From an uncultured Gemmatimonadales bacterium (GTDB lineage: Bacteria > Gemmatimonadota > Gemmatimonadetes > Gemmatimonadales > GWC2-71-9): a stretch of DNA of 64,000 nt. The stretch spans positions 2,368,001-2,432,000 of the forward strand of contig CAWHFW010000005.1 of assembly GCA_963828735.1 (NCBI GenBank). The letters run 5' to 3'. The position numbers and the translations under genes are program-made. Under the pieces are notes generated by a model, which saw only the letters and a program-made list of their open reading frames with translations, ran no database searches and was not told the origin of the DNA. Every line of letters begins with the position of its first letter. Within the stretch, counting starts at the first letter, position 1. Shown in pieces: positions 1-64,000 of this stretch.

Positions 1-662
1 AGCACCTCGATGACGACTCCCGAGGCGCCGGTCAGCCCCAGGCTCCGCTCCGCGATCACCCGCATGACGGTGGCCGAGTCGAGCCCCGCGGCGGCCACGG
101 CCTGCTGGACGTCGATGACCGCCTGGAACAGCTCGGTGTCGAGCCGCATCTCTTCCTCGGCGAGCTTCCGCTCGGTGATGTCGAACTCGGTGGCCAGATA
201 CCCGACCTGCCGGCCTTGCTCGTCGCGCAGCGGTTCCCACGTGCTGGCGCACCAGCGGACCTGGCCGGTGCGCGTCACCACCCGGTACTCCTGGTCGCGG
301 AGCGAGCCGCCCTTCGCCAGCCGCTCCCACTCGGCCAGGAGCGCCGGGCGATCGTCCGGGTGGATGTACTGGAGGAACTCCTGGTCCCGCAGGTCCTCCG
401 CCGGCTGGCCGGTGAGGCGCTCGAAGGCGGGGTTCACCAGGGTCAGCCGCAGGTCCATGTCGTAGGCGACCACCCCCTCGCGCATGGTGGCGGTGATCGT
501 GCGAAGCTGCCCCAGGGCCGTGCTTTCCGCACGCTGCGCCCGACGCCGCCGGCGCCGCTCCACCAGCCAGGCCGCGAGCAGCGCCACCAGCACGACGGCG
601 CCGACGCTGGCGGCGATGACGGGGGAGATCTGGTCGAAAGGGGCTGGCAGGGCAGGGACCAC
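1..662 (-). CDS. Membrane-anchored PAS + GAF sensor protein (partial, runs off the left edge)
   Basis: Not in the ORF track; read by hand from GTG at 662. It shows a TM helix (VIAASVGAVVLVALLAAWLV), a PAS domain (VNPAFERLTG...IHPDDR...EYRVVTRTGQVRW...DITERK) and the start of a GAF domain. Start codon uncertain. Confidence 0.8.
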   Translation of the reverse strand, partial: MVPALPAPFDQISPVIAASVGAVVLVALLAAWLVERRRRRRAQRAESTALGQLRTITATMREGVVAYDMDLRLTLVNPAFERLTGQPAEDLRDQEFLQYIHPDDRPALLAEWERLAKGGSLRDQEYRVVTRTGQVRWCASTWEPLRDEQGRQVGYLATEFDITERKLAEEEMRLDTELFQAVIDVQQAVAAAGLDSATVMRVIAERSLGLTGASGVVIEV

Positions 663-767
663 GGGGACGATCCTCGAGCGGCAGGCAGAGGCACGGGAGA
701 CGCGCCGGAGGACTGACCCCCGTGCCCGTCGCCACCGGAGCCGAAATGTGTCCCGAAGATAGCTCCG

Positions 768-3122
768 TCAGGAGGCTCGGTCGAGGAGTTGCCGGATCTT
801 CGCCGTCAGCACGCCGGGGGTGAACGGCTTGGCCAGAAGGTCGATCCCGTCGGTGAGCTGGCCTTGCCGCGCGATGGCCTCCTCCGAGTACCCGCTGACG
901 TAGAGGATCTGCATTTGGGGACGGAGCGGACGCGCGAGCTCGACGAGCTCGTGTCCGCTCATGCGCGGCATGACCACGTCGGTGAGCAGCAGGTCGATGC
1001 GGCCGGGGTAGTCGCGCAGGAGCGCGAATGCCTCCACGCCGTCGGCCGCTTCCAGCACGAGATACCCGTTCCGGCGGAGAATCTCGTGTGTCAGCTGCCG
1101 GACCAGCTGCTCGTCCTCCACCAGCAGCACCGTCTCGACTCCGCCGCGAACGAGCGGCGGCGACGGGAGCGGCGCCGCCGCCTCGTGACCGGTGGTGTGG
1201 GCGGGCAGGCAGATCGTGAAGGTGCTGCCGGCGCCGGGTGCGCTGGCCGCGAAGATCTGGCCGCCGCTCTGCACGACGATGCCGTAGACGGTCGACAGCC
1301 CGAGGCCGGTCCCATGGCCCGCCGGCTTGGTCGTGAAGAACGGCTCGAAAATGCGTTCCTGTACATCCGGTGTCATGCCGGTGCCGGTGTCACGCACCGC
1401 GAGGCTCACGTAGCGGCCGGGCCGCAGCTCGGGCCACCGCTCGGCCCGCGCCTCGCGCACGTCGAGGTCCGCGGTCGTGATCGTGAGCGTGCCGCCCGTC
1501 GGCATCGCGTCGCGGGCGTTGACCGCGAGGTTCATCAGGACTTGCTCGAGCTGTCCGGGATCGCCCCGTGTCAGAGCAAGCTCCGGTGTGAGCACGGTCT
1601 CCAGGACGATGTCCTCGCCGATGACCCGGCGGAGCATCCGGTCCACGCCGGCGACGATGGTGTTGAGGTTGAGGGTCCGGAGCTGCAGGAGCTGGCGCCG
1701 GCTGAAGGCGAGCAGCTGGTGCGTGAGCTCAGCCGCGCGGGAGCCGGCGAGCCGGATCTGCTCGAGATCGTCGCGGCTCGGGTGCGAGGCGGGCAGGTCG
1801 GCCATGACCATCTCGCTGTAACTCAGGATCGCGCTCAGCAGGTTGTTGAAGTCGTGCGCGATGCCACCGGCGAGACGGCCCACCGCCTCCATCTTCTGCG
1901 CCTGCCGAAGCTGCTCCTGCGACTGCTGCAGCGCCTCCTCCGAGCGCTTGCGGCCGCCGACGTCCACGTACAGGGCGACCGACCCGATGGCCCTACCCGC
2001 CGCGTCGTGGATCGGCGCGGTGGAGATGCTCATGTCGAGCCGGGTGCCGTCCTTCCGGATCCGCACCGTCTCCCGCGCGGTGAACGGCCGCCCGTCGAGC
2101 ACATCGGCGCGGAACGCGTCGTACTCGTCCTGTCGCTCGGGTGGCACGCACAGGAGCCGTCGTCCGATCGCCTCTTCGGCGGTCCACCCGAACACCAGCT
2201 CGGCGGCGTGGTTCCAGTTCAGCACTTCGCCGTCGATGCCGGCTACGACGATCGGGAGCGGCGACGCCTCGACGATCGCCTCCAGACGGTCGCGCGTCGC
2301 CCGCACCATCTCCTCGCTCAGGCGCTGCGCCGTGACGTCCCGCTGGGTTCCCCAGACGGCCGTCAGCAGGTCGCCCTCGACCACCCCGAGGAGGTTGTTG
2401 ACGAACCAGTGCGGCGCGCCGTGGCGGTCGAACTCGAACGACTCCAGCTCGACCGTCCGGTACCCGCTCCGGACGAACGCCCGGAAGAACTCGAGGCTCC
2501 GGGCATCGGCGAGGTCGAAGGTCGAAGAGAGCTGCGTGCCCACGAGCTCGTCGGGCGTGTGGCAGCCGTACATGCGCGCCATCGCGTCGTTCACCTCGAC
2601 CAGGCGCACGTCCCGGGTACAGCGCGCGACTTGGTCGTCCTCCGACAGGTCGAGCGGGATCGGCGGCTCGACCGCCGCACGCCACACGCCCTCGGCGGTT
2701 CGGCCGATGAAGAAGCGGTAGCGCTCGCTGTTCTGGCGCAGCTCCTCGGCGGCCCGCGTCACCTCGGTGACGTCCTGTGCCACGACGAGGCGGCCGGGCC
2801 GGCCGGCGAACTGAAGCGGGTAACTCGAGACCCGGACGAGGCACGTGCTCCCATCCCGCCGGCGGTGGCGCCAGGGAATGGCCCAGATCCGGAGGTCGCC
2901 GGGCAGCTCCGGCGAGACCTGCGCGACCGTCGCGCGATCTTCCTCCGGCCGGATGTCGAGGATGGTCATGCGGAGGAATTCGACCCGGGAGTACCCGTAC
3001 TCGCGGACCGCGGCGTCGTTCACCTCGAGAAACGCGAGCGTCTCACTGTCGTAGACCCACATCGGGAGCGGGTTGCATTCGAAAAGCACCCGGTAGGCCT
3101 CGACCTCTCCCACCGTGGTCAC
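768..3122 (-). CDS. Hybrid sensor histidine kinase (3x PAS, HisKA, HATPase, receiver)
   Basis: H-box AHDFNNLL, NARDAM, FFTTK..GTGLGL, receiver LLVEDE...TDVVMP...KPF. Confidence 0.95.
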   Translation of the reverse strand: MTTVGEVEAYRVLFECNPLPMWVYDSETLAFLEVNDAAVREYGYSRVEFLRMTILDIRPEEDRATVAQVSPELPGDLRIWAIPWRHRRRDGSTCLVRVSSYPLQFAGRPGRLVVAQDVTEVTRAAEELRQNSERYRFFIGRTAEGVWRAAVEPPIPLDLSEDDQVARCTRDVRLVEVNDAMARMYGCHTPDELVGTQLSSTFDLADARSLEFFRAFVRSGYRTVELESFEFDRHGAPHWFVNNLLGVVEGDLLTAVWGTQRDVTAQRLSEEMVRATRDRLEAIVEASPLPIVVAGIDGEVLNWNHAAELVFGWTAEEAIGRRLLCVPPERQDEYDAFRADVLDGRPFTARETVRIRKDGTRLDMSISTAPIHDAAGRAIGSVALYVDVGGRKRSEEALQQSQEQLRQAQKMEAVGRLAGGIAHDFNNLLSAILSYSEMVMADLPASHPSRDDLEQIRLAGSRAAELTHQLLAFSRRQLLQLRTLNLNTIVAGVDRMLRRVIGEDIVLETVLTPELALTRGDPGQLEQVLMNLAVNARDAMPTGGTLTITTADLDVREARAERWPELRPGRYVSLAVRDTGTGMTPDVQERIFEPFFTTKPAGHGTGLGLSTVYGIVVQSGGQIFAASAPGAGSTFTICLPAHTTGHEAAAPLPSPPLVRGGVETVLLVEDEQLVRQLTHEILRRNGYLVLEAADGVEAFALLRDYPGRIDLLLTDVVMPRMSGHELVELARPLRPQMQILYVSGYSEEAIARQGQLTDGIDLLAKPFTPGVLTAKIRQLLDRAS

Positions 3123-5155
3123 GGCGCTCGCGCTCCGCTCACCGGATCGCCGAGCGCCTGCCGGATGGTTCGAAGGAGGCGGTCGAGGGAGAACGGCTTT
3201 TCGAGGAACCGGGTCCCCGGCTCGAGCAACCGGAGCCGCGCGCCCGATCCCTCATTCGTGCCCGAGATGTAGAGCACCTTGATCGCGGGCCGATGAATGC
3301 TGAGTCGGGCGGCGAGCTCCCGTCCGCTGAGCTGCGGCAACAGGATGTCGGTGACGAGGAGGTGGATGTGTCCGGGGTGGCGGTCGGCGATGGCGGTCGC
3401 CGCCTCCGCGTCCGCGGCGGCCAGCACCGAGTACCCGACGCGCTCGAGCACCCGCCGCGCGAGCTCGCGCACCTGATCCTCGTCCTCGACCAGCAGGACC
3501 GTCTCCGTGCCGCCGGCAGGCTCGCGGGTGTCCGCGGCCACCCCGATGGGGCCGCTGCCTTCGTGCCGCGGAAAATGGAGCGTGAACGTGGTGCCGCGTC
3601 CCGGTTCGCTCGCCACCGCGATGAGCCCTCCCGACTGCTTCACGATCCCGTAGACGGAGGCCAGGCCCAGCCCTGCGCCTTCGCTGGCGGACTTCGTGCT
3701 GAAGAACGGCTCGAAAACGCGGTCGAGCGTGGCCGGGTCCATCCCGCGTCCGGTGTCGCGCGCCTGCAGGACGATGTACATGCCGCTTCGGGGTGCCCCG
3801 AGGCGGGCGGCGGCGCCGTCGTCGAGCCGCTCCTGGCGGGTGATCAGCTCGAGGGTGCCGCCATCGGGCATGGACTCACGGGCGTTGTTGGTGAGCTGGA
3901 CCAGCACCTGCTCCATCTGGGTCGGGTCCGCGACGATCGGATCGATGTTGGCCGCCGGACTCGAGAGCACCTGGACGCGCTCACCGGCCACCCGGCGGAG
4001 CCGCGACAGGCAGCCGGCCACCAGCTGATTCAGGTCGAGCACGCGCGGGGCCAGTACTTGCCGGCGACTGAATGCCAGGAGCTGGCGGGTGAGGCTCGCG
4101 GCGCGGTCGGCCGACCGCTGGATCTGGTCGAGATCCTCCCGCGCCACGTCGGTGAGCCCCGGCTCCTCCTGCAGGAGGGCCACGTGGCCGATGATGCTCG
4201 TGAGCAGGTTGTTGAAGTCGTGGGCGACGCCGCCGGCGAGCTGGCCGATCGCCTGCGCCCGCTCGGCCTGCACCAATCGCTGCTCGAGCTGGCGGCGATC
4301 GGTCACGTCGGTGCTGCAGCCGATCAGGCCGAGGAATGCCCCCTCGCCATCGAAGCGCGGCACGGCGACGTCCAGCAGCCACCGGTACTGATCGTCGGAC
4401 CGCCGCATGCGATACTCGTGATGCAGCGGCTCGCGTTGGGCCAGCGCCTTCTGGTACTGCTCGAGTGAGGCCTGGCGGTCATCCGGATGAATGCGGTCGG
4501 TCCAGCCGCCCCCCAGCTCGGCGCCGAGGGCGCGGCCCGTGAACTCGAGCCAGCGGGCGTTGACGTAGCTGCAGGTGCCGTCGGGCGCGACCATCCACAG
4601 CATGACGGGGAGTGCGTCGTAGCTCGACCGGCCGACCGCGTCCGTGGCGGCCACGACGGACCGATGCTGCGCCTCGTCACGGGCCACGGCGGCGAGGTCG
4701 TGGAGCACGGCGAGCTCGCGCTCGGTCCAGCGCCGCGGCGTCCGGTCGATGACGCACAGCAGGCCCGGAGTGCCGCCGGTCGGAGCGGACAGCGGAACCG
4801 CCGCGAAGGCGGCGATGCCGAGGGCGTCGATGGCCGGATGATCGCGGAAGCGGGTATCCAGCCGCGCGTCCTCGACGACGATGGCGCCGTCCCTGGCGGC
4901 GATCTCGCAGAACGACCGGATGATGGGCGCCTCGCCGCTCGCGTCCGACCCCCCCGGCGCGTCGAAGCCGATGCCGGCGTACGGGCCGGCGTCTGGTCCG
5001 CACGCGAAGGCGGCCGGCGCCTGGAGAGCGCCGGCGACGAGGCGCACGAGCCGCTCCATGCCTTGGTCCGGGGAGTGGGGCATGCCCCTGCGGTGTACTG
5101 AGGCTACTCGTTCCGGGTCACGAAACGAGGGAGTGAGATCCTTCTCGAGGCCCAA
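3119..5155 (-). CDS. Hybrid sensor histidine kinase (GAF, PAS, HisKA, HATPase, receiver)
   Basis: GAF (LCVIDRTPRRW), PAS (IHPDDR), AHDFNNLL, receiver domain. Start placed at TTG 5155 behind GGAG. Stop overlaps the next start (GTGA). Confidence 0.9.
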   Translation of the reverse strand: MGLEKDLTPSFRDPERVASVHRRGMPHSPDQGMERLVRLVAGALQAPAAFACGPDAGPYAGIGFDAPGGSDASGEAPIIRSFCEIAARDGAIVVEDARLDTRFRDHPAIDALGIAAFAAVPLSAPTGGTPGLLCVIDRTPRRWTERELAVLHDLAAVARDEAQHRSVVAATDAVGRSSYDALPVMLWMVAPDGTCSYVNARWLEFTGRALGAELGGGWTDRIHPDDRQASLEQYQKALAQREPLHHEYRMRRSDDQYRWLLDVAVPRFDGEGAFLGLIGCSTDVTDRRQLEQRLVQAERAQAIGQLAGGVAHDFNNLLTSIIGHVALLQEEPGLTDVAREDLDQIQRSADRAASLTRQLLAFSRRQVLAPRVLDLNQLVAGCLSRLRRVAGERVQVLSSPAANIDPIVADPTQMEQVLVQLTNNARESMPDGGTLELITRQERLDDGAAARLGAPRSGMYIVLQARDTGRGMDPATLDRVFEPFFSTKSASEGAGLGLASVYGIVKQSGGLIAVASEPGRGTTFTLHFPRHEGSGPIGVAADTREPAGGTETVLLVEDEDQVRELARRVLERVGYSVLAAADAEAATAIADRHPGHIHLLVTDILLPQLSGRELAARLSIHRPAIKVLYISGTNEGSGARLRLLEPGTRFLEKPFSLDRLLRTIRQALGDPVSGARAP

Positions 5156-5274
5156 TTTGGACTCCGACGACCTGCCGGGAGGTGGCTCTGGGGTCAGGTA
5201 ATGTCGCGGTTCGTCGGGACGGCGGCAAGACCGATGCCGCTGGCGATGCTCCCGGGGCACCCCTACTCTTTGGC

Positions 5275-6288
5275 ATGCCGTTCATCGACACGAAACGCCA
5301 GCGGGCCGCGCTCCTCATTACCGCGCTGGGCCTCGGTCTGGCCTACGCGCTCTGGCCGTTCATCACCGGGCTCATGGGTGCCCTGGTGCTCTACGTCGTG
5401 TTCAGCCCGATGCACCGGGCGATGGTGCGGCGCGGCGCTCACCCGAGCGTGTCGGCCGGCATCGTGGTGCTGTTGGGACTCGTGTTGGTGGTGGGCCCCG
5501 GGGTCTCATTCATCGGCGTGCTGGCCAACCAGGCGCAGGACATGGCGCAGGGCGTGCTCTCCAGCCCGCTGCTCGTCCGCCTGCGGGCGCTTCGAGTGGG
5601 GCCGTACGACATCGGCGCCCAGATCGAGGCCCTCGGCTCGCAGATCGTGAGCTGGGCGGGGAGCAGGGCCATCCTGGTGGTCGGAACGGCCACCCGCATC
5701 GGCATCCAGCTCACGATCTCGTTCTTCGGCCTCTTCTACCTGCTGGTCGCTCCCGCCGGCGCGTGGCCGGGCATCCGCCCTTTCATTCCGTTCTCGGCGA
5801 AAAACGCGGAGATTCTCCGCACCCGCTTCCGCGACGTGACCTTCTCGACGATCATCGGCACCGGGCTCACCGCGGTCGTGCAGGGTCTGCTCGTGGGCCT
5901 CGCGTTCTGGGTGGCCGGCCTCGCGAACCCGGCGTTCTGGGGAGTGGTAACGATCATCGTCGCCATCCTGCCGATCGTGGGCAGTGGGCTCATCTGGGGC
6001 CCTGGCGCTGCGTCGCTCGCGGTGGTGGGCCACTATGGCCTGGCGATCGGGGTCACGCTCTGGGGGATCCTGGTGGTGGGGAACGTGGACAACGTCATCC
6101 GGCCATACGTCTTCCGGCGCTGGGCGCGGATCCATCCCTTCATCACCGTGATCGGGGCCTTCGCGGGCATCAGCTGGTTCGGGCTGCTGGGACTGCTCAT
6201 CGGCCCGCTGGCGATCTCGTACTTCTTCGAGCTGATCCGCATGTACCGGGCCGAGTACCTCGAGGAAGAGGACGGCCTCCCCGCCTGA
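5275..6288 (+). CDS. AI-2E family transporter
   Basis: Multi-TM protein with GNVDNVIRP and GLLIGP motifs. Start placed at ATG 5275. Confidence 0.9.
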   Translation: MPFIDTKRQRAALLITALGLGLAYALWPFITGLMGALVLYVVFSPMHRAMVRRGAHPSVSAGIVVLLGLVLVVGPGVSFIGVLANQAQDMAQGVLSSPLLVRLRALRVGPYDIGAQIEALGSQIVSWAGSRAILVVGTATRIGIQLTISFFGLFYLLVAPAGAWPGIRPFIPFSAKNAEILRTRFRDVTFSTIIGTGLTAVVQGLLVGLAFWVAGLANPAFWGVVTIIVAILPIVGSGLIWGPGAASLAVVGHYGLAIGVTLWGILVVGNVDNVIRPYVFRRWARIHPFITVIGAFAGISWFGLLGLLIGPLAISYFFELIRMYRAEYLEEEDGLPA

Positions 6289-6330
6289 TCGTTGAACCCG
6301 AACTTGTGCTGGCGCCGGGAACCGGAGCTG

Positions 6331-6350
6331 ATAGCTTAACGTTAAGCTAT
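6331..6350. promoter_or_regulatory. Putative MarR operator (perfect 20-bp palindrome)
   Basis: ATAGCTTAAC-GTTAAGCTAT, an AT-rich perfect inverted repeat just upstream of the GAGGAG RBS of the MarR gene. Confidence 0.75.
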
Positions 6351-6365
6351 TTAGAGGAGCCGCCG

Positions 6366-6818
6366 ATGCCGAAGCCGAGCCGCTACCGCCAGGACCGCAC
6401 CGAGCTCCTGGCGCTCAGCACCTATCTCAAGCTGACCCGCGCGAGCGACCGCCTCTGGGACCGGCTCGCCCTCGGTCTCCAGCGCGAGGACCTGACGCCG
6501 AGCCAGTTCGGCGTCCTGGAGGCCCTGTACCATCTGGGTTCCATGTGTCAGCGCGACCTCGGCGAGCGGATCCTCAGAAGCAGCGGCAACATGACCATGG
6601 TGATCGGGAACCTCGAGCGACGGGGCCTCGTCCGGCGCCGGCAGTCGACGACGGACCGGCGATATCACCAGGTGGATCTGACCGCGGCAGGCGAACGGCT
6701 CATCCGCCGCGTCTTCCCGGTCCATGCCGCTGCGATCACCCGCGCGCTCGCGGTGCTCTCACAGGACGAGCAGCGAGCCCTCGGACATCTTTGTCGAAAG
6801 CTGGGAGCGGTTCCATGA
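6366..6818 (+). CDS. MarR family repressor (MhqR-like)
   Basis: LTPSQFGVLEALYH...SSGNMTMVIGNLERRGLV...DRR wHTH. RBS GAGGAG. This is the C-terminal part of track ORF 5763..6818. Confidence 0.92.
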   Translation: MPKPSRYRQDRTELLALSTYLKLTRASDRLWDRLALGLQREDLTPSQFGVLEALYHLGSMCQRDLGERILRSSGNMTMVIGNLERRGLVRRRQSTTDRRYHQVDLTAAGERLIRRVFPVHAAAITRALAVLSQDEQRALGHLCRKLGAVP

Positions 6819-7765
6819 GCATTCATCACGTGACGGCCATCGCGGGCGACCCGCAGCGCAACCTCGACTTCTACGCCGGCGTGCTCGGACTGCGCCTCGT
6901 GAAGCTGACAGTCAACTTCGACGACCCGGGCACATATCATCTGTACTTCGGCGATGAGATGGGCCGGCCGGGCTCCATCCTCACGTTCTTTCCCTGGCCG
7001 AACGGCCGCCGGGGCCGGCAGGGCACGGGGCAGGTCGGCTCCGTGTCGCTGGCCATCCCGCCGGCGTCGCTCGGCTTCTGGATCGAGCGGCTGGTGCGGC
7101 ACGGGGTGAAATTCGAGGGACCGTCCCGTCGGTTCGACGAGCAGGTGCTCGCCTTCGCCGACCCCGACGGGCTCCTCCTCGAGCTGATCGCCACGTCGAG
7201 GGTCGAACACGTGGCGCCATGGCTCGACGGGCCCGTCCCTGCGGAGCATGCGGTGCGCGGCCTGCATGGCGGGACGATCTGGGAGGACGGCGACCGTGGC
7301 ACGGCCGAGTTCCTGACGACGCGGATGGGCTTCCGTCCCGTCGGGCAGGAGGACAACCGGGTGCGGTTCGAGTCCGCGGCCGCGGGTGTCGGCACCGTCG
7401 TGGATCTGCGGCGAGTACCTGGTTTCTGGGCCGGTGGGACGGGCGTCGGAACCGTGCACCACATTGCCTTCCGTGCCCCGTCGGACGACGATCAGCTCGA
7501 ACGGCGCGCGCGCATCGAGGCAACCGGCCTGTCCGTCACCCCGGTCGTGGACCGGCAGTATTTCCGCTCGGTCTACTTCCGTGAGCCCGGCGGCGTCCTG
7601 TTCGAGATCGCGACCGACGCCCCGGGGTTCGCGATCGACGAGCCGGCGGCCGAGCTGGGAACGCATCTCATGCTTCCGCCGATGTACGAGCCGATGCGCG
7701 ATCGCATCGAACGGACCCTGCCCCCCGTACGGTTGCCGCACGCGACCGCGGAGGAGACGTCATGA
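6815..7765 (+). CDS. Ring-cleaving dioxygenase, VOC family (MhqO/MhqA-like)
   Basis: IHHVTAI, VNFDDPGTYHLY, VHHIAFR, DRQYFRSVYFREPGGVLFEIAT. ATGA overlap with the MarR gene. Confidence 0.93.
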   Translation: MSIHHVTAIAGDPQRNLDFYAGVLGLRLVKLTVNFDDPGTYHLYFGDEMGRPGSILTFFPWPNGRRGRQGTGQVGSVSLAIPPASLGFWIERLVRHGVKFEGPSRRFDEQVLAFADPDGLLLELIATSRVEHVAPWLDGPVPAEHAVRGLHGGTIWEDGDRGTAEFLTTRMGFRPVGQEDNRVRFESAAAGVGTVVDLRRVPGFWAGGTGVGTVHHIAFRAPSDDDQLERRARIEATGLSVTPVVDRQYFRSVYFREPGGVLFEIATDAPGFAIDEPAAELGTHLMLPPMYEPMRDRIERTLPPVRLPHATAEETS

Positions 7766-8397
7766 CAACGCCTGCGCTCGGCTACATCCACCGATTCGCC
7801 CCGGCCACGCTTCCGGGCCTTCCGCCGCTGCTCCTGCTCCACGGGACTGGCGGGAATGAGGACGATCTGCTGCCCCTGGGCGAGCGGCTCCTCCCCGGCG
7901 CCGCACTGCTCAGCCCGCGCGGGCAGGTGCTGGAGCGCGGCATGCCGCGGTTCTTCCGCCGGCTGGCGGAAGGGGTCTTCGACATCGACGACCTGCGGAG
8001 ACGGACCGACGAGCTGGCCGAATTCGTGGCGGCGGCCCGGAATGCTTACAACCTCGCATTGCCGCCCATCGCGGTGGGCTTCTCCAACGGCGCCAACATC
8101 GCCGCGGCGCTGCTCCTGCTTCGGCCCGGTACGATCGGCGGGGGCGTGTTGATGCGCCCGATGGTGCCGCTGGTGCCCGATCCGTTGCCTTCGCTCGGGG
8201 GCGTGCCGGTCCAGATCAATGCCGGGCTGGCGGATCCGATCGTCACGCCCGACCAGAGCGAAGCGCTGGGCGATCTGCTCCGGCGCGCGGGGGCCAATGT
8301 GTCGCTCGACTGGATCCATGGTGGGCACAACCTCACCCCGTCGGATCTCGAGCTCGGCATGCGATTCCTGAGTGGATATGCGAACGCGGCTCGTTGA
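7762..8397 (+). CDS. Carboxylesterase, alpha/beta hydrolase (MhqD-like)
   Basis: LLHGTGGNE, GFSNGA nucleophile elbow, GH catalytic His. Confidence 0.9.
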   Translation: MTTPALGYIHRFAPATLPGLPPLLLLHGTGGNEDDLLPLGERLLPGAALLSPRGQVLERGMPRFFRRLAEGVFDIDDLRRRTDELAEFVAAARNAYNLALPPIAVGFSNGANIAAALLLLRPGTIGGGVLMRPMVPLVPDPLPSLGGVPVQINAGLADPIVTPDQSEALGDLLRRAGANVSLDWIHGGHNLTPSDLELGMRFLSGYANAAR

Positions 8398-8561
8398 ACG
8401 GGCCGCGTTCGGTCTTTGTTCTCTTTCGCGGTTGCTCGGCACATCGCAATGGTAAGATGTTGCCGCCTCGTGCGGCCCTCCGGGCGTATGGCGCCGCCCA
8501 CTCTGTCCCCCGCCGGCCGGCGCCGCAGTACGGTCGGCCCGTCGCACTGAGGACCTATGTG

Positions 8562-8888
8562 ATGCTCTCAACTGCCCTTGAACAGGAGCGTCTCCTCATC
8601 GCCGGACGCCTGCTCTCCGAGATCGAACGTCGTCACGGACTTCCGCACCCGATTCAACGCGAGCTTCACCCCGTCATCATGGACCGTTTCCTCGCCGTCT
8701 ATCTCCCCGAAGCACGGGAGGGAGAACCGGTCCCGCAAGTGCTCGAATACGCCTTCGCGGGCACACTGGCCGACGCGCTGAACCTGCTTCGCGACGTCGT
8801 CAGTGAATCGCCCGACGGCCGAGGCGCCGCTCTGTACGTGCACGATCTGGACACCGGCGTCTCCGCGGACACACGGGAGCCGCACTGA
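8562..8888 (+). CDS. Hypothetical protein (108 aa)
   Basis: MLSTALEQERLLIAG..., GAGGA RBS, coding-like composition, fills the intergenic space. Confidence 0.6.
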   Translation: MLSTALEQERLLIAGRLLSEIERRHGLPHPIQRELHPVIMDRFLAVYLPEAREGEPVPQVLEYAFAGTLADALNLLRDVVSESPDGRGAALYVHDLDTGVSADTREPH

Positions 8889-8929
8889 ACTTTCCCGTCT
8901 CATTCGGAGTCAAAGGCGAGCGCGTCCCA

Positions 8930-9901
8930 ATGGTGGTCGCGCTCGCCTTGCTGTTGCTGGGCCTCTGGCGTGCGTCGGCGAGGGCACAGGACGCCGACGT
9001 CTCGTTGCCGGACCTCGCGGTCCGACTCGCGGCCATGACGGCGGTGACCGGCTACGAGCAGGCCATGGTGGACTCGCTCCTCACCCTGCTGCCGGGGGCA
9101 TCCCGCGATCGGGCCGGCAACGCCGTCGTGGCGCTCGGCGCGGGCGACCGACGGCGCCTCGTGGTGTGTCCCGTGAGCGAGCCTGGCTTCGTGGTCGGGG
9201 GGGTGCGTGCGGACGGCTGGCTGACGCTGCGGCGGGCGCCCGGCGTGGTGTCGCCGTCGGTCGAGCGGCAGATCGAGGGGCAGCGCGTTACCGTCTTCGG
9301 CCGCCGGAAGCCGCTGCCGGCGGTAGTCGCGGTACGATCCATCCATCTGACCAGGGGCCGTGGCACGGGCGAGGGGGCGTTCACGGTGGATAGCGCGTAC
9401 GTGGACGTCGGTGCGACCACGGCGGCGGAGGTGGCGACCGCTGGCGTCGGCGTACTGACGCCCGTCGCGATCGCCAAGCGTCCACAGCGCTACGGAACGG
9501 ACCTTCTCGCAGCGCCGATGGCCGGCCGGCGAGCGGCCTGCGCGGCCCTCGCGCTCGCCGCCCGCCGCGTGATCGCGGAGCAGGGAATGGTGCCGGGGGA
9601 CCAGAGCGTGGTGATCGGGTTCGTGGTCGAGCAGGATCTGTCCGGCCGCGGGCTCGCGACCCTCGCGAACACGCGCGGGCCTTTCACCGAGACGGTCATC
9701 GTCGACGGCGGCGCCGGTCCGGCGGGCGCTCTCACGAGGGTGCCGGACAGCGCCACCGCGGCGCGCCTGCCGGCGCTCGGGGCGGTGACGCGGTGGTCCC
9801 TCGGGGTGCGGTACCCCGCGTCCGCGGTCGAGACGGTGTCGCTCACGGGCGCCGACTCGCTTCGCACCGCGCTCACGCGCTGGATCGGCGGCGGACAATG
9901 A
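8930..9901 (+). CDS. Secreted M42 peptidase-like protein with degenerate metal ligands
   Basis: Signal peptide and M42 features (AVTGYE, DRAGN, YVDVGA). The ligand motifs HLDE, DDR and EE are replaced by PVSE, AGR and EQ. Confidence 0.75.
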   Translation: MVVALALLLLGLWRASARAQDADVSLPDLAVRLAAMTAVTGYEQAMVDSLLTLLPGASRDRAGNAVVALGAGDRRRLVVCPVSEPGFVVGGVRADGWLTLRRAPGVVSPSVERQIEGQRVTVFGRRKPLPAVVAVRSIHLTRGRGTGEGAFTVDSAYVDVGATTAAEVATAGVGVLTPVAIAKRPQRYGTDLLAAPMAGRRAACAALALAARRVIAEQGMVPGDQSVVIGFVVEQDLSGRGLATLANTRGPFTETVIVDGGAGPAGALTRVPDSATAARLPALGAVTRWSLGVRYPASAVETVSLTGADSLRTALTRWIGGGQ

Positions 9902-10983
9902 GGTCGGCGTGGCTTTGGCTGATGCTTGCCTCGGTTTCCCGGATGCTGGCCGCCCAGGCGCCGCCGCGCGCCGAGGTCGACTCCGTTCTCGGCGCCCTGG
10001 TCGAGACCCACGGCGTCTCGGGGATGGAGGCACCCGTGCGGGAGACCGTGCAACGCTTCCTGCCCGCCTGGGCGCGGACCAAGACCGATACCGCCGGGAA
10101 TCTCTGGCTGACCGTGGGCAAGGGCGAGCCCACCGTGGTCTTCGTGGCCCACCTCGACGAGATCGGCTTCACGGTGAAGGCGATCCGCGACGACGGAACG
10201 CTGGAGGCCGAGGCGGCGGGCGGCTTCTTCCCGACGCTCTGGGAGGGCCAGCCCGCGCTGGTGCACACGGGGAGCGGCGAAGTCCCCGGCGTGTTCGTCC
10301 CGCACGACTCAACTGCTCCTCCCACCCCCCCGGGTGCCGATCCCATCGTGCGGGTGGACGTTGGCAGCGCGGATCGCGCTGCCACCGAAGCACTGGGCAT
10401 CCAGGTCGGCCACACCGTAACGAGCCCCAAGCGCTACCTCCACCTGCTCGGCCCGCGCGCCACCGGCCGCTCGTTCGACGATCGCGTCGGATCCACGGCG
10501 CTCGTGCTGGCCGCGCGACACCTGGACCGGGCACACCTCCGGCACACGGTCATCTTCGTCTGGAGCGTCCGCGAGGAGATCGGCCTGGAGGGCGCGAGCG
10601 CCGCCGCCGCGGCCCTCGGGCTCCGGCCGGCACGGGTGCACGCCATCGACACCTTCGTGTCCGCCGACTCGCCGCTCGAGCGGCGCAACTTCGGCGTCGC
10701 GCCACTCGGGCGCGGGCCGGTGGCGCGCGCGCTGGACAACAGCTCCGTCACCCCGCCCGCCTACGTCGACTCCCTGGTCGCCTTCGCGAGAGCACGGCGC
10801 ATTCCGCTCCAGGTCGGCTCGACGAACGGTGGGAACGACGGGTCGGCTTTCGGTGACTGGGGCGTGCCCGACGTGCCGATCGGCTGGCCGCTTCGCTACT
10901 CGCATTCGCCCGCCGAGGTGGTGGATCTCCGGGACGTGGCCGCGCTCGCGCAGCTGATCGGCGCCCTCGCGGTGGGATGGTGA
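9898..10983 (+). CDS. Secreted M42 family metallo-aminopeptidase
   Basis: Signal peptide. Intact AHLDEIG, FDDRVG, REEIG, AIDT and YSHSP motifs. ATGA coupling to the upstream gene. Confidence 0.9.
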   Translation: MRSAWLWLMLASVSRMLAAQAPPRAEVDSVLGALVETHGVSGMEAPVRETVQRFLPAWARTKTDTAGNLWLTVGKGEPTVVFVAHLDEIGFTVKAIRDDGTLEAEAAGGFFPTLWEGQPALVHTGSGEVPGVFVPHDSTAPPTPPGADPIVRVDVGSADRAATEALGIQVGHTVTSPKRYLHLLGPRATGRSFDDRVGSTALVLAARHLDRAHLRHTVIFVWSVREEIGLEGASAAAAALGLRPARVHAIDTFVSADSPLERRNFGVAPLGRGPVARALDNSSVTPPAYVDSLVAFARARRIPLQVGSTNGGNDGSAFGDWGVPDVPIGWPLRYSHSPAEVVDLRDVAALAQLIGALAVGW

Positions 10984-11126
10984 GTCGGAAACCTGGGCCC
11001 TGCCGGTCCCGTCGTTGAGTGTGTGCTCGTCGGGGGGCACACATGGTCCAGTGACACGCGACCGTGATCAACCCCCGGCAGCGCGCCCGGAGCATCCCGA
11101 TCGACCACGGCCGTACTGGAGACCTC

Positions 11127-12266
11127 GTGCTCTCTCGCCTGACCACCGCCGCTCTGGGCGCGCTCGTGATCCTGTCGGGGCCGCCGGCTGCCCGCCTCCG
11201 CCGTGTCCCCGCTGACTACCCGACCATCCAGGAAGCGATCGACAGCGCCGAGCCAGGCGACACGGTGCTCGTGGCACCGGGCCGCTACGTCGAGAACATC
11301 CGTTTCGAAGGCAAGGGGATCGTGGTCGCGAGCGACTACGTCCTGAAGCACGATCCCGCGGTCATCGGTCGCACGATCATCGACGGCAGCCGCCCTCGGC
11401 ATCCCGACACGGCGAGCGTGGTCCTCATGATCGATCAGGAGGACACGACCGCGAAGCTCATCGGCTTCACGCTGACGGGCGGGCGGGGCACCATCTGGAC
11501 CGATGCCCGCCAGAAGGCGCAATACCGCGAAGGCGGCGCGGTGCTGTGCGAGCTGGGCTCGCCCGTCATCGAGCACAACGTGATCGAGGGCAACCGGGCG
11601 GTCGAAGTCGGGCCCGGCATCCTCAGCGCGGGCGGCGGCGGTATACGGTGTGGCTACGCCGAGCCGATCATCCGGAACAACGTGATCCGGAACAACCGAG
11701 GCGAGTACGGCGGCGGCGTGGTGCTGTACCACTCGGCCGGGACGGTGCGGAACAATCTGATCGTGGGGAACACGGGCGGTGCGGGACACGGCGGCTCGGG
11801 CATCTGGGTCGTCGGTGCCCTCAGCTACCGGCTCCGCAATCTCATCGAGCAGAATACGATCGTGGGCAACGTCGCCGTGCTGCCCGACTCGACGCCGACG
11901 CAGCTCGGCGGCAAAGGCGGCGGGATGATCGCGTTCGCGCCGATCCTGTTCCGCAACAACATCGTGTGGGGCAACCGGCAGGGCGCGGGTGGGCAGATCG
12001 CCCAGTCGGCGCGGCGGCCACCGGAGCTCGTCGCGAATCTGGTGCAGGACGGCACCGAGGCTGGCGCGGATCTCACGAGGAATCCGCAGTTCGCCGACAC
12101 GGTGCACTACTACCTCCGTGCCGGGTCGCCGGCCGTAGACGCGGGTGATGCGGCGTCGCCGTCGGACCCGGCCGGCAGCGCCGACGCCCGCGCGCCCGCC
12201 CTGGGCAAACGCCGCGCGGATCTCGGTGCATACGGCGGCCCTGGAAGCGCAGTGCTGTTGCCATAG
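11127..12266 (+). CDS. Secreted right-handed parallel beta-helix protein
   Basis: VPADYPTIQEAID..GDTVLVAPGRY, repeated GGG/IxNN units, NNIVWGN, SPAVDAG..DLGAYGG. GTG start behind GGAG. Confidence 0.85.
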   Translation: MLSRLTTAALGALVILSGPPAARLRRVPADYPTIQEAIDSAEPGDTVLVAPGRYVENIRFEGKGIVVASDYVLKHDPAVIGRTIIDGSRPRHPDTASVVLMIDQEDTTAKLIGFTLTGGRGTIWTDARQKAQYREGGAVLCELGSPVIEHNVIEGNRAVEVGPGILSAGGGGIRCGYAEPIIRNNVIRNNRGEYGGGVVLYHSAGTVRNNLIVGNTGGAGHGGSGIWVVGALSYRLRNLIEQNTIVGNVAVLPDSTPTQLGGKGGGMIAFAPILFRNNIVWGNRQGAGGQIAQSARRPPELVANLVQDGTEAGADLTRNPQFADTVHYYLRAGSPAVDAGDAASPSDPAGSADARAPALGKRRADLGAYGGPGSAVLLP

Positions 12267-12295
12267 ACCTCGTTCCGAATGGACCCTCATCCAGG

Positions 12296-13294
12296 ATGCA
12301 TCCCATGCTTCTCCGCCTCCTGCCTCCCGTCGCCCTGGCGATCCTCTCGACCGCGGGCGATCCAGGCCTCCGCCCCGCGCCGGCACCGACCATCGTCGAG
12401 TACGTCATCCCTCGGCCGGGCAACTTCCCGCACGACCCCGCCGTCGCCAAGGACGGCAGCATCTGGTACACGGACCAGCGCAACAGCTACATCGGACATC
12501 TCGATCCCGAGACGGGAAAGATCGTGGACTACCCGACCCCGACGCCGGGCTCGGGGCCGCATGGTCTCACCGTGGCACCCGACGGCCACATCTGGTATAC
12601 CGGACAGGGGGCCGGACTGCTCGGACGAGTCGACCCGAAGACGGGCAGCATCACCGAGTTCGCCCTGCCCGACAACGCACGGAATCCGCACACGCCCATC
12701 TATCATCGGGATCGCGTCTGGTTCACCGACGCGAACAACAACACGTACGGCAGTCTCGATCCCGCCACGGGAAAGGCCACGGTGTACACCGCGCCGACCC
12801 CGAATTCCGTGCCGTATGGTATCGTGCCGGCGGGAGACGGCTCCATCTGGATCGCGATGCTCGGCACCAACAAGCTGGGGCACGTCGACCCGACAACCGG
12901 GGCGATGCACGAGTTCGTGCTGCCGGCCGCGGAGGCGCGTCCGCGCCGGCTCCAGGTCGGCGGCGACGGAACGGTCTGGTACACGGATTATGGTCGCGGG
13001 TATCTTGGCGCGTTGGACCCCAAGACCGGCAAGGTCCGCGAGTGGCAATCGCCCTCGCCCAACGCCGGCCCCTACGGCATCGCCATCGGTACCGACGGCC
13101 GCATCTGGTATTGCGAGTCCCGAACCGGGAACATGGTGGCGTTCGACCCGAAGACGGAGAAGATGGAGACCGTGAAGATTCCCACGCCCGGCGCGATCGT
13201 ACGGCACATGGAAACGGACAGTACCCGGGGTCGTGTGTGGCTCGCGCTCAGCGGGACGGGACGAATCGGGAAGATCGAGGTCGGGACGCATTGA
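12296..13294 (+). CDS. Secreted Vgb-family (virginiamycin B lyase-like) beta-propeller
   Basis: About 7 repeats of P-x-x-x-x-x-x-x-DG-x-IW-(Y/F)T...DP-x-TG, plus a signal peptide. Confidence 0.85.
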   Translation: MHPMLLRLLPPVALAILSTAGDPGLRPAPAPTIVEYVIPRPGNFPHDPAVAKDGSIWYTDQRNSYIGHLDPETGKIVDYPTPTPGSGPHGLTVAPDGHIWYTGQGAGLLGRVDPKTGSITEFALPDNARNPHTPIYHRDRVWFTDANNNTYGSLDPATGKATVYTAPTPNSVPYGIVPAGDGSIWIAMLGTNKLGHVDPTTGAMHEFVLPAAEARPRRLQVGGDGTVWYTDYGRGYLGALDPKTGKVREWQSPSPNAGPYGIAIGTDGRIWYCESRTGNMVAFDPKTEKMETVKIPTPGAIVRHMETDSTRGRVWLALSGTGRIGKIEVGTH

Positions 13295-14289
13295 GCGCGC
13301 CGCGCTCGGGGGTGGGGAACAGCCGGTCGTCGGGAGCGGAGCGGCCTCGCTCCCGAATCGGCACGCTCCTCACGCTCGTCTTCTGCACCGCCTGCGCGTC
13401 GTCCACCTCGCAGGGCGCCGCGACTCCCGGCGCCCAGACGGACCCGCGACTGCAGCACGAGCTCGAGGCGATCGTCCAGGGGTTCCACGGCGACGTCGGC
13501 CTCTACGTCCGCCACCTCCGCACGGGCGTCACCGCGGCGATCGCCGCCGACGACACCTTTCCCACGGCCAGTATGATCAAGGTGCCGATCATGATCGGCG
13601 TCTTCGACGCCATCAGCCAGGGCCGGTTCGCGTTCACCGACACGGCGCCCGAGCCGAGAGCGCGAGCCAAGTATCCCGAGGACGACATCCTCGCCGGCCT
13701 GAGCGATACCGCGCGGATCACCGTGAGCCGGCTGCTGACGCTGAGCCTGACCTACAGCGACAACTCCGCGTCGCTCTGGTTGCAGCAGCTCGCCGGCGGC
13801 GGACCCACCATCAACGACTGGCTGGAGCATCACGGTTTCGCCGTGACCCGAGTGAACGCCCGCACCGAGGGGCGCGAGGCGAGCTACGATCGCTGGGGGT
13901 GGGGGCAAACCACGCCACGCGAGATGACGCGGCTGGTGACCCTCATCCGGGAGGGCCAGGCCGTGAGCCCCGCGGCAAGTGAGGAGATGTACCGCACGAT
14001 GACCCGGAGCTTCTGGACGGGCGAGGCGCTGTCGCGGCTCCCGCCCACGGTGCAGGCCGCGTCCAAGCAGGGCGCGGTGGACCAGTCTCGCTCCGAGGTG
14101 GTGCTGGTCAACGCTCCGTCGGGAGACTACGTCTTCTGCGTTATCACCAAGAACCAGCAGGACGAGAGCTGGACGCCGGACAACGAGGGCTACGTCCTGC
14201 TCCGCCGGGTCTCGGCCGCGCTCTGGACGTACTTCGAGCCCCACCATCCGTGGAGTCCCACCGCAGGCGCCGAGGCCTTCAAGCCCTGA
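13291..14289 (+). CDS. Serine hydrolase, class A beta-lactamase-related lipoprotein
   Basis: SxxK (ASMIK), SDN and KQG motifs. Lipobox-like FCTAC. TTG start inferred from a TTGA overlap. Confidence 0.85.
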   Translation: MSAPRSGVGNSRSSGAERPRSRIGTLLTLVFCTACASSTSQGAATPGAQTDPRLQHELEAIVQGFHGDVGLYVRHLRTGVTAAIAADDTFPTASMIKVPIMIGVFDAISQGRFAFTDTAPEPRARAKYPEDDILAGLSDTARITVSRLLTLSLTYSDNSASLWLQQLAGGGPTINDWLEHHGFAVTRVNARTEGREASYDRWGWGQTTPREMTRLVTLIREGQAVSPAASEEMYRTMTRSFWTGEALSRLPPTVQAASKQGAVDQSRSEVVLVNAPSGDYVFCVITKNQQDESWTPDNEGYVLLRRVSAALWTYFEPHHPWSPTAGAEAFKP

Positions 14290-14375
14290 CGTCGGGCCAT
14301 TAACCACTTTCCTCCGCTCGCGCGTATGTCCGATGGACCCCGGCGTTCGTGGCGGGCTTGCGCGCGGCGGGAAAT

Positions 14376-14393
14376 ATTGCATACTTATGCATT
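14376..14393. promoter_or_regulatory. ARG box (ArgR operator)
   Basis: ATTGCATACTTATGCATT, containing the TGCATA-N2-TATGCA palindrome, directly before the argG ATG. argR is the last gene of the operon. Confidence 0.85.
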
Positions 14394-15602
14394 ATGCAAT
14401 CGACAAGCCGCCCGCTCGCGCTCGCCTTCTCCGGCGGGCTCGACACGTCCTTCTGCGTTCCCCGCCTCGCCGACGACGGCTGGGCGGTTCACACCGTCTA
14501 CGTGGATACCGGCGGCTCCACTCCCGACGAGAGGGCAGCGATCCGTCGCCAGGCGGAGGCCGTGGGTGCCGTGGCGCACCACGAGGTGGACGCCCGCGAC
14601 CGGGTCTACGAGCGATTCGTCCGATTCCTCATCCAGGGCAACGTGCTCCGCGGCGAGGTCTACCCGCTGAGCGTGGCGGCCGAGCGGACGCAGCAGGCGC
14701 TCTCGGTCGTCGAGACGGCCCGCGCGATCGGCGCGGAGGCGGTCGCGCACGGCTCGACCGGCGCCGGCAACGACCAGATCCGGTTCGACGTCGCGCTCCG
14801 CGTCCTGGCGCCCGACCTCGAGATCGTCACCCCGATCCGCGATCTCGGCATCAAGCGAGAGCAGGCCATCGCCTACCTCGAGCAGCGCGGGCTGCCGGTG
14901 CCGGCCAAGGCCGGCGCCTACTCGATCAACCGCGGGCTCTGGGGCACGACGTGGGGAGGCGGGTGGACCCACGACACGTGGGCCGGGCCCCCGGCGGAGC
15001 TGGTCGATCCGCCGGCCAACGCCCCTGCGCCGGCCGAGATCGTACTCGCGTGGGAGCGGGGCGTGCCGGTCGCGCTCGACGGACACCCCCTCGCGGGGCC
15101 GGCGCTGGTCGCGCGGCTGGGCGAGCTGTGCGAGGCCTACGGGATCGGCCGCGGCATCCACGTCGGCGAGACCGCCCTCGGCATCAAGGGCCGGATCGGG
15201 TTCGAGGCCGGCGCCGCCCTGCTGCTGATCGGTGCCCACCGCGAGCTCGAGAAGCTGGTGCTCACCAAGTGGCAAACGTACTGGAAGGACCAGCTCGGCC
15301 GATTCTACGGCGACCGGCTGCACGAGGGCCAGTACTTCGACCCGTCGCTGCGCGACATCGAGGCGCTGATCACGAGCTCGCAGGCGCGGGTGACGGGCGA
15401 GACGCGCGTGCGCCTCGCCCCCGGACGCTTCCAGGTCGTGGGGACGCGGAGCCCGCACTCGATGATGGACACCTCGATCGCCACCTACGGGGAGGAGAAT
15501 CGCCTGTGGACGGGCGACGAGGCCCGCGCCTTCGCGCGGGTGGCGGCGGTGCCCTCGCTGCTCGCGGCGCGCGCGGCGGACGGGGTCCGCTCCGCCGAAT
15601 GA
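14394..15602 (+). CDS. argG: Argininosuccinate synthase
   Basis: LAFSGGLDTS, HGSTGAGNDQIRF, GIKGRIGFEA. Confidence 0.95.
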   Translation: MQSTSRPLALAFSGGLDTSFCVPRLADDGWAVHTVYVDTGGSTPDERAAIRRQAEAVGAVAHHEVDARDRVYERFVRFLIQGNVLRGEVYPLSVAAERTQQALSVVETARAIGAEAVAHGSTGAGNDQIRFDVALRVLAPDLEIVTPIRDLGIKREQAIAYLEQRGLPVPAKAGAYSINRGLWGTTWGGGWTHDTWAGPPAELVDPPANAPAPAEIVLAWERGVPVALDGHPLAGPALVARLGELCEAYGIGRGIHVGETALGIKGRIGFEAGAALLLIGAHRELEKLVLTKWQTYWKDQLGRFYGDRLHEGQYFDPSLRDIEALITSSQARVTGETRVRLAPGRFQVVGTRSPHSMMDTSIATYGEENRLWTGDEARAFARVAAVPSLLAARAADGVRSAE

Positions 15603-15678
15603 CCGGCCCGCTCACCCCGCACCCGGCGCGCACCATCGCCTGGCTCGTCGATTCCCTCACGCACCTGGAGCACCACCG

Positions 15679-16824
15679 ATGGTCGTGACCACCCGTGTCC
15701 GGCTCGACCGGATCAGCAGCTCGACCCGCAACGCGGCCTTGCCGGCCGAGGTCATCGTGGGCGACGAGATCGTCGCCGCAGAGGGCTACGTGCTCGCCGT
15801 GCGGATCCTCGAGGACAAGGCGACGTACAATACCATCGAGGACACGACCGGCCGCATGCTCTCGTTGCGTGGAGGCGACGTGCTCGCCGGCACGCTCGGC
15901 ACCCGCCGGGCGCTCCGGGGCTACGCGGGCGTGGTGCCGGCCCACATCGCCGTGGGCGACACGATCGAGGTGCTGAACCTGGGTGGCATCCTCGGGCGCT
16001 GCACCTCGGTCAATCCGGACATCGGACCGCCGTTCAAGGCGGAGGTGCTCGGCGCCGTGCTCGCGTTTCCCGAGCTCGGCGACCGGGTCGGCCGGCCCGC
16101 GCACATCCGTGACCGCGCCGTCCCTCCCGCCGACGTGCTCGAGAGCCGGATCCCGGTCGTCTACGTGGCCGGCACCTGCATGAACGCGGGGAAGACCGTC
16201 GCCGCGACGGAGCTGGTGCGTGGGCTCGCCCGGAGCGGGCTCCGGGTGGCGGCCGCCAAGCTCACCGGCGTCTCGCTCATGCGCGACGCGCTCTCCATGC
16301 TGGACGCCGGTGCCGTCGCGGCGCTCACCTTCAACGATGTGGGGATCGCGAGCACCCATGCGGGGATCACGGTCTCGACGGCGAAGGGCATCTTCAACCG
16401 GCTCGCGGCCGCCAAGCCGGACGTCGTCGTCGCCGAGCTGGGCGATGGCATCCTGGGAGAGTACGGGGTGCAGGACATTCTCCACGACGCGGACCTCATG
16501 GGCGTCGGCGCCGCGTACGTGATGGCGGCGCCCGATCCCGTGGCGTGCTGGGGAGCCGTCGAGCTGATGCGGCGGGAGTTCGCTCTGCCGATCACGGCGA
16601 TCACCGGACCCGCGACCGACAACGAGGTGGGGCTGGTATACATCACGACCGGCCTGGGCTTGCCGGCGCACAACGCGCGACGCGACGCGCCGGGTCTGTT
16701 GGCGGCGGTCCGGCAGGCGCTCGCGAGCTGGGCGGCGAGCACTGACGGGGCCGACGTGGCGAAGGCGACGCGCCCCGCGCCGCCCGAAGCCGTTCTCGCG
16801 CCCCCGGCGCTGCTGGCGCGGTGA
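15679..16824 (+). CDS. DUF1611-like P-loop protein embedded in the arg operon
   Basis: GTCMNAGKT, AAKLTG...D...DAGA, FNDVGIAST, AELGDGILG. GGAG RBS. Stop overlaps the argC start. Confidence 0.7.
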   Translation: MVVTTRVRLDRISSSTRNAALPAEVIVGDEIVAAEGYVLAVRILEDKATYNTIEDTTGRMLSLRGGDVLAGTLGTRRALRGYAGVVPAHIAVGDTIEVLNLGGILGRCTSVNPDIGPPFKAEVLGAVLAFPELGDRVGRPAHIRDRAVPPADVLESRIPVVYVAGTCMNAGKTVAATELVRGLARSGLRVAAAKLTGVSLMRDALSMLDAGAVAALTFNDVGIASTHAGITVSTAKGIFNRLAAAKPDVVVAELGDGILGEYGVQDILHDADLMGVGAAYVMAAPDPVACWGAVELMRREFALPITAITGPATDNEVGLVYITTGLGLPAHNARRDAPGLLAAVRQALASWAASTDGADVAKATRPAPPEAVLAPPALLAR

Positions 16825-17870
16825 AGATCGCGGTCATCGGGTCCGCCGGATACGCCGGTGGCGAGCTCCTGCGGCTGTTGCTCCAGCATCCCGAGGTCAC
16901 GGAATGCGTGGCGACCAGCCGGAGCCAGGCGGGGAAGCCGATCGGGGAGGTGCATCCGGCGCTGGCGGCCGTCTCCGACGCCCGCCTCTCGGGCGCGGCA
17001 CCCGGCGACGCCGCGCGCGGGCGCGACGTGGTCTTCCTCTGCCTCGAGCACGGCGAGTCGTCGCGCGTGGCCGGAGAAGTGTTCGATGCCGGCCCCGGCC
17101 TCGTCGTGGACCTCGCGGCCGACTTCCGAGTGCGAGATGCCGGCCTCTACGAGCGCTATTACGGCACCCACACTGCGCCCGACCTGCTCCCGCGCTTCAC
17201 CTACGGCCTGGCCGACGTGCTGGGCTCCCGGCTGCGCGGCGCTACGGCGATCGCCGCGCCGGGCTGTTTCGCCACGGCGGCGCAGCTCGCCCTGTACCCG
17301 CTCGCCTCGGCAGGGCTCGACGTGACGCCGTCCCTCTTCGCCGTCACGGGGTCGAGCGGCGCCGGCGTGCAGCCTCGTCCGACCACGCATCATCCCATGC
17401 GAGCCCACAACCTCTTCGCCTATTCGGTGCTGTCGCACCGCCACGAGGCGGAGATCCTCGCGTCATGGCGGGAATGGGTGGGACGGCCGGACGCGACGGC
17501 CCGGCTCATGGCACACTCGGGCCCGTTCGTGCGCGGCATCTATCTCACCCTGCACGCGTATCTTCCCAAGGACGCGCGCGTCACTGGCCAGGAGCCGGGA
17601 ACCCGAGCGGCGCGCTGGTTTCGCGAAGCCTTCGCCGGCCGGCCGTTCGTCCGCGTGCTCGACGCGCCGCCCGAGCTGACCCACGCTGTCGGAACCAACT
17701 ACGCGCTGATCCACGCCGCCGAAAGCAGGAACGGCGAGGAGGTCCAGGTGACCGTGGCGATCGACAACCTCGTGAAGGGCGCGGGCGGTCAGGCCATCCA
17801 GGCAATGAACCTCGCGCTCGGCATCGACGAGCGCGCCGGCCTCACTGCCGCGGCGATCTATCCATGCTGA
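16821..17870 (+). CDS. argC: N-acyl-gamma-glutamyl-phosphate reductase
   Basis: GSAGYAGGEL, PGCF catalytic Cys, GSSGAG, IDNLVKGAGGQA. Confidence 0.95.
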   Translation: MKIAVIGSAGYAGGELLRLLLQHPEVTECVATSRSQAGKPIGEVHPALAAVSDARLSGAAPGDAARGRDVVFLCLEHGESSRVAGEVFDAGPGLVVDLAADFRVRDAGLYERYYGTHTAPDLLPRFTYGLADVLGSRLRGATAIAAPGCFATAAQLALYPLASAGLDVTPSLFAVTGSSGAGVQPRPTTHHPMRAHNLFAYSVLSHRHEAEILASWREWVGRPDATARLMAHSGPFVRGIYLTLHAYLPKDARVTGQEPGTRAARWFREAFAGRPFVRVLDAPPELTHAVGTNYALIHAAESRNGEEVQVTVAIDNLVKGAGGQAIQAMNLALGIDERAGLTAAAIYPC

Positions 17871-19012
17871 AGACCGACGCTCCCGCGCTCCTTCCGGTGT
17901 ACCCGCCGATGCCGGTCCGACCAGTGCGTGGGCACGGATCCTGGCTGGTGGACGAGGATGGGAGCGAGTGGCTGGATGCCTACGGCGGCCACGCGGTCGC
18001 CTCGACCGGACACAGCCACCCGGACGTCGTGCGAGCCATCGCCGACCAGGCCGCGCAGCTCCTCTTCTACTCGACCGCCGTGCCGTTGCCGCAACGCGAG
18101 GCGCTGGCCGAGAAGCTCGCCGAGTGCTGCCCGGAGCCCCTCGGGCGCGTGTTCCTCTGCAACTCGGGCGCCGAAGCCAACGAGAATGCCCTCCACCTCG
18201 CTCGCCGATCCACGGGGCGGCAGACGATCGTCTCGGTGCGCGGCGGCTGGCACGGGCGTACGGCCGCGACCCTCGCGTGCACCGACGGGGCGCGCTACGA
18301 GGAGGCGGCGCGCCGCGCGGGCATGCCCCTGAGCCGGAAGGTGCCCTTCGACGACGTGGCCGCGCTCGACGAGGCCGTGGACGACAGCGTCGCGGCGGTG
18401 CTGGTCGAGCCCATCCAGGGCTTTGCCGGCGCGCGCGACTGTTCGCCCGAGTTCCTCGCGGCCGCGCGGCGGGTGTGCGACGATCGCGGTGCCGTGCTCC
18501 TCTTCGACGAGGTGCAGTGCGGCGTCGGACGGTGTGGCGCCTTCGCGGCCGCCGAGGCGGTCGGTGTCACGCCGGACGCGCTCACGTTCGCCAAGGGACT
18601 GGCGGGCGGCCTCCCGATCGGCGCCGTAGTCGCGAGTTCCGCGCTGACCGAGTCGCTCACCGTCGGCGATCTGGGCAGCACGTTCGGCGGGGGCCCGGTG
18701 CCTTGCGCCGCGGCCCTCGCCAACATCGCCGTGATCGAGCGGGACGGTCTGATCGCCAACGCCATCTCGGTTGGCGAGCACCTCGCCCGCGGCGCCCGGG
18801 CGCTCGGCGTCCGGAAGGTGTCGGGACGCGGACTGCTGTTGGGCCTCCACCTCGAGCGCCCCGCGGTCGAGGTACAGAAGGCGCTGTTCGGTCGGCGCAT
18901 CCTCACCGGCACGGCGACCGATCCGCACGTGCTCCGGCTCCTGCCGCCCCTGTCTTTCTCGACGCGTGAAGCCGAGCTGCTCCTGGCCGGCCTCCGGGAG
19001 GTGCTGGCGTGA
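17864..19012 (+). CDS. argD: N-acylornithine aminotransferase (class III)
   Basis: NSGAEANE, HGRT, FDEVQCG, FAKGLAGG, STFGG; operon context. Confidence 0.93.
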   Translation: MLKTDAPALLPVYPPMPVRPVRGHGSWLVDEDGSEWLDAYGGHAVASTGHSHPDVVRAIADQAAQLLFYSTAVPLPQREALAEKLAECCPEPLGRVFLCNSGAEANENALHLARRSTGRQTIVSVRGGWHGRTAATLACTDGARYEEAARRAGMPLSRKVPFDDVAALDEAVDDSVAAVLVEPIQGFAGARDCSPEFLAAARRVCDDRGAVLLFDEVQCGVGRCGAFAAAEAVGVTPDALTFAKGLAGGLPIGAVVASSALTESLTVGDLGSTFGGGPVPCAAALANIAVIERDGLIANAISVGEHLARGARALGVRKVSGRGLLLGLHLERPAVEVQKALFGRRILTGTATDPHVLRLLPPLSFSTREAELLLAGLREVLA

Positions 19013-20031
19013 CCAAGCGCGATTTCCTGGCTCTCGAGGACTGGAGCCCGGCCCAGGTCGATGCGCTGCTCCAGCTGGCGAGACGGGTCAAACGGGGCGA
19101 GGTCACCGGCGGTCTCGAGAAGAAGGTGCTCGCCATGGTCTTCATGGACCCGAGCCTTCGCACCCGCACGAGCTTCGAGACCGCGATGTTCCTGCACGGC
19201 GGACACGGGGTCGTGCTCGAGCCGGGCAAGGGGAGCTGGTCGCTGGAGACGGAGCCCGGTGCGGTGATGGATGGCGACACGGTCGAGCACCTCGTGGACG
19301 CCGCCCGGGTGCTCGGACGATATGCCGACGCGGTTGGTGTGCGCAGTTTTCCTCGCGGGAGCGACTGGTCCGTGGCCCGCCAGGACGGCATCGTCCGCGA
19401 CTTCGCCAAGTACTGCGAGAAGCCGGTCATCAACCTGGAGAGCGCTCGGCGGCATCCCTGCCAGGCGCTGGCAGACGCGATGACGCTGCGCGAGAAGCTC
19501 GGCGACACGGCCGGAAAGCGGTTCGTGCTCACCTGGGCCTGGCACCCGAAGGCGCTTCCCACCGCCGTGCCCGCCAGCGCGGCGCTCGCCGCCGCGGCCC
19601 TGGGCATGGAGATCGTGATCGCCCGGCCGCCCGGCTACGAGCTGGATCCGGAGGATACGGCGCTCATCCGGCGCCTCGCCCAGCAGCATGGCGGCGAGTT
19701 CGTGCACATCATCGACGATCCTGACGAGGCCACCGTCGGCGCCGACGCTGTGTACGTGAAGTCGTGGGGATCGGTCAAGCTGTTCGGCCAGCCACAGGAG
19801 GAGAAGGCGTTCCGCGCGGGGCTTCGCGACTGGCGCCTCACGCCCGGACGGGTGAAGTCCACCCGGGGCGGCAAGGGCATCGTCATGCATTGCCTGCCGG
19901 TCCGGCGCAACGTCGAGATCGACGACGCCGTGCTCGACGGACCGAACGCCGTCGTGGTGGACCAGGCCGAGAACCGCCTGCACGCGCAGCGGGCGCTGCT
20001 GCTGGAGCTGATCGGAAGCCACCCGTCCTGA
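19009..20031 (+). CDS. argF': N-acylornithine (succinyl/acetyl) carbamoyltransferase
   Basis: SLRT, HPCQ, TWAWHPKALP and HCLPVRRN motifs of the AOTCase/SOTCase subfamily rather than canonical OTCase. Confidence 0.92.
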   Translation: MTKRDFLALEDWSPAQVDALLQLARRVKRGEVTGGLEKKVLAMVFMDPSLRTRTSFETAMFLHGGHGVVLEPGKGSWSLETEPGAVMDGDTVEHLVDAARVLGRYADAVGVRSFPRGSDWSVARQDGIVRDFAKYCEKPVINLESARRHPCQALADAMTLREKLGDTAGKRFVLTWAWHPKALPTAVPASAALAAAALGMEIVIARPPGYELDPEDTALIRRLAQQHGGEFVHIIDDPDEATVGADAVYVKSWGSVKLFGQPQEEKAFRAGLRDWRLTPGRVKSTRGGKGIVMHCLPVRRNVEIDDAVLDGPNAVVVDQAENRLHAQRALLLELIGSHPS

Positions 20032-20062
20032 CCGACGACTCACGACGTCCGAGGATCTCACC

Positions 20063-20998
20063 TTGAGCATCGACACCACCAAGGGCATCGCCGGCCTCAA
20101 GGGCGCCCTGCGTTACGTCCGCGCCTACCGCGACCACGTCTTCGTCGTCAAGCTCGGCGGCGACGTCGTAGGCGAGCCGGAGGTGTTGGACCAGGTGGCG
20201 GCGCAGCTCGCGCTCCTCTCCTCCCTCAGCATTCGCCTCGTCGTGGTGCACGGCGGCGGCCCGCAGGCGTCGGCGCTGAGCCGCCGCCTGGGAATGGAGC
20301 CGAGGATGGTGGCCGGCCGGCGCGTGACCGATGACGGCGCGCTCGAAGTGGCGAAGATGGTCTACGCCGGCCAGCTCAACGTGGACCTGCTGGCGGCACT
20401 GCGAGAGCATCGCGTGCAGGCGGTGGGGCTGAGCGGGGTCGACGCCGACCTCATCACCGCGCATCGGCGAGCGCCGGTCCAGGTGGTGGACGACGCGGGC
20501 GCGACCGTCAAGGTGGACTACGGGCACGTGGGTGATATCGACCGCGTGGACCCGCGCGTGCTGGTGACGCTCATGGAGGCGAGGTTCATGCCGGTCGTCG
20601 CCAGCCTGGCCGGCGGCGACGACGGCGAGGTCTTCAACGTCAACGCCGACACCGTCGCAGAGTCGCTCGCGGTCGCGCTCCGGGCGCAGAAGCTGATCTT
20701 CCTGACCGGAGCGCCGGGCGTGCTGCGGGACCGCACCGACCCGTCCACCCTCGTCACCTTCGCGGATCCGGACGACCTCGCGGGGCTCATGGCGAGCGGC
20801 TCGCTCGCCGGCGGCATGCGTCCCAAGGTGGAGGCCTGCATCCGCGCGGCGACTGGCGGCGTCGAGCGCACCCACATCATCGACGGCCGCGCGCCGGACG
20901 CGCTGCTGCTCGAGGTGTTCACCGGCGCCGGATGCGGCACCATGATCGTCGGCCGGAAGGAGAAGGCGACGTATCTGGGGGTGGATCTTGCCGGATGA
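20063..20998 (+). CDS. argB: N-acylglutamate kinase
   Basis: VVKLGG, VHGGGPQ, NVNAD, GGMRPK. No fused acetyltransferase domain. Confidence 0.93.
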   Translation: MSIDTTKGIAGLKGALRYVRAYRDHVFVVKLGGDVVGEPEVLDQVAAQLALLSSLSIRLVVVHGGGPQASALSRRLGMEPRMVAGRRVTDDGALEVAKMVYAGQLNVDLLAALREHRVQAVGLSGVDADLITAHRRAPVQVVDDAGATVKVDYGHVGDIDRVDPRVLVTLMEARFMPVVASLAGGDDGEVFNVNADTVAESLAVALRAQKLIFLTGAPGVLRDRTDPSTLVTFADPDDLAGLMASGSLAGGMRPKVEACIRAATGGVERTHIIDGRAPDALLLEVFTGAGCGTMIVGRKEKATYLGVDLAG

Positions 20999-22064
20999 GA
21001 TCGACCTGCTGCGGGCGATGGTGGCCATTCCCTCGGTGAGTGGCGAGGAGGAGGCCCTCGCCCGCTATCTGGAGGAAACGGCCGGCGGGTGGGGGCTCGA
21101 TGTCACGCGCGACGAGCTGGCGGTTCGGGTCGAAGTGCGCGGTGGCCGCGAGGGGCGAACCTTGGCCCTAATCTCCCACCTCGACGTCGTGCCTCCCGGG
21201 ACGGGTTGGACCCGCGAGCCCTTTGACGCGACCGTCGAGGGCACGCGGCTGTACGGCCGCGGCTCGGGTGACGCGAAGGCCTCGGTCGCCGCGATGCTCT
21301 CGGCGGCCAAGGACCTCGCGGACGCCGGTGGGCCCGCCACGGGTCGTGTCCTCTTGCTCCTGGGCTACAGCGAGGAAACCAAGCATACGACCATGGAGCG
21401 CGCGGTGCAGGCCGTCGGCGAGATCGACGCCGCGGTCGTCGGCGAACCGACGAATCTCGACGTCGCCGTCGCGCAGCGCGGGCTCATGATGGTGGACCTC
21501 GTGGCCCAGGGCGACCAGCGGCACGCCGGCTACGCGGCGGCCGACGGCGAGTTCCGGAACGCGGTGCTGGTGCTCGCCCGCGACCTGCTCAAGCTCGACG
21601 GCCTCTTCTCGGAGCGCTCGCATCCGGTGCTGGGCCGCACGACCGCAACCCCGACGATGCTCGACGCCGGCGTGAGCCGGAACGTCACGCCGCCGGTCGC
21701 GAGGGCGATCCTCGACATCCGCAGCACGCCCGACTGGACCCACGACGAGGTGGCCGACGTGCTCCGACAGGCGCTCGCGTCCAACGTGGTGGTGACCTCG
21801 CAGCGGCTGGTGCCGTGCGAGACGCCGGCCGGATCCCGGCTGCTCGAGGTCGCCCGGCGTGTGCGGCCCGAGGCGAGAACGTTCGGAAGCCCTACCTGCT
21901 CGGATTGGGTCTTCCTGCGCCACGCGGATGCCATCAAGTGCGGGCCGGGAACGAGCCGGCGGTCGCACACGCCGGACGAGTATGTGGACCTGCCGGAGGT
22001 GACGGCCGCACGAGGGTTCTACGCTGGACTGGCGCGGGCCTATCTGGCGAAGGAGGACGCGTGA
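20988..22064 (+). CDS. argE: M20 family deacylase (acylornithine/acylcitrulline deacylase)
   Basis: SHLDVVP, GRGSGDAK, SEE, VGEPT, SHTPDE; operon context. Confidence 0.88.
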   Translation: MPDEIDLLRAMVAIPSVSGEEEALARYLEETAGGWGLDVTRDELAVRVEVRGGREGRTLALISHLDVVPPGTGWTREPFDATVEGTRLYGRGSGDAKASVAAMLSAAKDLADAGGPATGRVLLLLGYSEETKHTTMERAVQAVGEIDAAVVGEPTNLDVAVAQRGLMMVDLVAQGDQRHAGYAAADGEFRNAVLVLARDLLKLDGLFSERSHPVLGRTTATPTMLDAGVSRNVTPPVARAILDIRSTPDWTHDEVADVLRQALASNVVVTSQRLVPCETPAGSRLLEVARRVRPEARTFGSPTCSDWVFLRHADAIKCGPGTSRRSHTPDEYVDLPEVTAARGFYAGLARAYLAKEDA

Positions 22065-23446
22065 GAAGGCCGAGCACCCTCTGGTCCCCCGCCGGCACGC
22101 CCGACAGGGTGATGTTCGACTATACCGCGGGGGACGATCGGGCGTGGGATGCCCGACTCCTGCGCTGGGACGTGCTCGGCAGCCTGGGGCATGTCGAGGG
22201 ACTTCGCGCCTCACGTCTGCTCACGGCCACCGAGCACGCTCGGCTGCGCGCCGGGCTGCGCGCGGCGTTGGTCGAGGTGGAGGCAGGCCGGCTGCGCGTG
22301 TCTCCCCGGCAGGAGGACGTGCATACAGCGATCGAGGCGTGGCTCACGCGCCGGCTGCCGGGGGTCGGCGAGCGGCTGCACACCGGACGCTCACGCAATG
22401 ATCAGGTCGCGACGGATCTCCGGTTGTTTCTCAAGGACAGGCTGCTCGCGCTGCACGCGGGCGCGCTCGAGCTGGCGGAGGCACTGCTCGCGTTCGCCGC
22501 GCGCCATCGCACCGTGCTCTGGCCGGGGTACACGCACCAGCGCCGCGCGATGCCCTCCTCAGTCGGCCTCTGGGCGGGGGCGTACGCCGAAGGCGTGCTC
22601 GACACCGCCGAGGCGCTCGTCGGACTCTGGGGAGCGGTGGACCGTTCACCGCTGGGCAGCGCCGCGGGGTATGGTGTCCCGCTTCCCCTCAAGCGTGAGG
22701 CCGCCGCCCGCGCGCTCGGCTTCGGCGGCCTCGACCGCAACGTCGCCACGGTACAAGGAGGGCGGGGGAAGCTCGAGGCCGCCGCGCTCTTCTGGTGTAC
22801 TCAGCTCGGCCACGAGCTCGGACGCCTGGCGCAGGACGTCATCCTGTTCAGCGCCGAGGAGTATGGGTACCTGATGCTGCCCGCCGAGCTGGCGACCGGC
22901 TCCAGCATCATGCCGCACAAACGCAACCCCGACCTGTTCGAGCTGACCCGGGCCCGGGCCGCGGCGCTCGAGGGCGACCTCGTCACGCTGCTCCAGATCA
23001 AGGGGAAGCTGGCCGGGGGCTATCAGCGCGACTTTCAGCTCCTCAAGGAGCCCCTGATGCGCGGCCTGGACCGAGCCGCCGCGATGCTCTCGGTGATGGC
23101 GCATGCCATCCCACGCCTCGGCGTGGATCGCATCCGGTGCGCGGCCGCGCTCGACGGCGGCGCCCTCGCGACCGACGAGGTCATGCGGCGGGTCGAAGGT
23201 GGACGTGCGTTTCGTACGGCCTACCGTGAGGTCGCCGCGGCGCTCGAGGCTGGGGAGCGATTTGCCGCCCCACCGGCCAAGTCGATCGTCGGCCGACGTG
23301 CGTCGACCGGCGGGGTGGGCAACCTCGGCCTCGATTCCGCTCGCGCCCGTGTCCGCCATGCCCGTTCATGGGAAGCCCGCCAACGGCGCCGGTTCCATCG
23401 GGCCATGACGAAGCTCGCCGGCCGCGCCTTCCGACCGCGCGTATGA
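22061..23446 (+). CDS. argH: Argininosuccinate lyase
   Basis: EDVH, HTGRSRNDQ, GYTH, TGSSIMPHKRNPD. GTG start behind AGGAGG. Confidence 0.95.
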   Translation: MRRPSTLWSPAGTPDRVMFDYTAGDDRAWDARLLRWDVLGSLGHVEGLRASRLLTATEHARLRAGLRAALVEVEAGRLRVSPRQEDVHTAIEAWLTRRLPGVGERLHTGRSRNDQVATDLRLFLKDRLLALHAGALELAEALLAFAARHRTVLWPGYTHQRRAMPSSVGLWAGAYAEGVLDTAEALVGLWGAVDRSPLGSAAGYGVPLPLKREAAARALGFGGLDRNVATVQGGRGKLEAAALFWCTQLGHELGRLAQDVILFSAEEYGYLMLPAELATGSSIMPHKRNPDLFELTRARAAALEGDLVTLLQIKGKLAGGYQRDFQLLKEPLMRGLDRAAAMLSVMAHAIPRLGVDRIRCAAALDGGALATDEVMRRVEGGRAFRTAYREVAAALEAGERFAAPPAKSIVGRRASTGGVGNLGLDSARARVRHARSWEARQRRRFHRAMTKLAGRAFRPRV

Positions 23447-23889
23447 CCGCCGACCGTCGCAAGCGCCACCTCAAGATCCTCGAGCTCATCAGCACCCGCG
23501 CCATTCGGACTCAGGAGGAGCTGGCCGAGGCGCTTGCCGCGGAAGGGTGGGACGTGACGCAATCGTCGGTCAGCCGGGACATCACCGCCCTTCACCTGAT
23601 CAAGATGAACGGCGTCTATCGCCGACCGACCCGGATCGCGACGCCGGTCGATCCGGACGAGCGACGGATCGCGGACGGCGTGCTGACCGTGGAGCCCGCC
23701 GGCGAGGCGCTCGTCGTGCTCCATACGCCGCCGGGGGAAGCGAATCGCGTGGCGGTGGCGCTCGACCGGCTCGCCTGGCCGGACGTGGTGGGCACCATCG
23801 CGGGGGACGATACGATCTTCCTGGCGGTGAAGAACGGCCCCGCCCAGCGGCGGGTGATGGGCGAGGTGCGGAAGCTGAGCGGGGGATGA
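23443..23889 (+). CDS. argR: Arginine repressor
   Basis: TQEEL, TQSSVSRD, GTIAGDDTI. Confidence 0.95.
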   Translation: MTADRRKRHLKILELISTRAIRTQEELAEALAAEGWDVTQSSVSRDITALHLIKMNGVYRRPTRIATPVDPDERRIADGVLTVEPAGEALVVLHTPPGEANRVAVALDRLAWPDVVGTIAGDDTIFLAVKNGPAQRRVMGEVRKLSGG

Positions 23890-23948
23890 TCGACGCCGCC
23901 TCGGTGGTGGCGGGTGGCGCGTCGGGTCACGATGCCGGAGAACGCCGC

Positions 23949-24389
23949 ATGCGCACAGTCCCTGTCAGGGTCGGTCTCACGCTGGCGCTGCTCGCCGCGA
24001 ATGGAATCCTCACCGGGTGCCAGGAGAGGACCGGGGCTCTCACGCCCTCAGAGCAGCAGCGCATCGATTCGGAAGGGCTGGTTCGACGGGCCGACGACCT
24101 CACCTTCCGGTACACCCATGACGCCGGCCGGCGCGATGCAGGCTGGGAAGACCGCAGGGCGTCCATCATCGTGACGAAGCAGAGCGTCATCATTCACAAG
24201 AATGAGAAGCTTGGGCTGGAGATCACGCCCCGCACGCGGCGTTTCGTGGAGGTCAGGCGAGACGGGGACCGCGTCCGAATACGGGCCGGCGGCGGCGGAT
24301 CGGCGGAGAGCTGGTCGTTCGTGCCGCCGAGCGATCCAGCGGGCTGGGCGGACGATATTCGGGCGGTTGTCAAACTGCGAGGGCAATGA
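23949..24389 (+). CDS. Hypothetical lipoprotein
   Basis: MRTVPVRVGLTLALLAANGILTGC lipobox; GGAG upstream. Confidence 0.7.
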   Translation: MRTVPVRVGLTLALLAANGILTGCQERTGALTPSEQQRIDSEGLVRRADDLTFRYTHDAGRRDAGWEDRRASIIVTKQSVIIHKNEKLGLEITPRTRRFVEVRRDGDRVRIRAGGGGSAESWSFVPPSDPAGWADDIRAVVKLRGQ

Positions 24390-24490
24390 CTCGCTCAGAT
24401 GAAGGATCGTGAGTCAAGCGCAGTGGTTCGGCTCGTCTTCTCGCTAGCGTTCGGCTGGCTCGGATGAGCATGGCATCTTTCCGACGAACA

Positions 24491-24527
24491 AAGAGAAAGG
24501 GCGGCTCATTGAGCCGCCCTTTCTCTT
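24491..24527. terminator. Bidirectional intrinsic terminator
   Basis: AAGAGAAAGGGCGGCTC-ATT-GAGCCGCCCTTTCTCTT, a 17-bp inverted repeat between convergent genes. Confidence 0.85.
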
Positions 24528-24544
24528 GCAGGTCGTCGCAATGC

Positions 24545-25877
24545 TCAAGGTGCCACTGGCTTGAGTCCGTTCGGCCCGGGGGTCGTCGGCAGTGTATCGC
24601 CCTGATGGAACGTCGTGCAGGGTGCCCGGGTTGCCGTTCTTCACGTTGACCAGCGGGGAAAGCACGCTCTGGCCGGCGGGAACAAGCGGGATATCGCCGT
24701 TCACAGATGACGTACCCGTCGTCCTGGCGATGATGGTGTAGCCGCCCGCCTTGTTCAGGTATGCAGTCGGAAATTGGGCTACGCCATCCGCATTGGTCCA
24801 TGCCCAGTTGTTGCAGATGTCGACCTTAACCCCCTGGTTCCCGATCGCCTCGAGCCAGACCAGCACGTCACCCTGAAGGAACGTCGTGCCCGCGCCGCTC
24901 AGAATCCGGTATGACCGGGGGCGGATTGAAGGCCACGCCCACCGTGTTCCCCGACTTCTTCCACGTGAAGCCTTGCGCCGCCAGGTTAACAACCTGGGGG
25001 CCGATGACCTTGAACGGGCTCACGGTGCGCTTCGAACCAGTGGTGCCCGTGGTTGCCAGGGACGCATAAGCCGGAGCCGGGCTGAGCATGCGGAACAAGC
25101 GCTCGCCGAACGTCCTTGGCGCCGCTTCGATCAGCGCCTCACGGGCCAGGGCAGTTGGGCGTGATGAATCCCAGGATCTCAGCCGTCGAGCCGGCCGGGT
25201 TGTGCTGGAGAAAACCATCTGCCGAGCAATTACTGATGAAGACACCCGGGGCATTGAAGGTGATGTGCGGTAGCGTCGACCAGTCGAAGACGCCGCTCAG
25301 GCCCGCGTCATGCGTGAACGACCCGTCGTCGGCCACCGGCACGCCGTACGCGAGGATGGTGTTCGTCCCCGTCGGAAAGATGTAGCCCCAAGTCTGCGAG
25401 GTCGGCGGCGCCAGTAGCCAGTCACCGTCATGTGAGGCGACGGGCGCGATATCGGCGCTGCTCCTCACGCCGAGGGCACCGTTGGCACCCAGAGCCACGT
25501 CAAACACGGTGGCGGCCGGTACCGAGGCACCTCCGATGTCCATGCACTTGAGCAGCGCCACCGTGAGTGCGGAGGCGTTGGACGTGCTGGTCTGCGGGGC
25601 GTCGTACTTGTCGCCCACCGCGGCCAGGATCTGGTAGCCAAAGCCCGTGGCAGAGGCCGTCCCGGCCCCGGCATTCTTCATGTTGGTGGCCAGTCCGGCC
25701 TCGAGCGCTGTTCGCGCCGAACTCGTTCTTCGTCAGCGTGGTGACGGTGCTGAAGTTGCAACCGCTGCCGCCCTGGGCGAGCTCGGGACCAGTGGCCGTA
25801 TCGGTCTGCCGTTCACTGCAGGCGGTTGCGAACAGGGCGAGGAGTACTGCGACAGCGCCTACGCGTGGGCCACCCAT
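24545..25877 (-). pseudogene. Lipoprotein of unknown function (~442 aa) split by four +1 frameshifts (pseudogene or sequencing error)
   Basis: AGGAG RBS, ATG at 25877, lipobox LFATAC. Four track ORFs join into one frame when one base is removed near 25703, 25148, 24915 and 24621, ending at TGA 24545 just before the terminator. Confidence 0.7.
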
Positions 25878-26057
25878 AAGGACGACTCCTGCGCCAAAAG
25901 TATGGCGAAAATGTGCTGGAGGCAGAGAACCGGGTGAGTATACGCTGCTAGGCGGGCAATTATCAACAAGAGACAAAACTGCGCCGCAGGGTCGGGGCAA
26001 CCGGGTTAACGGCCGCGCAGACCCATGCGAGAAATTGCACTTCGGGTCACGACCGGC

Positions 26058-28661
26058 TCATTGCTTCGACTTGAAGGTCGCAGCGAACCGCGGATCTTCG
26101 CGTAGGTCCTTGAGTTCCCAGCTATCGTCCTGGGACAAGGTGCCCAGTTGCTGCGGGTTGCTGGCCAGCCAGATGGAGATCTGTTTGAATGCGCCGTCCT
26201 TGTCGCCCAGGATGTCGAGGGCGACGGCCTCGATCTGTGCGAGATCGCGACTCGGATCCATCGATCCGTCCGCACGCGACCGTTCCGCCACGCGGCGGGC
26301 GCTGTCGGCAAGCCCGGCGCGCGCGAGGGCCACCGCCATCCGCATCTGCCCCTGCAGCTTGTTGAACGGGCGCAGGCTGGTCGGGCTGAGGCTGACGTAC
26401 TTGTCGAACGCAGCCCACGCCGCCGGCACGTCGGGCTTGGCGGCCTTGAGGCCGAAATACCAGATCTGACACTCCGCGAAGCGATAGTCGTCCGGGAATC
26501 GCCGCTGGCCCTCCTCGCACCACTTCTTCGCCTCGTTCGCGTCGTCGAGCTGGTAGGACGTCGAGAACAGCCGCCAGACCGTGACATTCGCATTCGTCAG
26601 ATACGGATCCGCCGTGTAGGCCCGCATGGCGGCCAGCTTCGCTTCACCGAGCGCCGGCTTGTTGATGAGCAGGTGGCTCAGCATGGTCCACGCGGAGGCC
26701 TGCGCCGGATTCTGTTCGACCGATGCACGAAGGTCCTTTTCGGCATCGGCAAACAGCTTCACACTTTCCGCAGGCGAGCCGCCGAGGTTGTTGAGCCATT
26801 TCCAGTAACGGAGCGTGCCCCGGACCTCCAGGGCGTCCGGATCGTCCGCCTTGAGAGACAGAGCGTGCTCGGCATACTTGATTCCGGCATCGAGGCTTGC
26901 GGCGTCGGCGGTTTCGGTGATGCGCGACTGCCGGAACACGAGCCAGGCGCGAAGCACCGTCGGCGCGGGCCAGGCGGGGTCCTTCGACTCCGCGCGCACG
27001 AGCATCGAGTCGGTCTTCTGGAACATGCGGAAGGCGCCGGCCGTATCGCCGGTCGCCGCCAGAGCGCCCGCGTCCCGAGCGCCGGCCTCGGCCCGCTGGT
27101 AAATGGTCCAGGCCTCGACGTCCCGGGTGGTTGCCCGGGTCTCGCGCACCTGCACCTCCTTGCCCAACTGCCGCCGAAGGAACTCCGACACCTGCTTGCT
27201 CATGTCGTCCTGCAGGGCGAAGAGCTCGCCCCGGGGCCGCTCGAGCGTGGTGCTGCCCAGCTCGCGGCCGGTCGCGGCCTGCACGAGCGAGACGTTGAGG
27301 CGCAGGCGGTCGCCTGATTCGCTCACGTCGCCATGCACCAACGTGCCGACGTTGAGGTCCTGGGCGATCTTCACGAGTGGTGTCGTGCCCTGTTTGTAGG
27401 GTCGGACACCGTTGCCGGAGATCACCTGCAGTCCTTCGACTCCGCTCAGCTCGCGGATCAAGGCTTCCGTGAGACCGTCAGCCAGAAAGCCGAGGGAATC
27501 CGATCCGCCCCGCTGCTCGAAATACAGCACCGCGATGTGGGTCGGATCGAGCGCCTCTCCCGCTTCCTGCCCACCCGTCGCCGCCGCGCCGCCGCGCTGG
27601 GTGAATTTCCATACGCCGAAGCCCGCCGCCGCCAGCAGCACGAGTCCGCCCGCGATCATGGACCAGAGCTTGACCTTGCTCCGCTCGGGTGGCGCCGCCT
27701 CGACCTCCGCCGTCTTCCGCCGCGGACCCGCCCCGGTCGTCCGCGCCGGCTGCGCCCCGCTGGCCGCCCGGCGCGCTGCCGTGGATGCCCGCCGCTGCGC
27801 GGTTCTGGCCACCGCCGCCTCGGCCTCCGCCTCCTCCAGCCGCTCGGCGAACTCCTTCATCGTCTGGAACCGGTCGGCCGGCGTCTTCTCCAGCGCCTGC
27901 ATGACCGCGTCCTCGACCTCGTCCGGGATCGACGCGCGGACGACCTGCAGGCTCGGCACCACTTCCATCGAGTGCCGGGCCATGATGGCCATGGAGTTCG
28001 GGCCGGTGAACGGCGGCTGGCCGATGAGCACCTCGTACAGCACGCACCCCAGGCTGTAGATGTCGCTCCGGGCGTCCACGTGCTCGCTACCGAGAGACTG
28101 CTCCGGGCTCATGTAATGGGGAGTGCCGACCGCCATGCCGGTCTGCGTCAGCTTCTCGCCGCCGGCCGAGCTCACGGCGCGCGCGATCCCGAAGTCGGCG
28201 ACGAGGGCGTGGCCGCCGAGCAGCAGGATGTTCTCGGGCTTGATGTCGCGGTGGACGATCCCGCGCTCGTGGGCGTACTGCAGTGCCTCCGCCGCCTCCC
28301 GGACGATGGAGAGCGCGTCATGGATCGGGAGCTGCTGCTCCTTGTTCAGCCGGTCCCGGAGCGATTCGCCCTCGATGAAGGGCATGACGTAGTACAGCAG
28401 CCCGCCGGCCGCCTCGCCCGAGTCGTACAGACCGAGAATGTTCGGGTGCTGAAGATTGGCGGCGACGCGGATTTCACGGAGGAAGCGGTCGCCGCCAAGG
28501 GAAATGGAGAGCTCGGGCCGGAGAACCTTGATGGCGACCGTGCGCTCGATCTTGAGGTCCTTCGCGCGGTAGACCGTCGCCATGCCGCCCTCGCCGACCT
28601 GTTTCTCCAGGTCGTAGCGATCCCCGAGAGCGGAGCGCAGGCGTTCGAGCACGTCGGTCAC
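26058..28661 (-). CDS. Membrane Ser/Thr protein kinase with TolB-N-like and TPR-like C-terminal region
   Basis: GEGGMATVY, VAIK, HRDIKPEN, DFG, GTPHYMSPE, one TM helix, helical repeat tail. Confidence 0.93.
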   Translation of the reverse strand: MTDVLERLRSALGDRYDLEKQVGEGGMATVYRAKDLKIERTVAIKVLRPELSISLGGDRFLREIRVAANLQHPNILGLYDSGEAAGGLLYYVMPFIEGESLRDRLNKEQQLPIHDALSIVREAAEALQYAHERGIVHRDIKPENILLLGGHALVADFGIARAVSSAGGEKLTQTGMAVGTPHYMSPEQSLGSEHVDARSDIYSLGCVLYEVLIGQPPFTGPNSMAIMARHSMEVVPSLQVVRASIPDEVEDAVMQALEKTPADRFQTMKEFAERLEEAEAEAAVARTAQRRASTAARRAASGAQPARTTGAGPRRKTAEVEAAPPERSKVKLWSMIAGGLVLLAAAGFGVWKFTQRGGAAATGGQEAGEALDPTHIAVLYFEQRGGSDSLGFLADGLTEALIRELSGVEGLQVISGNGVRPYKQGTTPLVKIAQDLNVGTLVHGDVSESGDRLRLNVSLVQAATGRELGSTTLERPRGELFALQDDMSKQVSEFLRRQLGKEVQVRETRATTRDVEAWTIYQRAEAGARDAGALAATGDTAGAFRMFQKTDSMLVRAESKDPAWPAPTVLRAWLVFRQSRITETADAASLDAGIKYAEHALSLKADDPDALEVRGTLRYWKWLNNLGGSPAESVKLFADAEKDLRASVEQNPAQASAWTMLSHLLINKPALGEAKLAAMRAYTADPYLTNANVTVWRLFSTSYQLDDANEAKKWCEEGQRRFPDDYRFAECQIWYFGLKAAKPDVPAAWAAFDKYVSLSPTSLRPFNKLQGQMRMAVALARAGLADSARRVAERSRADGSMDPSRDLAQIEAVALDILGDKDGAFKQISIWLASNPQQLGTLSQDDSWELKDLREDPRFAATFKSKQ

Positions 28662-28787
28662 CGGGGAGCCTTTGAGCAGGAATTACAGGGAATAATACGG
28701 GGGTCGAGGCGGGGAGCCAGCAGGCGTATCCTCCGGAATCTCGGGCAGCGCGGGCCCTGCGTGGCGGACCTCAGCGTCTGCGGAGGC

Positions 28788-29618
28788 TCATCCGACCGTC
28801 ACCGCGGCCAGCGCGTCGCGCATCGCCGCAGCGGTCTGCCACCGCTCCTCCGGCGTCTTGGTCAGGGCACGACCGATGCCGGTGGCCAGATCGGCGGGGA
28901 TCTCGGGGCGAAGGGTCCGGAGGTCGGGAGCCGGCTGGGTGAGGTGCAGCTGCAGCACGACCGCCTCGTTGCGGTGCACGAACGGCGGCTGACCCGCGAG
29001 GCACTCGAAGAGCACGCAGGCCAGCGAGTACAGGTCGCTGCGGAGGTCGATCTCCTGGAGCGCGGTGATCTGCTCCGGACTCATGTAGGTCGACGTGCCG
29101 ACCGCAATGCCTGATCGGGTAAGGCGTTCGCTGCCGGAGGCCCAGACCGCCCGAGCGATCCCGAAATCGAGCAGGACGGCGCCATGGGGAGAGATGACCA
29201 CGTTCTCCGGCTTCACGTCCCGATGGATGATCCCGTGACCGTGAGCGTGCTCCAGCGCGTCGAGCAGGTTGTCCGCGATGCGGAGGGTGTCCGGCACCGA
29301 GAGTCGTGACCGCTGGGAGAGGAACTCGCGAAGGGTAGCGCCCTCCACATAGGTCATCACGTAGTAGACGAGCCAGTCCCGTTCGCCCGAGTCCAGTAGA
29401 TGCGCGATGTGCGGGTGGTTCAGCTGGGAGGCGAGCTTGATCTCGCGGAGGAATCGGTCGGCCGCGACGCTGACCAAAAGCTCCGGGTGCAGGATCTTGA
29501 GCGCGACCGGCTCGCCGCCGGGCTCGCGAGCCAGGAAGATACGGGCGTTCCCGCCCTTCCCGATCTCGCGCTCGACGTCGTACCGACCCTCGAACGCCTG
29601 ACGGACCAGCGCCAGCAT
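28788..29618 (-). CDS. Ser/Thr protein kinase (kinase domain only)
   Basis: GKGGNA, VALK, HRDVKPEN, DFG, YMSPE. Start approximate. Confidence 0.9.
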   Translation of the reverse strand: MLALVRQAFEGRYDVEREIGKGGNARIFLAREPGGEPVALKILHPELLVSVAADRFLREIKLASQLNHPHIAHLLDSGERDWLVYYVMTYVEGATLREFLSQRSRLSVPDTLRIADNLLDALEHAHGHGIIHRDVKPENVVISPHGAVLLDFGIARAVWASGSERLTRSGIAVGTSTYMSPEQITALQEIDLRSDLYSLACVLFECLAGQPPFVHRNEAVVLQLHLTQPAPDLRTLRPEIPADLATGIGRALTKTPEERWQTAAAMRDALAAVTVG

Positions 29619-29947
29619 GTCGCGTCGAATGACTGGGCCCTTGCGGAGGACCCCCCAATGGTTACAGCAACATCCCTTGCGCGCAAGTCGTGGCGGCACA
29701 GGGGCCTGGGAGGCCGCGAGCGATCGGGCGATCCGTCGTCGGGCAGTCGGAGGTGCGCCGTCGCCGTGAGCGGGCCTGGAGCGGTGAACCGATAGGGACG
29801 CGAACGATAGCATGACAGAGGGAGAGGCGGCGTGGCTGATCCGGCTGAAGTGCTGGTGGGTAACTGCTCACCGAGCCCGCCTGAGATTTCACGCTTGGCT
29901 CACTGGGAAGCTTGGCAGGGTGCTACCCGCTCCCACCGTTCGTCGCC

Positions 29948-31999
29948 CTAGAGCATAATGTCGGTCCTCACCCGCTGTCGCACGCCCCACCACAGCGCGC
30001 CCCACAGGTTGGACCGGCGGAGCGTCACGCTCGCTTCGCCCGTCATGCCGGGCCGCCAGCGCCCGCCCCCGCGCAGTCCGAGGCGAGCTTCGACTGCCCC
30101 GGAGCTCGGCGCCGAGCTCTGGGCGACACCCCCGACCTTTCCGCTGAGCGTGCTCCCGTCGGCGTGGAAGACAAGGCGCGCCTGCTGGCCCGCCCGGACC
30201 TGGGTGGCGCCGGCACCTGCCAGTGCGATGCGAACCTCCAGGGAATCCGGCTGGCCCAGCTCGAGCAACCGTTCACCGAGACTGACCCAGCGGCCGGTGA
30301 GACGTTCGGGGCGCGAGGTGACCACGATTCCCGGAACGAGCGCCCGAACGGTCAACGCCCGCTGTTCCGCGGTCATGCCGCCCAGCCGAGCGGCTTCGGT
30401 CGCCCGCTCGGCCTCGATTCGCGCCGTTTCGTCGGCCCGGCTCGCGGCGCGGGCCTGCGCCTCGCGGGCCTCCAGCGAGTCGACCAGGCGTGCGGATTCG
30501 AGCGTCGCATGCTCGAGCTCGAGGTCGCGTACCTGCACGAGCGGCATGCCGGCCTCGACGCGCGTCCCCTCGCGCACGTACACGCCGGCCACGATGCCGC
30601 TGTCGGGCGCCGTGAGTGGCACCGACAGGGCCGGCATGACCGAGAACGCACCGGTCACCGTGATGGGCCGCGGGATGATCGTCCCCGCCACGAGCACGAG
30701 CGCGCCCGCGATGAGCAATCGGTCGCGCAAACGCCGTCCTGCCACCCTGGCCCGAAACTCCCGCCACGCGGCGAGACCGGTCTGCGCCGCGCTCCGGATC
30801 GCCGAGCGCGACATCAGCCAGACACCGAGCACGAACAGCGCGCCGCCCGCCAAGCCCAGCGCGCGATCGAGCCAGCCGTACACGCTGCCGGCCACCAGCA
30901 GCATGATCGAGGTGATGTACCATGTCGCGAGCAGGCTATAAATGAGGAAGATGCGCTGCTCGCGCTCGTCGGCCGGCGGCATGGGCACGTCGAGCCGGAG
31001 CACGCGCGCCTTGACCAGCCAGCCGAGGTGCGCGAAGGCGCGCTGCCTGAGATTGGGCACCTCGAGCCAGTCGCTCAGCGCGAAGTAGCCGTCCAGCGGG
31101 ATGAGCGGATTCGCGTTCATGACTACCGTCGTCACCCCGCCGATCAGGACCGCGCTCAGCGCGATGTGCGAGATTAGCGTTCCCGGCGTCGCGGCCCACC
31201 ACACGATGGCGGCGAGGCTCGCCGCCACGACCTGAATCCACGATCCGGCCGCCGTGACCCAGAGCCGCGCCTTGAGCTCGGGGAAGGTCCAGGCATCGTT
31301 GACGTTGCAGAAAAATGCCGGCTCGAAGTAGAGCAGCATGGCGCCGATCTCGTGCACCTGGCCGCCGAAGTACTTGCACGTGTAGCCGTGTCCCAGCTCG
31401 TGGATCACGATGACCACGACGGCGGTGAGCCAGAGGGTCAGGAACTCGCTTGCCGAATAGCTGAAGGTGTAGAGGCTGTGGAACGCGGCAGTGAGCTCGG
31501 GCCACTTGAGCGCGGCAACGATGAAGTAGATCGCGAAGAGAAAGACCGACGCGATCACGAAGCCTCGGGTGAACATCCAGCGGAGGTACGGGATGGTGCG
31601 GTCCATGAACTTGTCGGGGTCGCCCATGGACCAGCGGATCCGGAAGATGTCCGTCTGCCCGAGGCCCCCGCTCAGCCGCTGCCGCCGCTGCGCGCGAAGC
31701 CGCTCCATCATGAGGACGGAGCGCTCGCCCACGGTGCGCTCGAGCAGGCCCATCGACTTGAGCTTGGCGGCGAACTTGTCCACCGCCGCCGCCGACACGC
31801 CGATTCCGCCCGCGACCAGGTCCGCCGCCACCTCGGCCGCGCTCCGCTCGCCGTCGAACTGCTGCAGCACGCGCACCTCGACCGGCCGGAAGCGGAAATA
31901 CTTGCGCGACTTCGGATCCTTGACGATGAAGCTCTGCTCGCCGCGGTAGGTCTGCTCGACGACGGTGAGGTCGGGCCGGAGCTTGGGCGCGCCGCTCAC
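29948..31999 (-). CDS. RRE/PqqD-like + site-2 protease (M50) + HlyD adaptor fusion (YydH-like peptide zinc metalloprotease)
   Basis: N-terminal ~85 aa (PKLRPDL...FIVKDP..RKYFRF...FDG.RS..EV...KLKSMGLL) fits an RRE fold. HELGH and NPLIPLDG are M50 motifs. TM helices, then a lipoyl/coiled-coil/barrel adaptor (VREG..V.AG.PL, WRPGMTG). GTG start overlaps the upstream TGA. Confidence 0.88.
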   Translation of the reverse strand: MSGAPKLRPDLTVVEQTYRGEQSFIVKDPKSRKYFRFRPVEVRVLQQFDGERSAAEVAADLVAGGIGVSAAAVDKFAAKLKSMGLLERTVGERSVLMMERLRAQRRQRLSGGLGQTDIFRIRWSMGDPDKFMDRTIPYLRWMFTRGFVIASVFLFAIYFIVAALKWPELTAAFHSLYTFSYSASEFLTLWLTAVVVIVIHELGHGYTCKYFGGQVHEIGAMLLYFEPAFFCNVNDAWTFPELKARLWVTAAGSWIQVVAASLAAIVWWAATPGTLISHIALSAVLIGGVTTVVMNANPLIPLDGYFALSDWLEVPNLRQRAFAHLGWLVKARVLRLDVPMPPADEREQRIFLIYSLLATWYITSIMLLVAGSVYGWLDRALGLAGGALFVLGVWLMSRSAIRSAAQTGLAAWREFRARVAGRRLRDRLLIAGALVLVAGTIIPRPITVTGAFSVMPALSVPLTAPDSGIVAGVYVREGTRVEAGMPLVQVRDLELEHATLESARLVDSLEAREAQARAASRADETARIEAERATEAARLGGMTAEQRALTVRALVPGIVVTSRPERLTGRWVSLGERLLELGQPDSLEVRIALAGAGATQVRAGQQARLVFHADGSTLSGKVGGVAQSSAPSSGAVEARLGLRGGGRWRPGMTGEASVTLRRSNLWGALWWGVRQRVRTDIML

Positions 32000-32991
32000 G
32001 GTGTGGTCCGCACCACCTTCTCGCCGGCGGCGATCCCGCTCACGACCTCGACCCGGTTGCCGTCGAGGTCCGCGCCGAGCGTGACCGCGCGGAGCGTGGT
32101 GCGGTTGTCGTCCCACACGAGCGCGTAGCCGTCCTTGGCCACCGCCGAGCGCGGGATGGCGACGACCCGCCGCCGCTCGGCGCCGAGCTGCACGGTGACG
32201 CTGCTGCCCGGCGTCAACGCCGAGCCGGGGGCGAGCTGCAGAATGACCTCGCGGGTGCCGCTCGCGGCGTCGATGACGGGCGACGTGCGAACGACCCGGG
32301 CCTCGGCGCTGGCGCCGCGGACGGCGAGCACCCGCCCCGTCGCGCCGACCCGGATCGCGGACGAGGCCGTCTCCGGCACGCGGACCGCGGCCAAAACGGG
32401 GGCGAGCGCCGTGACACGGAAGAGCGAATCACCCGCGTTGACCAGACGTTGCACGCGCGCCATCCGCGCGGTCACCACCCCGTCGAACGGCGCGACGATG
32501 CGGGTCAAGTCGTAGTCACGCTGCGCCTTCCTCACCGCGAGATCGGCCGCGCGGTGCTCGAACTCCACCTGCTCGGAATCGGCGCGAGTGACCACGCCGG
32601 CCGTGGCCAGCGCGCGTTGCCGCTCGACCCGCTGGGAGGCGTTGGCCGCCTGCTCGCGGGCCTGGTCGAGCGCGATCTCCTGGTCGGTACTCTCGAGCTG
32701 GGCGATGAGCTGACCGGCCGCCACGCGCGTGCCGATGTCCGCGAGGATGCGCTCGACCTGCCCCGAAGACCGCGCAACGACTGCGGCGTCGTGTTCCACA
32801 TAGAGTTGCGAGGAGAGGCTCAGCGGGCGGTCCACCGTCGTGCTTTCGGCTGTCTCGATGTTCCCTGGCGGAGGCGTCGTGATGGTGGCGGCGGCCGCGG
32901 TCTCGATCGTGCGTTTGCGGTCCGGCACGTTGTCACCGGCGCCGGCGCAGGCGGTAAGCAAGATCGCGAGCGGCAGGGCGGTGCGGGTCAC
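31996..32991 (-). CDS. RND-type periplasmic adaptor (membrane fusion) lipoprotein
   Basis: Lipobox LLTAC, IVAPFDGVV, SPVIDAASGT, VEVVSGIAAGEKVV. GTGA overlaps at both ends. Confidence 0.9.
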   Translation of the reverse strand: MTRTALPLAILLTACAGAGDNVPDRKRTIETAAAATITTPPPGNIETAESTTVDRPLSLSSQLYVEHDAAVVARSSGQVERILADIGTRVAAGQLIAQLESTDQEIALDQAREQAANASQRVERQRALATAGVVTRADSEQVEFEHRAADLAVRKAQRDYDLTRIVAPFDGVVTARMARVQRLVNAGDSLFRVTALAPVLAAVRVPETASSAIRVGATGRVLAVRGASAEARVVRTSPVIDAASGTREVILQLAPGSALTPGSSVTVQLGAERRRVVAIPRSAVAKDGYALVWDDNRTTLRAVTLGADLDGNRVEVVSGIAAGEKVVRTTP

Positions 32992-34916
32992 GACCAGATC
33001 CTCCACCAGAAGAGACGGCCCCACCGGAGCGGTCCGCGGAAGAGCCGCGTGGCTGCGGAGGCCGGGTCGGTGAGCACGCGGACGTAGGCCGCCATGCTCG
33101 GCTTGAGCGCGCCGTCGGGATTCGCCACGACGGCGCGGACGGGATAGCGCACCTCGCCCGCGGTGTCGGCCGGAATCGGGGCCACCGCCAGCACTCGGCC
33201 GACGAAGGTGCGCTGGGGGACCGCATCCACCCGCAGGTGCACATCCTGACCCGCGCGCACGCGATCGATGTCGCGCTGGGGCACCCCGAAGTCGAGCTCG
33301 AGCGAGTCGGTCCGCCCGATGGCAAGGAGCTCGTCGCCTTCCTCGAGGGACGCGCCCACGCGCTCGGTGACCCGCGGGGTCAGGACCACGCCGGGAACCG
33401 GCGCCCGCAGGGTCGTGAGCTCGACTTCTTCATCGAGCAGCGACACCTCGCGTCGCAGCGCGTCGCCGCGGAGCCGATGCAGCCGCTCCTCCGACGGGTC
33501 GCCACGGCTCGCGGCGAGCGACGCCAGTCGATCCGCGGAGGCGGCCTCGGCCGCGGTGGCTTCGCGGTCGGCGCGCAGCGTGGTGGCGCGGAGGTAGGCG
33601 ACCGGCGTCCCCCGGGACACGACGCTCCCTTCGGCCACCGGAATGCGCTCGACCACGCCCGCCACGAGCGCCCGGACCGGTGCGAATCCCATCGCGCGGA
33701 ACGCGGCGTCCTCGCCGGCTACCCGGAACGGCCAGCGAATGAGGAACAGCCCCGCGACCACGACCGCGGCGACGGCCGCGTAGATCTTGAGCCGGCGGTG
33801 TGGAATCGAGCGCAGCGCCTGCCGCTTGGCGGCCAGCGCACCCAGCGCGTCCACCATCGGGACCTGGTGGTAGAGCTGGGCATTCCGCAGCGCCACGGCC
33901 GTCTGGTTGGCCAGAATGGCGGCGACTTCGCGCTGCGTCGGCGTGGTGAAGTCGGCCGAGCCGGCCTCGAAGACCAGCACGCCGAGCACGCCCTCTTCGT
34001 CCTTGAGCGGGAGATAGAGGCCGCTCTCGACTCCATCGCTCTCCAGGTCCGGGCCGAAAATGGTGACGAACATCCGCTCGGCGTCCGAGCCGGGCGCCCC
34101 GCGCTCGACGAGGTAGAGCGGCTCGCCGCGCCCCGCGGCCCATTCGGCGCGGGCCACCAGGTCCTGCAGCTTGGGATCCTTCGGATCCACCGTCTCCTCG
34201 CCTGCCACCGCCCGGATGTCGCAGCGTCCCTTCTCGTACAGGGCGACGGCGGCGCGATCGAACGACAGCGCGCGCGAGGCCAGGTTGACCACCGATTGCA
34301 GCACGCGGTCGAGATCGAGTGTGGCCGTGATCTCGCGGCTGATGTCCAGCAGGACCGCGAGGTCACCGGCCCGCCGGCTCGCGGCGTGGAGCTGCGCGTT
34401 GCGCAGGGCCACGGCAGCCGTGGCCGCCAACCCCTCGAGAAAATCGCGATCGCGCTCGTCGAAGATGCCCTCGTCCGTGACCTTGCTGGTCACCTGGATC
34501 GCGCCCACGGTGTCACCGCCGGCCACCATCGCGGTGGCCATGACGTTGAAGCCAAGGGTTTCGGTCGAGGGGTCGGACCCCGGCTGAAATCGGGGGTCCT
34601 CCTGCGCACGGGTCGCCATCGTTGTCGTCTGCTGCTGGGCGGCCTCGCCGATGAGGCCGGTCCCCACGGGGACTTCGGCGCCGATCAGGCGCGAGCCTTG
34701 GCCGCCGACCGCGATGCGGCACCTCAGCACGTCGCCGTCGGCGATCCAGATGGATCCCCCTTCGGCGCCGAGGGCGGCGAGCACCCGGTCGAACACCTTC
34801 GGCAGCAGCTCATCGAAATCGAGGGACGCGCCCAGCTCCAGGCTGATGGACTGGAGCAGGCGCAAACGCTCGACTTCCTCGCGGAGTTCGTCGGTCGACG
34901 TTGCAGGTGCGCTCAT
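32988..34916 (-). CDS. GAF-GAF-TM-HlyD adaptor fusion protein
   Basis: Two GAF domains, each ending AVALRNAQL, then a TM helix and an HlyD module (LRAPVPGVV, LKPSM). Confidence 0.9.
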   Translation of the reverse strand: MSAPATSTDELREEVERLRLLQSISLELGASLDFDELLPKVFDRVLAALGAEGGSIWIADGDVLRCRIAVGGQGSRLIGAEVPVGTGLIGEAAQQQTTTMATRAQEDPRFQPGSDPSTETLGFNVMATAMVAGGDTVGAIQVTSKVTDEGIFDERDRDFLEGLAATAAVALRNAQLHAASRRAGDLAVLLDISREITATLDLDRVLQSVVNLASRALSFDRAAVALYEKGRCDIRAVAGEETVDPKDPKLQDLVARAEWAAGRGEPLYLVERGAPGSDAERMFVTIFGPDLESDGVESGLYLPLKDEEGVLGVLVFEAGSADFTTPTQREVAAILANQTAVALRNAQLYHQVPMVDALGALAAKRQALRSIPHRRLKIYAAVAAVVVAGLFLIRWPFRVAGEDAAFRAMGFAPVRALVAGVVERIPVAEGSVVSRGTPVAYLRATTLRADREATAAEAASADRLASLAASRGDPSEERLHRLRGDALRREVSLLDEEVELTTLRAPVPGVVLTPRVTERVGASLEEGDELLAIGRTDSLELDFGVPQRDIDRVRAGQDVHLRVDAVPQRTFVGRVLAVAPIPADTAGEVRYPVRAVVANPDGALKPSMAAYVRVLTDPASAATRLFRGPLRWGRLFWWRIWS

Positions 34917-34946
34917 GTCGGGTAGTTGAGGAGGGGCCTAACGACG

Positions 34947-34982
34947 GGCTCCGGCTTCCCGCAGTCGGGGGAAGCCGGAGCC
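34947..34982. terminator. Strong stem-loop between the peptide genes and the export genes
   Basis: GGCTCCGGCTTCCC-N8-GGGAAGCCGGAGCC, a perfect 14-bp stem with no clear U-tract. Confidence 0.6.
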
Positions 34983-35025
34983 GAGGCGCCCGCGGGAACC
35001 GCGGGCGGACGATCTACGCCGCGAG

Positions 35026-35154
35026 CTAGATCTTCATCGGCGCGATCTTCTCCTCGAGCTCTTCGACGCCAAGCTCGACGTCCTTGGCCGGGACCGGCTT
35101 CTTCGGCTGCTGTTCGGGGGTCTTGGTCCGGGACTGCTCGTCGTGCTTGATCAT
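35026..35154 (-). CDS. Small precursor-like peptide B (42 aa)
   Basis: Hand-translated: MIKHDEQSRTKTPEQQPKKPVPAKDVELGVEELEEKIAPMKI. Shares the ELxVEELExxIAP motif with peptides A and C. Confidence 0.8.
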   Translation of the reverse strand: MIKHDEQSRTKTPEQQPKKPVPAKDVELGVEELEEKIAPMKI

Positions 35155-35201
35155 GATAGCTCTCGTTTCGGAGAAGGTCGAGGGTGGAACGTCGTTTCGG
35201 G

Positions 35202-35360
35202 TTACTTGTGGCCCGGGATGATCTTGGCCGGCGCGATGCGAGCCTCGAGCTCCTCGACCGAAAGCTCCACGGCCTCGGCATCCTTCCCAGTCGCCTTGCG
35301 AATGCTGTCCTTCTGCTCGGTGGTCAGATCGATCCGGAACGAGTCCTTGGCGCTTGACAT
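35202..35360 (-). CDS. Small precursor-like peptide A (52 aa)
   Basis: Hand-translated: MSSAKDSFRIDLTTEQKDSIRKATGKDAEAVELSVEELEARIAPAKIIPGHK. AGGAG RBS. Paralog at 39784..39939. Confidence 0.9.
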   Translation of the reverse strand: MSSAKDSFRIDLTTEQKDSIRKATGKDAEAVELSVEELEARIAPAKIIPGHK

Positions 35361-35415
35361 CGTGAGCTCCTGGTGTGGGTCTGCGATTTGGGGGCGGCCA
35401 GACTGACTGGGAACG

Positions 35416-35469
35416 AACCTACCAGGCTGCCGTGAAAAGATCGTGATTGCCTACTTGCCCTTCCGTCAA
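35416..35469 (-). promoter_or_regulatory. Putative SARP-activated promoter of the peptide/export operon
   Basis: Minus strand: TTGACGG-N15-ATCACGA-N4-TTCACGG-N8-TAGGTT. Same geometry as 39981..40034. Confidence 0.75.
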
Positions 35470-35508
35470 TCCCCGATACGTTAGCAGGGTCTTCCCCTTG
35501 GACCATTC

Positions 35509-37758
35509 GTGTCCGCCTTCACGCTGCGACTCTTCGGTGCCCCAACCCTCGCGACCGCCGAGGGGAGAACGGCCGTGCCCGCCTTGGGGGCCAAGCCGCT
35601 CGCCCTGTTGGCGTACCTGGTGCTGGAGCCCCGTCAGCACACCCGAGAGGCGCTGGCAGGGCTCCTGTGGGGCGAGTCGCCCGAGGCCGAGGCGCGTGCC
35701 TCCCTTCGGCAGGCACTCAAGCATCTTCGGGACGTGTTCGGTGACCAGCTCCATGCCGAGCGGGCGCTCGTGGAGTTGGCCGCACCGCTCGCCTGTGATG
35801 CCCTGGAGTTCCGGGCAGCGGCGGAGCGCGACCCCGTCCATGCGGTCGGCTTCGACGTTCCCCGGTTCCTGGAAGGGTTTTCGGTGCGCCGAGCGCCGCA
35901 GTTCGAGGAGTGGGTTTCCACGGCGCGCGGGGGCCTGCTCCGGCTTTACCATCAGGCGCTCGATCGCGCCGCCCGGGAATCGATGCGCCAATGCCGGTGG
36001 CGCGAGGCGGTGGAGCTCGCCGACCGGTGGCTCGCGAGCGAGCCAGTGTGCGACGAAGCGGCCCATCTCGCCGTCGAGGCACGCTACCTCTCGGGCAACC
36101 GCGCCGGGGCGATGGCGCGGTTCGCGGAGTACCGGGATCTCCTGGCCCGTGAGGCGGGGTGCGAACCCGGCCGGGCCCTCGAAGCCCTGGTGCGGCGGGT
36201 CGAGGCGGATCGGACGACGCACGACGCGGCGCCGATCACCGACGAGTGGTACACCCGCGCTCCGACCTTCGACGCGAGCCTAGTGGGGCGCGACGCCCAG
36301 TGGAAGGCGCTCACCGCGGCGTGGAAAGGCGTACAGCGCGGACAGGGCCGCATCGTCCTGATCGACGGCGAATCCGGCGTCGGCAAGTCCCGCCTGGCCG
36401 ACGAGTTCCTGCGGTGGGTGGTGGCCGAAGGCGGGACGACTTTGCATGGGCGGAGCTACGACCGCCGCGCGGGCATTCCCTACGAGCCCGTCGTCGAAGG
36501 GCTCCGCTGTGCCCTCGGCGCCCCCGGACTGGGTGGCACCTCGCCCGAATGGCTGGTCGAGGTGGCGCGACTTCTTCCGGAGATTCGCGAGCGCTTCCCG
36601 GGCCTGCCCGCTGGGGGGGAAGCCGATGCGACGGAAGGGTGGCGGCTCTTCGAGGGCGTGGCGCAGCTCCTCAGCACCATCGCCGCCGAGCGGCCGGTGG
36701 CGATCGTCATCGACGACCTGCAATGGTGCGACGAGGACAGCTGCAACCTCATCCGGTTTCTGACCCGCCGTCTCGAGCGCTCCGCCGTCCTGTGGCTCGG
36801 CGTTTTGACCCTGGGTGAGGTCGAGCGTGACGCGCCCGCGTCCCGCCTCTGCCGAGCGCTCCGCGCCAAGGGTTCCGCCGACGCCCTCACGGTGGGGCCG
36901 CTCGGCGAAGAGGACATCTGGCAGCTGGTGCGCGAGATGGGGCACGTGAGCGTGCCCACTGGGGGGCGCCGACTGGCCGCTCGTCTCCATCGGATCACGG
37001 GCGGCAATCCATTCTACGTGATCGAGCTGCTCAAGACGATGTTCGCTCAAGGCCTACTCTCCATGGACGGGGATACCGGCGAATGGACCGTGGTGCCCTC
37101 CGAGGTCGGGGCGGGCCGGGAGGTGCCGGTCTCGCAGACGGTGCAGGACGTGATCGCCGAGCGGGTCGATCGGCTGTCCACCGACCTGCGTGACGTCCTC
37201 ATCACGATCGCGGTGAGCGGCGGCGGGTGCCGCCCGGACGTCCTTTCCCACGTGCACGGGATCTCCCGGCTTCGCGCCGCGTCCGCCGGCGACGCGCTGG
37301 TGGATCGCTATCTCGTCACCGAAGAAGGCGGCTGGTACCGGTGCATTCACCCGGTCATCGCCCACATGGTACGGGACGGCCTCACGGCCTCGCGCCGGCA
37401 GGAGGTGCACCGCGCGATCGCGTTGGCCTTCGAGCTGGTGATGGAGGGAGACGAGCTGGTCGCGGTCGCTGGGGAGATCGCGCGCCACGCGGAGCGGGGA
37501 GGCGAGCGGGATCTGGCGTATCGCCACGCGCGACGCGCGGCCGAAAGCGCGGTGACGCGCTACGCCTACGCCGAGGCACTCTCGTGGCTCGACCTCGCGG
37601 CGTCCTCCGCCCGCGGCTCCGTGCAGGTGCAGGCGGTGGATCAGCTGACGGCCGAAGTCATGGAACGCGCCGGTTGGAGCGAGGCCCCGCGCCGGGCGAC
37701 GGCGCCCGTCACGCGCGAGATCGTGAGCGAGGATTTCGACCTTCGTGTGCGCGGCTAA
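35509..37758 (+). CDS. SARP/AfsR-like regulator (wHTH + BTAD + AAA ATPase + helical region)
   Basis: LRLFG...ALLAYL...REALAGLLW...SLRQAL, FLEGF...FEEWV (BTAD), Walker A GESGVGKS, IDDLQW, TGGNPF. Confidence 0.92.
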   Translation: MSAFTLRLFGAPTLATAEGRTAVPALGAKPLALLAYLVLEPRQHTREALAGLLWGESPEAEARASLRQALKHLRDVFGDQLHAERALVELAAPLACDALEFRAAAERDPVHAVGFDVPRFLEGFSVRRAPQFEEWVSTARGGLLRLYHQALDRAARESMRQCRWREAVELADRWLASEPVCDEAAHLAVEARYLSGNRAGAMARFAEYRDLLAREAGCEPGRALEALVRRVEADRTTHDAAPITDEWYTRAPTFDASLVGRDAQWKALTAAWKGVQRGQGRIVLIDGESGVGKSRLADEFLRWVVAEGGTTLHGRSYDRRAGIPYEPVVEGLRCALGAPGLGGTSPEWLVEVARLLPEIRERFPGLPAGGEADATEGWRLFEGVAQLLSTIAAERPVAIVIDDLQWCDEDSCNLIRFLTRRLERSAVLWLGVLTLGEVERDAPASRLCRALRAKGSADALTVGPLGEEDIWQLVREMGHVSVPTGGRRLAARLHRITGGNPFYVIELLKTMFAQGLLSMDGDTGEWTVVPSEVGAGREVPVSQTVQDVIAERVDRLSTDLRDVLITIAVSGGGCRPDVLSHVHGISRLRAASAGDALVDRYLVTEEGGWYRCIHPVIAHMVRDGLTASRRQEVHRAIALAFELVMEGDELVAVAGEIARHAERGGERDLAYRHARRAAESAVTRYAYAEALSWLDLAASSARGSVQVQAVDQLTAEVMERAGWSEAPRRATAPVTREIVSEDFDLRVRG

Positions 37759-37777
37759 CTGGAGACCACGAGGCATC

Positions 37778-38692
37778 ATGTTACGCACCGCCCTGCTCGT
37801 CTCTGCCACCGTGCTGCTCGGCGCGGCCTGCGACGACCTTCGTCTTCCCGCGCTCCCCGCCAAGGCGGGAACCGACACCGCGGTGGCCACCGCCTCGCCA
37901 TCTTCACCGAAGCCGAACCGTCCTGTCCGTCGCGCCACCAACGTCGACCCGGCGCTCGCCGCCCAGCGGCTCGACCTCGTGCGCCGTGAGCTTCGCCGCC
38001 TGGTGGTCTCGGAAGAGACGTACTACGCGGAGAACGGGACCTATACCGAGGACCTCGCCCGGATCTCATTCGCGCCACGAAACGACGCCGACGTTCGATT
38101 CCTTTGGCTCGCGCGGGGCGGATGGGCGGCCAGCGGCACCCATCCCGATGTCCCCGGCCGCGATTGTGTGGTGTACGTGGGGCGGGCGCACGGCGCGCCC
38201 ACGACGCTGCACGACGTGCGTCAGGGACGTGAAGGCGCGCCCGTGTGCGACGGACCGCCGCCGCGCCCGGTCCCATCGCCGGCGCAGCCCCAGACGGCGG
38301 CGGGATCTCCCTCGAGCCCGGCCGTCGCCTCGGCGCCGACGGAGTCTCCGCCGACCACGCCCGACACGGGCAGCGCGCTCGACATGGTGGATCCTGCGGT
38401 TCAGATGCGCGTGGACCTTAGGAATCTCGTGCTATCCCAGGACACCTATTTCGCCAACCAGGGCATCTATTCCCGGCGGACCGAGCCGTTCGCGCTCCAG
38501 TACCTCTGGCACCGCGGCGTCACGATCTCGATTCTGACCGCGACGGATGCGGGGTGGTCCGCCAGGGCGACCCATGCGTCGCGGCCCGGGAAAAGCTGCG
38601 TCATCTGGCTCGGAACGGTGACACAGCGGCCGGCGACCGAGGCGCAGAGGCGCACGCCCGAGCAGCCTGGGGCGCCCGTCTGCGACAGCTGA
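37778..38692 (+). CDS. Lipoprotein with two tandem pilin-like domains and a Pro-rich linker
   Basis: Lipobox LGAAC. Internal repeat LRRLVVSEETYY..GWAA..TH..CVV..GAPVCD / LRNLVLSQDTYF..GWSA..TH..CVI..GAPVCD. Confidence 0.7.
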   Translation: MLRTALLVSATVLLGAACDDLRLPALPAKAGTDTAVATASPSSPKPNRPVRRATNVDPALAAQRLDLVRRELRRLVVSEETYYAENGTYTEDLARISFAPRNDADVRFLWLARGGWAASGTHPDVPGRDCVVYVGRAHGAPTTLHDVRQGREGAPVCDGPPPRPVPSPAQPQTAAGSPSSPAVASAPTESPPTTPDTGSALDMVDPAVQMRVDLRNLVLSQDTYFANQGIYSRRTEPFALQYLWHRGVTISILTATDAGWSARATHASRPGKSCVIWLGTVTQRPATEAQRRTPEQPGAPVCDS

Positions 38693-38795
38693 GATCGCCA
38701 GGCCTAGGCGCTTCGGTTGGGCAGAACGATGACGCCTCGACCGTTACGGAAAGGGGTCTAACGAGAGCGAATTTCGCACGCCATTATTGCGCGAT

Positions 38796-39461
38796 ATGAA
38801 ACGGTTCGAGTGCTCCGGGGTTCTGTTCGATCTCGACGGTGTCCTGGTGGACTCCGCCGCGTACGTCGAGCAGCAGTGGCGAGGCTGGGCCAGCGCCCGA
38901 GGCCTTCGGCCCGAGCCGTTTCTCCGCGTGTGCCACGGGCGGCGTGCGCTCGAGACGATTCGGATGGCCGCGCCCCACCTCGATGCCGAGGCAGAGGTGA
39001 GAGCGTTCGCGCCGGTCGAGGACACCAGCACGAGGATCGGTCCCGTCGCGGGTGCGCTCCGGCTGCTCACCGCGCTTCCAGCGAACGGATGGGCGGTGGC
39101 CACCAGCGGGCTTCGATCCACCGCGGCGAGCCGCCTGCGTCAGGCGGGCTTGCCGGCTCCATCGGTGCTCATCTGCGCGGAGGACGTCGCCCACGGAAAG
39201 CCCAGCCCTGACGCCTACCAGCTGGCCGCGCGCGCCCTGGGCCTCGGGCCGCACGAGTGCGTCGTCATCGAGGACGCCCCGGCCGGCATCCAGGCGGCGC
39301 GAGCGGCCGAGATGGCGGTGATCGGTCTCACGACCACCCATTCGCTCGACCAGCTCCCGGCAGATGCGTGCGCCAGCTCGCTCCTCGGCGTCCATCTCGG
39401 GCGCGTGCACCAGAGGCCCGACGGGCGCGATCGGATGGAGTTGCTCGTCGTCGAGGCCTGA
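38796..39461 (+). CDS. HAD-IA family phosphatase (sugar-phosphatase-like)
   Basis: FDLDGVLVDS, ATS, GKPSPD, IEDAPAG. Confidence 0.9.
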   Translation: MKRFECSGVLFDLDGVLVDSAAYVEQQWRGWASARGLRPEPFLRVCHGRRALETIRMAAPHLDAEAEVRAFAPVEDTSTRIGPVAGALRLLTALPANGWAVATSGLRSTAASRLRQAGLPAPSVLICAEDVAHGKPSPDAYQLAARALGLGPHECVVIEDAPAGIQAARAAEMAVIGLTTTHSLDQLPADACASSLLGVHLGRVHQRPDGRDRMELLVVEA

Positions 39462-39722
39462 GCCGTGGTCCCGGGCTCCCACCTGCACAGCGTCCCCCAA
39501 AATCCTCCTGGTCCAACGACGCCTCCGTTTTTCGTGGTAGTTCGGGAAGGGCGGGAGAATCGAGTCGCGAGGTCGGGCTTCTGCAAATGCATCTGGCTCC
39601 GACGATCGCACGGCATCCCCAACAGCCGGTTACCCCACCACCGCAGCTGGGGTGAGGGAGGAGCGGTAGAAACGGCCGTCTATGGAAGGTGGCGACGCGC
39701 GGTGAGAGTGCCGTGAATTGAG

Positions 39723-39757
39723 CGCCCCCTCCCGCCGCAAGTCGGCGAGAGGGGGCG
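39723..39757 (-). terminator. Hairpin downstream of peptide C
   Basis: 15-bp stem with a 5-nt loop. The single mismatch is a G-U pair only on the minus-strand transcript. Confidence 0.65.
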
Positions 39758-39783
39758 GGACGGCCCAACGTCATTCGAAGACC

Positions 39784-39939
39784 TTACTTGTTGCCCTTGA
39801 TGGGGAAGGGCTTCGCCGGGGCGATACGCTCTTCGAGCTCTTCGACGTTCAACTCGAGGGCCCGGGCGTCCTTCCCGGTGGCGGCCTTGACCTGAGCCTT
39901 CTGCTCTTCGGTAAGCTCCAGGCGGATGTGCTCGGACAT
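39784..39939 (-). CDS. Small precursor-like peptide C (51 aa)
   Basis: Hand-translated: MSEHIRLELTEEQKAQVKAATGKDARALELNVEELEERIAPAKPFPIKGNK. AGGAG RBS. Paralog of peptide A. Confidence 0.9.
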   Translation of the reverse strand: MSEHIRLELTEEQKAQVKAATGKDARALELNVEELEERIAPAKPFPIKGNK

Positions 39940-39980
39940 TGTGCGCTCCTGTCGGGGTGGGGGACTGATCGACAGGGGGC

Positions 39981-40034
39981 AACCTAGGCCACCGTCGTGA
40001 ATATCCGGTGAATTTGGGCGCGGGCGACCGTGAA
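39981..40034 (-). promoter_or_regulatory. Putative SARP-activated promoter of peptide C
   Basis: Minus strand: TTCACGG-N15-TTCACCG-N4-TTCACGA-N8-TAGGTT. Confidence 0.78.
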
Positions 40035-40053
40035 CCAGGGCGCGGGAGTCGGC

Positions 40054-40503
40054 TCAGCTGGAGCTGACCCGCTGGGCAAAGTCGGTCCAGAACTCCTCGG
40101 TCAGCCGGCGCGCGGTTCCTTCCAGAAACCGGGCGCCGAGCTGCGCGACCGCGCCGCTCAAGTCGCTCGTAGCCGACCAGTTGAGCCGCGTATGCCCGTT
40201 TCCGCAATCCTCGAGGCGGAGGGACGAAATCACGTCGACCAGGGAGCCGGGGGCCTTGCCGGACGCGCGCATCCTGAGGCGCTCGCCTTCGACGATGTCG
40301 GATAGCTCAACGTCCAGGGTGAACCTCACCTTGACCGAACCCACGCCCAAGCCCGAGACCACCTTGAAGTGAGTGGGGTCGAGACGCTCGACACGCTCCA
40401 CACCCGGCCCCGAGGCGGCGACGAAGTCGGGATCCATCAGCTTCTCCCAGACCTTCGTGCGCGAGGCGCGGATCTCCGGAGCGCCGGCGAAGTCCCATTT
40501 CAT
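40054..40503 (-). CDS. SRPBCC/CoxG family protein
   Basis: IRASRTKVWEKLMDP...PG...G.V..RF...AQLGARFL pattern. Confidence 0.85.
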   Translation of the reverse strand: MKWDFAGAPEIRASRTKVWEKLMDPDFVAASGPGVERVERLDPTHFKVVSGLGVGSVKVRFTLDVELSDIVEGERLRMRASGKAPGSLVDVISSLRLEDCGNGHTRLNWSATSDLSGAVAQLGARFLEGTARRLTEEFWTDFAQRVSSS

Positions 40504-40621
40504 CAAGAAGATCCCTCGAGCGTCGGTCGGTGCGGCAGGAAGTGGCGGTAAGCGCGGCTGTCCAGGCGCGGGCCGCGAGAAGGTTGGTCTTCTCGCGAAG
40601 GAGGGTCAAGGTTCCACGCTC

Positions 40622-40651
40622 TTGACCTGCGAGGTCCCATCCCTGTAACCT
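40622..40651 (+). promoter_or_regulatory. Sigma70-like promoter of tRNA-Asn
   Basis: TTGACC-N18-TAACCT, 23 nt upstream of the tRNA. Confidence 0.55.
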
Positions 40652-40674
40652 CTCTGTCCGCTTGACCCTAGCTT

Positions 40675-40747
40675 TGGGGTGTAGCTCAATCGGCAGAGCG
40701 CCCGGCTGTTAACCGGGAGGTTGCTGGTTCGACCCCAGCCGCCCCAG
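40675..40747 (+). tRNA. tRNA-Asn (GTT)
   Basis: Acceptor stem TGGGGTG/CGCCCCA, D arm GCTC..GAGC, anticodon arm CCCGG-CTGTTAA-CCGGG, T arm GCTGG-TTCGACC-CCAGC, discriminator G. CCA is not encoded. Confidence 0.96.
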
Positions 40748-40751
40748 TCGA

Positions 40752-40782
40752 CCGAGGGCCCGCGTTGTCCGCGGGCCCTCGG
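40752..40782. terminator. Hairpin after tRNA-Asn, between convergent genes
   Basis: CCGAGGGCCCGCG-TTGTC-CGCGGGCCCTCGG, a perfect 13-bp stem. Confidence 0.7.
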
Positions 40783-40810
40783 CGCGTTCGGTCGTCGTCG
40801 GCTCCCGCGC

Positions 40811-41446
40811 TCAGGCCGGCACGACGTGGAACAGCATGAAGGCGAAGTGGCAGCCGCTGCCCGCGAGCACCATGAGATGCCAGATCTCATGGTGGCCGAA
40901 GCGACCTGGGAATGGGTCGGGCCGCTCGCGCGTGAAGATCACGGCGCCGATGGTGTAGGCAATTCCCCCCGCGACGAGCCAGGCCATTCCGCCCATGGAA
41001 ACCGCGCGCGCAAGCGGCGCCGCGGCGATCAGCGCCATGTAGCCCATGCCGAGGTAGGTCGCGGTCGAGAACCAGCGGGGCGCGTCGAGCCACCAGATCT
41101 TGAACGGCACGCCCGCCAGCGCGATCGCCCACGCGGCGCCGAGCAGCGCCCATCCCGACGGTCCGTGCAGGGTGAGGATCGCCACCGGTGTATAGGTGCC
41201 CGCGATCAGGAAGTAGATCGCGATGTGATCCAGCATCCGCAGCTTGCGCAGCCGATGGCTGGGCAGGGGAAGGGCATGGTAGAGCGTGCTGGCCGCGTAC
41301 AGCAGGATCAGCGAGCCGCCGTAGACCCCGAACGCCAGCCGCTCCGCTGGGCCGTGCGAGAGGCGCAGCAGCAGCGCGGTGCCCGCCGCCGCCAGGACGA
41401 GCCCGACGAGGTGGGACCACGTGTTGACCGGCTCACGAAACCGCAT
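40811..41446 (-). CDS. Hemolysin III / PAQR family membrane protein
   Basis: N..SH, STLYH, LDH.AIY.LIAGTYTP, HEIWH; about 7 TM helices. Confidence 0.93.
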   Translation of the reverse strand: MRFREPVNTWSHLVGLVLAAAGTALLLRLSHGPAERLAFGVYGGSLILLYAASTLYHALPLPSHRLRKLRMLDHIAIYFLIAGTYTPVAILTLHGPSGWALLGAAWAIALAGVPFKIWWLDAPRWFSTATYLGMGYMALIAAAPLARAVSMGGMAWLVAGGIAYTIGAVIFTRERPDPFPGRFGHHEIWHLMVLAGSGCHFAFMLFHVVPA

Positions 41447-41508
41447 GGAGTGAATGTAGCGGCGCGCCTACCCTTGTCGCCCGGCGAGGCCCGGTCTAGG
41501 GTTGAGGT

Positions 41509-42657
41509 ATGCGGATCGCCCTCTTCTCCGAGGTCTACTGGCCGATGGTGAGCGGGGTGGGCGTCACGCTCCTCCGGCTCACCGACGCGCTTCACGCACG
41601 CGGGCACCAGGTGCGCGTGTACAGCGCCACCTACCCGCTGCCGCCCGACACCCGTGACCGGCCCGAGGTGCACCGCTCGCCGAGCGTTCCGTTCTTTCTC
41701 TATCCCGACGTCCAGTGGGCGTTCCCCAAACTGCGCGAACTCGTCGAGGATCTCGAGGCCTTCAGGCCAGACGTGGTCCACGTGGCCACGGAGTTCTCGC
41801 TCGGCATCGCGGGGGTCAAAGCGGCCAGGCAGCTCGAGCTTCCCGTCATCGCCTCTGCGCACACCGACTACGACCAGTACGCCGCGCGCTACGGGGTTCC
41901 CTGGGCATTGCGGGCCGGGTGGCACTATCTCCGCTGGTTCTACGGTCAGGCGCACCGGGTGCTCTGTCCGTCGCGGATCTACGAGGAAGTCGTGCACCGG
42001 CATGGTGTGCCGCACACCGGCATCTGGAGCCGAGGGGTGGACCCCGGGGTCTTCTCGCCCCGGTTCCGGAGCGAGGCGTATCGCGCCGCGCTGGGCGCCG
42101 GGCCGAGCGATCTGGTCGTGACGTACATCGGGCGCATCGCCCGCGAGAAGAACCTCGGTCTTCTGCTGGAGGCCTGGGAGGCGCTCGCGCCGGAGCGTGG
42201 CGGGGCGCAGCTCGTGCTGGTGGGTCGCGGCCCGCTCGAAGAGGACATCCGGCGCCGCGAGCTGCCGGGCGTCCACGTCACCGGCCTGCTTCTGGGCGAC
42301 GCCTTGTCCTCCGCCTACGCCTCGGCCGACGTCTTCACGTTCCCATCGTCGACCGAGACGTTCGGCAACTCGCTGCTCGAGGCGATGGGCTCGGGCCTGG
42401 CGCCCATCGTGGCGGCCGGCGGCGGCGTGCTGGAGTTCGCCGAGCACGGGAAGAACGCGTGGCTGGTCGAGCCCGACAGCGCGCCGGCGATCGCCGACGC
42501 GCTCCGTCGCCTCTTCGCGGACCAACCCCTCCGACACCGGCTCGCGGCCGGCGCCTTGGCCACGGCGAGTGCTCGAGACTGGGCCACCGTCTACGATCAG
42601 CTGTTGGACGACTATCGCGCGGCGATCGCCGCGAAGGCGGAAACGCAGGCGGCGTGA
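41509..42657 (+). CDS. Glycosyltransferase family 4
   Basis: MRIALFSE..P.VSGV, GRIAREKN, FPSSTETFGNSLLEAM. Confidence 0.93.
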   Translation: MRIALFSEVYWPMVSGVGVTLLRLTDALHARGHQVRVYSATYPLPPDTRDRPEVHRSPSVPFFLYPDVQWAFPKLRELVEDLEAFRPDVVHVATEFSLGIAGVKAARQLELPVIASAHTDYDQYAARYGVPWALRAGWHYLRWFYGQAHRVLCPSRIYEEVVHRHGVPHTGIWSRGVDPGVFSPRFRSEAYRAALGAGPSDLVVTYIGRIAREKNLGLLLEAWEALAPERGGAQLVLVGRGPLEEDIRRRELPGVHVTGLLLGDALSSAYASADVFTFPSSTETFGNSLLEAMGSGLAPIVAAGGGVLEFAEHGKNAWLVEPDSAPAIADALRRLFADQPLRHRLAAGALATASARDWATVYDQLLDDYRAAIAAKAETQAA

Positions 42658-42731
42658 GGCAGACGGAGGGGGTGGGGCGATGGGATCGGGGAGAGGAAGC
42701 GGGCGGCGAGGACCCGGCTGGCGCCTGCCGC

Positions 42732-43763
42732 CTATCGCCGCACCAGCAGATAGGCGATCGCCGCGATCGCCGCCGCCATCGGGATCGTGAGCATCCACGC
42801 CCAGACGATGCGCGTGGCCACGCCCCATCGTACCGCCGACAATCGCTGAGCCGCCCCGACGCCCACGATCGCCCCGGTAATGGTGTGCGTCGTGCTCACC
42901 GGCACCCCCAGCTGCGATGCGATCAAGATCGAGATCCCGCCCGCCGTCTCCGCGCAGAATCCGCCGAACGGCCGGAGCTTCGTGATCCGACTTCCCATCG
43001 TCTTCACGATCCGCCAGCCGCCCAGCGCCGTCCCCAGGCCGATCGCGGTGTACGCCGACATCTCGACCCAAAGAGGAATACTGTCGGCCGTCGGCACGTA
43101 GAGGTGCCGAAGCAGCCCCGGCTCGTGGAGGAACAGCGCCTGCGTGGACACCAGCAGGCCGACGATGATTCCCATCGTCTTCTGCGCGTCGTTGGCGCCG
43201 TGACTCAGCGAATAGAGCGCCGCCGAGATCAGCTGCAATCGCCGGAACACCCGGTCGACCGGGCCGGGTGACGCGCTCTTGAGCAGCCACGAGAGCCCGA
43301 CCGTGAGCGCCAGCGCCAGCACGAGCCCGAGGATCGGCGACACGAAGATGAACGCGATGGGCAGCACCCACCCGCCGAGCTGCAGTGCCGGAAGCCCCGC
43401 CTTGGCGATCGCGGCGCCGCCGAGGCCGCCCATGAGCGCGTGGCTGGACGAGCTGGGGAGCCCGAAATACCAGGTGATGATGTTCCACGCGATCGCGCCG
43501 AGCAGCGCGCTGAGGATCAGGTTGGGATCCACGACCGACGGCTCGATCAGCCCCTTGCCGATCGTTCTCGCGACCGCGGTCCCCACCACGAACGCCGCGA
43601 GCACGTTGAACGCGGCCGCCCAGAGGACCGCCACGCCGGGCGAGAGCACCCGAGTGGACACCACGGTCGCGATCGAGTTCGCGCTGTCGTGGAACCCGTT
43701 GATGAAGTCGAAGACCAGCGCGACCCCGATGATCGCGAGGACGTAGGCCACGTCGTGCGGCAT
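42732..43763 (-). CDS. Inorganic phosphate transporter (PiT family)
   Basis: GFHDSAN, PSSSSH, HGANDAQK, PVSTTH. Confidence 0.95.
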   Translation of the reverse strand: MPHDVAYVLAIIGVALVFDFINGFHDSANSIATVVSTRVLSPGVAVLWAAAFNVLAAFVVGTAVARTIGKGLIEPSVVDPNLILSALLGAIAWNIITWYFGLPSSSSHALMGGLGGAAIAKAGLPALQLGGWVLPIAFIFVSPILGLVLALALTVGLSWLLKSASPGPVDRVFRRLQLISAALYSLSHGANDAQKTMGIIVGLLVSTQALFLHEPGLLRHLYVPTADSIPLWVEMSAYTAIGLGTALGGWRIVKTMGSRITKLRPFGGFCAETAGGISILIASQLGVPVSTTHTITGAIVGVGAAQRLSAVRWGVATRIVWAWMLTIPMAAAIAAIAYLLVRR

Positions 43764-43765
43764 GC

Positions 43766-44386
43766 TCAGGCGTGCTTGATGGAGATCGACTCGAGCACGT
43801 TGCTCACGTCCTCGATGAAGTCGAGCGTCTTCTCGAGGTTGTCGTAGATCTCCTTCCACTTGATCACGGTGAGCGCGTCCGGGTGGCCCTCGAACAGGCG
43901 CGCGAGCCACTCGTGATACAGCGAATCCCCCTCCTCCTCGAGGCGCTTCACCTGAACGCACGCATTGAGCACCGTCCCATCCTTGTTCTTCTCGAGGGCG
44001 CCCACGCCCACGAGCACCTGCTCCGTCGCGCGCACGATGACGTCGGCGATCAGCATGGCGCCGCGGGGGGCGTTGCCGGCGTGAAAGATGTGGAGCCGCC
44101 TGGAGGTACCGTCGATGAGGTCGATCACGTCGTCGAGCCGCGAGGCCAGGGAGTGGATGTCCTCCCGGTCGAGCGGCGTGATGAACACGCGGTCGAGCCG
44201 GGTCACCACGTCGTGGGTGACCTGGTCGGCCTGGTGCTCGAGCCGCTTGATCTGGTCCACGATCGCGCCACGGCGATCGTGGTCCGCGCGCAGCAACTCT
44301 TGCTGCAGCCGGGCGGCCTCGACCGTGAAAGTGGCGACCGCCGTGAAGAGGTCGAAGAACTTCTCGTCGCGGGGCAGGAGGCGCAT
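43766..44386 (-). CDS. DUF47 phosphate transport regulator (PhoU-like)
   Basis: LEHQAD, FITPLDREDI, LEEEGD, KWKEIY; adjacent to PiT. Confidence 0.93.
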   Translation of the reverse strand: MRLLPRDEKFFDLFTAVATFTVEAARLQQELLRADHDRRGAIVDQIKRLEHQADQVTHDVVTRLDRVFITPLDREDIHSLASRLDDVIDLIDGTSRRLHIFHAGNAPRGAMLIADVIVRATEQVLVGVGALEKNKDGTVLNACVQVKRLEEEGDSLYHEWLARLFEGHPDALTVIKWKEIYDNLEKTLDFIEDVSNVLESISIKHA

Positions 44387-44532
44387 TGTCACGTCCAAGT
44401 AACGGGCCGCGGCAAGATAACCCAGCCCACGCGCGCCCGCACATTGGACGAACGTTCCTTGACGGGTAAGGTTTCCCCATCAGATTCCCGGAGTCCGCCG
44501 CTCCAAACGACGGCTCTCGCCGCCCTGCACCC

Positions 44533-47500
44533 GTGCGCCCGGCGTCTATGACCGAGTTGCTGGCATCGAGTCTCCTCGACAGCCCTCCGGAGGAGGCATT
44601 TGACCGGCTGACCCGGCTGGCGTCCCGCCTTCTCGGCGCGCCGGTGGCGTTGGTGAGCCTGCTCGGTGATGACCGGGTTTTCTTCAAGAGTGCCATAGGG
44701 TTACCAGAGCCCTGGGCAACCCATCGCGAGACCCCTCTTTCCTATTCGTTCTGCCGCCACGTCATCGCGAGCGGGGAGCCGCTCGTCGTCGAGGACGCCC
44801 GCCGGCACCCCCTGGTCCGGAGCAACCCGGCGGTTCGTGAGCTTCGCTGGATCGCGTATGCCGGCGTGCCCATCACCATGGGCGATGGCCGAACGGCAGG
44901 TGCGCTGTGCGTGGTGGACGCTCTGCCGAGGGTCTGGTCGCCGCGTGACCTGGCCCTGCTCGTCGATCTGGCGGCTTCGGTGGCCACGGAGATGGAGCTA
45001 CGGGCCTCCACTCCCCGCCCGTCCGGGCCTGCGGACCCGTCCCAGGACGCGGCGGCGGCGGTGTTCGAGACAACGGCCCTCCCGATGGGGCTGATCCATG
45101 CTGACGGTCGCTGGCTCCGCGTCAACGCCAGCCTGGCCCACCTCCTCGGGAGCTCCCAAGAGGCGCTGGTCGGCTGTCCCGCCGAAGCGTTCACCCATCC
45201 GTCCGATCGGTCCGCTGACCAAGAGGCCATCCGGCTCCTCCGCGCCGGCGAGGTTGCGAGCTACACCGCGGAGAAGCGCCTGCTGCGCGAAGGCGAGGAT
45301 CCGATCTGGGTGCTCGCGACCGTCACGGCGATGCCGGGCGCCGAACCGCTGGCCACGCTTCACGTCGCGTTCCAGGACATCACCGACCGGAAGTCGGCCG
45401 AGTTGGACCTCCGGCACCGGGAGGAACGGTACCGGCTCGCGGCGGACGCGGCGGACGACGCCCTCTGGGACTGGGACCTGCTGACCGATCGCCTGGTCTG
45501 GACCGAGCGGCCCGACGGGAAGTTCGGGTACCACCGCTCCGGACGGAGCGCCTCGGCGGCCTGGTGGTACGAGCGGCTGCACGCGGATGACCGCGAGCGC
45601 GTGGTGAGCGGCATCCACGCAGCCATCGCGAATGGAGCCGCGAGCTGGACCGACCAATTCCGGTTCCGGCGCGCGGACGGACGCTACGCGCAGGTCCGCG
45701 ATCGGGCGGCCATCGTCCGGGACCAGGCGGGCGACGCGGTGCGGATGGTGGGCGTCGTGGCCGATACGAGCGAACAGACGCGCGCCGACTTGCTTGCCGG
45801 CGCGCAAAGCCAGCTGCTGGAACAGATCGCGGCGGGCCTCGACCTCGAGGCGGTGCTCGAGGGCGTGGTGCGCTTTGCCGAGACGCACGGCAGCGAGCTC
45901 ACGGTTGCCATCCTGGTCGTCGCTGCCGACGCGCAGGAACTCCACCTGGCGGCCGGACCCAGCCTGGAGGACGGTCTCCGCGACGCGTTCGCCCGCGTTC
46001 CACTCGAGCCCGCCGCCAGCGTGAGCGCGATGGCGGCTGCCCGTCGCGAGCGGGTCGTCATCCCGGACCTGGCGGCTCATGACTCGGTGGCCTGGCGCGA
46101 GCCCCTCCTGTCTGCCGGCGTCGCCTCGGCGTGGGCCGTGCCGCTCTTGGCGGCCGACGGCTCCCTCCTGGGTACGCTCGAGGTCCACTCTCGCAGCCCC
46201 CACGCGCCTGACGAGGCCGACAGCCGGCTCGTCGAGCTGGCCTGCCGGCTGGCCGAGATCGCCATCGCGCGCGATCGGACCCAGGAGGCGGTCACCCGGG
46301 GCACGAGGCTGCTCGAGCAGGTGCTGGACAACCTGCCCGTAGGCGTTTGGGTGCTCGACCGCGATGGGCGGGTCATGTTCGGGAACACGACCGGCCATCA
46401 GATCTGGGGCGGATCCCGCGAGTTCTCGTTCTACGAGTACGATGAGTATCGCGGCTGGTGGCCCGATACCGGCAAGCCGCTCGAGCCCAGCGAGTGGCCC
46501 GCCGCGCGCGCCATCCTCAAGGGCGAGACGGTCCTCAACGACGTGCTGCACATCGAGGGGTTCGACGGGGTGCAACGGACGATCCTCAACTCCGCCGTCC
46601 CCCTCCGGACCCTCGACGGGGAGATCGCCGGCGCCGTCGTGGTCAACCAGGACGTCACGGATCAGCATGCCGCCGAGGCCGCGCTCCGGCTGAGCGAAGA
46701 GCAGTTCCGTCACGCGCAGAAGATGGAGGCGGTGGGCCAGCTCGCGGGCGGGATCGCGCACGACTTCAACAACCTCCTCACCGGGATCCTGAGCTACAGC
46801 GAGCTGATCCTAGAGGAGCTCCGCCGCGACGACCCGATCCGCGGCGACGTCGAGCAGATCCGCCACGCCGGGCAGCGCGCCGCGACGCTGACCCGGCAGT
46901 TGCTCGCCTTCAGCCGGCGGCAGGTCCTGCAGCCGCGCGTGCTCTCCCTCAACACCACCGTCGGTGAGCTCGGCACGATGCTCCGGCGGCTGCTCGGTGT
47001 GGAGGTCTCGATCGAGACCGAGCTGGATCCCGCCCTCTGGTACGTCATGGCCGATCCCAGCCAACTCGAGCAGGTCCTGGCGAATCTGGTCGTGAACGCG
47101 CGCGACGCCATGCCCGGGGGTGGGGTGGTGACGATCGCCACGCAGAACCGGTTGCTCGAGCCGGGGGACGACGTAGGAGGGAATGGGGTCCGGCCGGGCG
47201 AGTACGTCGCACTCTCCGTGCGCGACACCGGGATCGGGATGGATCTGCCCACCCAGTCCCGGATCTTCGACCCGTTCTTCACCACGAAGGAGCCGGGCAA
47301 GGGCACCGGGCTCGGCCTGTCGACGGTCTACGGGATCATCGAGCAGAGCGGCGGGCACATCGCGGTCGAGAGCGCGCCGGCGCAGGGCGCCACGTTCACG
47401 GTGTTTCTGCCGCGATACCAACCCGCGCCGGGCTGGTCGGCGCCGGCGCCGGCGGACCGACGAATCCTGCCGGCCGGCGACGAGACGCTCCTCCTCGTCG

Positions 47501-47844
47501 AAGACGAGGCGGCGGTCCGTTCGTCGGCACGCCGACTGCTCGAGCGCCATGGCTACGCGGTGGTGGAGGCAAAACACGGGCGGGACGCGCTCAGGATCGT
47601 GGAGGAGGGCGAGCTCAGGATCGATCTGGTGATCACCGACCTGGTGATGCCGGAAATGGGCGGCCGTGAGCTGGTCGAGCGCCTCCGGGCCCGTGACCCG
47701 GGGATCAAGGTGCTCTTCATGTCGGGATTCAGCGAGCGAGCGGTGACCTCCGGCAACGCGATGCCGCCCGGAACCGGCTTCGTGGAGAAGCCATTCACGG
47801 CGGAGCAGCTCATCCGCAGCACCCGGGACATTCTCGACGACTGA
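44533..47844 (+). CDS. Hybrid sensor histidine kinase (GAF-PAS-PAS-GAF-PAS-HK-receiver)
   Basis: FDRLTRLA GAF, HPSD/HADD PAS, AHDFNNLL, FFTTK, TDLVMP. Start approximate. Confidence 0.93.
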   Translation: MRPASMTELLASSLLDSPPEEAFDRLTRLASRLLGAPVALVSLLGDDRVFFKSAIGLPEPWATHRETPLSYSFCRHVIASGEPLVVEDARRHPLVRSNPAVRELRWIAYAGVPITMGDGRTAGALCVVDALPRVWSPRDLALLVDLAASVATEMELRASTPRPSGPADPSQDAAAAVFETTALPMGLIHADGRWLRVNASLAHLLGSSQEALVGCPAEAFTHPSDRSADQEAIRLLRAGEVASYTAEKRLLREGEDPIWVLATVTAMPGAEPLATLHVAFQDITDRKSAELDLRHREERYRLAADAADDALWDWDLLTDRLVWTERPDGKFGYHRSGRSASAAWWYERLHADDRERVVSGIHAAIANGAASWTDQFRFRRADGRYAQVRDRAAIVRDQAGDAVRMVGVVADTSEQTRADLLAGAQSQLLEQIAAGLDLEAVLEGVVRFAETHGSELTVAILVVAADAQELHLAAGPSLEDGLRDAFARVPLEPAASVSAMAAARRERVVIPDLAAHDSVAWREPLLSAGVASAWAVPLLAADGSLLGTLEVHSRSPHAPDEADSRLVELACRLAEIAIARDRTQEAVTRGTRLLEQVLDNLPVGVWVLDRDGRVMFGNTTGHQIWGGSREFSFYEYDEYRGWWPDTGKPLEPSEWPAARAILKGETVLNDVLHIEGFDGVQRTILNSAVPLRTLDGEIAGAVVVNQDVTDQHAAEAALRLSEEQFRHAQKMEAVGQLAGGIAHDFNNLLTGILSYSELILEELRRDDPIRGDVEQIRHAGQRAATLTRQLLAFSRRQVLQPRVLSLNTTVGELGTMLRRLLGVEVSIETELDPALWYVMADPSQLEQVLANLVVNARDAMPGGGVVTIATQNRLLEPGDDVGGNGVRPGEYVALSVRDTGIGMDLPTQSRIFDPFFTTKEPGKGTGLGLSTVYGIIEQSGGHIAVESAPAQGATFTVFLPRYQPAPGWSAPAPADRRILPAGDETLLLVEDEAAVRSSARRLLERHGYAVVEAKHGRDALRIVEEGELRIDLVITDLVMPEMGGRELVERLRARDPGIKVLFMSGFSERAVTSGNAMPPGTGFVEKPFTAEQLIRSTRDILDD

Positions 47845-47899
47845 CCCCGGCGCCCGTCGTCGAACCCGCCGGGGCTGTCGCCGCCGGACGAGTCCGGGC

Positions 47900-48541
47900 C
47901 TACTCGAGCAGCGCCAGCAGGTCCGCGGGGCTCTCGAGCCAGTAGTCCGGCGTGGCGCCGGCGAGGTGCTCGCGACCGAACGGTCCCCACAGCGCCGCCG
48001 CGGTCCGCACCCCCGCGTCGCGTCCCGATACCATGTCGTGAATGCTGTCTCCCACGTACACCGTCGTGGCCGGGTCGGCGCCGAGCAGAGCGAGGGCCTT
48101 TTCGACCGGCTCGGGGTGCGGCTTTGGGTTGGCCACCTCGTCGGCGCACACCAGCACGTCCATCATCGGTTCGAGCTTCGCCAACGCCAGTCCGCGCTGC
48201 GCCCCCGATCGGTTCTTGCTGGTGACGAGCCCCGTCCTCCGGCCCGCGCGTCGGATCGCGTCCACGGCCGCGACGATGCCGGGGTATACGGTGACCATGC
48301 GATCGTGGTTGGCGAGGTTGTATTCGCGGTACGTCGCGATCAGCGCGTCGAGCATTCCCTGGTCGTGCCACTCGGCGAACTGCACGTTGAGCGGCGTCCC
48401 CACGCCGCGGAGCCAGTCTTCGTCGGTCCGCTGCGGAAGGCCGTGCGCGGCGAGCGTGTGATGGTAACTGTCGAGAATCAGCCGAATCGAATCGATGAGC
48501 GTACCATCGAGATCGAACAGAAAGGTCTGGATGGTGGACAT
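47900..48541 (-). CDS. HAD family phosphatase (PpaX-like)
   Basis: FDLDGTLIDS, VTSK, KPHPEP, VGDS..D. Confidence 0.9.
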   Translation of the reverse strand: MSTIQTFLFDLDGTLIDSIRLILDSYHHTLAAHGLPQRTDEDWLRGVGTPLNVQFAEWHDQGMLDALIATYREYNLANHDRMVTVYPGIVAAVDAIRRAGRRTGLVTSKNRSGAQRGLALAKLEPMMDVLVCADEVANPKPHPEPVEKALALLGADPATTVYVGDSIHDMVSGRDAGVRTAAALWGPFGREHLAGATPDYWLESPADLLALLE

Positions 48542-48630
48542 GTGCGGAAACGTAGTCGGGTGGGTCTCGGGTTGCGCCCATGCTCCGGCATCTCTATGCT
48601 GACTGGTTTCCGAACCTCGGAGTGAAGCAC

Positions 48631-48819
48631 ATGCAGCCGACCGAGCTCGTGGCGATCATGGCCGCGATCATCTATAGCGGCCGACGCGAAGGCGACGGAC
48701 CGCACGCGGACACGCGGCAGACGGCCGTGGAAGAGGCCTGGCACATCTGGCACCTCGCTATGGACGAGTGGAGCGACCCGGGTGCCCGAAGGCTGGACAG
48801 GCATCCACTGCAGCCATGA
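48631..48819 (+). CDS. Small hypothetical protein (62 aa)
   Basis: GGAG RBS; MQPTELVAIMAAIIYSG...AVEEAWHIWH. Confidence 0.6.
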   Translation: MQPTELVAIMAAIIYSGRREGDGPHADTRQTAVEEAWHIWHLAMDEWSDPGARRLDRHPLQP

Positions 48820-48916
48820 TGACCGGACGCGCCGTTCGGGGAAGCTCGCCTGAGGCCGGAGTTCGCGGCCCGACTGGCATGATGGGCGGGCCCCTCGGGC
48901 TCGGGGAGTAGCGCGC

Positions 48917-51070
48917 TCACTCGAACAGCACTACCCCCGTCAGCCGCACCTCGATCGTATCCCACCGTGGCGTTGGCGCCGGAAGCCGCGACAGGATTGC
49001 GGGCATCCGGTCGGCCGACGCGTCGGCCATCCGCTCCACCAGCATCGCCTCACCGGCAGTATGTCCTCCACCGACGAAGGCCAACGCCTGCTCCAACTGC
49101 CCCAGCGTGCGGCGGTCGCGGGCTCGCGCGGCTTTGCCGACAGCCTCGGCGAGTCTGGCTGCGAGTCGCCGGGCGGATGGCGCCGGTTCCCCCGCCGCCC
49201 AGCGACGACCGCCCGCGACCACCAATCGCGCGCGGATCGGCGTCACGAGGCGATCGAGGGCGCTCCGAATGGAATCGGGCGATGCGGGTGCGCGGTTCTC
49301 CGAGCGGCCGGCTTCGTGCATGCGGCCCTCGATCACCGCGCCGTCCTCGGTCCAGCTGCCATCCTGATCGAGCCAGCCAATGACCGCCGCGAGCGGCTGG
49401 CGCCCGCCGGGGTGATGTGGCAGAAGGGTGAACCCGGCGAGCACGCCACGACACGAGGAGTCCCGAATGAGAGCGACTCCGCTCACGGCTGGGCCGTCGC
49501 CAAGCCGGTCGGCGAGCGCCGTGCGCCACCGCCACAGACGCACGCCCCGCGCGCCGAGTCCGGCATGGGCGGGGAGCCTCGCCTTGCGCTCGAGCCGCTG
49601 ACGAAGCCCGAGTGCTGCCTCGAGGGAGGGCGGCGTGCCGAAGCGCACGACGTCAACCCACCGGTGAGCCGAGCCCAGGCGCACCGCTCGGCCCTCTCGC
49701 TGCTCGAGCCGCATCGGAGTCCACGGCAGGTCGTAGTGAACGACGCGCTCGGCACGACGCAGGTCCAGGCCTTCGGCCGCGACATCCGTGGCCACGAGGA
49801 TCCGGGGCCTCGTCAGCGACACAGGAGCGCGTTCCCCGTCATCCTGAAACAACTGCATGACCAGAGATCGCGGCGCGGAGCAGGGGCCCACCCCCGCCCG
49901 GTCGCCGGTACACCAGGCGACCGGAACGCCGAGCCGGTCCCGCAGGTGGCGCACCGTCTCGCGACGCGTCGTGAAGACGAGCGTGGGACGTCCGTCGGAG
50001 AGAAGCGTCCGCAATCGATCGAGCTTGGCGTCGGGTGCGTCGGCTGGAGTGCCGGTCTCGACCTGCACCGCATCGATCGTGTCGAGGTCCTCGAGCGCGA
50101 CCTCCAGGTCGCCGTCTCCGTCGGCCACGAGCTCCCACAGCACAAGTTGGTCGTCGAGGTCTCCGGCAAAGGCCCGCAGCTCGGCGCGGCTCAACGCGCG
50201 ACCGGCTCGGCGCGCGTCGGCGGCGTGGTGCAGCAGGCCGCGGTAACGACGGAGTGCCCCCGCGAGCGCCGCCGGGCTCGAGGTCGCGGCCCGGAGCAGC
50301 ACGCCGCGGATCAGGGCCGCGGTCGGCGCGCGACGCGAAAGTCGGAGCCGGGCCAGGCTCGCGAGGATGCGTCGCCCGGACTCCTCCTCGGGCGGGGTCG
50401 GGTCGCTCGGGCGCTGCGTTCGGCCTGGACGCGGGCCGGCCTCGACGGTCTCTTCGAGGACCAATCGCCCGAGCGCGGCGATGCCGGACCCTCCTGTCAG
50501 CGCGGCCCGAAGAGAGACGACGCCGTCGGCGAGCAGCGCGTCGTCGCGGACGCCGAGCACGAGTTGGTGCGCGAGGTCGCCGAGGCGGTTGACGATTGGC
50601 GTGGCGCTGAGCAGCAGGACGCGACGGCCCAGCAGCCACGGTGCGACATGGTGGTACCGGCGGGAATGCGGATTCCGGAAGTGGTGACTCTCGTCGATGA
50701 TGACGAGCCCGGACGCGGCGGGGGGAAGGCGTCCTCGGCTCGCCTGCTGGTGGGTGCCGATCTCGACCGGCACGCCAACCGCCTGGGCCAGGCTCGACCA
50801 CTGGTGCGCCAGGGTGGCGGGGACGAGGCATGCGCACGGGGCGCGCAGTGCGGCGGCCACCGCGAGCGCGATGTAGCTCTTGCCGCTGCCGACGGGATCG
50901 GCGAGCAGCGCGCCGCCGAACCGCTCGAGCGCAGCCTGCACGCGCCGAAAGCTTCGCACCTGGCCCGGCAACAACCAGGGCGGGGCGGCCCTCGGGCTTT
51001 CCGGCGGCAGCGCAGCCCGCGCGATCGCGCGTGCCACCTCCAAGCCAGACGCGAGTGGCCCGCACCCCAA
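48917..51070 (-). CDS. SF2 (SNF2-like) helicase
   Basis: LADPVGSGKS, DESHH, LSATP, ATDVAAEGLDL, HYDLPW.P..LEQREGR..R. Start uncertain. Confidence 0.88.
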   Translation of the reverse strand: MGCGPLASGLEVARAIARAALPPESPRAAPPWLLPGQVRSFRRVQAALERFGGALLADPVGSGKSYIALAVAAALRAPCACLVPATLAHQWSSLAQAVGVPVEIGTHQQASRGRLPPAASGLVIIDESHHFRNPHSRRYHHVAPWLLGRRVLLLSATPIVNRLGDLAHQLVLGVRDDALLADGVVSLRAALTGGSGIAALGRLVLEETVEAGPRPGRTQRPSDPTPPEEESGRRILASLARLRLSRRAPTAALIRGVLLRAATSSPAALAGALRRYRGLLHHAADARRAGRALSRAELRAFAGDLDDQLVLWELVADGDGDLEVALEDLDTIDAVQVETGTPADAPDAKLDRLRTLLSDGRPTLVFTTRRETVRHLRDRLGVPVAWCTGDRAGVGPCSAPRSLVMQLFQDDGERAPVSLTRPRILVATDVAAEGLDLRRAERVVHYDLPWTPMRLEQREGRAVRLGSAHRWVDVVRFGTPPSLEAALGLRQRLERKARLPAHAGLGARGVRLWRWRTALADRLGDGPAVSGVALIRDSSCRGVLAGFTLLPHHPGGRQPLAAVIGWLDQDGSWTEDGAVIEGRMHEAGRSENRAPASPDSIRSALDRLVTPIRARLVVAGGRRWAAGEPAPSARRLAARLAEAVGKAARARDRRTLGQLEQALAFVGGGHTAGEAMLVERMADASADRMPAILSRLPAPTPRWDTIEVRLTGVVLFE

Positions 51071-51107
51071 GCCCGTTCGCAGCGGATCCGTGACTGCGGT
51101 GAGTGAC

Positions 51108-54100
51108 TCAGCGACGATGCGAGGCGCTGGCGGCCACGAGGCGGGCCAGCGCGGCACGATCGCGGGAGGACAGGTCGAGGTGCCTGGCCGCGAGATCATC
51201 GAGCTCCTCCTGCGCCAGAGTGCCATCGCGGCCCGACCGCGCGGCGGCCAGGAGCGCGTCGTCGGTGAGCACCGCTGGGGGCAACGGCAGCCGGCTCACC
51301 ACGGCCGCCGTGAACCGGTGGAAGCCACCTGAGGCGGGCACCGCACCGACCCGGGCAATGGCGCGCACCCAGGTCGAGTTGAGCCAAGTGGCGAGACGCT
51401 CCGCCTCCGCCTCTGTGTTGGTGGGCGCGACGTAGCAGGTGTTGAGAGGGATGTGATCGGCGTGATGCTCGCCCGTGAGCGCGCACGCGGTCAGTCGGCG
51501 GGCAAGGTCGGCCCAGATGAGGCGGTGGCGCGCCGACGCGGCCGTGGTGCGGAAGAGCGTCCAGGATGGTGGGCCGGCATAGTCCGCGCGGGCGCGAAGG
51601 ACAGACTCGTGCGAGCGGACATGTGCGGCCGCGCCGGCCGGGAGCCGCTGGAGCGGCGACCCGTCGGGTGCGTGGGTCCAGAGCAGGCGTCGCCTCGGAT
51701 GGGCCTGAAAGGGTCGCACGTCGCGCCCCCGGACGGCCCATCGTACGAGCCACGGCTCGACGGTGTCCGGCGGATCGACGAATACGCGGTTGGCGCCGGT
51801 CTTCACGCCGAGCTGGCAAGTGAGCCGGTCGCCGAGCGTCGGGTGCGCGCGCAGCAAGCGGGCGATCACGTCCCGGGCCCGGTCCGCGGCAAGGATCCAC
51901 GGCCCCCCGCCGCGAAGTCGCGCCTGCAGATACGCCGGGCCCTTGGGTGCCGCGCAATGTCGCGCGCACGCGGTGCCCGGCGCCGGGGCGCACGTTGCGG
52001 GTGATGAGCGCGAGCGGATAGACGGTCGCGTCGAAGGCGACGTCCGGGCGTCCCGTCAGGTCCGCCACCCGGAGCAGCGTGGTCGTCGAGGCGAGACCGT
52101 GCCGAGCCGCGGCGCCGTACTCGGCGGTCGCGAGTTTGGCCGGTACCAGCAGGGCGACCACGCCGCCGGGCGCGGCGAGCTCGAGCGCGCGTTCGACGAA
52201 CGCAACCGCCAGATCGGGACGGTGGCCGAACGCGATGCCCGCGCCCCGCCACCAGCGGTAGCGACCCGCCAACCATCGCCGCATTTCCGTGGGGATTTCC
52301 TCCGCACGGAGCCACGGCGGGTTTCCGACGATGAGATCAAAGCCGCCTCCGGCGAACACGTCCGCGAAGTGGCTTTGGTAGTGGAACCAGGGCACCTCGC
52401 GCTCCCGGACGATGCTGCGCCGCGCGCCCCGAATGGCACTGAGCCCCGCGCGCGCCTCTGCGAGCGGCGCGCGGAGCTCCCGCTCGGTGCGGCGGCGCTC
52501 GCCGAACAGGTCCACGCTCCGCGCGGTTTCGAGCAACTCGTGGATGCGAGCGCGGGCCGACTCTTCCGCCGCGCGGAACGCGGTGTCCGCCGCGCGACAT
52601 TCGGCCGTCCGAAGGTGCCGCACGAGCCCGCGCTTGCGGGCGCCGGTGGCCGTGACGAGCTCGCGCCGGAGGGCGGCCACGGTGGCCGCAACACCCGGGT
52701 CGATCCCGTGCGCTCCGGCTGCCATGCCCGCGGGTTCGAGCAGACTGTCGCCTTGCCGTATGAGACAGTCGAGGTTGGGTAGCGGCTCGACCTCCTCCGG
52801 CCGCTCGGCGGAGTCGTCGGCGATCACGGCCAGCCAGAGCCGGAGCTCCGTGAGCCGGACGGCGGCGGCACTGCGGTCTACTCCGAACAGGTTCCGCTGG
52901 AGGATGCGGCGCCGGCACGCGCTTCGATCGGAGCCGGCGCGCGAGGCAACGGCGGAGAGGTGTTCGAGGGCGCCGAGGAGGAAGGCACCCGAGCCCGCCG
53001 CCGGATCGAGCAGCGTGACGCCTTCGAGCAGCGCTACCGCCTCAGGAGCCCCCTCGGCGAGCCGGTGCTCCGCGACCTCCTCGGACCATCGGGCGCGGCC
53101 GGCAACGAAGGCGATGAACGCCGCGTCCAGCATCGACCGCACTAGCGGCGCCGGCGTGTAGTAGGTCCCGGACGCGCGGCGCGCGTCCGGTGCCATGACG
53201 CCTTCGAACACCCGTCCCAGCATGTCCGGCGCGATGCCGCCGGAGCCGCCCGTTTCGGCGACGACGAAGTGATACCGCTCGAACAGCAGATCGAAGGCGT
53301 CGCGCCATACCGTGTTGGAGATGTCACCCCGGAGCGCGCGCTCGAGCGGGTGCGGCTCGAACAGGCCGCCGTTGAGAAACGGGATCCCGCCGAACAGACG
53401 GGTCCCGCGACTTCGCTCCACCATGGGACGATTCAGGGTGCCGAAGAAGAGCGGGCGCAGGAGATCACGGTGAATGCACCGCTTCCGTGCGAGGCAGGAG
53501 TCAACCGCATCGGCCAGGAAGCGCTCGCGCCCGCCCAGCCATCCCTTGGCCTGGATGAAGTAGAGGAACAGCACCCGGGTGAGCTGCAGGAGCGCGAGGC
53601 TCCTTCGATCGTCGCCGCGAAGGCGGGTGGGCAGAGCGGCGGACATCCGGTCGAGGGTGGCCTTGAACTCGCGAAAGAAGCGGCGCCCGACGGCCTCGCC
53701 GCTGAGCGCCTCGGCGACTCGGGCGGCAAAGGCCAGGACGCCCTCGTCGGCGCGCGACAATCGCACCACCGACGCGAGCGCGTCGGGCCGCGGACAGTCC
53801 AGATCTACGAGCAGGCTCGGATTGCGCCCGAACGCGACCGACAGGCCCAGTTGGCGGCGCTCGGTGTCCAGCGCGAGGACCCCGGCGGTTCGCCCGCGCG
53901 CAGCCAGCCGCCGCGCCACGCGACGCGCCAGCCGCTCCGGATCGGCCCCGGCCACGGCAAACCAGGCGAACGCTCCGTTGCGACCCACCGCCAGGGCCGT
54001 GCCCGGGTCCCGGTGCGTGGGGCGCGCAACCAGGCCAGGCACCGGCTCGTTCAGCGGCTCGTGTCCGAGCGCGGCCAGCACCGGCCGCAACGACTCCAGC

Positions 54101-54159
54101 GAGTCGACCCGGGCCAGGAGCGCGCCGAGGGTGGGGATCGTCCGGGAAGCCGTAGGCAC
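51108..54159 (-). pseudogene. N6-adenine DNA methyltransferase (Eco57I/type IIG-like) with a +1 frameshift before the target-recognition domain
   Basis: FLNGGLF, LGRVFE..G.YYTP, DPAAGSGAF, GNPPW. The frame switches near 51903-51930 into ...GPWIL...GVKTGAN...LNTCY (track ORF 51108..51869). Confidence 0.8.
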
Positions 54160-54264
54160 GGTGCAGCATGGGCCGCGAGGCCTGGCCTGCCGGCATCATT
54201 CTCCCGCGCCCGGGGACACCATCCTGCTGGACGACGAGGCAGGCGCCCACTTATCGTGCACGCT

Positions 54265-54936
54265 ATGACTCTCCCCATTCGAAGCCTCCTGGGCGGCGTG
54301 CTGACGCTGGGCGCTGCCGGCTCGGCGTTCGCGGGACGCTTGGACGCGCAGACCGCGGCTGCCGACAGCGGCACGTTCGTCATCCGTCATGCCGCCGATA
54401 CCATCGGCATCGAGCGGTTCGAGCGGACCGCCACCACGCTCAAAGGCACGCTGGCGCTCCGGAGCGCGAAGGGCACGGCTCAGGTATACGAGGCCGTCGT
54501 TGCTCCCGACGCGTCGGTCGCGCTCATCGAGGTGACGGTGCAGCAGACGCCGGACAGCGGGCAGACGAAGGGCAGGGTGGTGCAGCGGGCTCGGGTCATC
54601 TTCAAGGAGGACAGCGCCGCGGTGGACGACGTCACCAATCACGGACTGCAGACCCGGGTGTTCGGAACGGAGCGCGGTGCCGTTCCCTATCTCAACTTGT
54701 CTTTCGCGCTGCTGGAGCAGGCGATTCGCCGTTCCCGCGTGTCGAGGCTCGAGGTGCCGCTCTTCAATCTGGGCGGCGGGCAGACGGTGGACGGCAAGGT
54801 GTCACCGCTCGGCACGGACTCGCTGGCGCTCGCCATCGGGAGCGTCGAGTTCCATCTGCGCGTGGACGACGCCGGGCGGGTGCTCGGCGCGCGCATCCCG
54901 GCTCAGGAAGTGGTGGCGGAGCGAATCGGAAGCTGA
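54265..54936 (+). CDS. Hypothetical secreted protein
   Basis: Signal peptide MTLPIRSLLGGVLTLGAAGSAFA; beta-rich mature region. Confidence 0.75.
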   Translation: MTLPIRSLLGGVLTLGAAGSAFAGRLDAQTAAADSGTFVIRHAADTIGIERFERTATTLKGTLALRSAKGTAQVYEAVVAPDASVALIEVTVQQTPDSGQTKGRVVQRARVIFKEDSAAVDDVTNHGLQTRVFGTERGAVPYLNLSFALLEQAIRRSRVSRLEVPLFNLGGGQTVDGKVSPLGTDSLALAIGSVEFHLRVDDAGRVLGARIPAQEVVAERIGS

Positions 54937-55010
54937 GTCACCCCGTCCGGGCCGGGATCTCCGGCTGGCAAGCGGCTCGTAGTGGCCAGCGATCGCGGCC
55001 GTGCCCGCAT

Positions 55011-56177
55011 CTACCTGTTGTCGACGCTGTCCCCGCCATCCCTGTAGACCCGACCCCGCCATTCCACCCGCCTGCCTCCCCGCCAGATCGACCGCGCGAC
55101 GATGTAGAGCGCCATTCCCGCGCCGACGGGAAACCCCGCCCCGTACGCGACCGGAATCCGCATGCCGAACGACACGAGCATCCAGAACACCGCCGACGCC
55201 GCCGTTGCGGCCAGGGCCGCCGGCGCGAGTCCGGCGACCTCTGCCCCGAACGCCTGGGCGAACAGCAGGCCCGGCGGGATCAGCCAGAACAGCAGGGCCG
55301 CGAGCAGCATGATGGGCACCAATGCCCGGCGAACCGGCTCGTCGGGAAACGAGCGCCGCCCGCCAAGGTAGACGTTCTTCGACCAGCCTTCCACCAGATG
55401 CGGCAGGCTGTGATACATCCGCGTCTCCATGAGCCGATCGGCGAAGGCGAAGTGAATCCGCCGGCCGTGTCGCAGGTAGACCTGGGCCAGCGCCAGGTCC
55501 TCGGCAACCTCGTGACGCACCGACGCGTGAGTGCCGACGGCGTCGTAGGCGTCCCGCCGGGTGAGAATGAATTGCCCGTTGGCGATCACGTCCCGCTCGC
55601 GGCGGGCGCGATTCACCCGCTTCGGATGGTAGCGCAGTGCGAGCAGCAGCCAGATCTGTGGCATGATGAGCCGCTCCCAGAACGTCACGCATCGCTGATG
55701 AGGCGCGACGGTGACGAGGTCGGCCGCCTCGCGCTCGAGCGCCCCGACCGCCCGACCCAGGAGATCCGGTTCGTGGCGCGTGTCCGCATCGGTGAAGAGC
55801 AGCAATCGACCGGTCGCGGCCACGGCCCCCTGGGCGCACGCCCACGGCTTTCCATACCATCCCTCCGGGAGCGGTCGGCCGGGCAGGAGCCGGACGCGCG
55901 GGTCCTCCACCGCAAAGCGCGCCACGATCGCGGCGGTGTCGTCGCTCGAGCGGTCGTCCACGACGATCACCTCGAACGGGTGGTAGCGCGAGGCGAGCAC
56001 CGAGCGCAGCACGGTCGCGATCGTCGCGGACTCGTTGCGGGCGGGAATGATCACCGAGACCGGCGTGCCGTCGACGGGGGGAACGTCGCTCAGGTTGGGA
56101 TGGGCGTCCGCGAGGCGAGCCAGGCTCGCGAACGGCGCGACCCATGGGAGGGCCGGGAGGAAGTCGGCTGGCGCCAC
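55011..56177 (-). CDS. Glycosyltransferase family 2 (CrtQ/HpnB-like)
   Basis: IIPARNE, DDRSSD, GWYGKPWA, FTDAD, NGQF, AEDLAL, C-terminal WRGR.Y. Confidence 0.9.
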   Translation of the reverse strand: MAPADFLPALPWVAPFASLARLADAHPNLSDVPPVDGTPVSVIIPARNESATIATVLRSVLASRYHPFEVIVVDDRSSDDTAAIVARFAVEDPRVRLLPGRPLPEGWYGKPWACAQGAVAATGRLLLFTDADTRHEPDLLGRAVGALEREAADLVTVAPHQRCVTFWERLIMPQIWLLLALRYHPKRVNRARRERDVIANGQFILTRRDAYDAVGTHASVRHEVAEDLALAQVYLRHGRRIHFAFADRLMETRMYHSLPHLVEGWSKNVYLGGRRSFPDEPVRRALVPIMLLAALLFWLIPPGLLFAQAFGAEVAGLAPAALAATAASAVFWMLVSFGMRIPVAYGAGFPVGAGMALYIVARSIWRGGRRVEWRGRVYRDGGDSVDNR

Positions 56178-56187
56178 GGGCTGGCGG

Positions 56188-56751
56188 CTAGCGCTCCTGC
56201 TGCTTGATCACCCCGTGAAGCTGCTGCTCGATCCCGTCGAGCTGGCGCTCGACGTCGCCTGCGTCGTACTCGGTCGCGAAGGCCGGCACGCCGTTCTGCG
56301 CAAACAGCGTGGCTACCAGGGCGTCGGTGTATCCCACGACGGCGACCGCGATACCCTTGTCGATGACGCGGTTCAGGCGGAGCATGATCGCCATGCCCTG
56401 GCGGGCGCGCATGGCCGCGAGCACCGGCGCGAGATTGCGGATGAGCATCTCGCGGAGGAACTGGAGCTCTTCGACCACTTCGCCCGCGGCCAGTCCGCGC
56501 GTGGCGGCGATCCGGCCGTAGTGCTCGCAGGCGTGCAGCCAGACGGGACCGACTTCCCGGCGGAGCGGCCCCACCATCTCGCTGATGATATCGAGGAGGA
56601 TGCGGAACTCCCGTTCGACGAGAGCCCGCGGTATCGTGGGAGCGGCGGTAATGCGGTCGCCGAGCCAATCGGCCCATTGGAAGACCATCTGGTCCCGCAA
56701 TTCGGCGATGACACGGCCAGCAGCGAGCAGCGCGGGCTGCGAAGCACGCAC
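56188..56751 (-). CDS. Stand-alone all-helical sensor-like protein (RsbRD-N/globin-like)
   Basis: HYGRIAATRGL...EVVEELQFLR...LNRVID pattern; no output domain. Confidence 0.6.
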   Translation of the reverse strand: MRASQPALLAAGRVIAELRDQMVFQWADWLGDRITAAPTIPRALVEREFRILLDIISEMVGPLRREVGPVWLHACEHYGRIAATRGLAAGEVVEELQFLREMLIRNLAPVLAAMRARQGMAIMLRLNRVIDKGIAVAVVGYTDALVATLFAQNGVPAFATEYDAGDVERQLDGIEQQLHGVIKQQER

Positions 56752-56801
56752 GAGACCGTCCTCCCTGACAAAGGTTGCGGCAATCTAACCGTGGAGCGTT
56801 G

Positions 56802-57764
56802 ATGGGGTCAAAACCATTCGTTCGACCGCCGCGACTTGATCGCGGAAGTCGCGTCGCGCTCGTGGCGCCGGCCGGCCCCCTGCTGGAGGAGGACGATATA
56901 GCACGCGCCGAGGCGCTGTGCCGTGCGCTGGATTACGAACCGGTCCTCGGCGCCCACGTGCGCGGTCACTTCGGGTACTTCTCCGGCACGGACGACGAGC
57001 GTCTGGCCGACCTCAACGCCGCGTTTCGTGATCCCGGCATCGACGCAATTTGGTGCATCCGCGGCGGGTACGGCATGACCCGCATCCTGGACGGGGTGGA
57101 CTTCGAGGCGCTCGCGCGACGGCCTCGTCCCATCCTCGGCTACTCGGACATCACGGCCCTGCTGGCCGGTGTCGTCCGCCGGGCGGGCATGGTGGCCTTC
57201 CATGCGCCGACCGCTCGCTCGCAGATGCCCGCGTTCACCCGGCGCCACTTCGCGAAGGTCCTCACCGTACCCGAGCCCCCGGGAGTGCTCGAGCCGTTGC
57301 CGATCCCGTCGGACGTGCTCGTGCCTCGAGCCGATCGAGTCGTCGCCATGCGCGGCGGCAGGGCGGAGGGACCGCTCATCGGCGGCAATCTGACGCTGCT
57401 CCAGTGCCTCATCGGCACGCCGTATTTTCCCGATCTGGACGGCGCGCTGCTCTTCCTCGAAGATGTAAACGAGGATCTCTATCGGATCGATCGGATGCTT
57501 GCACACCTGCGCGCGGTCGATGCGCTCGCGCGCCTCCGGGGCGTGCTGGTCGGGCGGTTCACCAGGCTCAAGCGCCACATCGAAGACGGCGCGTTCGGCG
57601 TGGACCAGGTGCTCGCGCACTACTTCGGGCCCCTCGGCGTGCCGGTGCTTCACGGGCTGCCCATCGGGCACATCGACGACCAGTGGACCCTGCCGCTCGG
57701 CGTGCGGGCCCGGATGGACGCGGATGCCGGCACGGTGGAGCTGCTCGAGGCGGCGGTCGCTTGA
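56802..57764 (+). CDS. LD-carboxypeptidase (peptidase S66)
   Basis: RGGYG, GYSDIT, GGNL, LEDVNE, GH. Confidence 0.93.
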   Translation: MGSKPFVRPPRLDRGSRVALVAPAGPLLEEDDIARAEALCRALDYEPVLGAHVRGHFGYFSGTDDERLADLNAAFRDPGIDAIWCIRGGYGMTRILDGVDFEALARRPRPILGYSDITALLAGVVRRAGMVAFHAPTARSQMPAFTRRHFAKVLTVPEPPGVLEPLPIPSDVLVPRADRVVAMRGGRAEGPLIGGNLTLLQCLIGTPYFPDLDGALLFLEDVNEDLYRIDRMLAHLRAVDALARLRGVLVGRFTRLKRHIEDGAFGVDQVLAHYFGPLGVPVLHGLPIGHIDDQWTLPLGVRARMDADAGTVELLEAAVA

Positions 57765-57824
57765 CCCGGGGGGCCCGGACGCCCGGCTGCGTTCCCGGCG
57801 CCTCACCAGTCGTTAACTTTCGAC

Positions 57825-58655
57825 ATGGCTACCCCCACCCTGACCCGCCATCGCCTGCCCGGCGTTCTGGGCGAGATTCTGATCGACGCGCGTGCGGGCG
57901 GCCGCGAGTCGCCGCGCCCCGCTGTCGTCGTCATCCACGGATTCAAAGGATTCAAGGACTGGGGCTTATGGCCCAACCTCGGCGAGCGGATGGCGCGCGC
58001 CGGATTCTCTGCCATCACCTTCAACCTGAGCGGAAGCGGCGTGGACGATACCGGGGAGTTCGTCTATCCGGAGCGGTTCGGCCACAACACGTTCTCCGCG
58101 GAATTGCAAGACGTGCGCCGGGTGGTGGACGCGCTCGCCGCCGGTGAACTCGGCGTCGCGCCGCCCACCCGGCTGGGGTTGCTGGGACACTCCCGAGGGG
58201 GGGGCATAGCGGTGCTTCAGGCGGCGGCCGATCGCCGAGTCCGCGCGCTCGTGACCTGGGCCGCGATCTGGACGGTGGACCGCTGGCCGACGGCGCAGCG
58301 CACGGCGTGGCGCGCCGCGGGGGTGAACGAAGTGAAGAACACTCGCACCGGCCAGATCCTGCCCCAGTATCCGGACGTGCTCGATGACATCGAGCGGAAC
58401 GCAGCGGCGCTGGACATCCCGGGGGCCGCCCGCGCGATCGCGGTACCGTGGCTCATCGTTCACGGCACCGACGACGAGGCCGTGCCGCTCAGTGAGGGCG
58501 AGCGCCTCTCCGCGGCGGCGCCCGGGGCGCGCTTCCTCGCGATCGCGGGCGCCGGTCATACGTTCGGCGCGGCGCACCCGTGGCGCGGTTCCACGCCCGA
58601 GCTTCAGCAGGTCGAGGACGCGACGCTCGCCTTCTTCGCCGGGGAGCTGCGCTAG
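57825..58655 (+). CDS. Alpha/beta hydrolase
   Basis: HGFKGFKDWG, GHSRGG, HGTDD, GHTF. Confidence 0.9.
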   Translation: MATPTLTRHRLPGVLGEILIDARAGGRESPRPAVVVIHGFKGFKDWGLWPNLGERMARAGFSAITFNLSGSGVDDTGEFVYPERFGHNTFSAELQDVRRVVDALAAGELGVAPPTRLGLLGHSRGGGIAVLQAAADRRVRALVTWAAIWTVDRWPTAQRTAWRAAGVNEVKNTRTGQILPQYPDVLDDIERNAAALDIPGAARAIAVPWLIVHGTDDEAVPLSEGERLSAAAPGARFLAIAGAGHTFGAAHPWRGSTPELQQVEDATLAFFAGELR

Positions 58656-58657
58656 AC

Positions 58658-59539
58658 GTGCCGGCCAGGCGCTCCCTCCCGGGCCTGAGCGGTCGCGTCT
58701 GCGTGATCACGGGTGCGACCCGGGGCATCGGGCGCGCGGCAGCCGACCGTCTTACGGCCCTCGATGCACGCCTCGTGCTGCTCTGTCGGCGCCTGGCCGA
58801 TGGCGAGCGAGTCGCCACGGAGCTGCAACAGGCGCACCGCGCGCCGCGCGCGGACGTCGTCGTCGTCGATCTTTCCTCGCTGCAATCCATCCGAGAAGCG
58901 GCCGAGACCGTGCGCGCGCGGCATCCGGCGATTCACGCGCTGATCAACAACGCGGGCGTTATCCCCCGGCAGCGGCAGGTCTCGCTCGACGGCTTCGAGA
59001 TGCAGTTCGCGGTCAATCATCTCGCGTATTTCGCGCTCACCAATCTGCTGCTCGACCGGGTGACGGCCGCGGCGCCGTCCCGGGTCGTGAACGTCTCATC
59101 CGGCGCCCATCAGGGCGGGACCCTCGACTTCAACGATCTCCAGAGCGAGCGGCGCTACGACCCCGTGCGGGTGTACGGGCGCACCAAGCTGGCCAACGTG
59201 CTGTTCACTTACGAGCTTGCCCGCCGCGTCCGGTCGACGGGCGTGACGGTGAACTGCCTGCATCCGGGCGTCATCGCCACGCAGCTGCTGGCCGACTACA
59301 TGAACGTGCCGCTCGTCGAGGACGCGATCGCGCTCACCCTGGGCGCCGATGCCACCGAGGGGGCCGAGACCATCGTGTACCTTGCCGCGTCGCCCGAGGT
59401 CGAGGGCGTGACCGGGCGTTACTTCGTGGGCCGCCACGAGGCCCGATCCTCCCCGGCCTCCTATGACGAGAGCCTGCAGGGGCGACTTTGGGAGGAGAGC
59501 GCCAGGCTCACCTCGCTCGCGGGCGCACCCACACCTTGA
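58658..59539 (+). CDS. Short-chain dehydrogenase/reductase
   Basis: TGATRGIG, NNAG, YGRTK, HPG. Confidence 0.92.
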   Translation: MPARRSLPGLSGRVCVITGATRGIGRAAADRLTALDARLVLLCRRLADGERVATELQQAHRAPRADVVVVDLSSLQSIREAAETVRARHPAIHALINNAGVIPRQRQVSLDGFEMQFAVNHLAYFALTNLLLDRVTAAAPSRVVNVSSGAHQGGTLDFNDLQSERRYDPVRVYGRTKLANVLFTYELARRVRSTGVTVNCLHPGVIATQLLADYMNVPLVEDAIALTLGADATEGAETIVYLAASPEVEGVTGRYFVGRHEARSSPASYDESLQGRLWEESARLTSLAGAPTP

Positions 59540-59569
59540 CCGTCCGCGCTTGCGCGGCGAATCTCCGGC

Positions 59570-59797
59570 ATGCCCATCTACAACTATCGTTGCTCCGCCT
59601 GTGGCGCCGAGTTCGAACGGCTGGTCCGCTCCGACACGAAGGTGACGTGCCCCGCCTGCGATGGCCGGAAGCTCGAGCGGCTCATGTCGCTCACTGCTCG
59701 CCCGGCCGGTGCCGCCGCTACAGCCGACTATAGCCGCCTGGGCCCGCCCCCGGGCGGCGGCTGCTGCGGCGGCGGATGTCACTCGCACAACCACTGA
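59570..59797 (+). CDS. FmdB family zinc-ribbon protein
   Basis: MPIYNYRCSAC...CPAC...GGCCGGGC. Confidence 0.9.
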   Translation: MPIYNYRCSACGAEFERLVRSDTKVTCPACDGRKLERLMSLTARPAGAAATADYSRLGPPPGGGCCGGGCHSHNH

Positions 59798-60366
59798 GCC
59801 TTCGGCTCGCTCGGCTGCGTGATCGGCTGGCCGGCCACCTGCCAGCCACCGACGACGGCGACGATGGCCTGATCTGGGCAGCCGTCGCCGTCGTGCTGGT
59901 GCCTTCCCCGGATGCCGTCCTTCTCATTCATCGCGCCGTGCGCGAGGGCGATCCATGGTCCGGCCACGTGGCGCTCCCCGGCGGACGCCGTGAACCCGAG
60001 GATCCCGACCTCGTGGAGACGGCCATTCGCGAGACGTTCGAGGAGGTCGGCCTGACGCTCGCGCGCGCGGATCTGCTGGGCGGCCTCGACGACGTGGTGC
60101 CCCGGACGCCCGTCCTGCCTCCCATCGCCGTCCGACCCTTCGTCTTCTATGTGCCCGGCCGCCCGGCCCTCACGCTCAGCCCCGAGGTGGCCGGCGTGCA
60201 CTGGGTACACCTCGACCATCTGCTGCACCCCGAGACCTACCACTCCGCTCGCTTGGAGATTCGCGGCGAGCCCCGCGACTTCCCGGCCTATCGGGTCGAG
60301 GAATCCATCGTCTGGGGCATGACCGAGCGGATCCTCACGGCCCTCCTCGATCAGGTACGGCAGTAG
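59776..60366 (+). CDS. Nudix hydrolase, CoA pyrophosphatase type
   Basis: SGHVALPGGR.E..D....TAIRETFEEVG, VWGMT. Confidence 0.92.
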   Translation: MSLAQPLSLRLARLRDRLAGHLPATDDGDDGLIWAAVAVVLVPSPDAVLLIHRAVREGDPWSGHVALPGGRREPEDPDLVETAIRETFEEVGLTLARADLLGGLDDVVPRTPVLPPIAVRPFVFYVPGRPALTLSPEVAGVHWVHLDHLLHPETYHSARLEIRGEPRDFPAYRVEESIVWGMTERILTALLDQVRQ

Positions 60367-60381
60367 GCGCGTTTGGGGTCG

Positions 60382-60425
60382 TTGACATTTGCTTTGCCTC
60401 AGCGCATTATTAGCCATGCCTAAAT
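60382..60425 (+). promoter_or_regulatory. Sigma70 promoter with overlapping DtxR/MntR-type operator
   Basis: TTGACA-N17-CATTAT, followed by TTAGCCATGCCTAA (one mismatch to TTAGG-N4-CCTAA). Confidence 0.75.
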
Positions 60426-60436
60426 CAGAGTTTCGT

Positions 60437-61123
60437 ATGCACACAACTACTGCCGCCGATGCGCTCACCCGTTCGGTCGAGGATTATCTCAAGGCCATCT
60501 ACCGGCTTAGCCCCGAAGGCCGGCCTGCGTCCACGAGCGACATCGCCCACCTGCTCGAGCTCTCCGCGCCTTCCGTCAGCGGGATGGTGAAGCGGCTGTC
60601 CGAGCTCGGCCTGCTCGAGCACATTCCGTACAAGGGTGTCCAGCTGACGGATGCCGGCCGCTTTGCGGCGCTGCGCATGGTGCGCCGCCACCGGCTGATC
60701 GAGGCCTACCTCGTCCAGTTCCTCGGATACAGCTGGGATACCGTGCACGCGGAGGCCGAGCGGCTGGAGCACGCCGTTTCAGACACGCTGGTCGAGCGGA
60801 TGGCGGCCGCGCTCGGGCACCCGGTCGTGGATCCTCATGGCGACCCGATCCCGAATGCCGACGGTTCCATCCACGAGCTCGCGTCCACGCCCCTGGCCGA
60901 CGTGCCGGTCGGCGAGACGGTCGAGATCCGCCGGGTGGACGAGCGGGAGCCCGAGCGGCTTCGCTATCTGGCGACGCTCGGCCTCGTGCCGGGAGTCGTG
61001 CTGACGCTACGCGACCGCCAGCCGTTCGGCGGCCCCGTCACGGTCGAGTCGGCTGGTGAGCAGCACGTCATCGGAGCCGAGCTCGCGCAGGTGGTGTTGG
61101 TGGGCGTGGAGGACGAGCGATGA
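60437..61123 (+). CDS. mntR: DtxR/MntR family metal-dependent repressor with FeoA domain
   Basis: [30 protein letters not shown]. Alternative start at ATG 60416. Confidence 0.9.
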
Positions 61124-62478
61124 GCGCTGCGTCGACCTCGCCCGTCGAGGAGCTTGGCGGTTGGCGGTATCCTCGAACGCTGCCGAGCCTGCCCGAGTCG
61201 CATCACAGCGTCCTCGTTCCTCGCGGCGTGTCGTTCTGGCGAAAGGCGCTGGCCTTCGCCGGGCCCGGGTACATGGTGGCCGTGGGCTACATGGATCCAG
61301 GCAACTGGGCCACGGATCTCGCCGGAGGCGCGCGCTTCGGCTACACGCTTCTCAGCGTCATCCTGATCTCGAACCTGATGGCGATCCTGCTGCAGGCGCT
61401 CGCCCTCAAGCTGGGGATCGTGACGGGCCGCGATCTCGCGCAGGCCTGCCGCGATCACTACCCTCGCCCGGTGAGCTTCGTGCTCTGGGTGCTGTGCGAG
61501 ATCGCGATCGCCGCGTGCGACCTTGCCGAGGTCATCGGCTCGGCCATCGCGCTCAACCTGCTGTTCGACATTCCGCTCGTCTGGGGCGTGTGCCTCACGG
61601 CGCTCGACGTGCTGCTGATCCTGCTGCTTCAGCACAAGGGCTTCCGCTACCTCGAGGCCGTCGTCATCGCGCTGGTGGCCACCATCGGGGTCTGCTTCGC
61701 CGTGGAGCTCGTGATGGCGCGCCCGGCCATCGCCGAGGTGATGTCCGGACTGCTGCCACGTACCGAGATCGTGAGCAATCCGGCGATGCTCTATATCGCC
61801 ATCGGCATCCTGGGCGCCACCGTGATGCCCCACAACCTGTATCTCCATTCCTCGATCGTGCAGACGCGGAAGGTGCTGCCCGACGCGGCGTCGAAGCGCG
61901 AGGCCGTCCGCTTCGCCACGCTCGATTCCACCGTGGCGCTCCTGTTCGCGTTCTTCATCAACGCGGCCATCCTGATTCTCGCGGCTGCGACGTTCAACCG
62001 GACCGGTCACCAGAACGTGGCCGACATCGGCGACGCCTATCGCCTCCTCGCCCCGCTCCTCGGCACGACCGCCGCGAGCACGCTGTTCGCGGTGGCCCTG
62101 CTCGCCTCCGGGCAGAACTCAACCATCACGGGGACACTGGCCGGCCAGATTGTCATGGAGGGCTTCCTCAACATCCGGCTGCCCGCCTGGCTTCGCCGTC
62201 TCATCACCCGACTCATCGCGATCATACCTGCCGTGATCGTCACCGCCCTGTACGGCGAGCATGGCGCGGGGTCGCTTCTCATCCTGAGCCAGGTCATTCT
62301 GAGCCTTCAGCTCTCCTTCGCCGTGGTTCCGTTGGTGTACTTTACCGGCCAGCGAAGGAAGATGGGCGACTTCGTCAACTCCCCTTGGCTCGCGGGCCTG
62401 GCCTGGACCGTTGCCATCGTCATCATGGGCCTCAACGCCTGGCTCCTCATCGGGACGTTCCGCAACTGGCTCGCGTGA
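61120..62478 (+). CDS. mntH: Nramp family Mn2+ transporter
   Basis: GYMDPGNW and [13 protein letters not shown] motifs. Confidence 0.96.
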
Positions 62479-63293
62479 TCCTTCGGCGACTCCCCGTACG
62501 CAACCTGCTGCTCCTCCTGCTCGCCCGATCCGTGGGCGCGCAGGAGGCGTCGAGCAACCAGCCGATTTCCGACAACAGCTTTCTGATCGAAGAGGCCTAC
62601 AACCAGGAAGCTGGAATCGTGCAGCACATCAGCACCTTCCTACGCCCGGACGGCGGCGGCAGCTGGGCCTATTCGTTCACGCAGGAATGGCCTTTCCTGG
62701 GGAGCGTGCACCAGCTGAGCTATACGATCCCCGTCCTGAGCGACTCGGGGAACGGGACAGGGCTCGGGGACATCCTCCTCAACTACCGCTATCAGCTCGT
62801 CGCCAACGGCGACGACGGGCTGCATGTCGCCCCTCGCCTGAGCGCCGTCCTTCCCTCGGGGGATGAGCGCCGGAGCCGGGGCAGGGGAGGCCTGGGAATC
62901 CAGACGAATCTCCCGCTCAGCATTCGGCCGCGCTCGTGGCTCGCGCTGCACGCCAACGCGGGCTTGACCTGGACGCCGGACGCGAAGAACCAGGACGGTG
63001 AGACGGCCACTACCTTGGACACCAACCTTGGCGGCAGCGCCATCTGGCTGCTCCGGCGCAATTTCAATCTGATGCTGGAGCTCTTGTGGCTGCGCAATCA
63101 GGGAGTGGTAGGCCCCGGTCGACACGGCACGGCGGATCTCGTGTTCCTCAATCCGGGTGTCCGATGGGCCTTCGACTTCGCCAGTGGTCTCCAGATCGTG
63201 CCGGGAGTGGCGTACACGCTCGGCCTCACGGACGCCGCCGGCAAGAACGTGCTGTTCCTGTACCTCAGCTTCGAGCATCCCTTCCGGCATTAG
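62475..63293 (+). CDS. Putative outer-membrane beta-barrel protein
   Basis: Signal peptide, [26 protein letters not shown], amphipathic strands, C-terminal [12 protein letters not shown]-coupled to mntH. Confidence 0.75.
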
Positions 63294-63354
63294 GTTTCGC
63301 TGCACCACAGCGCACGCCACCCTGTGGCGTGTGGCTTTCCTGTGGTGACCTTCG

Positions 63355-64000
63355 ATGAACGCACTCGCCGGCCTTTACCTCGTTCTCCTGATAGGCGCGA
63401 CGGCCGTGGGCGCCGACGGACAGGGCGGAAGCGGGCTCCCCGAGGTTGCCGTCGAGCGCCGCCTCGCCCGGGAGCTGTCGCTGCGAGTGGGTGACACCAT
63501 TCGCCTGGGGACGGCTCCCGACTCGATGCGCGCCATCGCCACCGTCGCGGCGATCTACGAGCCGCGCCCCGATCCCGCGGAGGTCACCAGGGACGAGCGG
63601 CGCGTCCGCCTGCACCTGCCCGATCTGGCCGCGCTGCTCGGACAGCCGGACCGCGTCGACCGCTTCGGGATCGGGCTCGTGCCGGGCACGCCGGTGGACA
63701 GCGCGGTCGCCGAGCTCGAACGCAGCGCGTTCGGATACCGTGCCTATGGGTCGCGGTCCATCGCCGCCGAATCCTCCCAGACCTTCCTCGTCGTGAGCCG
63801 ATTCCACCGCGCCATCGCCGTCATCACGATCGTCGCGAGCGCGGTCTTCCTCCTGTGCCTCATGATCCTCAAGGTCGAGGAGCGGCGGATGGACGCCGCA
63901 GTCATGCGCTTCGTCGGTGTCCGTCGGCGAACCATTTTCGGCGCGCTGCTGCTCGAGGCGGCCGTCGTGGCAGTGGCGGGATCCGCACTTGGCACCGGCC
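63355..64000 (+). CDS. ABC transporter permease, FtsX/MacB-like (partial)
   Basis: Not in the ORF track; hand-translated open frame to the window end: ...FLLCLMILKVEERRMDAAVMRFVG.....IFGALLLEA. Confidence 0.85.
   Translation, partial: MNALAGLYLVLLIGATAVGADGQGGSGLPEVAVERRLARELSLRVGDTIRLGTAPDSMRAIATVAAIYEPRPDPAEVTRDERRVRLHLPDLAALLGQPDRVDRFGIGLVPGTPVDSAVAELERSAFGYRAYGSRSIAAESSQTFLVVSRFHRAIAVITIVASAVFLLCLMILKVEERRMDAAVMRFVGVRRRTIFGALLLEAAVVAVAGSALGTG

Follow-up and report, generated by a model that had tools for sequence, protein, structure and literature searches.

Leader-tail peptides with a predicted SARP-type promoter beside a predicted RRE-site-2 protease exporter in Gemmatimonadota

Two short genes on the minus strand of an uncultured Gemmatimonadales genome, peptides A and B, are real, conserved and apparently transcribed members of a precursor family made from known parts, the combination of which we did not find in print. 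They lie between the genes of a predicted protease-exporter and a divergent regulator of the SARP type. Whether A, B and a third copy, C, are leader-tail signal peptides activated by the SARP, matured by the protease and exported is in our estimate an even bet. A sequence-only reading of the same DNA, a stretch of 64,000 nucleotides here called the window, had claimed two tandem ORFs at this site; both were found, on the minus strand and with the ends AKIIPGHK (A) and MKI (B) that it had quoted. Its description of two unannotated peptides is right in that neither carries a family name, but public gene sets do call the genes as hypothetical proteins and the third copy makes them more than two. 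The ORFs and their division into leader and tail had thus been recognized correctly, while the SARP-type promoter, the protease-exporter and peptide C had been missed.

A peptide family with conserved leaders and variable tails

The precursor genes considered here are the following:

35202..35360, minus strand: peptide A, 52 aa, a 44-aa leader and an 8-aa cationic tail
35026..35154, minus strand: peptide B, 42 aa, of which 39 form a conserved leader of its own and 3 the tail
39784..39939, minus strand: peptide C, third copy, 51 aa, an A-type leader and a 10-aa tail
G000:C5:2539841-2540026, plus strand: fourth precursor, with an NHNE-containing tail (locus L031)

A six-frame search of the 4.78-Mb genome with the strict motif E.LE.[RK]I[AS]P found it four times, in each case close to where a short ORF ends; three triplet shuffles of the genome gave 1, 0 and 0 occurrences. 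Peptide C has the whole leader in common with A, and an orthologous C copy is present in locus L040. The fourth precursor stands behind a short TPR-like reading frame and lacks the SARP-box repeat pair described below; two of its homologues (P0256 and P0236) consist of multi-cassette motif-core-NHNE repeats and in another (P0232) a peptide of this type is joined to a TPR protein; the NHNE precursors are possibly a separate TPR-receptor peptide system. Two near-identical 51-aa genes elsewhere (G000:C5:1047741 and 1051078, plus strand) encode the N-domain together with a degenerate form of the motif, and similar repeated non-coding DNA follows each of them.

Peptide A has 213 homologues at E<=0.01, mostly from Gemmatimonadales where a taxon was named, and its profile gathers 731 clusters at 50% identity; for B, 36 homologues were found. 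Scans of the peptides against Pfam and NCBIfam gave no family above its cut-off (the scores of Amm_Lyn_leader were weak), and a search of the ESM Atlas returned unnamed clusters only. Weak scores to DUF1192 in 31 of 35 members (best E 0.001; A reaches 14.4 bits against a cut-off of 25.5) would suit small proteins of an ordinary kind, or ORFs that arose by chance, with no relation to the exporter, a reading that is scarcely credible in view of the synteny, the co-occurrence, the contrast between leader and tail, the dedicated promoter and the homology of the motif to protease substrates laid out below. The leader of A comprises a predicted beta-alpha-beta N-domain and a recognition motif that ends in Pro44; the structural model (mean pLDDT 70) has a strand, a helix and a strand, after which a second helix covers the motif and the tail is disordered, and a fold search with it was uninformative (best Z 2.1 over 48,161 chains).

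Each peptide has a conserved whole leader ending in E-L-E-x-R/K-I-A-P, followed by a variable tail. The sequence-only reading had held that only a 14-aa motif is conserved, and this is so between A and B; across genomes, however, either leader is kept in full. The 44-aa leader of A is nearly constant among the 120 matches listed, and the sequence changes after the Pro: over 119 of these homologues, mean identity is 86% for the last 30 leader residues and 25% in the tail. The leader of B, which differs from that of A, shows 79-93% identity in its 36 homologues. Tails as conserved as the motif would have suggested ordinary small proteins; instead, pooled dN/dS over six close loci, a rough estimate with non-independent pairs and unaligned tails, is 0.18 for the A leader, 0.06 for its motif and 1.29 for the first six tail codons, and 0.05 for the last 28 leader codons of B compared to 0.34 for its tail. 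The reading of a leader with a variable tail is thus borne out. The N-domain of A is also under purifying selection, with a dN/dS of 0.23.

Among 96 peptides from related loci, 76 have long tails, of which 74 are distinct, and 74 peptides of this long-tailed group have an intact N-domain pattern. The other 20 have tails of five residues or fewer, and 14 of them lack the N-domain pattern, so that B-like genes form a recurring second class. The earlier suggestion that B might be a leader-only decoy is not favored, given that 35 of the 36 B homologues keep a tail of 3-6 residues (8 in the remaining one), which mostly varies around a hydrophobic-K/R-x-hydrophobic pattern.

Across the family, tails measure 3-13 aa; the last residue is Lys in A and C and Ile in B. 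That the tails are free of Cys, Ser, Thr, Trp and Tyr applies to A and B, but 91 of the 120 A homologues listed have Ser, Thr, Trp or Tyr there; Cys occurs in none of the 120, and the absence of classical modification chemistry that had been proposed on these grounds is supported. Net charge lies between +1 and +4 in 68 of the 76 long tails, which are rich in Lys, Arg and Pro, as one would expect of strain-specific antagonists comparable to microcins or bacteriocins that share the same promoter, cut and export. Six of the 76 are acidic, however; the conserved locus holds no immunity gene or modifying enzyme, and most tails have 3-11 residues, which is short for membrane killing. Such antagonists are therefore unlikely to our minds, even though SARPs activate antibiotic genes (as described in parts of PMC10936776) and a daptide bacteriocin is known (from passages of PMC12749797).

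The predicted protease-exporter locus

Downstream of the peptides, three genes encode HlyD-type proteins:

32988..34916, minus strand: GAF-GAF-TM-HlyD adaptor, 642 aa
31996..33024, minus strand: RND/MFP-type periplasmic adaptor (coordinates of the longest ORF, which may begin upstream of the true start)
29948..31999, minus strand: fusion of an RRE, an M50 (site-2) zinc protease and HlyD, 683 aa, the predicted leader peptidase and exporter core

In the fusion protein, the HExxH and NPxxxxDG motifs are intact, and it scores 203 bits against NF041824, the model of the daptide protease MpaP, which is below the equivalog cut-off of 300. Its first 85 residues were modelled as three strands and three helices, and the top three structural matches of this N-terminal domain are RREs of lasso peptides (Foldseek probability 0.91-0.97, E 0.07-0.2); these matches rest on a single-sequence model with a mean pLDDT of 43 that is poor outside the RRE.

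The block of peptide and exporter recurs in 19 of 20 more loci, and a peptide directly precedes the GAF-HlyD gene in 18 of 19 related loci. Of 251 genomes of the phylum, 49 are matched by the peptide profile (34 of them at E<=1e-15); the protease was found in 35 and the SARP orthologue in 30. The RRE-M50 protease is found in 32 of the 34 genomes with a strong peptide match, a peptide match in 34 of the 35 with the protease, and both together in 29 of the 30 with the SARP orthologue, though these counts come from kin and are not independent. In one genome (G107), the SARP is present and neither peptide nor protease was found with the queries used. Two of the 15 genomes with weaker profile matches have short-leader peptides beside the protease and 13 have no protease match; loci from 11 of these 13 encode other small proteins that share mainly the N-domain. 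Among the latter, L189, L190 and L192-L195 encode proteins of ca. 70 aa that share only the beta-alpha-beta N-domain, have a conserved Trp-containing C-terminal part and come from genomes without the protease; no common neighbor was seen for the N-domain-only proteins of L187-L197.

The locus contains no ABC pump, SecA paralogue or TolC, and neither TolC nor a second SecA was found in 108 peptide-bearing loci with the query used. Elsewhere in the genome, there are two distant matches to TolC and a single SecA locus far from the peptides, which we take to be the housekeeping copy. The window also holds a tRNA-Gly (7300-7385, plus strand), a tRNA-Asn (40674-40749, plus strand) and, at 48917-54159 on the minus strand, genes for an Eco57I-type methylase and, after it, an SNF2-related helicase, which are likely a restriction or defense pair.

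A predicted SARP-type promoter

The regulator gene and the predicted promoters are located as follows:

35509..37758, plus strand: AfsR-like SARP regulator, 749 aa, with wHTH, BTAD and Walker-A ATPase, divergent from the peptides
35431..35469, minus strand: predicted SARP box of A, with an 11-bp period between direct repeats at 35442-35447 and 35431-35436 and a third copy at 35464-35469
35416..35421, minus strand: predicted -10 element of A, with a predicted transcription start at ca. 35409
39981..40034, minus strand: promoter of C, repeats at 40029-40034, 40007-40012 and 39996-40001, -10 element at 39981-39986

For the regulator, BTAD and AAA_16 score above cut-off, the Walker A motif is present, and the only PDB matches are AfsR (8hvr) and EmbR (2fez); Pfam detected no C-terminal TPR domain. 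An unannotated gene with two repeated pilin-like C-terminal domains, noted by eye and without a Pfam match, lies at 37745-38692 (plus strand) and is syntenic behind the SARP gene in seven related loci.

The repeat core TTCACG is strongly enriched upstream of peptide genes. A pair of repeats with a period of ca. 11 bp precedes 52 of 80 peptide genes, compared with 0.02 in shuffles and none of 67 control regions upstream of short-leader peptides (35 loci); many, though not all, of the 28 upstream regions that lack the strict pair belong to second genes of a tandem. Ten bases past the second core, there is a hexamer whose matrix columns have A at 48 of the 50 sites and T at all 50, as in a -10 element. 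In the promoter of A, the predicted start puts the cores at -38..-33 and -27..-22, i.e., in the geometry of an afs box, for which passages of PMC10936776 describe a poor -35 element (TTCAGC) at -38..-33 and two 11-bp repeats over the -35 region and spacer of the afsS promoter. With a matrix built without the sites of the window, the promoters of A and C are the best and second-best matches in the genome. Further matches lie at G000:C7:41063 (plus strand), upstream of a gene for a secreted 163-aa protein that adjoins two BTAD paralogues, at C5:1704339 (plus strand), upstream of a 289-aa ORF, and at C5:1105310 (minus strand), ahead of the gene for a Ser/Thr kinase.

The repeats accompany the peptide genes even where these are orphan copies at a distance from the SARP gene, and in a locus with no peptide between SARP and GAF-HlyD (L219) the strict pair is absent from this gap and present upstream of the displaced peptide. 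Peptide B has no repeat pair of its own and is thus likely co-transcribed with A. A sigma-70 scan did not find the promoter of A, as is expected of an activator-dependent promoter; a 9-of-12 site that it reported inside the A-B spacer was not accepted. Since the genome encodes seven BTAD paralogues, the adjacent SARP is proposed as the binder on the grounds of synteny.

A small gene with an afs-box-like promoter and an AfsR-like neighbor is also the arrangement of afsS, and the peptides might accordingly be intracellular AfsS-like co-regulators whose N-terminal part binds the SARP, with the protease as on/off switch and the tail as a by-product or processing tag. AfsS does bind AfsR according to portions of PMC10832544, and the N-domain is not only under purifying selection but missing from the short-leader class without SARP box and present in motif-less small proteins of genomes without the protease. 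However, a purely intracellular role leaves the three HlyD domains, the diversity of tails at constant chemistry and the B leader without N-domain unexplained; we consider it improbable as the sole explanation, while as a second role of the released leader it is compatible with exported signal peptides, the reading that we prefer.

Transcripts

Seventeen soil RNA runs carry a small share of this region, of which we examined eight. RNA contigs over A and/or B are present in seven of these eight, several without any differences, and the run X1 covers other parts of the locus and not the peptides. Six contigs from three studies end at 35383-35398, i.e., 11-26 nt downstream of the predicted start, and none passes the predicted -10 element; one contig each in runs X6 and X7 spans both A and B. 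Behind B, the following structure was predicted:

34947..35007, minus strand: a pair of GC-rich stem-loops that lies behind B and before the exporter genes (z -4.4, 0 of 200 shuffles)

The X7 contig ends at 34969 inside this region, and the stem-loops are likely the 3' end or a stabilizer of a short peptide transcript. Coming from RNA runs as contigs that show neither strand nor level, these data are a weak hint at a transcript of ca. 450 nt. At 35026-35080, runs X6 and X7 contain a close strain in which A is unchanged and the tail of B has four residues, MKAF, as in L033.

Kinases and a candidate receptor

Two kinase genes follow the exporter genes:

28788..29813, minus strand: PK1, soluble Hanks-type Ser/Thr kinase (longest ORF; the true start is likely ca. 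65 codons in)
26058..28661, minus strand: PK2, candidate receptor, a membrane Ser/Thr kinase that has a single TM helix (332-350) and TPRs in its outer domain

No part of the locus is as divergent as the outer domain of PK2 (41-69% compared to 72-95% for its kinase domain), for which a sequence search gave no useful PDB match; outer domains evolve fast in any case. A PK1-like gene is present in 13 of 19 further loci and missing from the other six, and PK2 follows PK1 in only six of the 19. This and the ca. 100 kinases of the genome leave PK2 no more than a candidate receptor. Of 17 orphan peptide loci, 8 also hold a kinase, where a random site in this genome would give a share of 0.19 (binomial 0.007, which is overstated given related loci and a baseline from one genome). 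In locus L201 (3964-7556), four tandem peptides with aromatic-Gly tails are followed by genes for an outer-membrane protein of the TonB-dependent type and for a kinase-TPR protein, an arrangement that hints at uptake and sensing.

With two intact Hanks kinases in the operon and so many homologous tails that contain Ser, Thr, Tyr or Trp, the tails might instead be substrates of these kinases and the product a phosphorylated RiPP. The tails of A, B and C are devoid of Ser, Thr and Tyr, however, and the kinases are missing from several loci, which makes this reading very improbable compared to that of unmodified exported signals.

The motif as a possible wider export tag

The sequence-only reading had likened the motif to the LEPRxLL motif of Planctomycetes and called this a resemblance only. 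The likeness goes further: of the seven fixed positions of the Tuwongella motif LxLExLExRxxP (given in passages of PMC8567305), A fits six and B five. On annotated plasmids, homologues of the protease adjoin giant proteins, and at six of seven proteobacterial plasmid loci these carry an N-terminal LEPR motif in the same register. Formal membership in the Planctomycete extracellular family, for which a profile comparison had been suggested, fails nonetheless, with no matches to NF012209 at E<=10 and six matches to PF07595 under its cut-off, none of them on the peptides. With the leaders of Streptomyces daptides, a family whose leader motif is ELExMEAP, the motif of A shares 9 of 14 residues in register, while positions -4 and -3 differ; daptides are cut after the motif Pro, as parts of PMC10036551 report. 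The peptides thus fail the formal tests of both the daptide and the LEPRxLL families.

A pattern scan of GTDB genome DNA found the motif at at least 79 loci. Among the 79 listed, the exact motif EELEERIAP heads proteins of ca. 1,050-1,450 aa at two, and seven are apparent chance matches or lack a motif ORF. Residues L(-12), S(-11), E(-8) and L(-7) of the motif presumably also recall double-glycine leaders. At least 20 GTDB loci from several phyla encode short-leader peptides with Gly/Asn/Pro-rich tails of 24-70 residues, adjacent to an RRE-M50 gene. Precursors of this kind (L064, L067, L072, L076, L078, L080, L082, L084, L092, L093, L095, L112, L123, L124, L130, L138, L139 and L200) are near-identical across phyla, directly precede a lone RRE-M50-HlyD gene and form a separate class without SARP box. 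Among the GTDB matches listed, the motif also stands on tails of eight to ten residues in Zixibacteria and Ignavibacteria; these precursors (L074, L106, L119, L120, L127, L131 and L140) have very short leaders and Gly-rich tails, and no M50 match was seen in the DNA retrieved for their loci.

In a quick tree of 48 protease domains, the clades follow the class of cargo rather than taxonomy, and Gemmatimonadota entries with Gly/Asn/Pro peptides sit in that class apart from their kin; this was a quick search only, the daptide entries are long branches, six rows were left out (five duplicate sequences and one with a stop) and partial matches were excluded. On a reading that we hold to be possible rather than probable, one LExR-type leader with its protease would be an ancient export signal common to daptides, small peptides and giant LEPRxLL adhesins.

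Discussion

Taken step by step, the divergent AfsR-like SARP would very probably bind the 11-bp repeats and likely activate the peptide promoters. The RRE of the fusion protein likely binds the acidic motif, and homology to daptide MpaP gives us good confidence that the M50 protease would cut after the motif Pro. The tail would then probably leave the cytoplasm, likely through RRE-M50-HlyD and the two additional HlyD adaptors, perhaps together with a TolC encoded elsewhere. Outside, the short unmodified tail would probably be a strain-specific signal, and it may equally well act or not act back on the SARP, via PK2 and PK1 or after re-import. Peptide B would give a second, shorter signal of three to six residues.

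The signal role is the weakest step of this mechanism. We propose it because the tails are diverse at constant chemistry without modifying or immunity genes in the locus, and because the outer domain of PK2 evolves fast and kinases accompany many orphan loci; it is weakened by the absence of PK2 from most distant loci and by AfsR being hardly activated by phosphorylation in vitro (as portions of PMC10936776 state). That the locus represents a new architecture of Gram-negative peptide quorum sensing, in which an RRE-guided site-2 protease and an ABC-less HlyD conduit are joined to a Hanks receptor kinase acting on a SARP, is a tentative idea that we hold to be possible rather than probable.

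The cassette of M50, HlyD and GAF genes has been without an assigned cargo since 2015, and the LEPRxLL motif is a suspected export signal without a known reader. Both questions become testable in E. coli, by mass spectrometry and a reporter assay, thanks to a 52-residue substrate, a single protease gene and a defined promoter. Should the tails prove to be signals, Gemmatimonadota, a phylum of soil bacteria that is mostly uncultured, would communicate by peptides, and would do so by way of a Ser/Thr kinase and a SARP instead of a two-component system; some of the many kinases of this genome would also gain a function. If the export signal is shared, peptides of 50 residues would be the simplest handle on the whole secretion route.

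Comparison with known systems

Our literature search returned no paper that describes this system of peptides, exporter and SARP, though RRE-protease families or loci of this kind may be listed in supplements, for instance those of PMC10036551 and PMC4452313; passages of PMC12749797 and bioRxiv 10.64898/2026.03.19.712371 do not describe it either.

Peptide quorum sensing of Gram-positive bacteria, e.g., agr, ComCDE or RRNPP/Phr, uses a small precursor, a strain-variable mature peptide, a membrane protease and positive feedback. The first three are shared, with the tail as the predicted mature peptide, and the fourth may be, but the conserved locus encodes no histidine kinase or RRNPP protein, and the candidates for their place are a Hanks kinase and the SARP.

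The AfsK-AfsR-AfsS system of Streptomyces, as covered by parts of PMC10936776 and PMC10832544, resembles the locus in that a SARP-ATPase regulator has a Ser/Thr kinase and a small peptide gene for neighbors, and in that two 11-bp repeats overlie the -35 position of the peptide promoter. Here, however, the small gene encodes a leader-tail precursor tied to a protease-exporter and the host is no actinomycete; AfsR, moreover, has a C-terminal TPR sensor domain, while the SARP of this locus is shorter with 749 aa and Pfam detected no such domain in it. Phosphorylation in vitro barely activates AfsR (same portions of PMC10936776).

Daptides (Ren et al. 2023, PMC10036551, in part; NF041824) likewise have an M50 protease with an N-terminal RRE, short precursors of which several stand in tandem, and a leader motif with E(-8), L(-7) and P(-1) in the same register. 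Their RRE-fused intramembrane site-2 protease has a homologue here with its catalytic motifs, at an NF041824 score under the cut-off. Their invariant C-terminal Thr, which is converted to Dmp, has no counterpart in A, B or C, and their tails are long and hydrophobic where those of this Gram-negative host are short and cationic. Daptides are modified by the enzymes DapB, DapC, DapD and DapM; a tblastn search of the genome with one Streptomyces set gave no match to MpaB, MpaC or MpaM and, for MpaD, only aminotransferases of 25-33% identity outside the operon; the locus also differs in having no ABC transporter and in the HlyD domain of its protease.

Similar in its export genes is the SecA_DEAD or type-I-secretion-related locus of Kamneva, Poudel and Ward (2015, PMC4452313), in which GAF-HlyD, HlyD and M50-HlyD genes without an ABC pump are in print as a conserved cassette of unknown role; the section on this locus names no cargo or leader. 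That locus has a secondary SecA_DEAD, while there is no second SecA or TolC in ours. The LEPRxLL or Planc_extracel giants (NF012209, PF07595) share the register of the motif at the N-terminus of a neighboring cargo, which comprises thousands of residues there compared to 3-13 in this family and 3-10 after the motif in A, B and C. To both, the locus described here adds a predicted SARP promoter and kinases.

Follow-up and report, generated by a model that had tools for sequence, protein, structure and literature searches.

Promoters controlled by SARP-type regulators follow a published rule in which the 3' repeat of the binding site is separated by 8 bp from the -10 element, while the repeats are 11 or 22 bp apart (PMC10936776; the rule is also laid out in PMC5930380), and passages of two reviews call these regulators exclusive to actinobacteria (PMC10972967, PMC7040171). 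The descriptions of ActII-ORF4, DnrI, PimR, and NosP (PMC10972967, PMC5930380) have heptamers with 4- or 15-nt spacers in common with the promoters studied here, and NosP is reported to control a ribosomal-peptide cluster and to respond to precursor-derived ligands (PMC10972967). Another described system is AfsR of Streptomyces coelicolor on the afs box of the afsS promoter (PDB 8HVR, 8K60; PMC10936776, PMC11301090), with which our regulator shares the wHTH-BTAD plus ATPase layout. As described there, the afs box likewise consists of two 11-bp-spaced repeats with A at position 4 that lie 8 bp before a weak -10 and replace the -35, and the AfsR circuit likewise has a small protein gene as target and Ser/Thr kinases nearby. 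EmbR of Mycobacterium tuberculosis (PDB 2FEZ) is a wHTH-BTAD relative. On the side of the target genes, the closest described peptides are daptides, whose leader motif ELExMEAP is removed by an RRE-fused site-2 protease (10.1101/2023.03.08.531785).

The window that we analysed, a stretch of 64,000 nucleotides on contig C5 of a 4.78-Mb genome, encodes a 749-aa protein (35509-37758) with the N-terminal OmpR-type wHTH and following BTAD by which SARPs are recognized. BTAD is matched at E 3e-9 and Trans_reg_C weakly (E 0.002, below the cut-off), the Walker A residues G287, G290, G292, and K293 are invariant, and a profile search of the PDB returned AfsR and EmbR only as relatives. Unlike AfsR (993 aa), the protein has no Pfam TPR match, an AAA_16 rather than an NB-ARC ATPase, and an R-Q instead of an R-T helix; its heptad is TTCACG, its predicted targets are peptide, protease-adaptor, and kinase genes, and a third heptad lies in its own predicted promoter. 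It scores 19.9 of 1430 bits against the NCBIfam model of AfsR (NF053617), far below the equivalog cut-off, and together with the lack of any TPR family match at E 0.01 this indicates a regulator that is AfsR-like in its working but not an orthologue. The cluster SARPs differ from it in their heptad and in that its operon lacks antibiotic-type biosynthetic enzymes, while EmbR carries an FHA domain where this protein has the ATPase. All 18 named records with close homologues (18/18) are titled Gemmatimonadales, another difference from AfsR and a departure from the actinobacterial host that descriptions of SARPs include; the host is therefore likely non-actinobacterial, as the first-pass annotation had supposed. 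The promoter rule is already known, but it appears here outside actinobacteria, with its own heptad and targets, and the full SARP promoter logic appears to be conserved across an order of another phylum. Our search of the open-access literature turned up no publication that deals with SARPs in Gemmatimonadota or with a recognition code for SARPs.

Two side observations concern the regulator gene itself. Most orthologues share a short conserved tail motif at the C-terminus (37700-37758, plus strand), and directly 3' lies a lipoprotein-like gene with two repeated domains (37745-38692, plus strand) that is found in many orthologous loci and gave no Pfam match.

Operator geometry and its conservation

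The operators lie upstream of two peptide loci, which we call A and C, and read TTGACGG-N15-ATCACGA-N4-TTCACGG-N8-TAGGTT at locus A (minus strand, 35469-35416) and TTCACGG-N15-TTCACCG-N4-TTCACGA-N8-TAGGTT at locus C (minus strand, 40034-39981). Both strings are exactly as the first-pass annotation had given them, and the SARP-type geometry that it recognized agrees with the published rule, with heptamers 11 or 22 bp apart and the 3' one 8 bp before the -10 (PMC10936776). The features of the two promoter regions are as follows:

35430..35447, minus strand: operator A, tandem heptads ATCACGA-N4-TTCACGG, predicted SARP dimer site, present in 30/30 orthologous loci
35416..35421, minus strand: TAGGTT, -10 hexamer of the promoter for the peptide A/B operon, at a distance of 8 nt to the heptad pair, with a predicted +1 at 35408-35410
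35463..35469, minus strand: distal degenerate heptad TTGACGG of locus A, within the spacer of the SARP gene's predicted promoter
35455..35482, plus strand: predicted sigma70-type promoter of the SARP gene, TTGCCC-N16-TACGTT, with a 16-nt spacer in 28/30 loci and 17 nt in 2
35509..37758, plus strand: SARP-type regulator, 749 aa, wHTH + BTAD + AAA_16 ATPase
39995..40012, minus strand: operator C, TTCACCG-N4-TTCACGA, the pair being present in 10/10 C-type loci
40028..40034, minus strand: TTCACGG, the distal heptad of operator C, 22 bp upstream and in perfect form at gap 15 in 7/10
39981..39986, minus strand: -10 hexamer TAGGTT of the peptide C promoter, with a predicted +1 at 39973-39975

The core signature consists of two [T/A]TCACG heptads with a period of 11 bp, followed after 8 nt by a NANNNT -10. 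A pair-plus-10 pattern matches the window at two sites only, A and C, and none of 100 shuffles has any match, a control that is post hoc because the pattern was derived from these two sites. A and C are identical at 22/27 motif positions and at 7/27 spacer positions, as expected if selection maintains the motif while the spacers diverge. The peptides are homologous, so the likeness might also stem from common descent of the promoters, by duplication of a peptide gene with its upstream DNA, or from chance; given that spacer identity is down to 7/27 with the motif still at 22/27, and that unrelated genes (LuxR, DUF4440, kinases) bear the box, we give this explanation next to no weight.

Conservation of the spacing in orthologous loci was one of the points on which the first-pass annotation had staked its reading, and the spacing is kept in 30/30 A promoters and in 10/10 C pairs. 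In the locus-A set (our own promoter and 29 relatives), TCAC is invariant in both heptads (30/30), the proximal heptad always begins with T (30/30), the -10 at spacer 8 has A2 and T6 throughout (n=30), and about 65 nt separate the pair from the start of the SARP gene in all 30 loci; the N8 columns of the alignment hold 0.1-0.8 bit, compared with 2 bits for the TCAC columns. Among the ten best C-type loci, the pair is present in 10/10, the -10 at spacer 8 in 9/10, and a perfect distal heptad at gap 15 in 7/10, so that the three-heptad geometry holds at C. Two narrower claims stand only in part. The identical -10 hexamer is correct for our own A and C promoters but not for the orthologues of A, where TAGGTT occurs in 6/30 promoters beside CAGATT (8), TAGCTT (5), GACATT (4), and CACATT (3) and where the first base is T in 13/30. 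The distal heptad at N15 is likewise borne out at C, whereas at A its gap to the pair varies between 14 and 16 nt and its position is fixed to the divergent SARP promoter.

At both promoters, the heptad pair stands in for the -35. By analogy with the AfsR structures, two wHTH-BTAD protomers would occupy the pair next to each other and bring in sigma region 4 together with RNA polymerase. Since the operator overlies the -35 region, a frequent site of repressor binding (PMC7040171), the adjacent SARP could in principle bind the boxes and repress the peptide promoters. Apart from the heptads there is no conserved -35, however; many of the -10 hexamers are weak (T as first base in 13/30), and the spacing of 8 nt has the strictness that activation through polymerase contact requires, so that we find repression very improbable and retain activation.

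The distal heptad of locus A belongs to a different arrangement. The N15 stretch holds a conserved -35 on the opposite strand (TTGCCN-N16-(-10) in 28/30 loci, N17 in 2), and the heptad, a perfect TTCACG in 18/30 loci, falls inside the predicted promoter of the SARP gene, past its -35 and ahead of its -10. From this placement it is likely an autorepression site through which the SARP would damp its own transcription.

The box also goes with the peptide genes: a strict box lies within 220 nt of 51/61 A/C-type genes and of 1/13 B-type genes (classes assigned by regular expression). In several relatives, a second box begins at or just past the stop codon of the first peptide, which suggests tandem peptide copies with promoters of their own.

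Candidate binders of the operators

The divergent SARP is very probably the activator that acts on the conserved TTCACG operators A and C. Among relatives, the exact pattern is present in 34/34 genomes with an orthologue of this SARP (one of the 34 being a contig-end fragment) versus 2/26 without, and the reversed pattern is present in 0/61. In a phylum-wide draw scored with 13 candidates per genome, it was found in 23/26 orthologue-bearing genomes and was absent from 3/26, versus a presence in 16/174 genomes without an orthologue. This co-occurrence is partly built in, since these loci supplied the pattern and a box lies on the same contig as its gene, and the related genomes behind the counts are not independent.

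A second line of evidence comes from paralogues. In our genome we count 11 SARP-like genes whose N-terminus is intact, and a repeat-N8-TAnnnT arrangement is found on the divergent strand at 6/11 of them compared with 2/523 control gene starts; in this unanchored test with a sliding window, spacers of 6-10 are indistinguishable, and an anchored version was used afterwards. The heptads differ between the paralogues (TTCACG, GTCACG, GGAACG, ATGAC/GCGAC, and GTGAGG), which points to the adjacent SARP as the binder.

OmpR/PhoB-type response regulators also bind 11-bp direct repeats. They share fold family and period with SARPs, our genome encodes six OmpR-type regulators, and a PHO4 transporter gene lies about 3 kb away, so that the repeats might be boxes of such a regulator; AfsR and PhoP sites are in fact described as overlapping (PMC10972967). 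Yet at the pho/pst locus (C5:806-818 kb), no matrix match with a spacer of 8 or 9 reached 14 bits, and the four stretches tested there contained no 6-of-7 repeat. Genomes that lack the SARP orthologue are almost free of the pattern, and the change of heptad with the neighbouring SARP inside one genome argues against a single global regulator. We consider a response regulator very improbable, and a reading of the repeats as Pho boxes was rejected on the lack of any box in the four stretches, where promoter positions are unmapped.

The main binder could instead be another SARP paralogue with a small-R-Q helix, or several paralogues could act in cross-talk. Such R-Q helices are common among SARP paralogues, and the paralogue at C5:778154 has a G-R-Q helix predicted to read a similar TCAC site and faces a divergent promoter with [G/A]TCAC[G/C] repeats in the same geometry. 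Against this, in 30/30 loci the box lies divergent from a single orthologous SARP, which it accompanies across genomes, and the proximal heptad here has T at position 1 in 30/30, compared with mostly G or A at the other R-Q clades; another SARP is thus an unlikely main binder, and we continue with the adjacent one. As separate observations on the paralogue at C5:778154 (minus strand), its open frame is only about 260 aa long and is followed by a Ser/Thr kinase gene, and four TCAC heptads at 11 bp with a TAGGGT face a divergent lipoprotein-like gene.

A candidate code linking helix residues to heptad bases

The natural series of paralogues and their promoters yields a candidate residue-to-base code. 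Across 68 paralogue loci, 23/68 have a box at period 11 and spacer 8, while other spacers give at most 8, other periods at most 2, and shuffles 0.25; the anchor on A at position 4 was picked after inspection of these first 68 loci. The helix-to-base code was fixed before the retrieval of 76 held-out loci, in which a box is present at spacer 8 in 15/76 when 5/6 identity is required (no other spacer exceeding 4) and in 34/76 when 4/6 is required (no other exceeding 8). Most loci lack one under stringent matching, and 35/68 and 42/76 are without a box even at 4/6 identity. In the 34 held-out loci with a box, the code is correct at 125/170 bases, compared with a mean of 83.6 and a maximum of 111 over 5000 permutations; by position, it is right at position 2 in 48/58, at position 3 in 43/60, and at position 5 in 34/52, the last rule being the worst contributor to the 45/170 wrong bases.

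With 58 de-duplicated loci and 100 columns, an information scan puts R67 with position 5 (z 11.2), A64 with position 3 (9.3), and L49 and Q68 with position 2 (both 9.2) at the top; L49 equals Q68 in score but carries low information. Residues A64, R67, and Q68 are invariant in 12 orthologues of our SARP, and the code applied to this protein gives nTCACn, which is the observed box. The covariation thus pairs A64, R67, and Q68 with heptad bases C3, C5, and T2, and these residues may contact the bases directly.

R67 and Q68 align with R87 and T88 of AfsR, for which the two structural studies name the same residues with base assignments that agree with the code only roughly. In one, R87, Q81, T88, and R92 are the residues that probably make specific contacts with -37T/-36C/-35A (PMC11301090), and the other places R87 on the backbone, T88 at -36 (position 3), and R92 at -38 (PMC10936776). 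The upstream AfsR repeat is given as starting with TTCAGC (10.1101/2023.09.04.556155), in which A4, T2, and C3 fit the code but C5 does not: AfsR carries R87, yet has G or T at heptad position 5. The same residue-base pairs recur in several branches of the tree, and a tree-aware independent-pairs test gave 1 supported pair, too few for significance. We regard the three-residue code (64, 67, and 68 to heptad bases 3, 5, and 2) as a strong lead that is not proven. If it holds, SARP targets would be predictable from sequence, which would permit a rational choice of cluster activators in natural-product discovery.

Further paralogues illustrate the range of boxes. The one at C5:2518829 (plus strand) has an R-K helix, and GGAACG repeats accompany it in 4/4 orthologues from two families. 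The gene divergent from it in our genome is presumably related to peroxiredoxin, which it resembles. Plasmid-borne BTAD loci of Skermanella, Deinococcus (2), Kovacikia, Thermus, and Acetoanaerobium (6 of 9 matches examined) showed no convincing box, with one weak spacer-8 match in an AT-rich region.

The wider predicted regulon and the peptide operon

The first-pass annotation held that the shared site ties peptide C to the operon. The same operator does stand at A and C, but the regulon is wider than these two loci. A scan of our genome with a matrix trained without site A found four sites of at least 22 bits at spacer 8, namely A, C, C7:41065 before a gene for a DUF4440 protein that likely carries a signal peptide, and C5:1704341 before a homologue of a LuxR-type protein, plus a further site of at least 22 bits at spacer 9 before a kinase gene. 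Trimer-block shuffles gave 0-1 matches and a period of 12 gave 4, all in long open frames, so the single-genome scan by itself is not decisive. Across relatives, the box is conserved at the LuxR gene in 8/14 (5 incomplete loci omitted) and at the DUF4440 gene in 11/26 (2 omitted; 9/9 of the closest), compared with 1/40 for an opposite-strand control, and these counts support both genes as distant targets. Boxes in relatives also precede distant peptide copies, kinases, and lipoproteins (20 stretches chosen from the matches). A 17-base pattern matched 107 metagenome stretches; 22 of the 80 examined precede such a peptide, and 14/80 have the peptide and a divergent SARP within 350 nt. Through the operator, peptide genes at scattered positions would belong to one regulon with a LuxR regulator and a DUF4440 protein, which offers a first handle on when the ELExRIAP peptide family is made.

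At C5:1105308 (minus strand), upstream of a Ser/Thr kinase gene, the TTCACGG pair is perfect and a -10-like hexamer stands at spacer 9, which makes this gene a possible further target. The fourth peptide copy of our genome (C5:2539868-2540025, plus strand) has an NHNE-containing tail and a TPR gene as its neighbour. It lacks a box (C5:2539949), but its homologue in relative G007 has one upstream.

From promoter A, the reading direction leads through the following genes, listed here with peptide C:

35202..35360, minus strand: peptide A, 52 aa, a conserved leader ending in an ELExRIAP-type motif plus a short variable tail
35026..35154, minus strand: peptide B, 42 aa, without a box of its own (B-type genes with box, 1/13)
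34947..34982, minus strand: strong GC hairpin past peptide B, without a U-tail, z -4.6 for the folded stretch
32988..34916, minus strand: GAF-GAF-HlyD adaptor protein
31996..33024, minus strand: membrane-fusion adaptor (RND_mfp)
29948..31999, minus strand: RRE-like + M50 intramembrane protease + HlyD, with HExxH and NPxxxxDG invariant
28788..29813, minus strand: kinase-only Ser/Thr kinase, 78-93% identical in full-operon relatives, with its own box in 2 relatives
26058..28661, minus strand: Ser/Thr kinase with a hydrophobic (likely membrane) segment and a TPR-type C-terminal region
39784..39939, minus strand: peptide C, 51 aa, beside coxG

This order of peptides A and B, GAF-HlyD protein, membrane-fusion adaptor, M50 protease-HlyD fusion, and two Ser/Thr kinases recurs in most of 22 longer loci as far as the contigs extend; in one of them (L233), the SARP alone was detected. 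The SARP would accordingly switch on the peptide genes, the downstream protease, export, and kinase operon, and a few distant genes. Peptide B is likely co-transcribed with A, as one RNA contig spans both. No intrinsic terminator was found in 34800-35600, and the hairpin after peptide B is likely a stabiliser or attenuator; a similar hairpin lies past peptide C (about 39723-39757, z -3.8 for the folded stretch). A sigma70-like site at 35181-35153, whose -10 falls on the peptide B start codon, was dismissed as chance.

RNA contigs from four soil and rhizosphere studies cover peptides A/B with clean ends at 35392, 35395, 35397, and 35398. No contig enters 35416-35469, and the ends lie 11-18 nt below the predicted +1 at 35408-35410; these ends are a weak hint, since contigs cannot show a start and there is no DNA control. 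Over locus C, all mapped RNA contigs are peptide copies of other organisms.

The peptide family comprises at least 4,414 clusters at 90% identity. Its members have no Pfam match, no convincing NCBIfam match (best E 0.001, in 1/37), and ESM Atlas matches to hypothetical clusters only, and we found no relevant paper on the EERIAP motif or on LEPR-XLL/M50/HlyD in the open-access literature. Like daptides and the protease MpaP, as described in the report cited above, these loci combine a leader motif (ELExRIAP) resembling ELExMEAP, an intramembrane site-2 protease fused to an RRE-like domain, and several short ORFs per locus. Unlike MpaP, the M50 protease is fused to HlyD and remains below the cut-off of the daptide protease family NF041824 (203 bits, cut-off 300; PqqD is matched weakly, E 0.018). 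Unlike those of daptides, the tails are short and hypervariable (mostly 6-14 aa, rich in K, R, and P, with 51/53 distinct and 1/53 ending in Thr, in a tally with three tails mis-cut by the regular expression). No daptide decarboxylase, aminotransferase, or methyltransferase gene was found among the neighbouring proteins scanned. The ELExRIAP peptides are not daptides.

By analogy with daptides, the RRE-M50 protease would bind the ELExRIAP leader and likely cleave it after Pro, freeing the short basic tails for export. Tail or leader might then feed back through the TPR kinase or the SARP, for which NosP offers a precedent (PMC10972967), and we consider such a signalling loop plausible though somewhat less likely than not; the ATPase domain or the co-operonic kinases may, more speculatively, gate the SARP. 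Taken together, a large Gemmatimonadales SARP network that uses the 64/67/68 code and has one member closing a peptide-signalling, quorum-sensing-like loop is a tentative and rather doubtful picture. In such a loop, the SARP would drive hypervariable-tail peptides, the protease/exporter, and two kinases, and processed peptide would feed back on the SARP. If true, a soil lineage that is abundant and for the most part uncultured would possess a circuit resembling quorum sensing, with operators predictable from protein sequence.

As a last observation near locus C, a tRNA-like sequence lies at 40675-40750 of the window (plus strand), just upstream of coxG.
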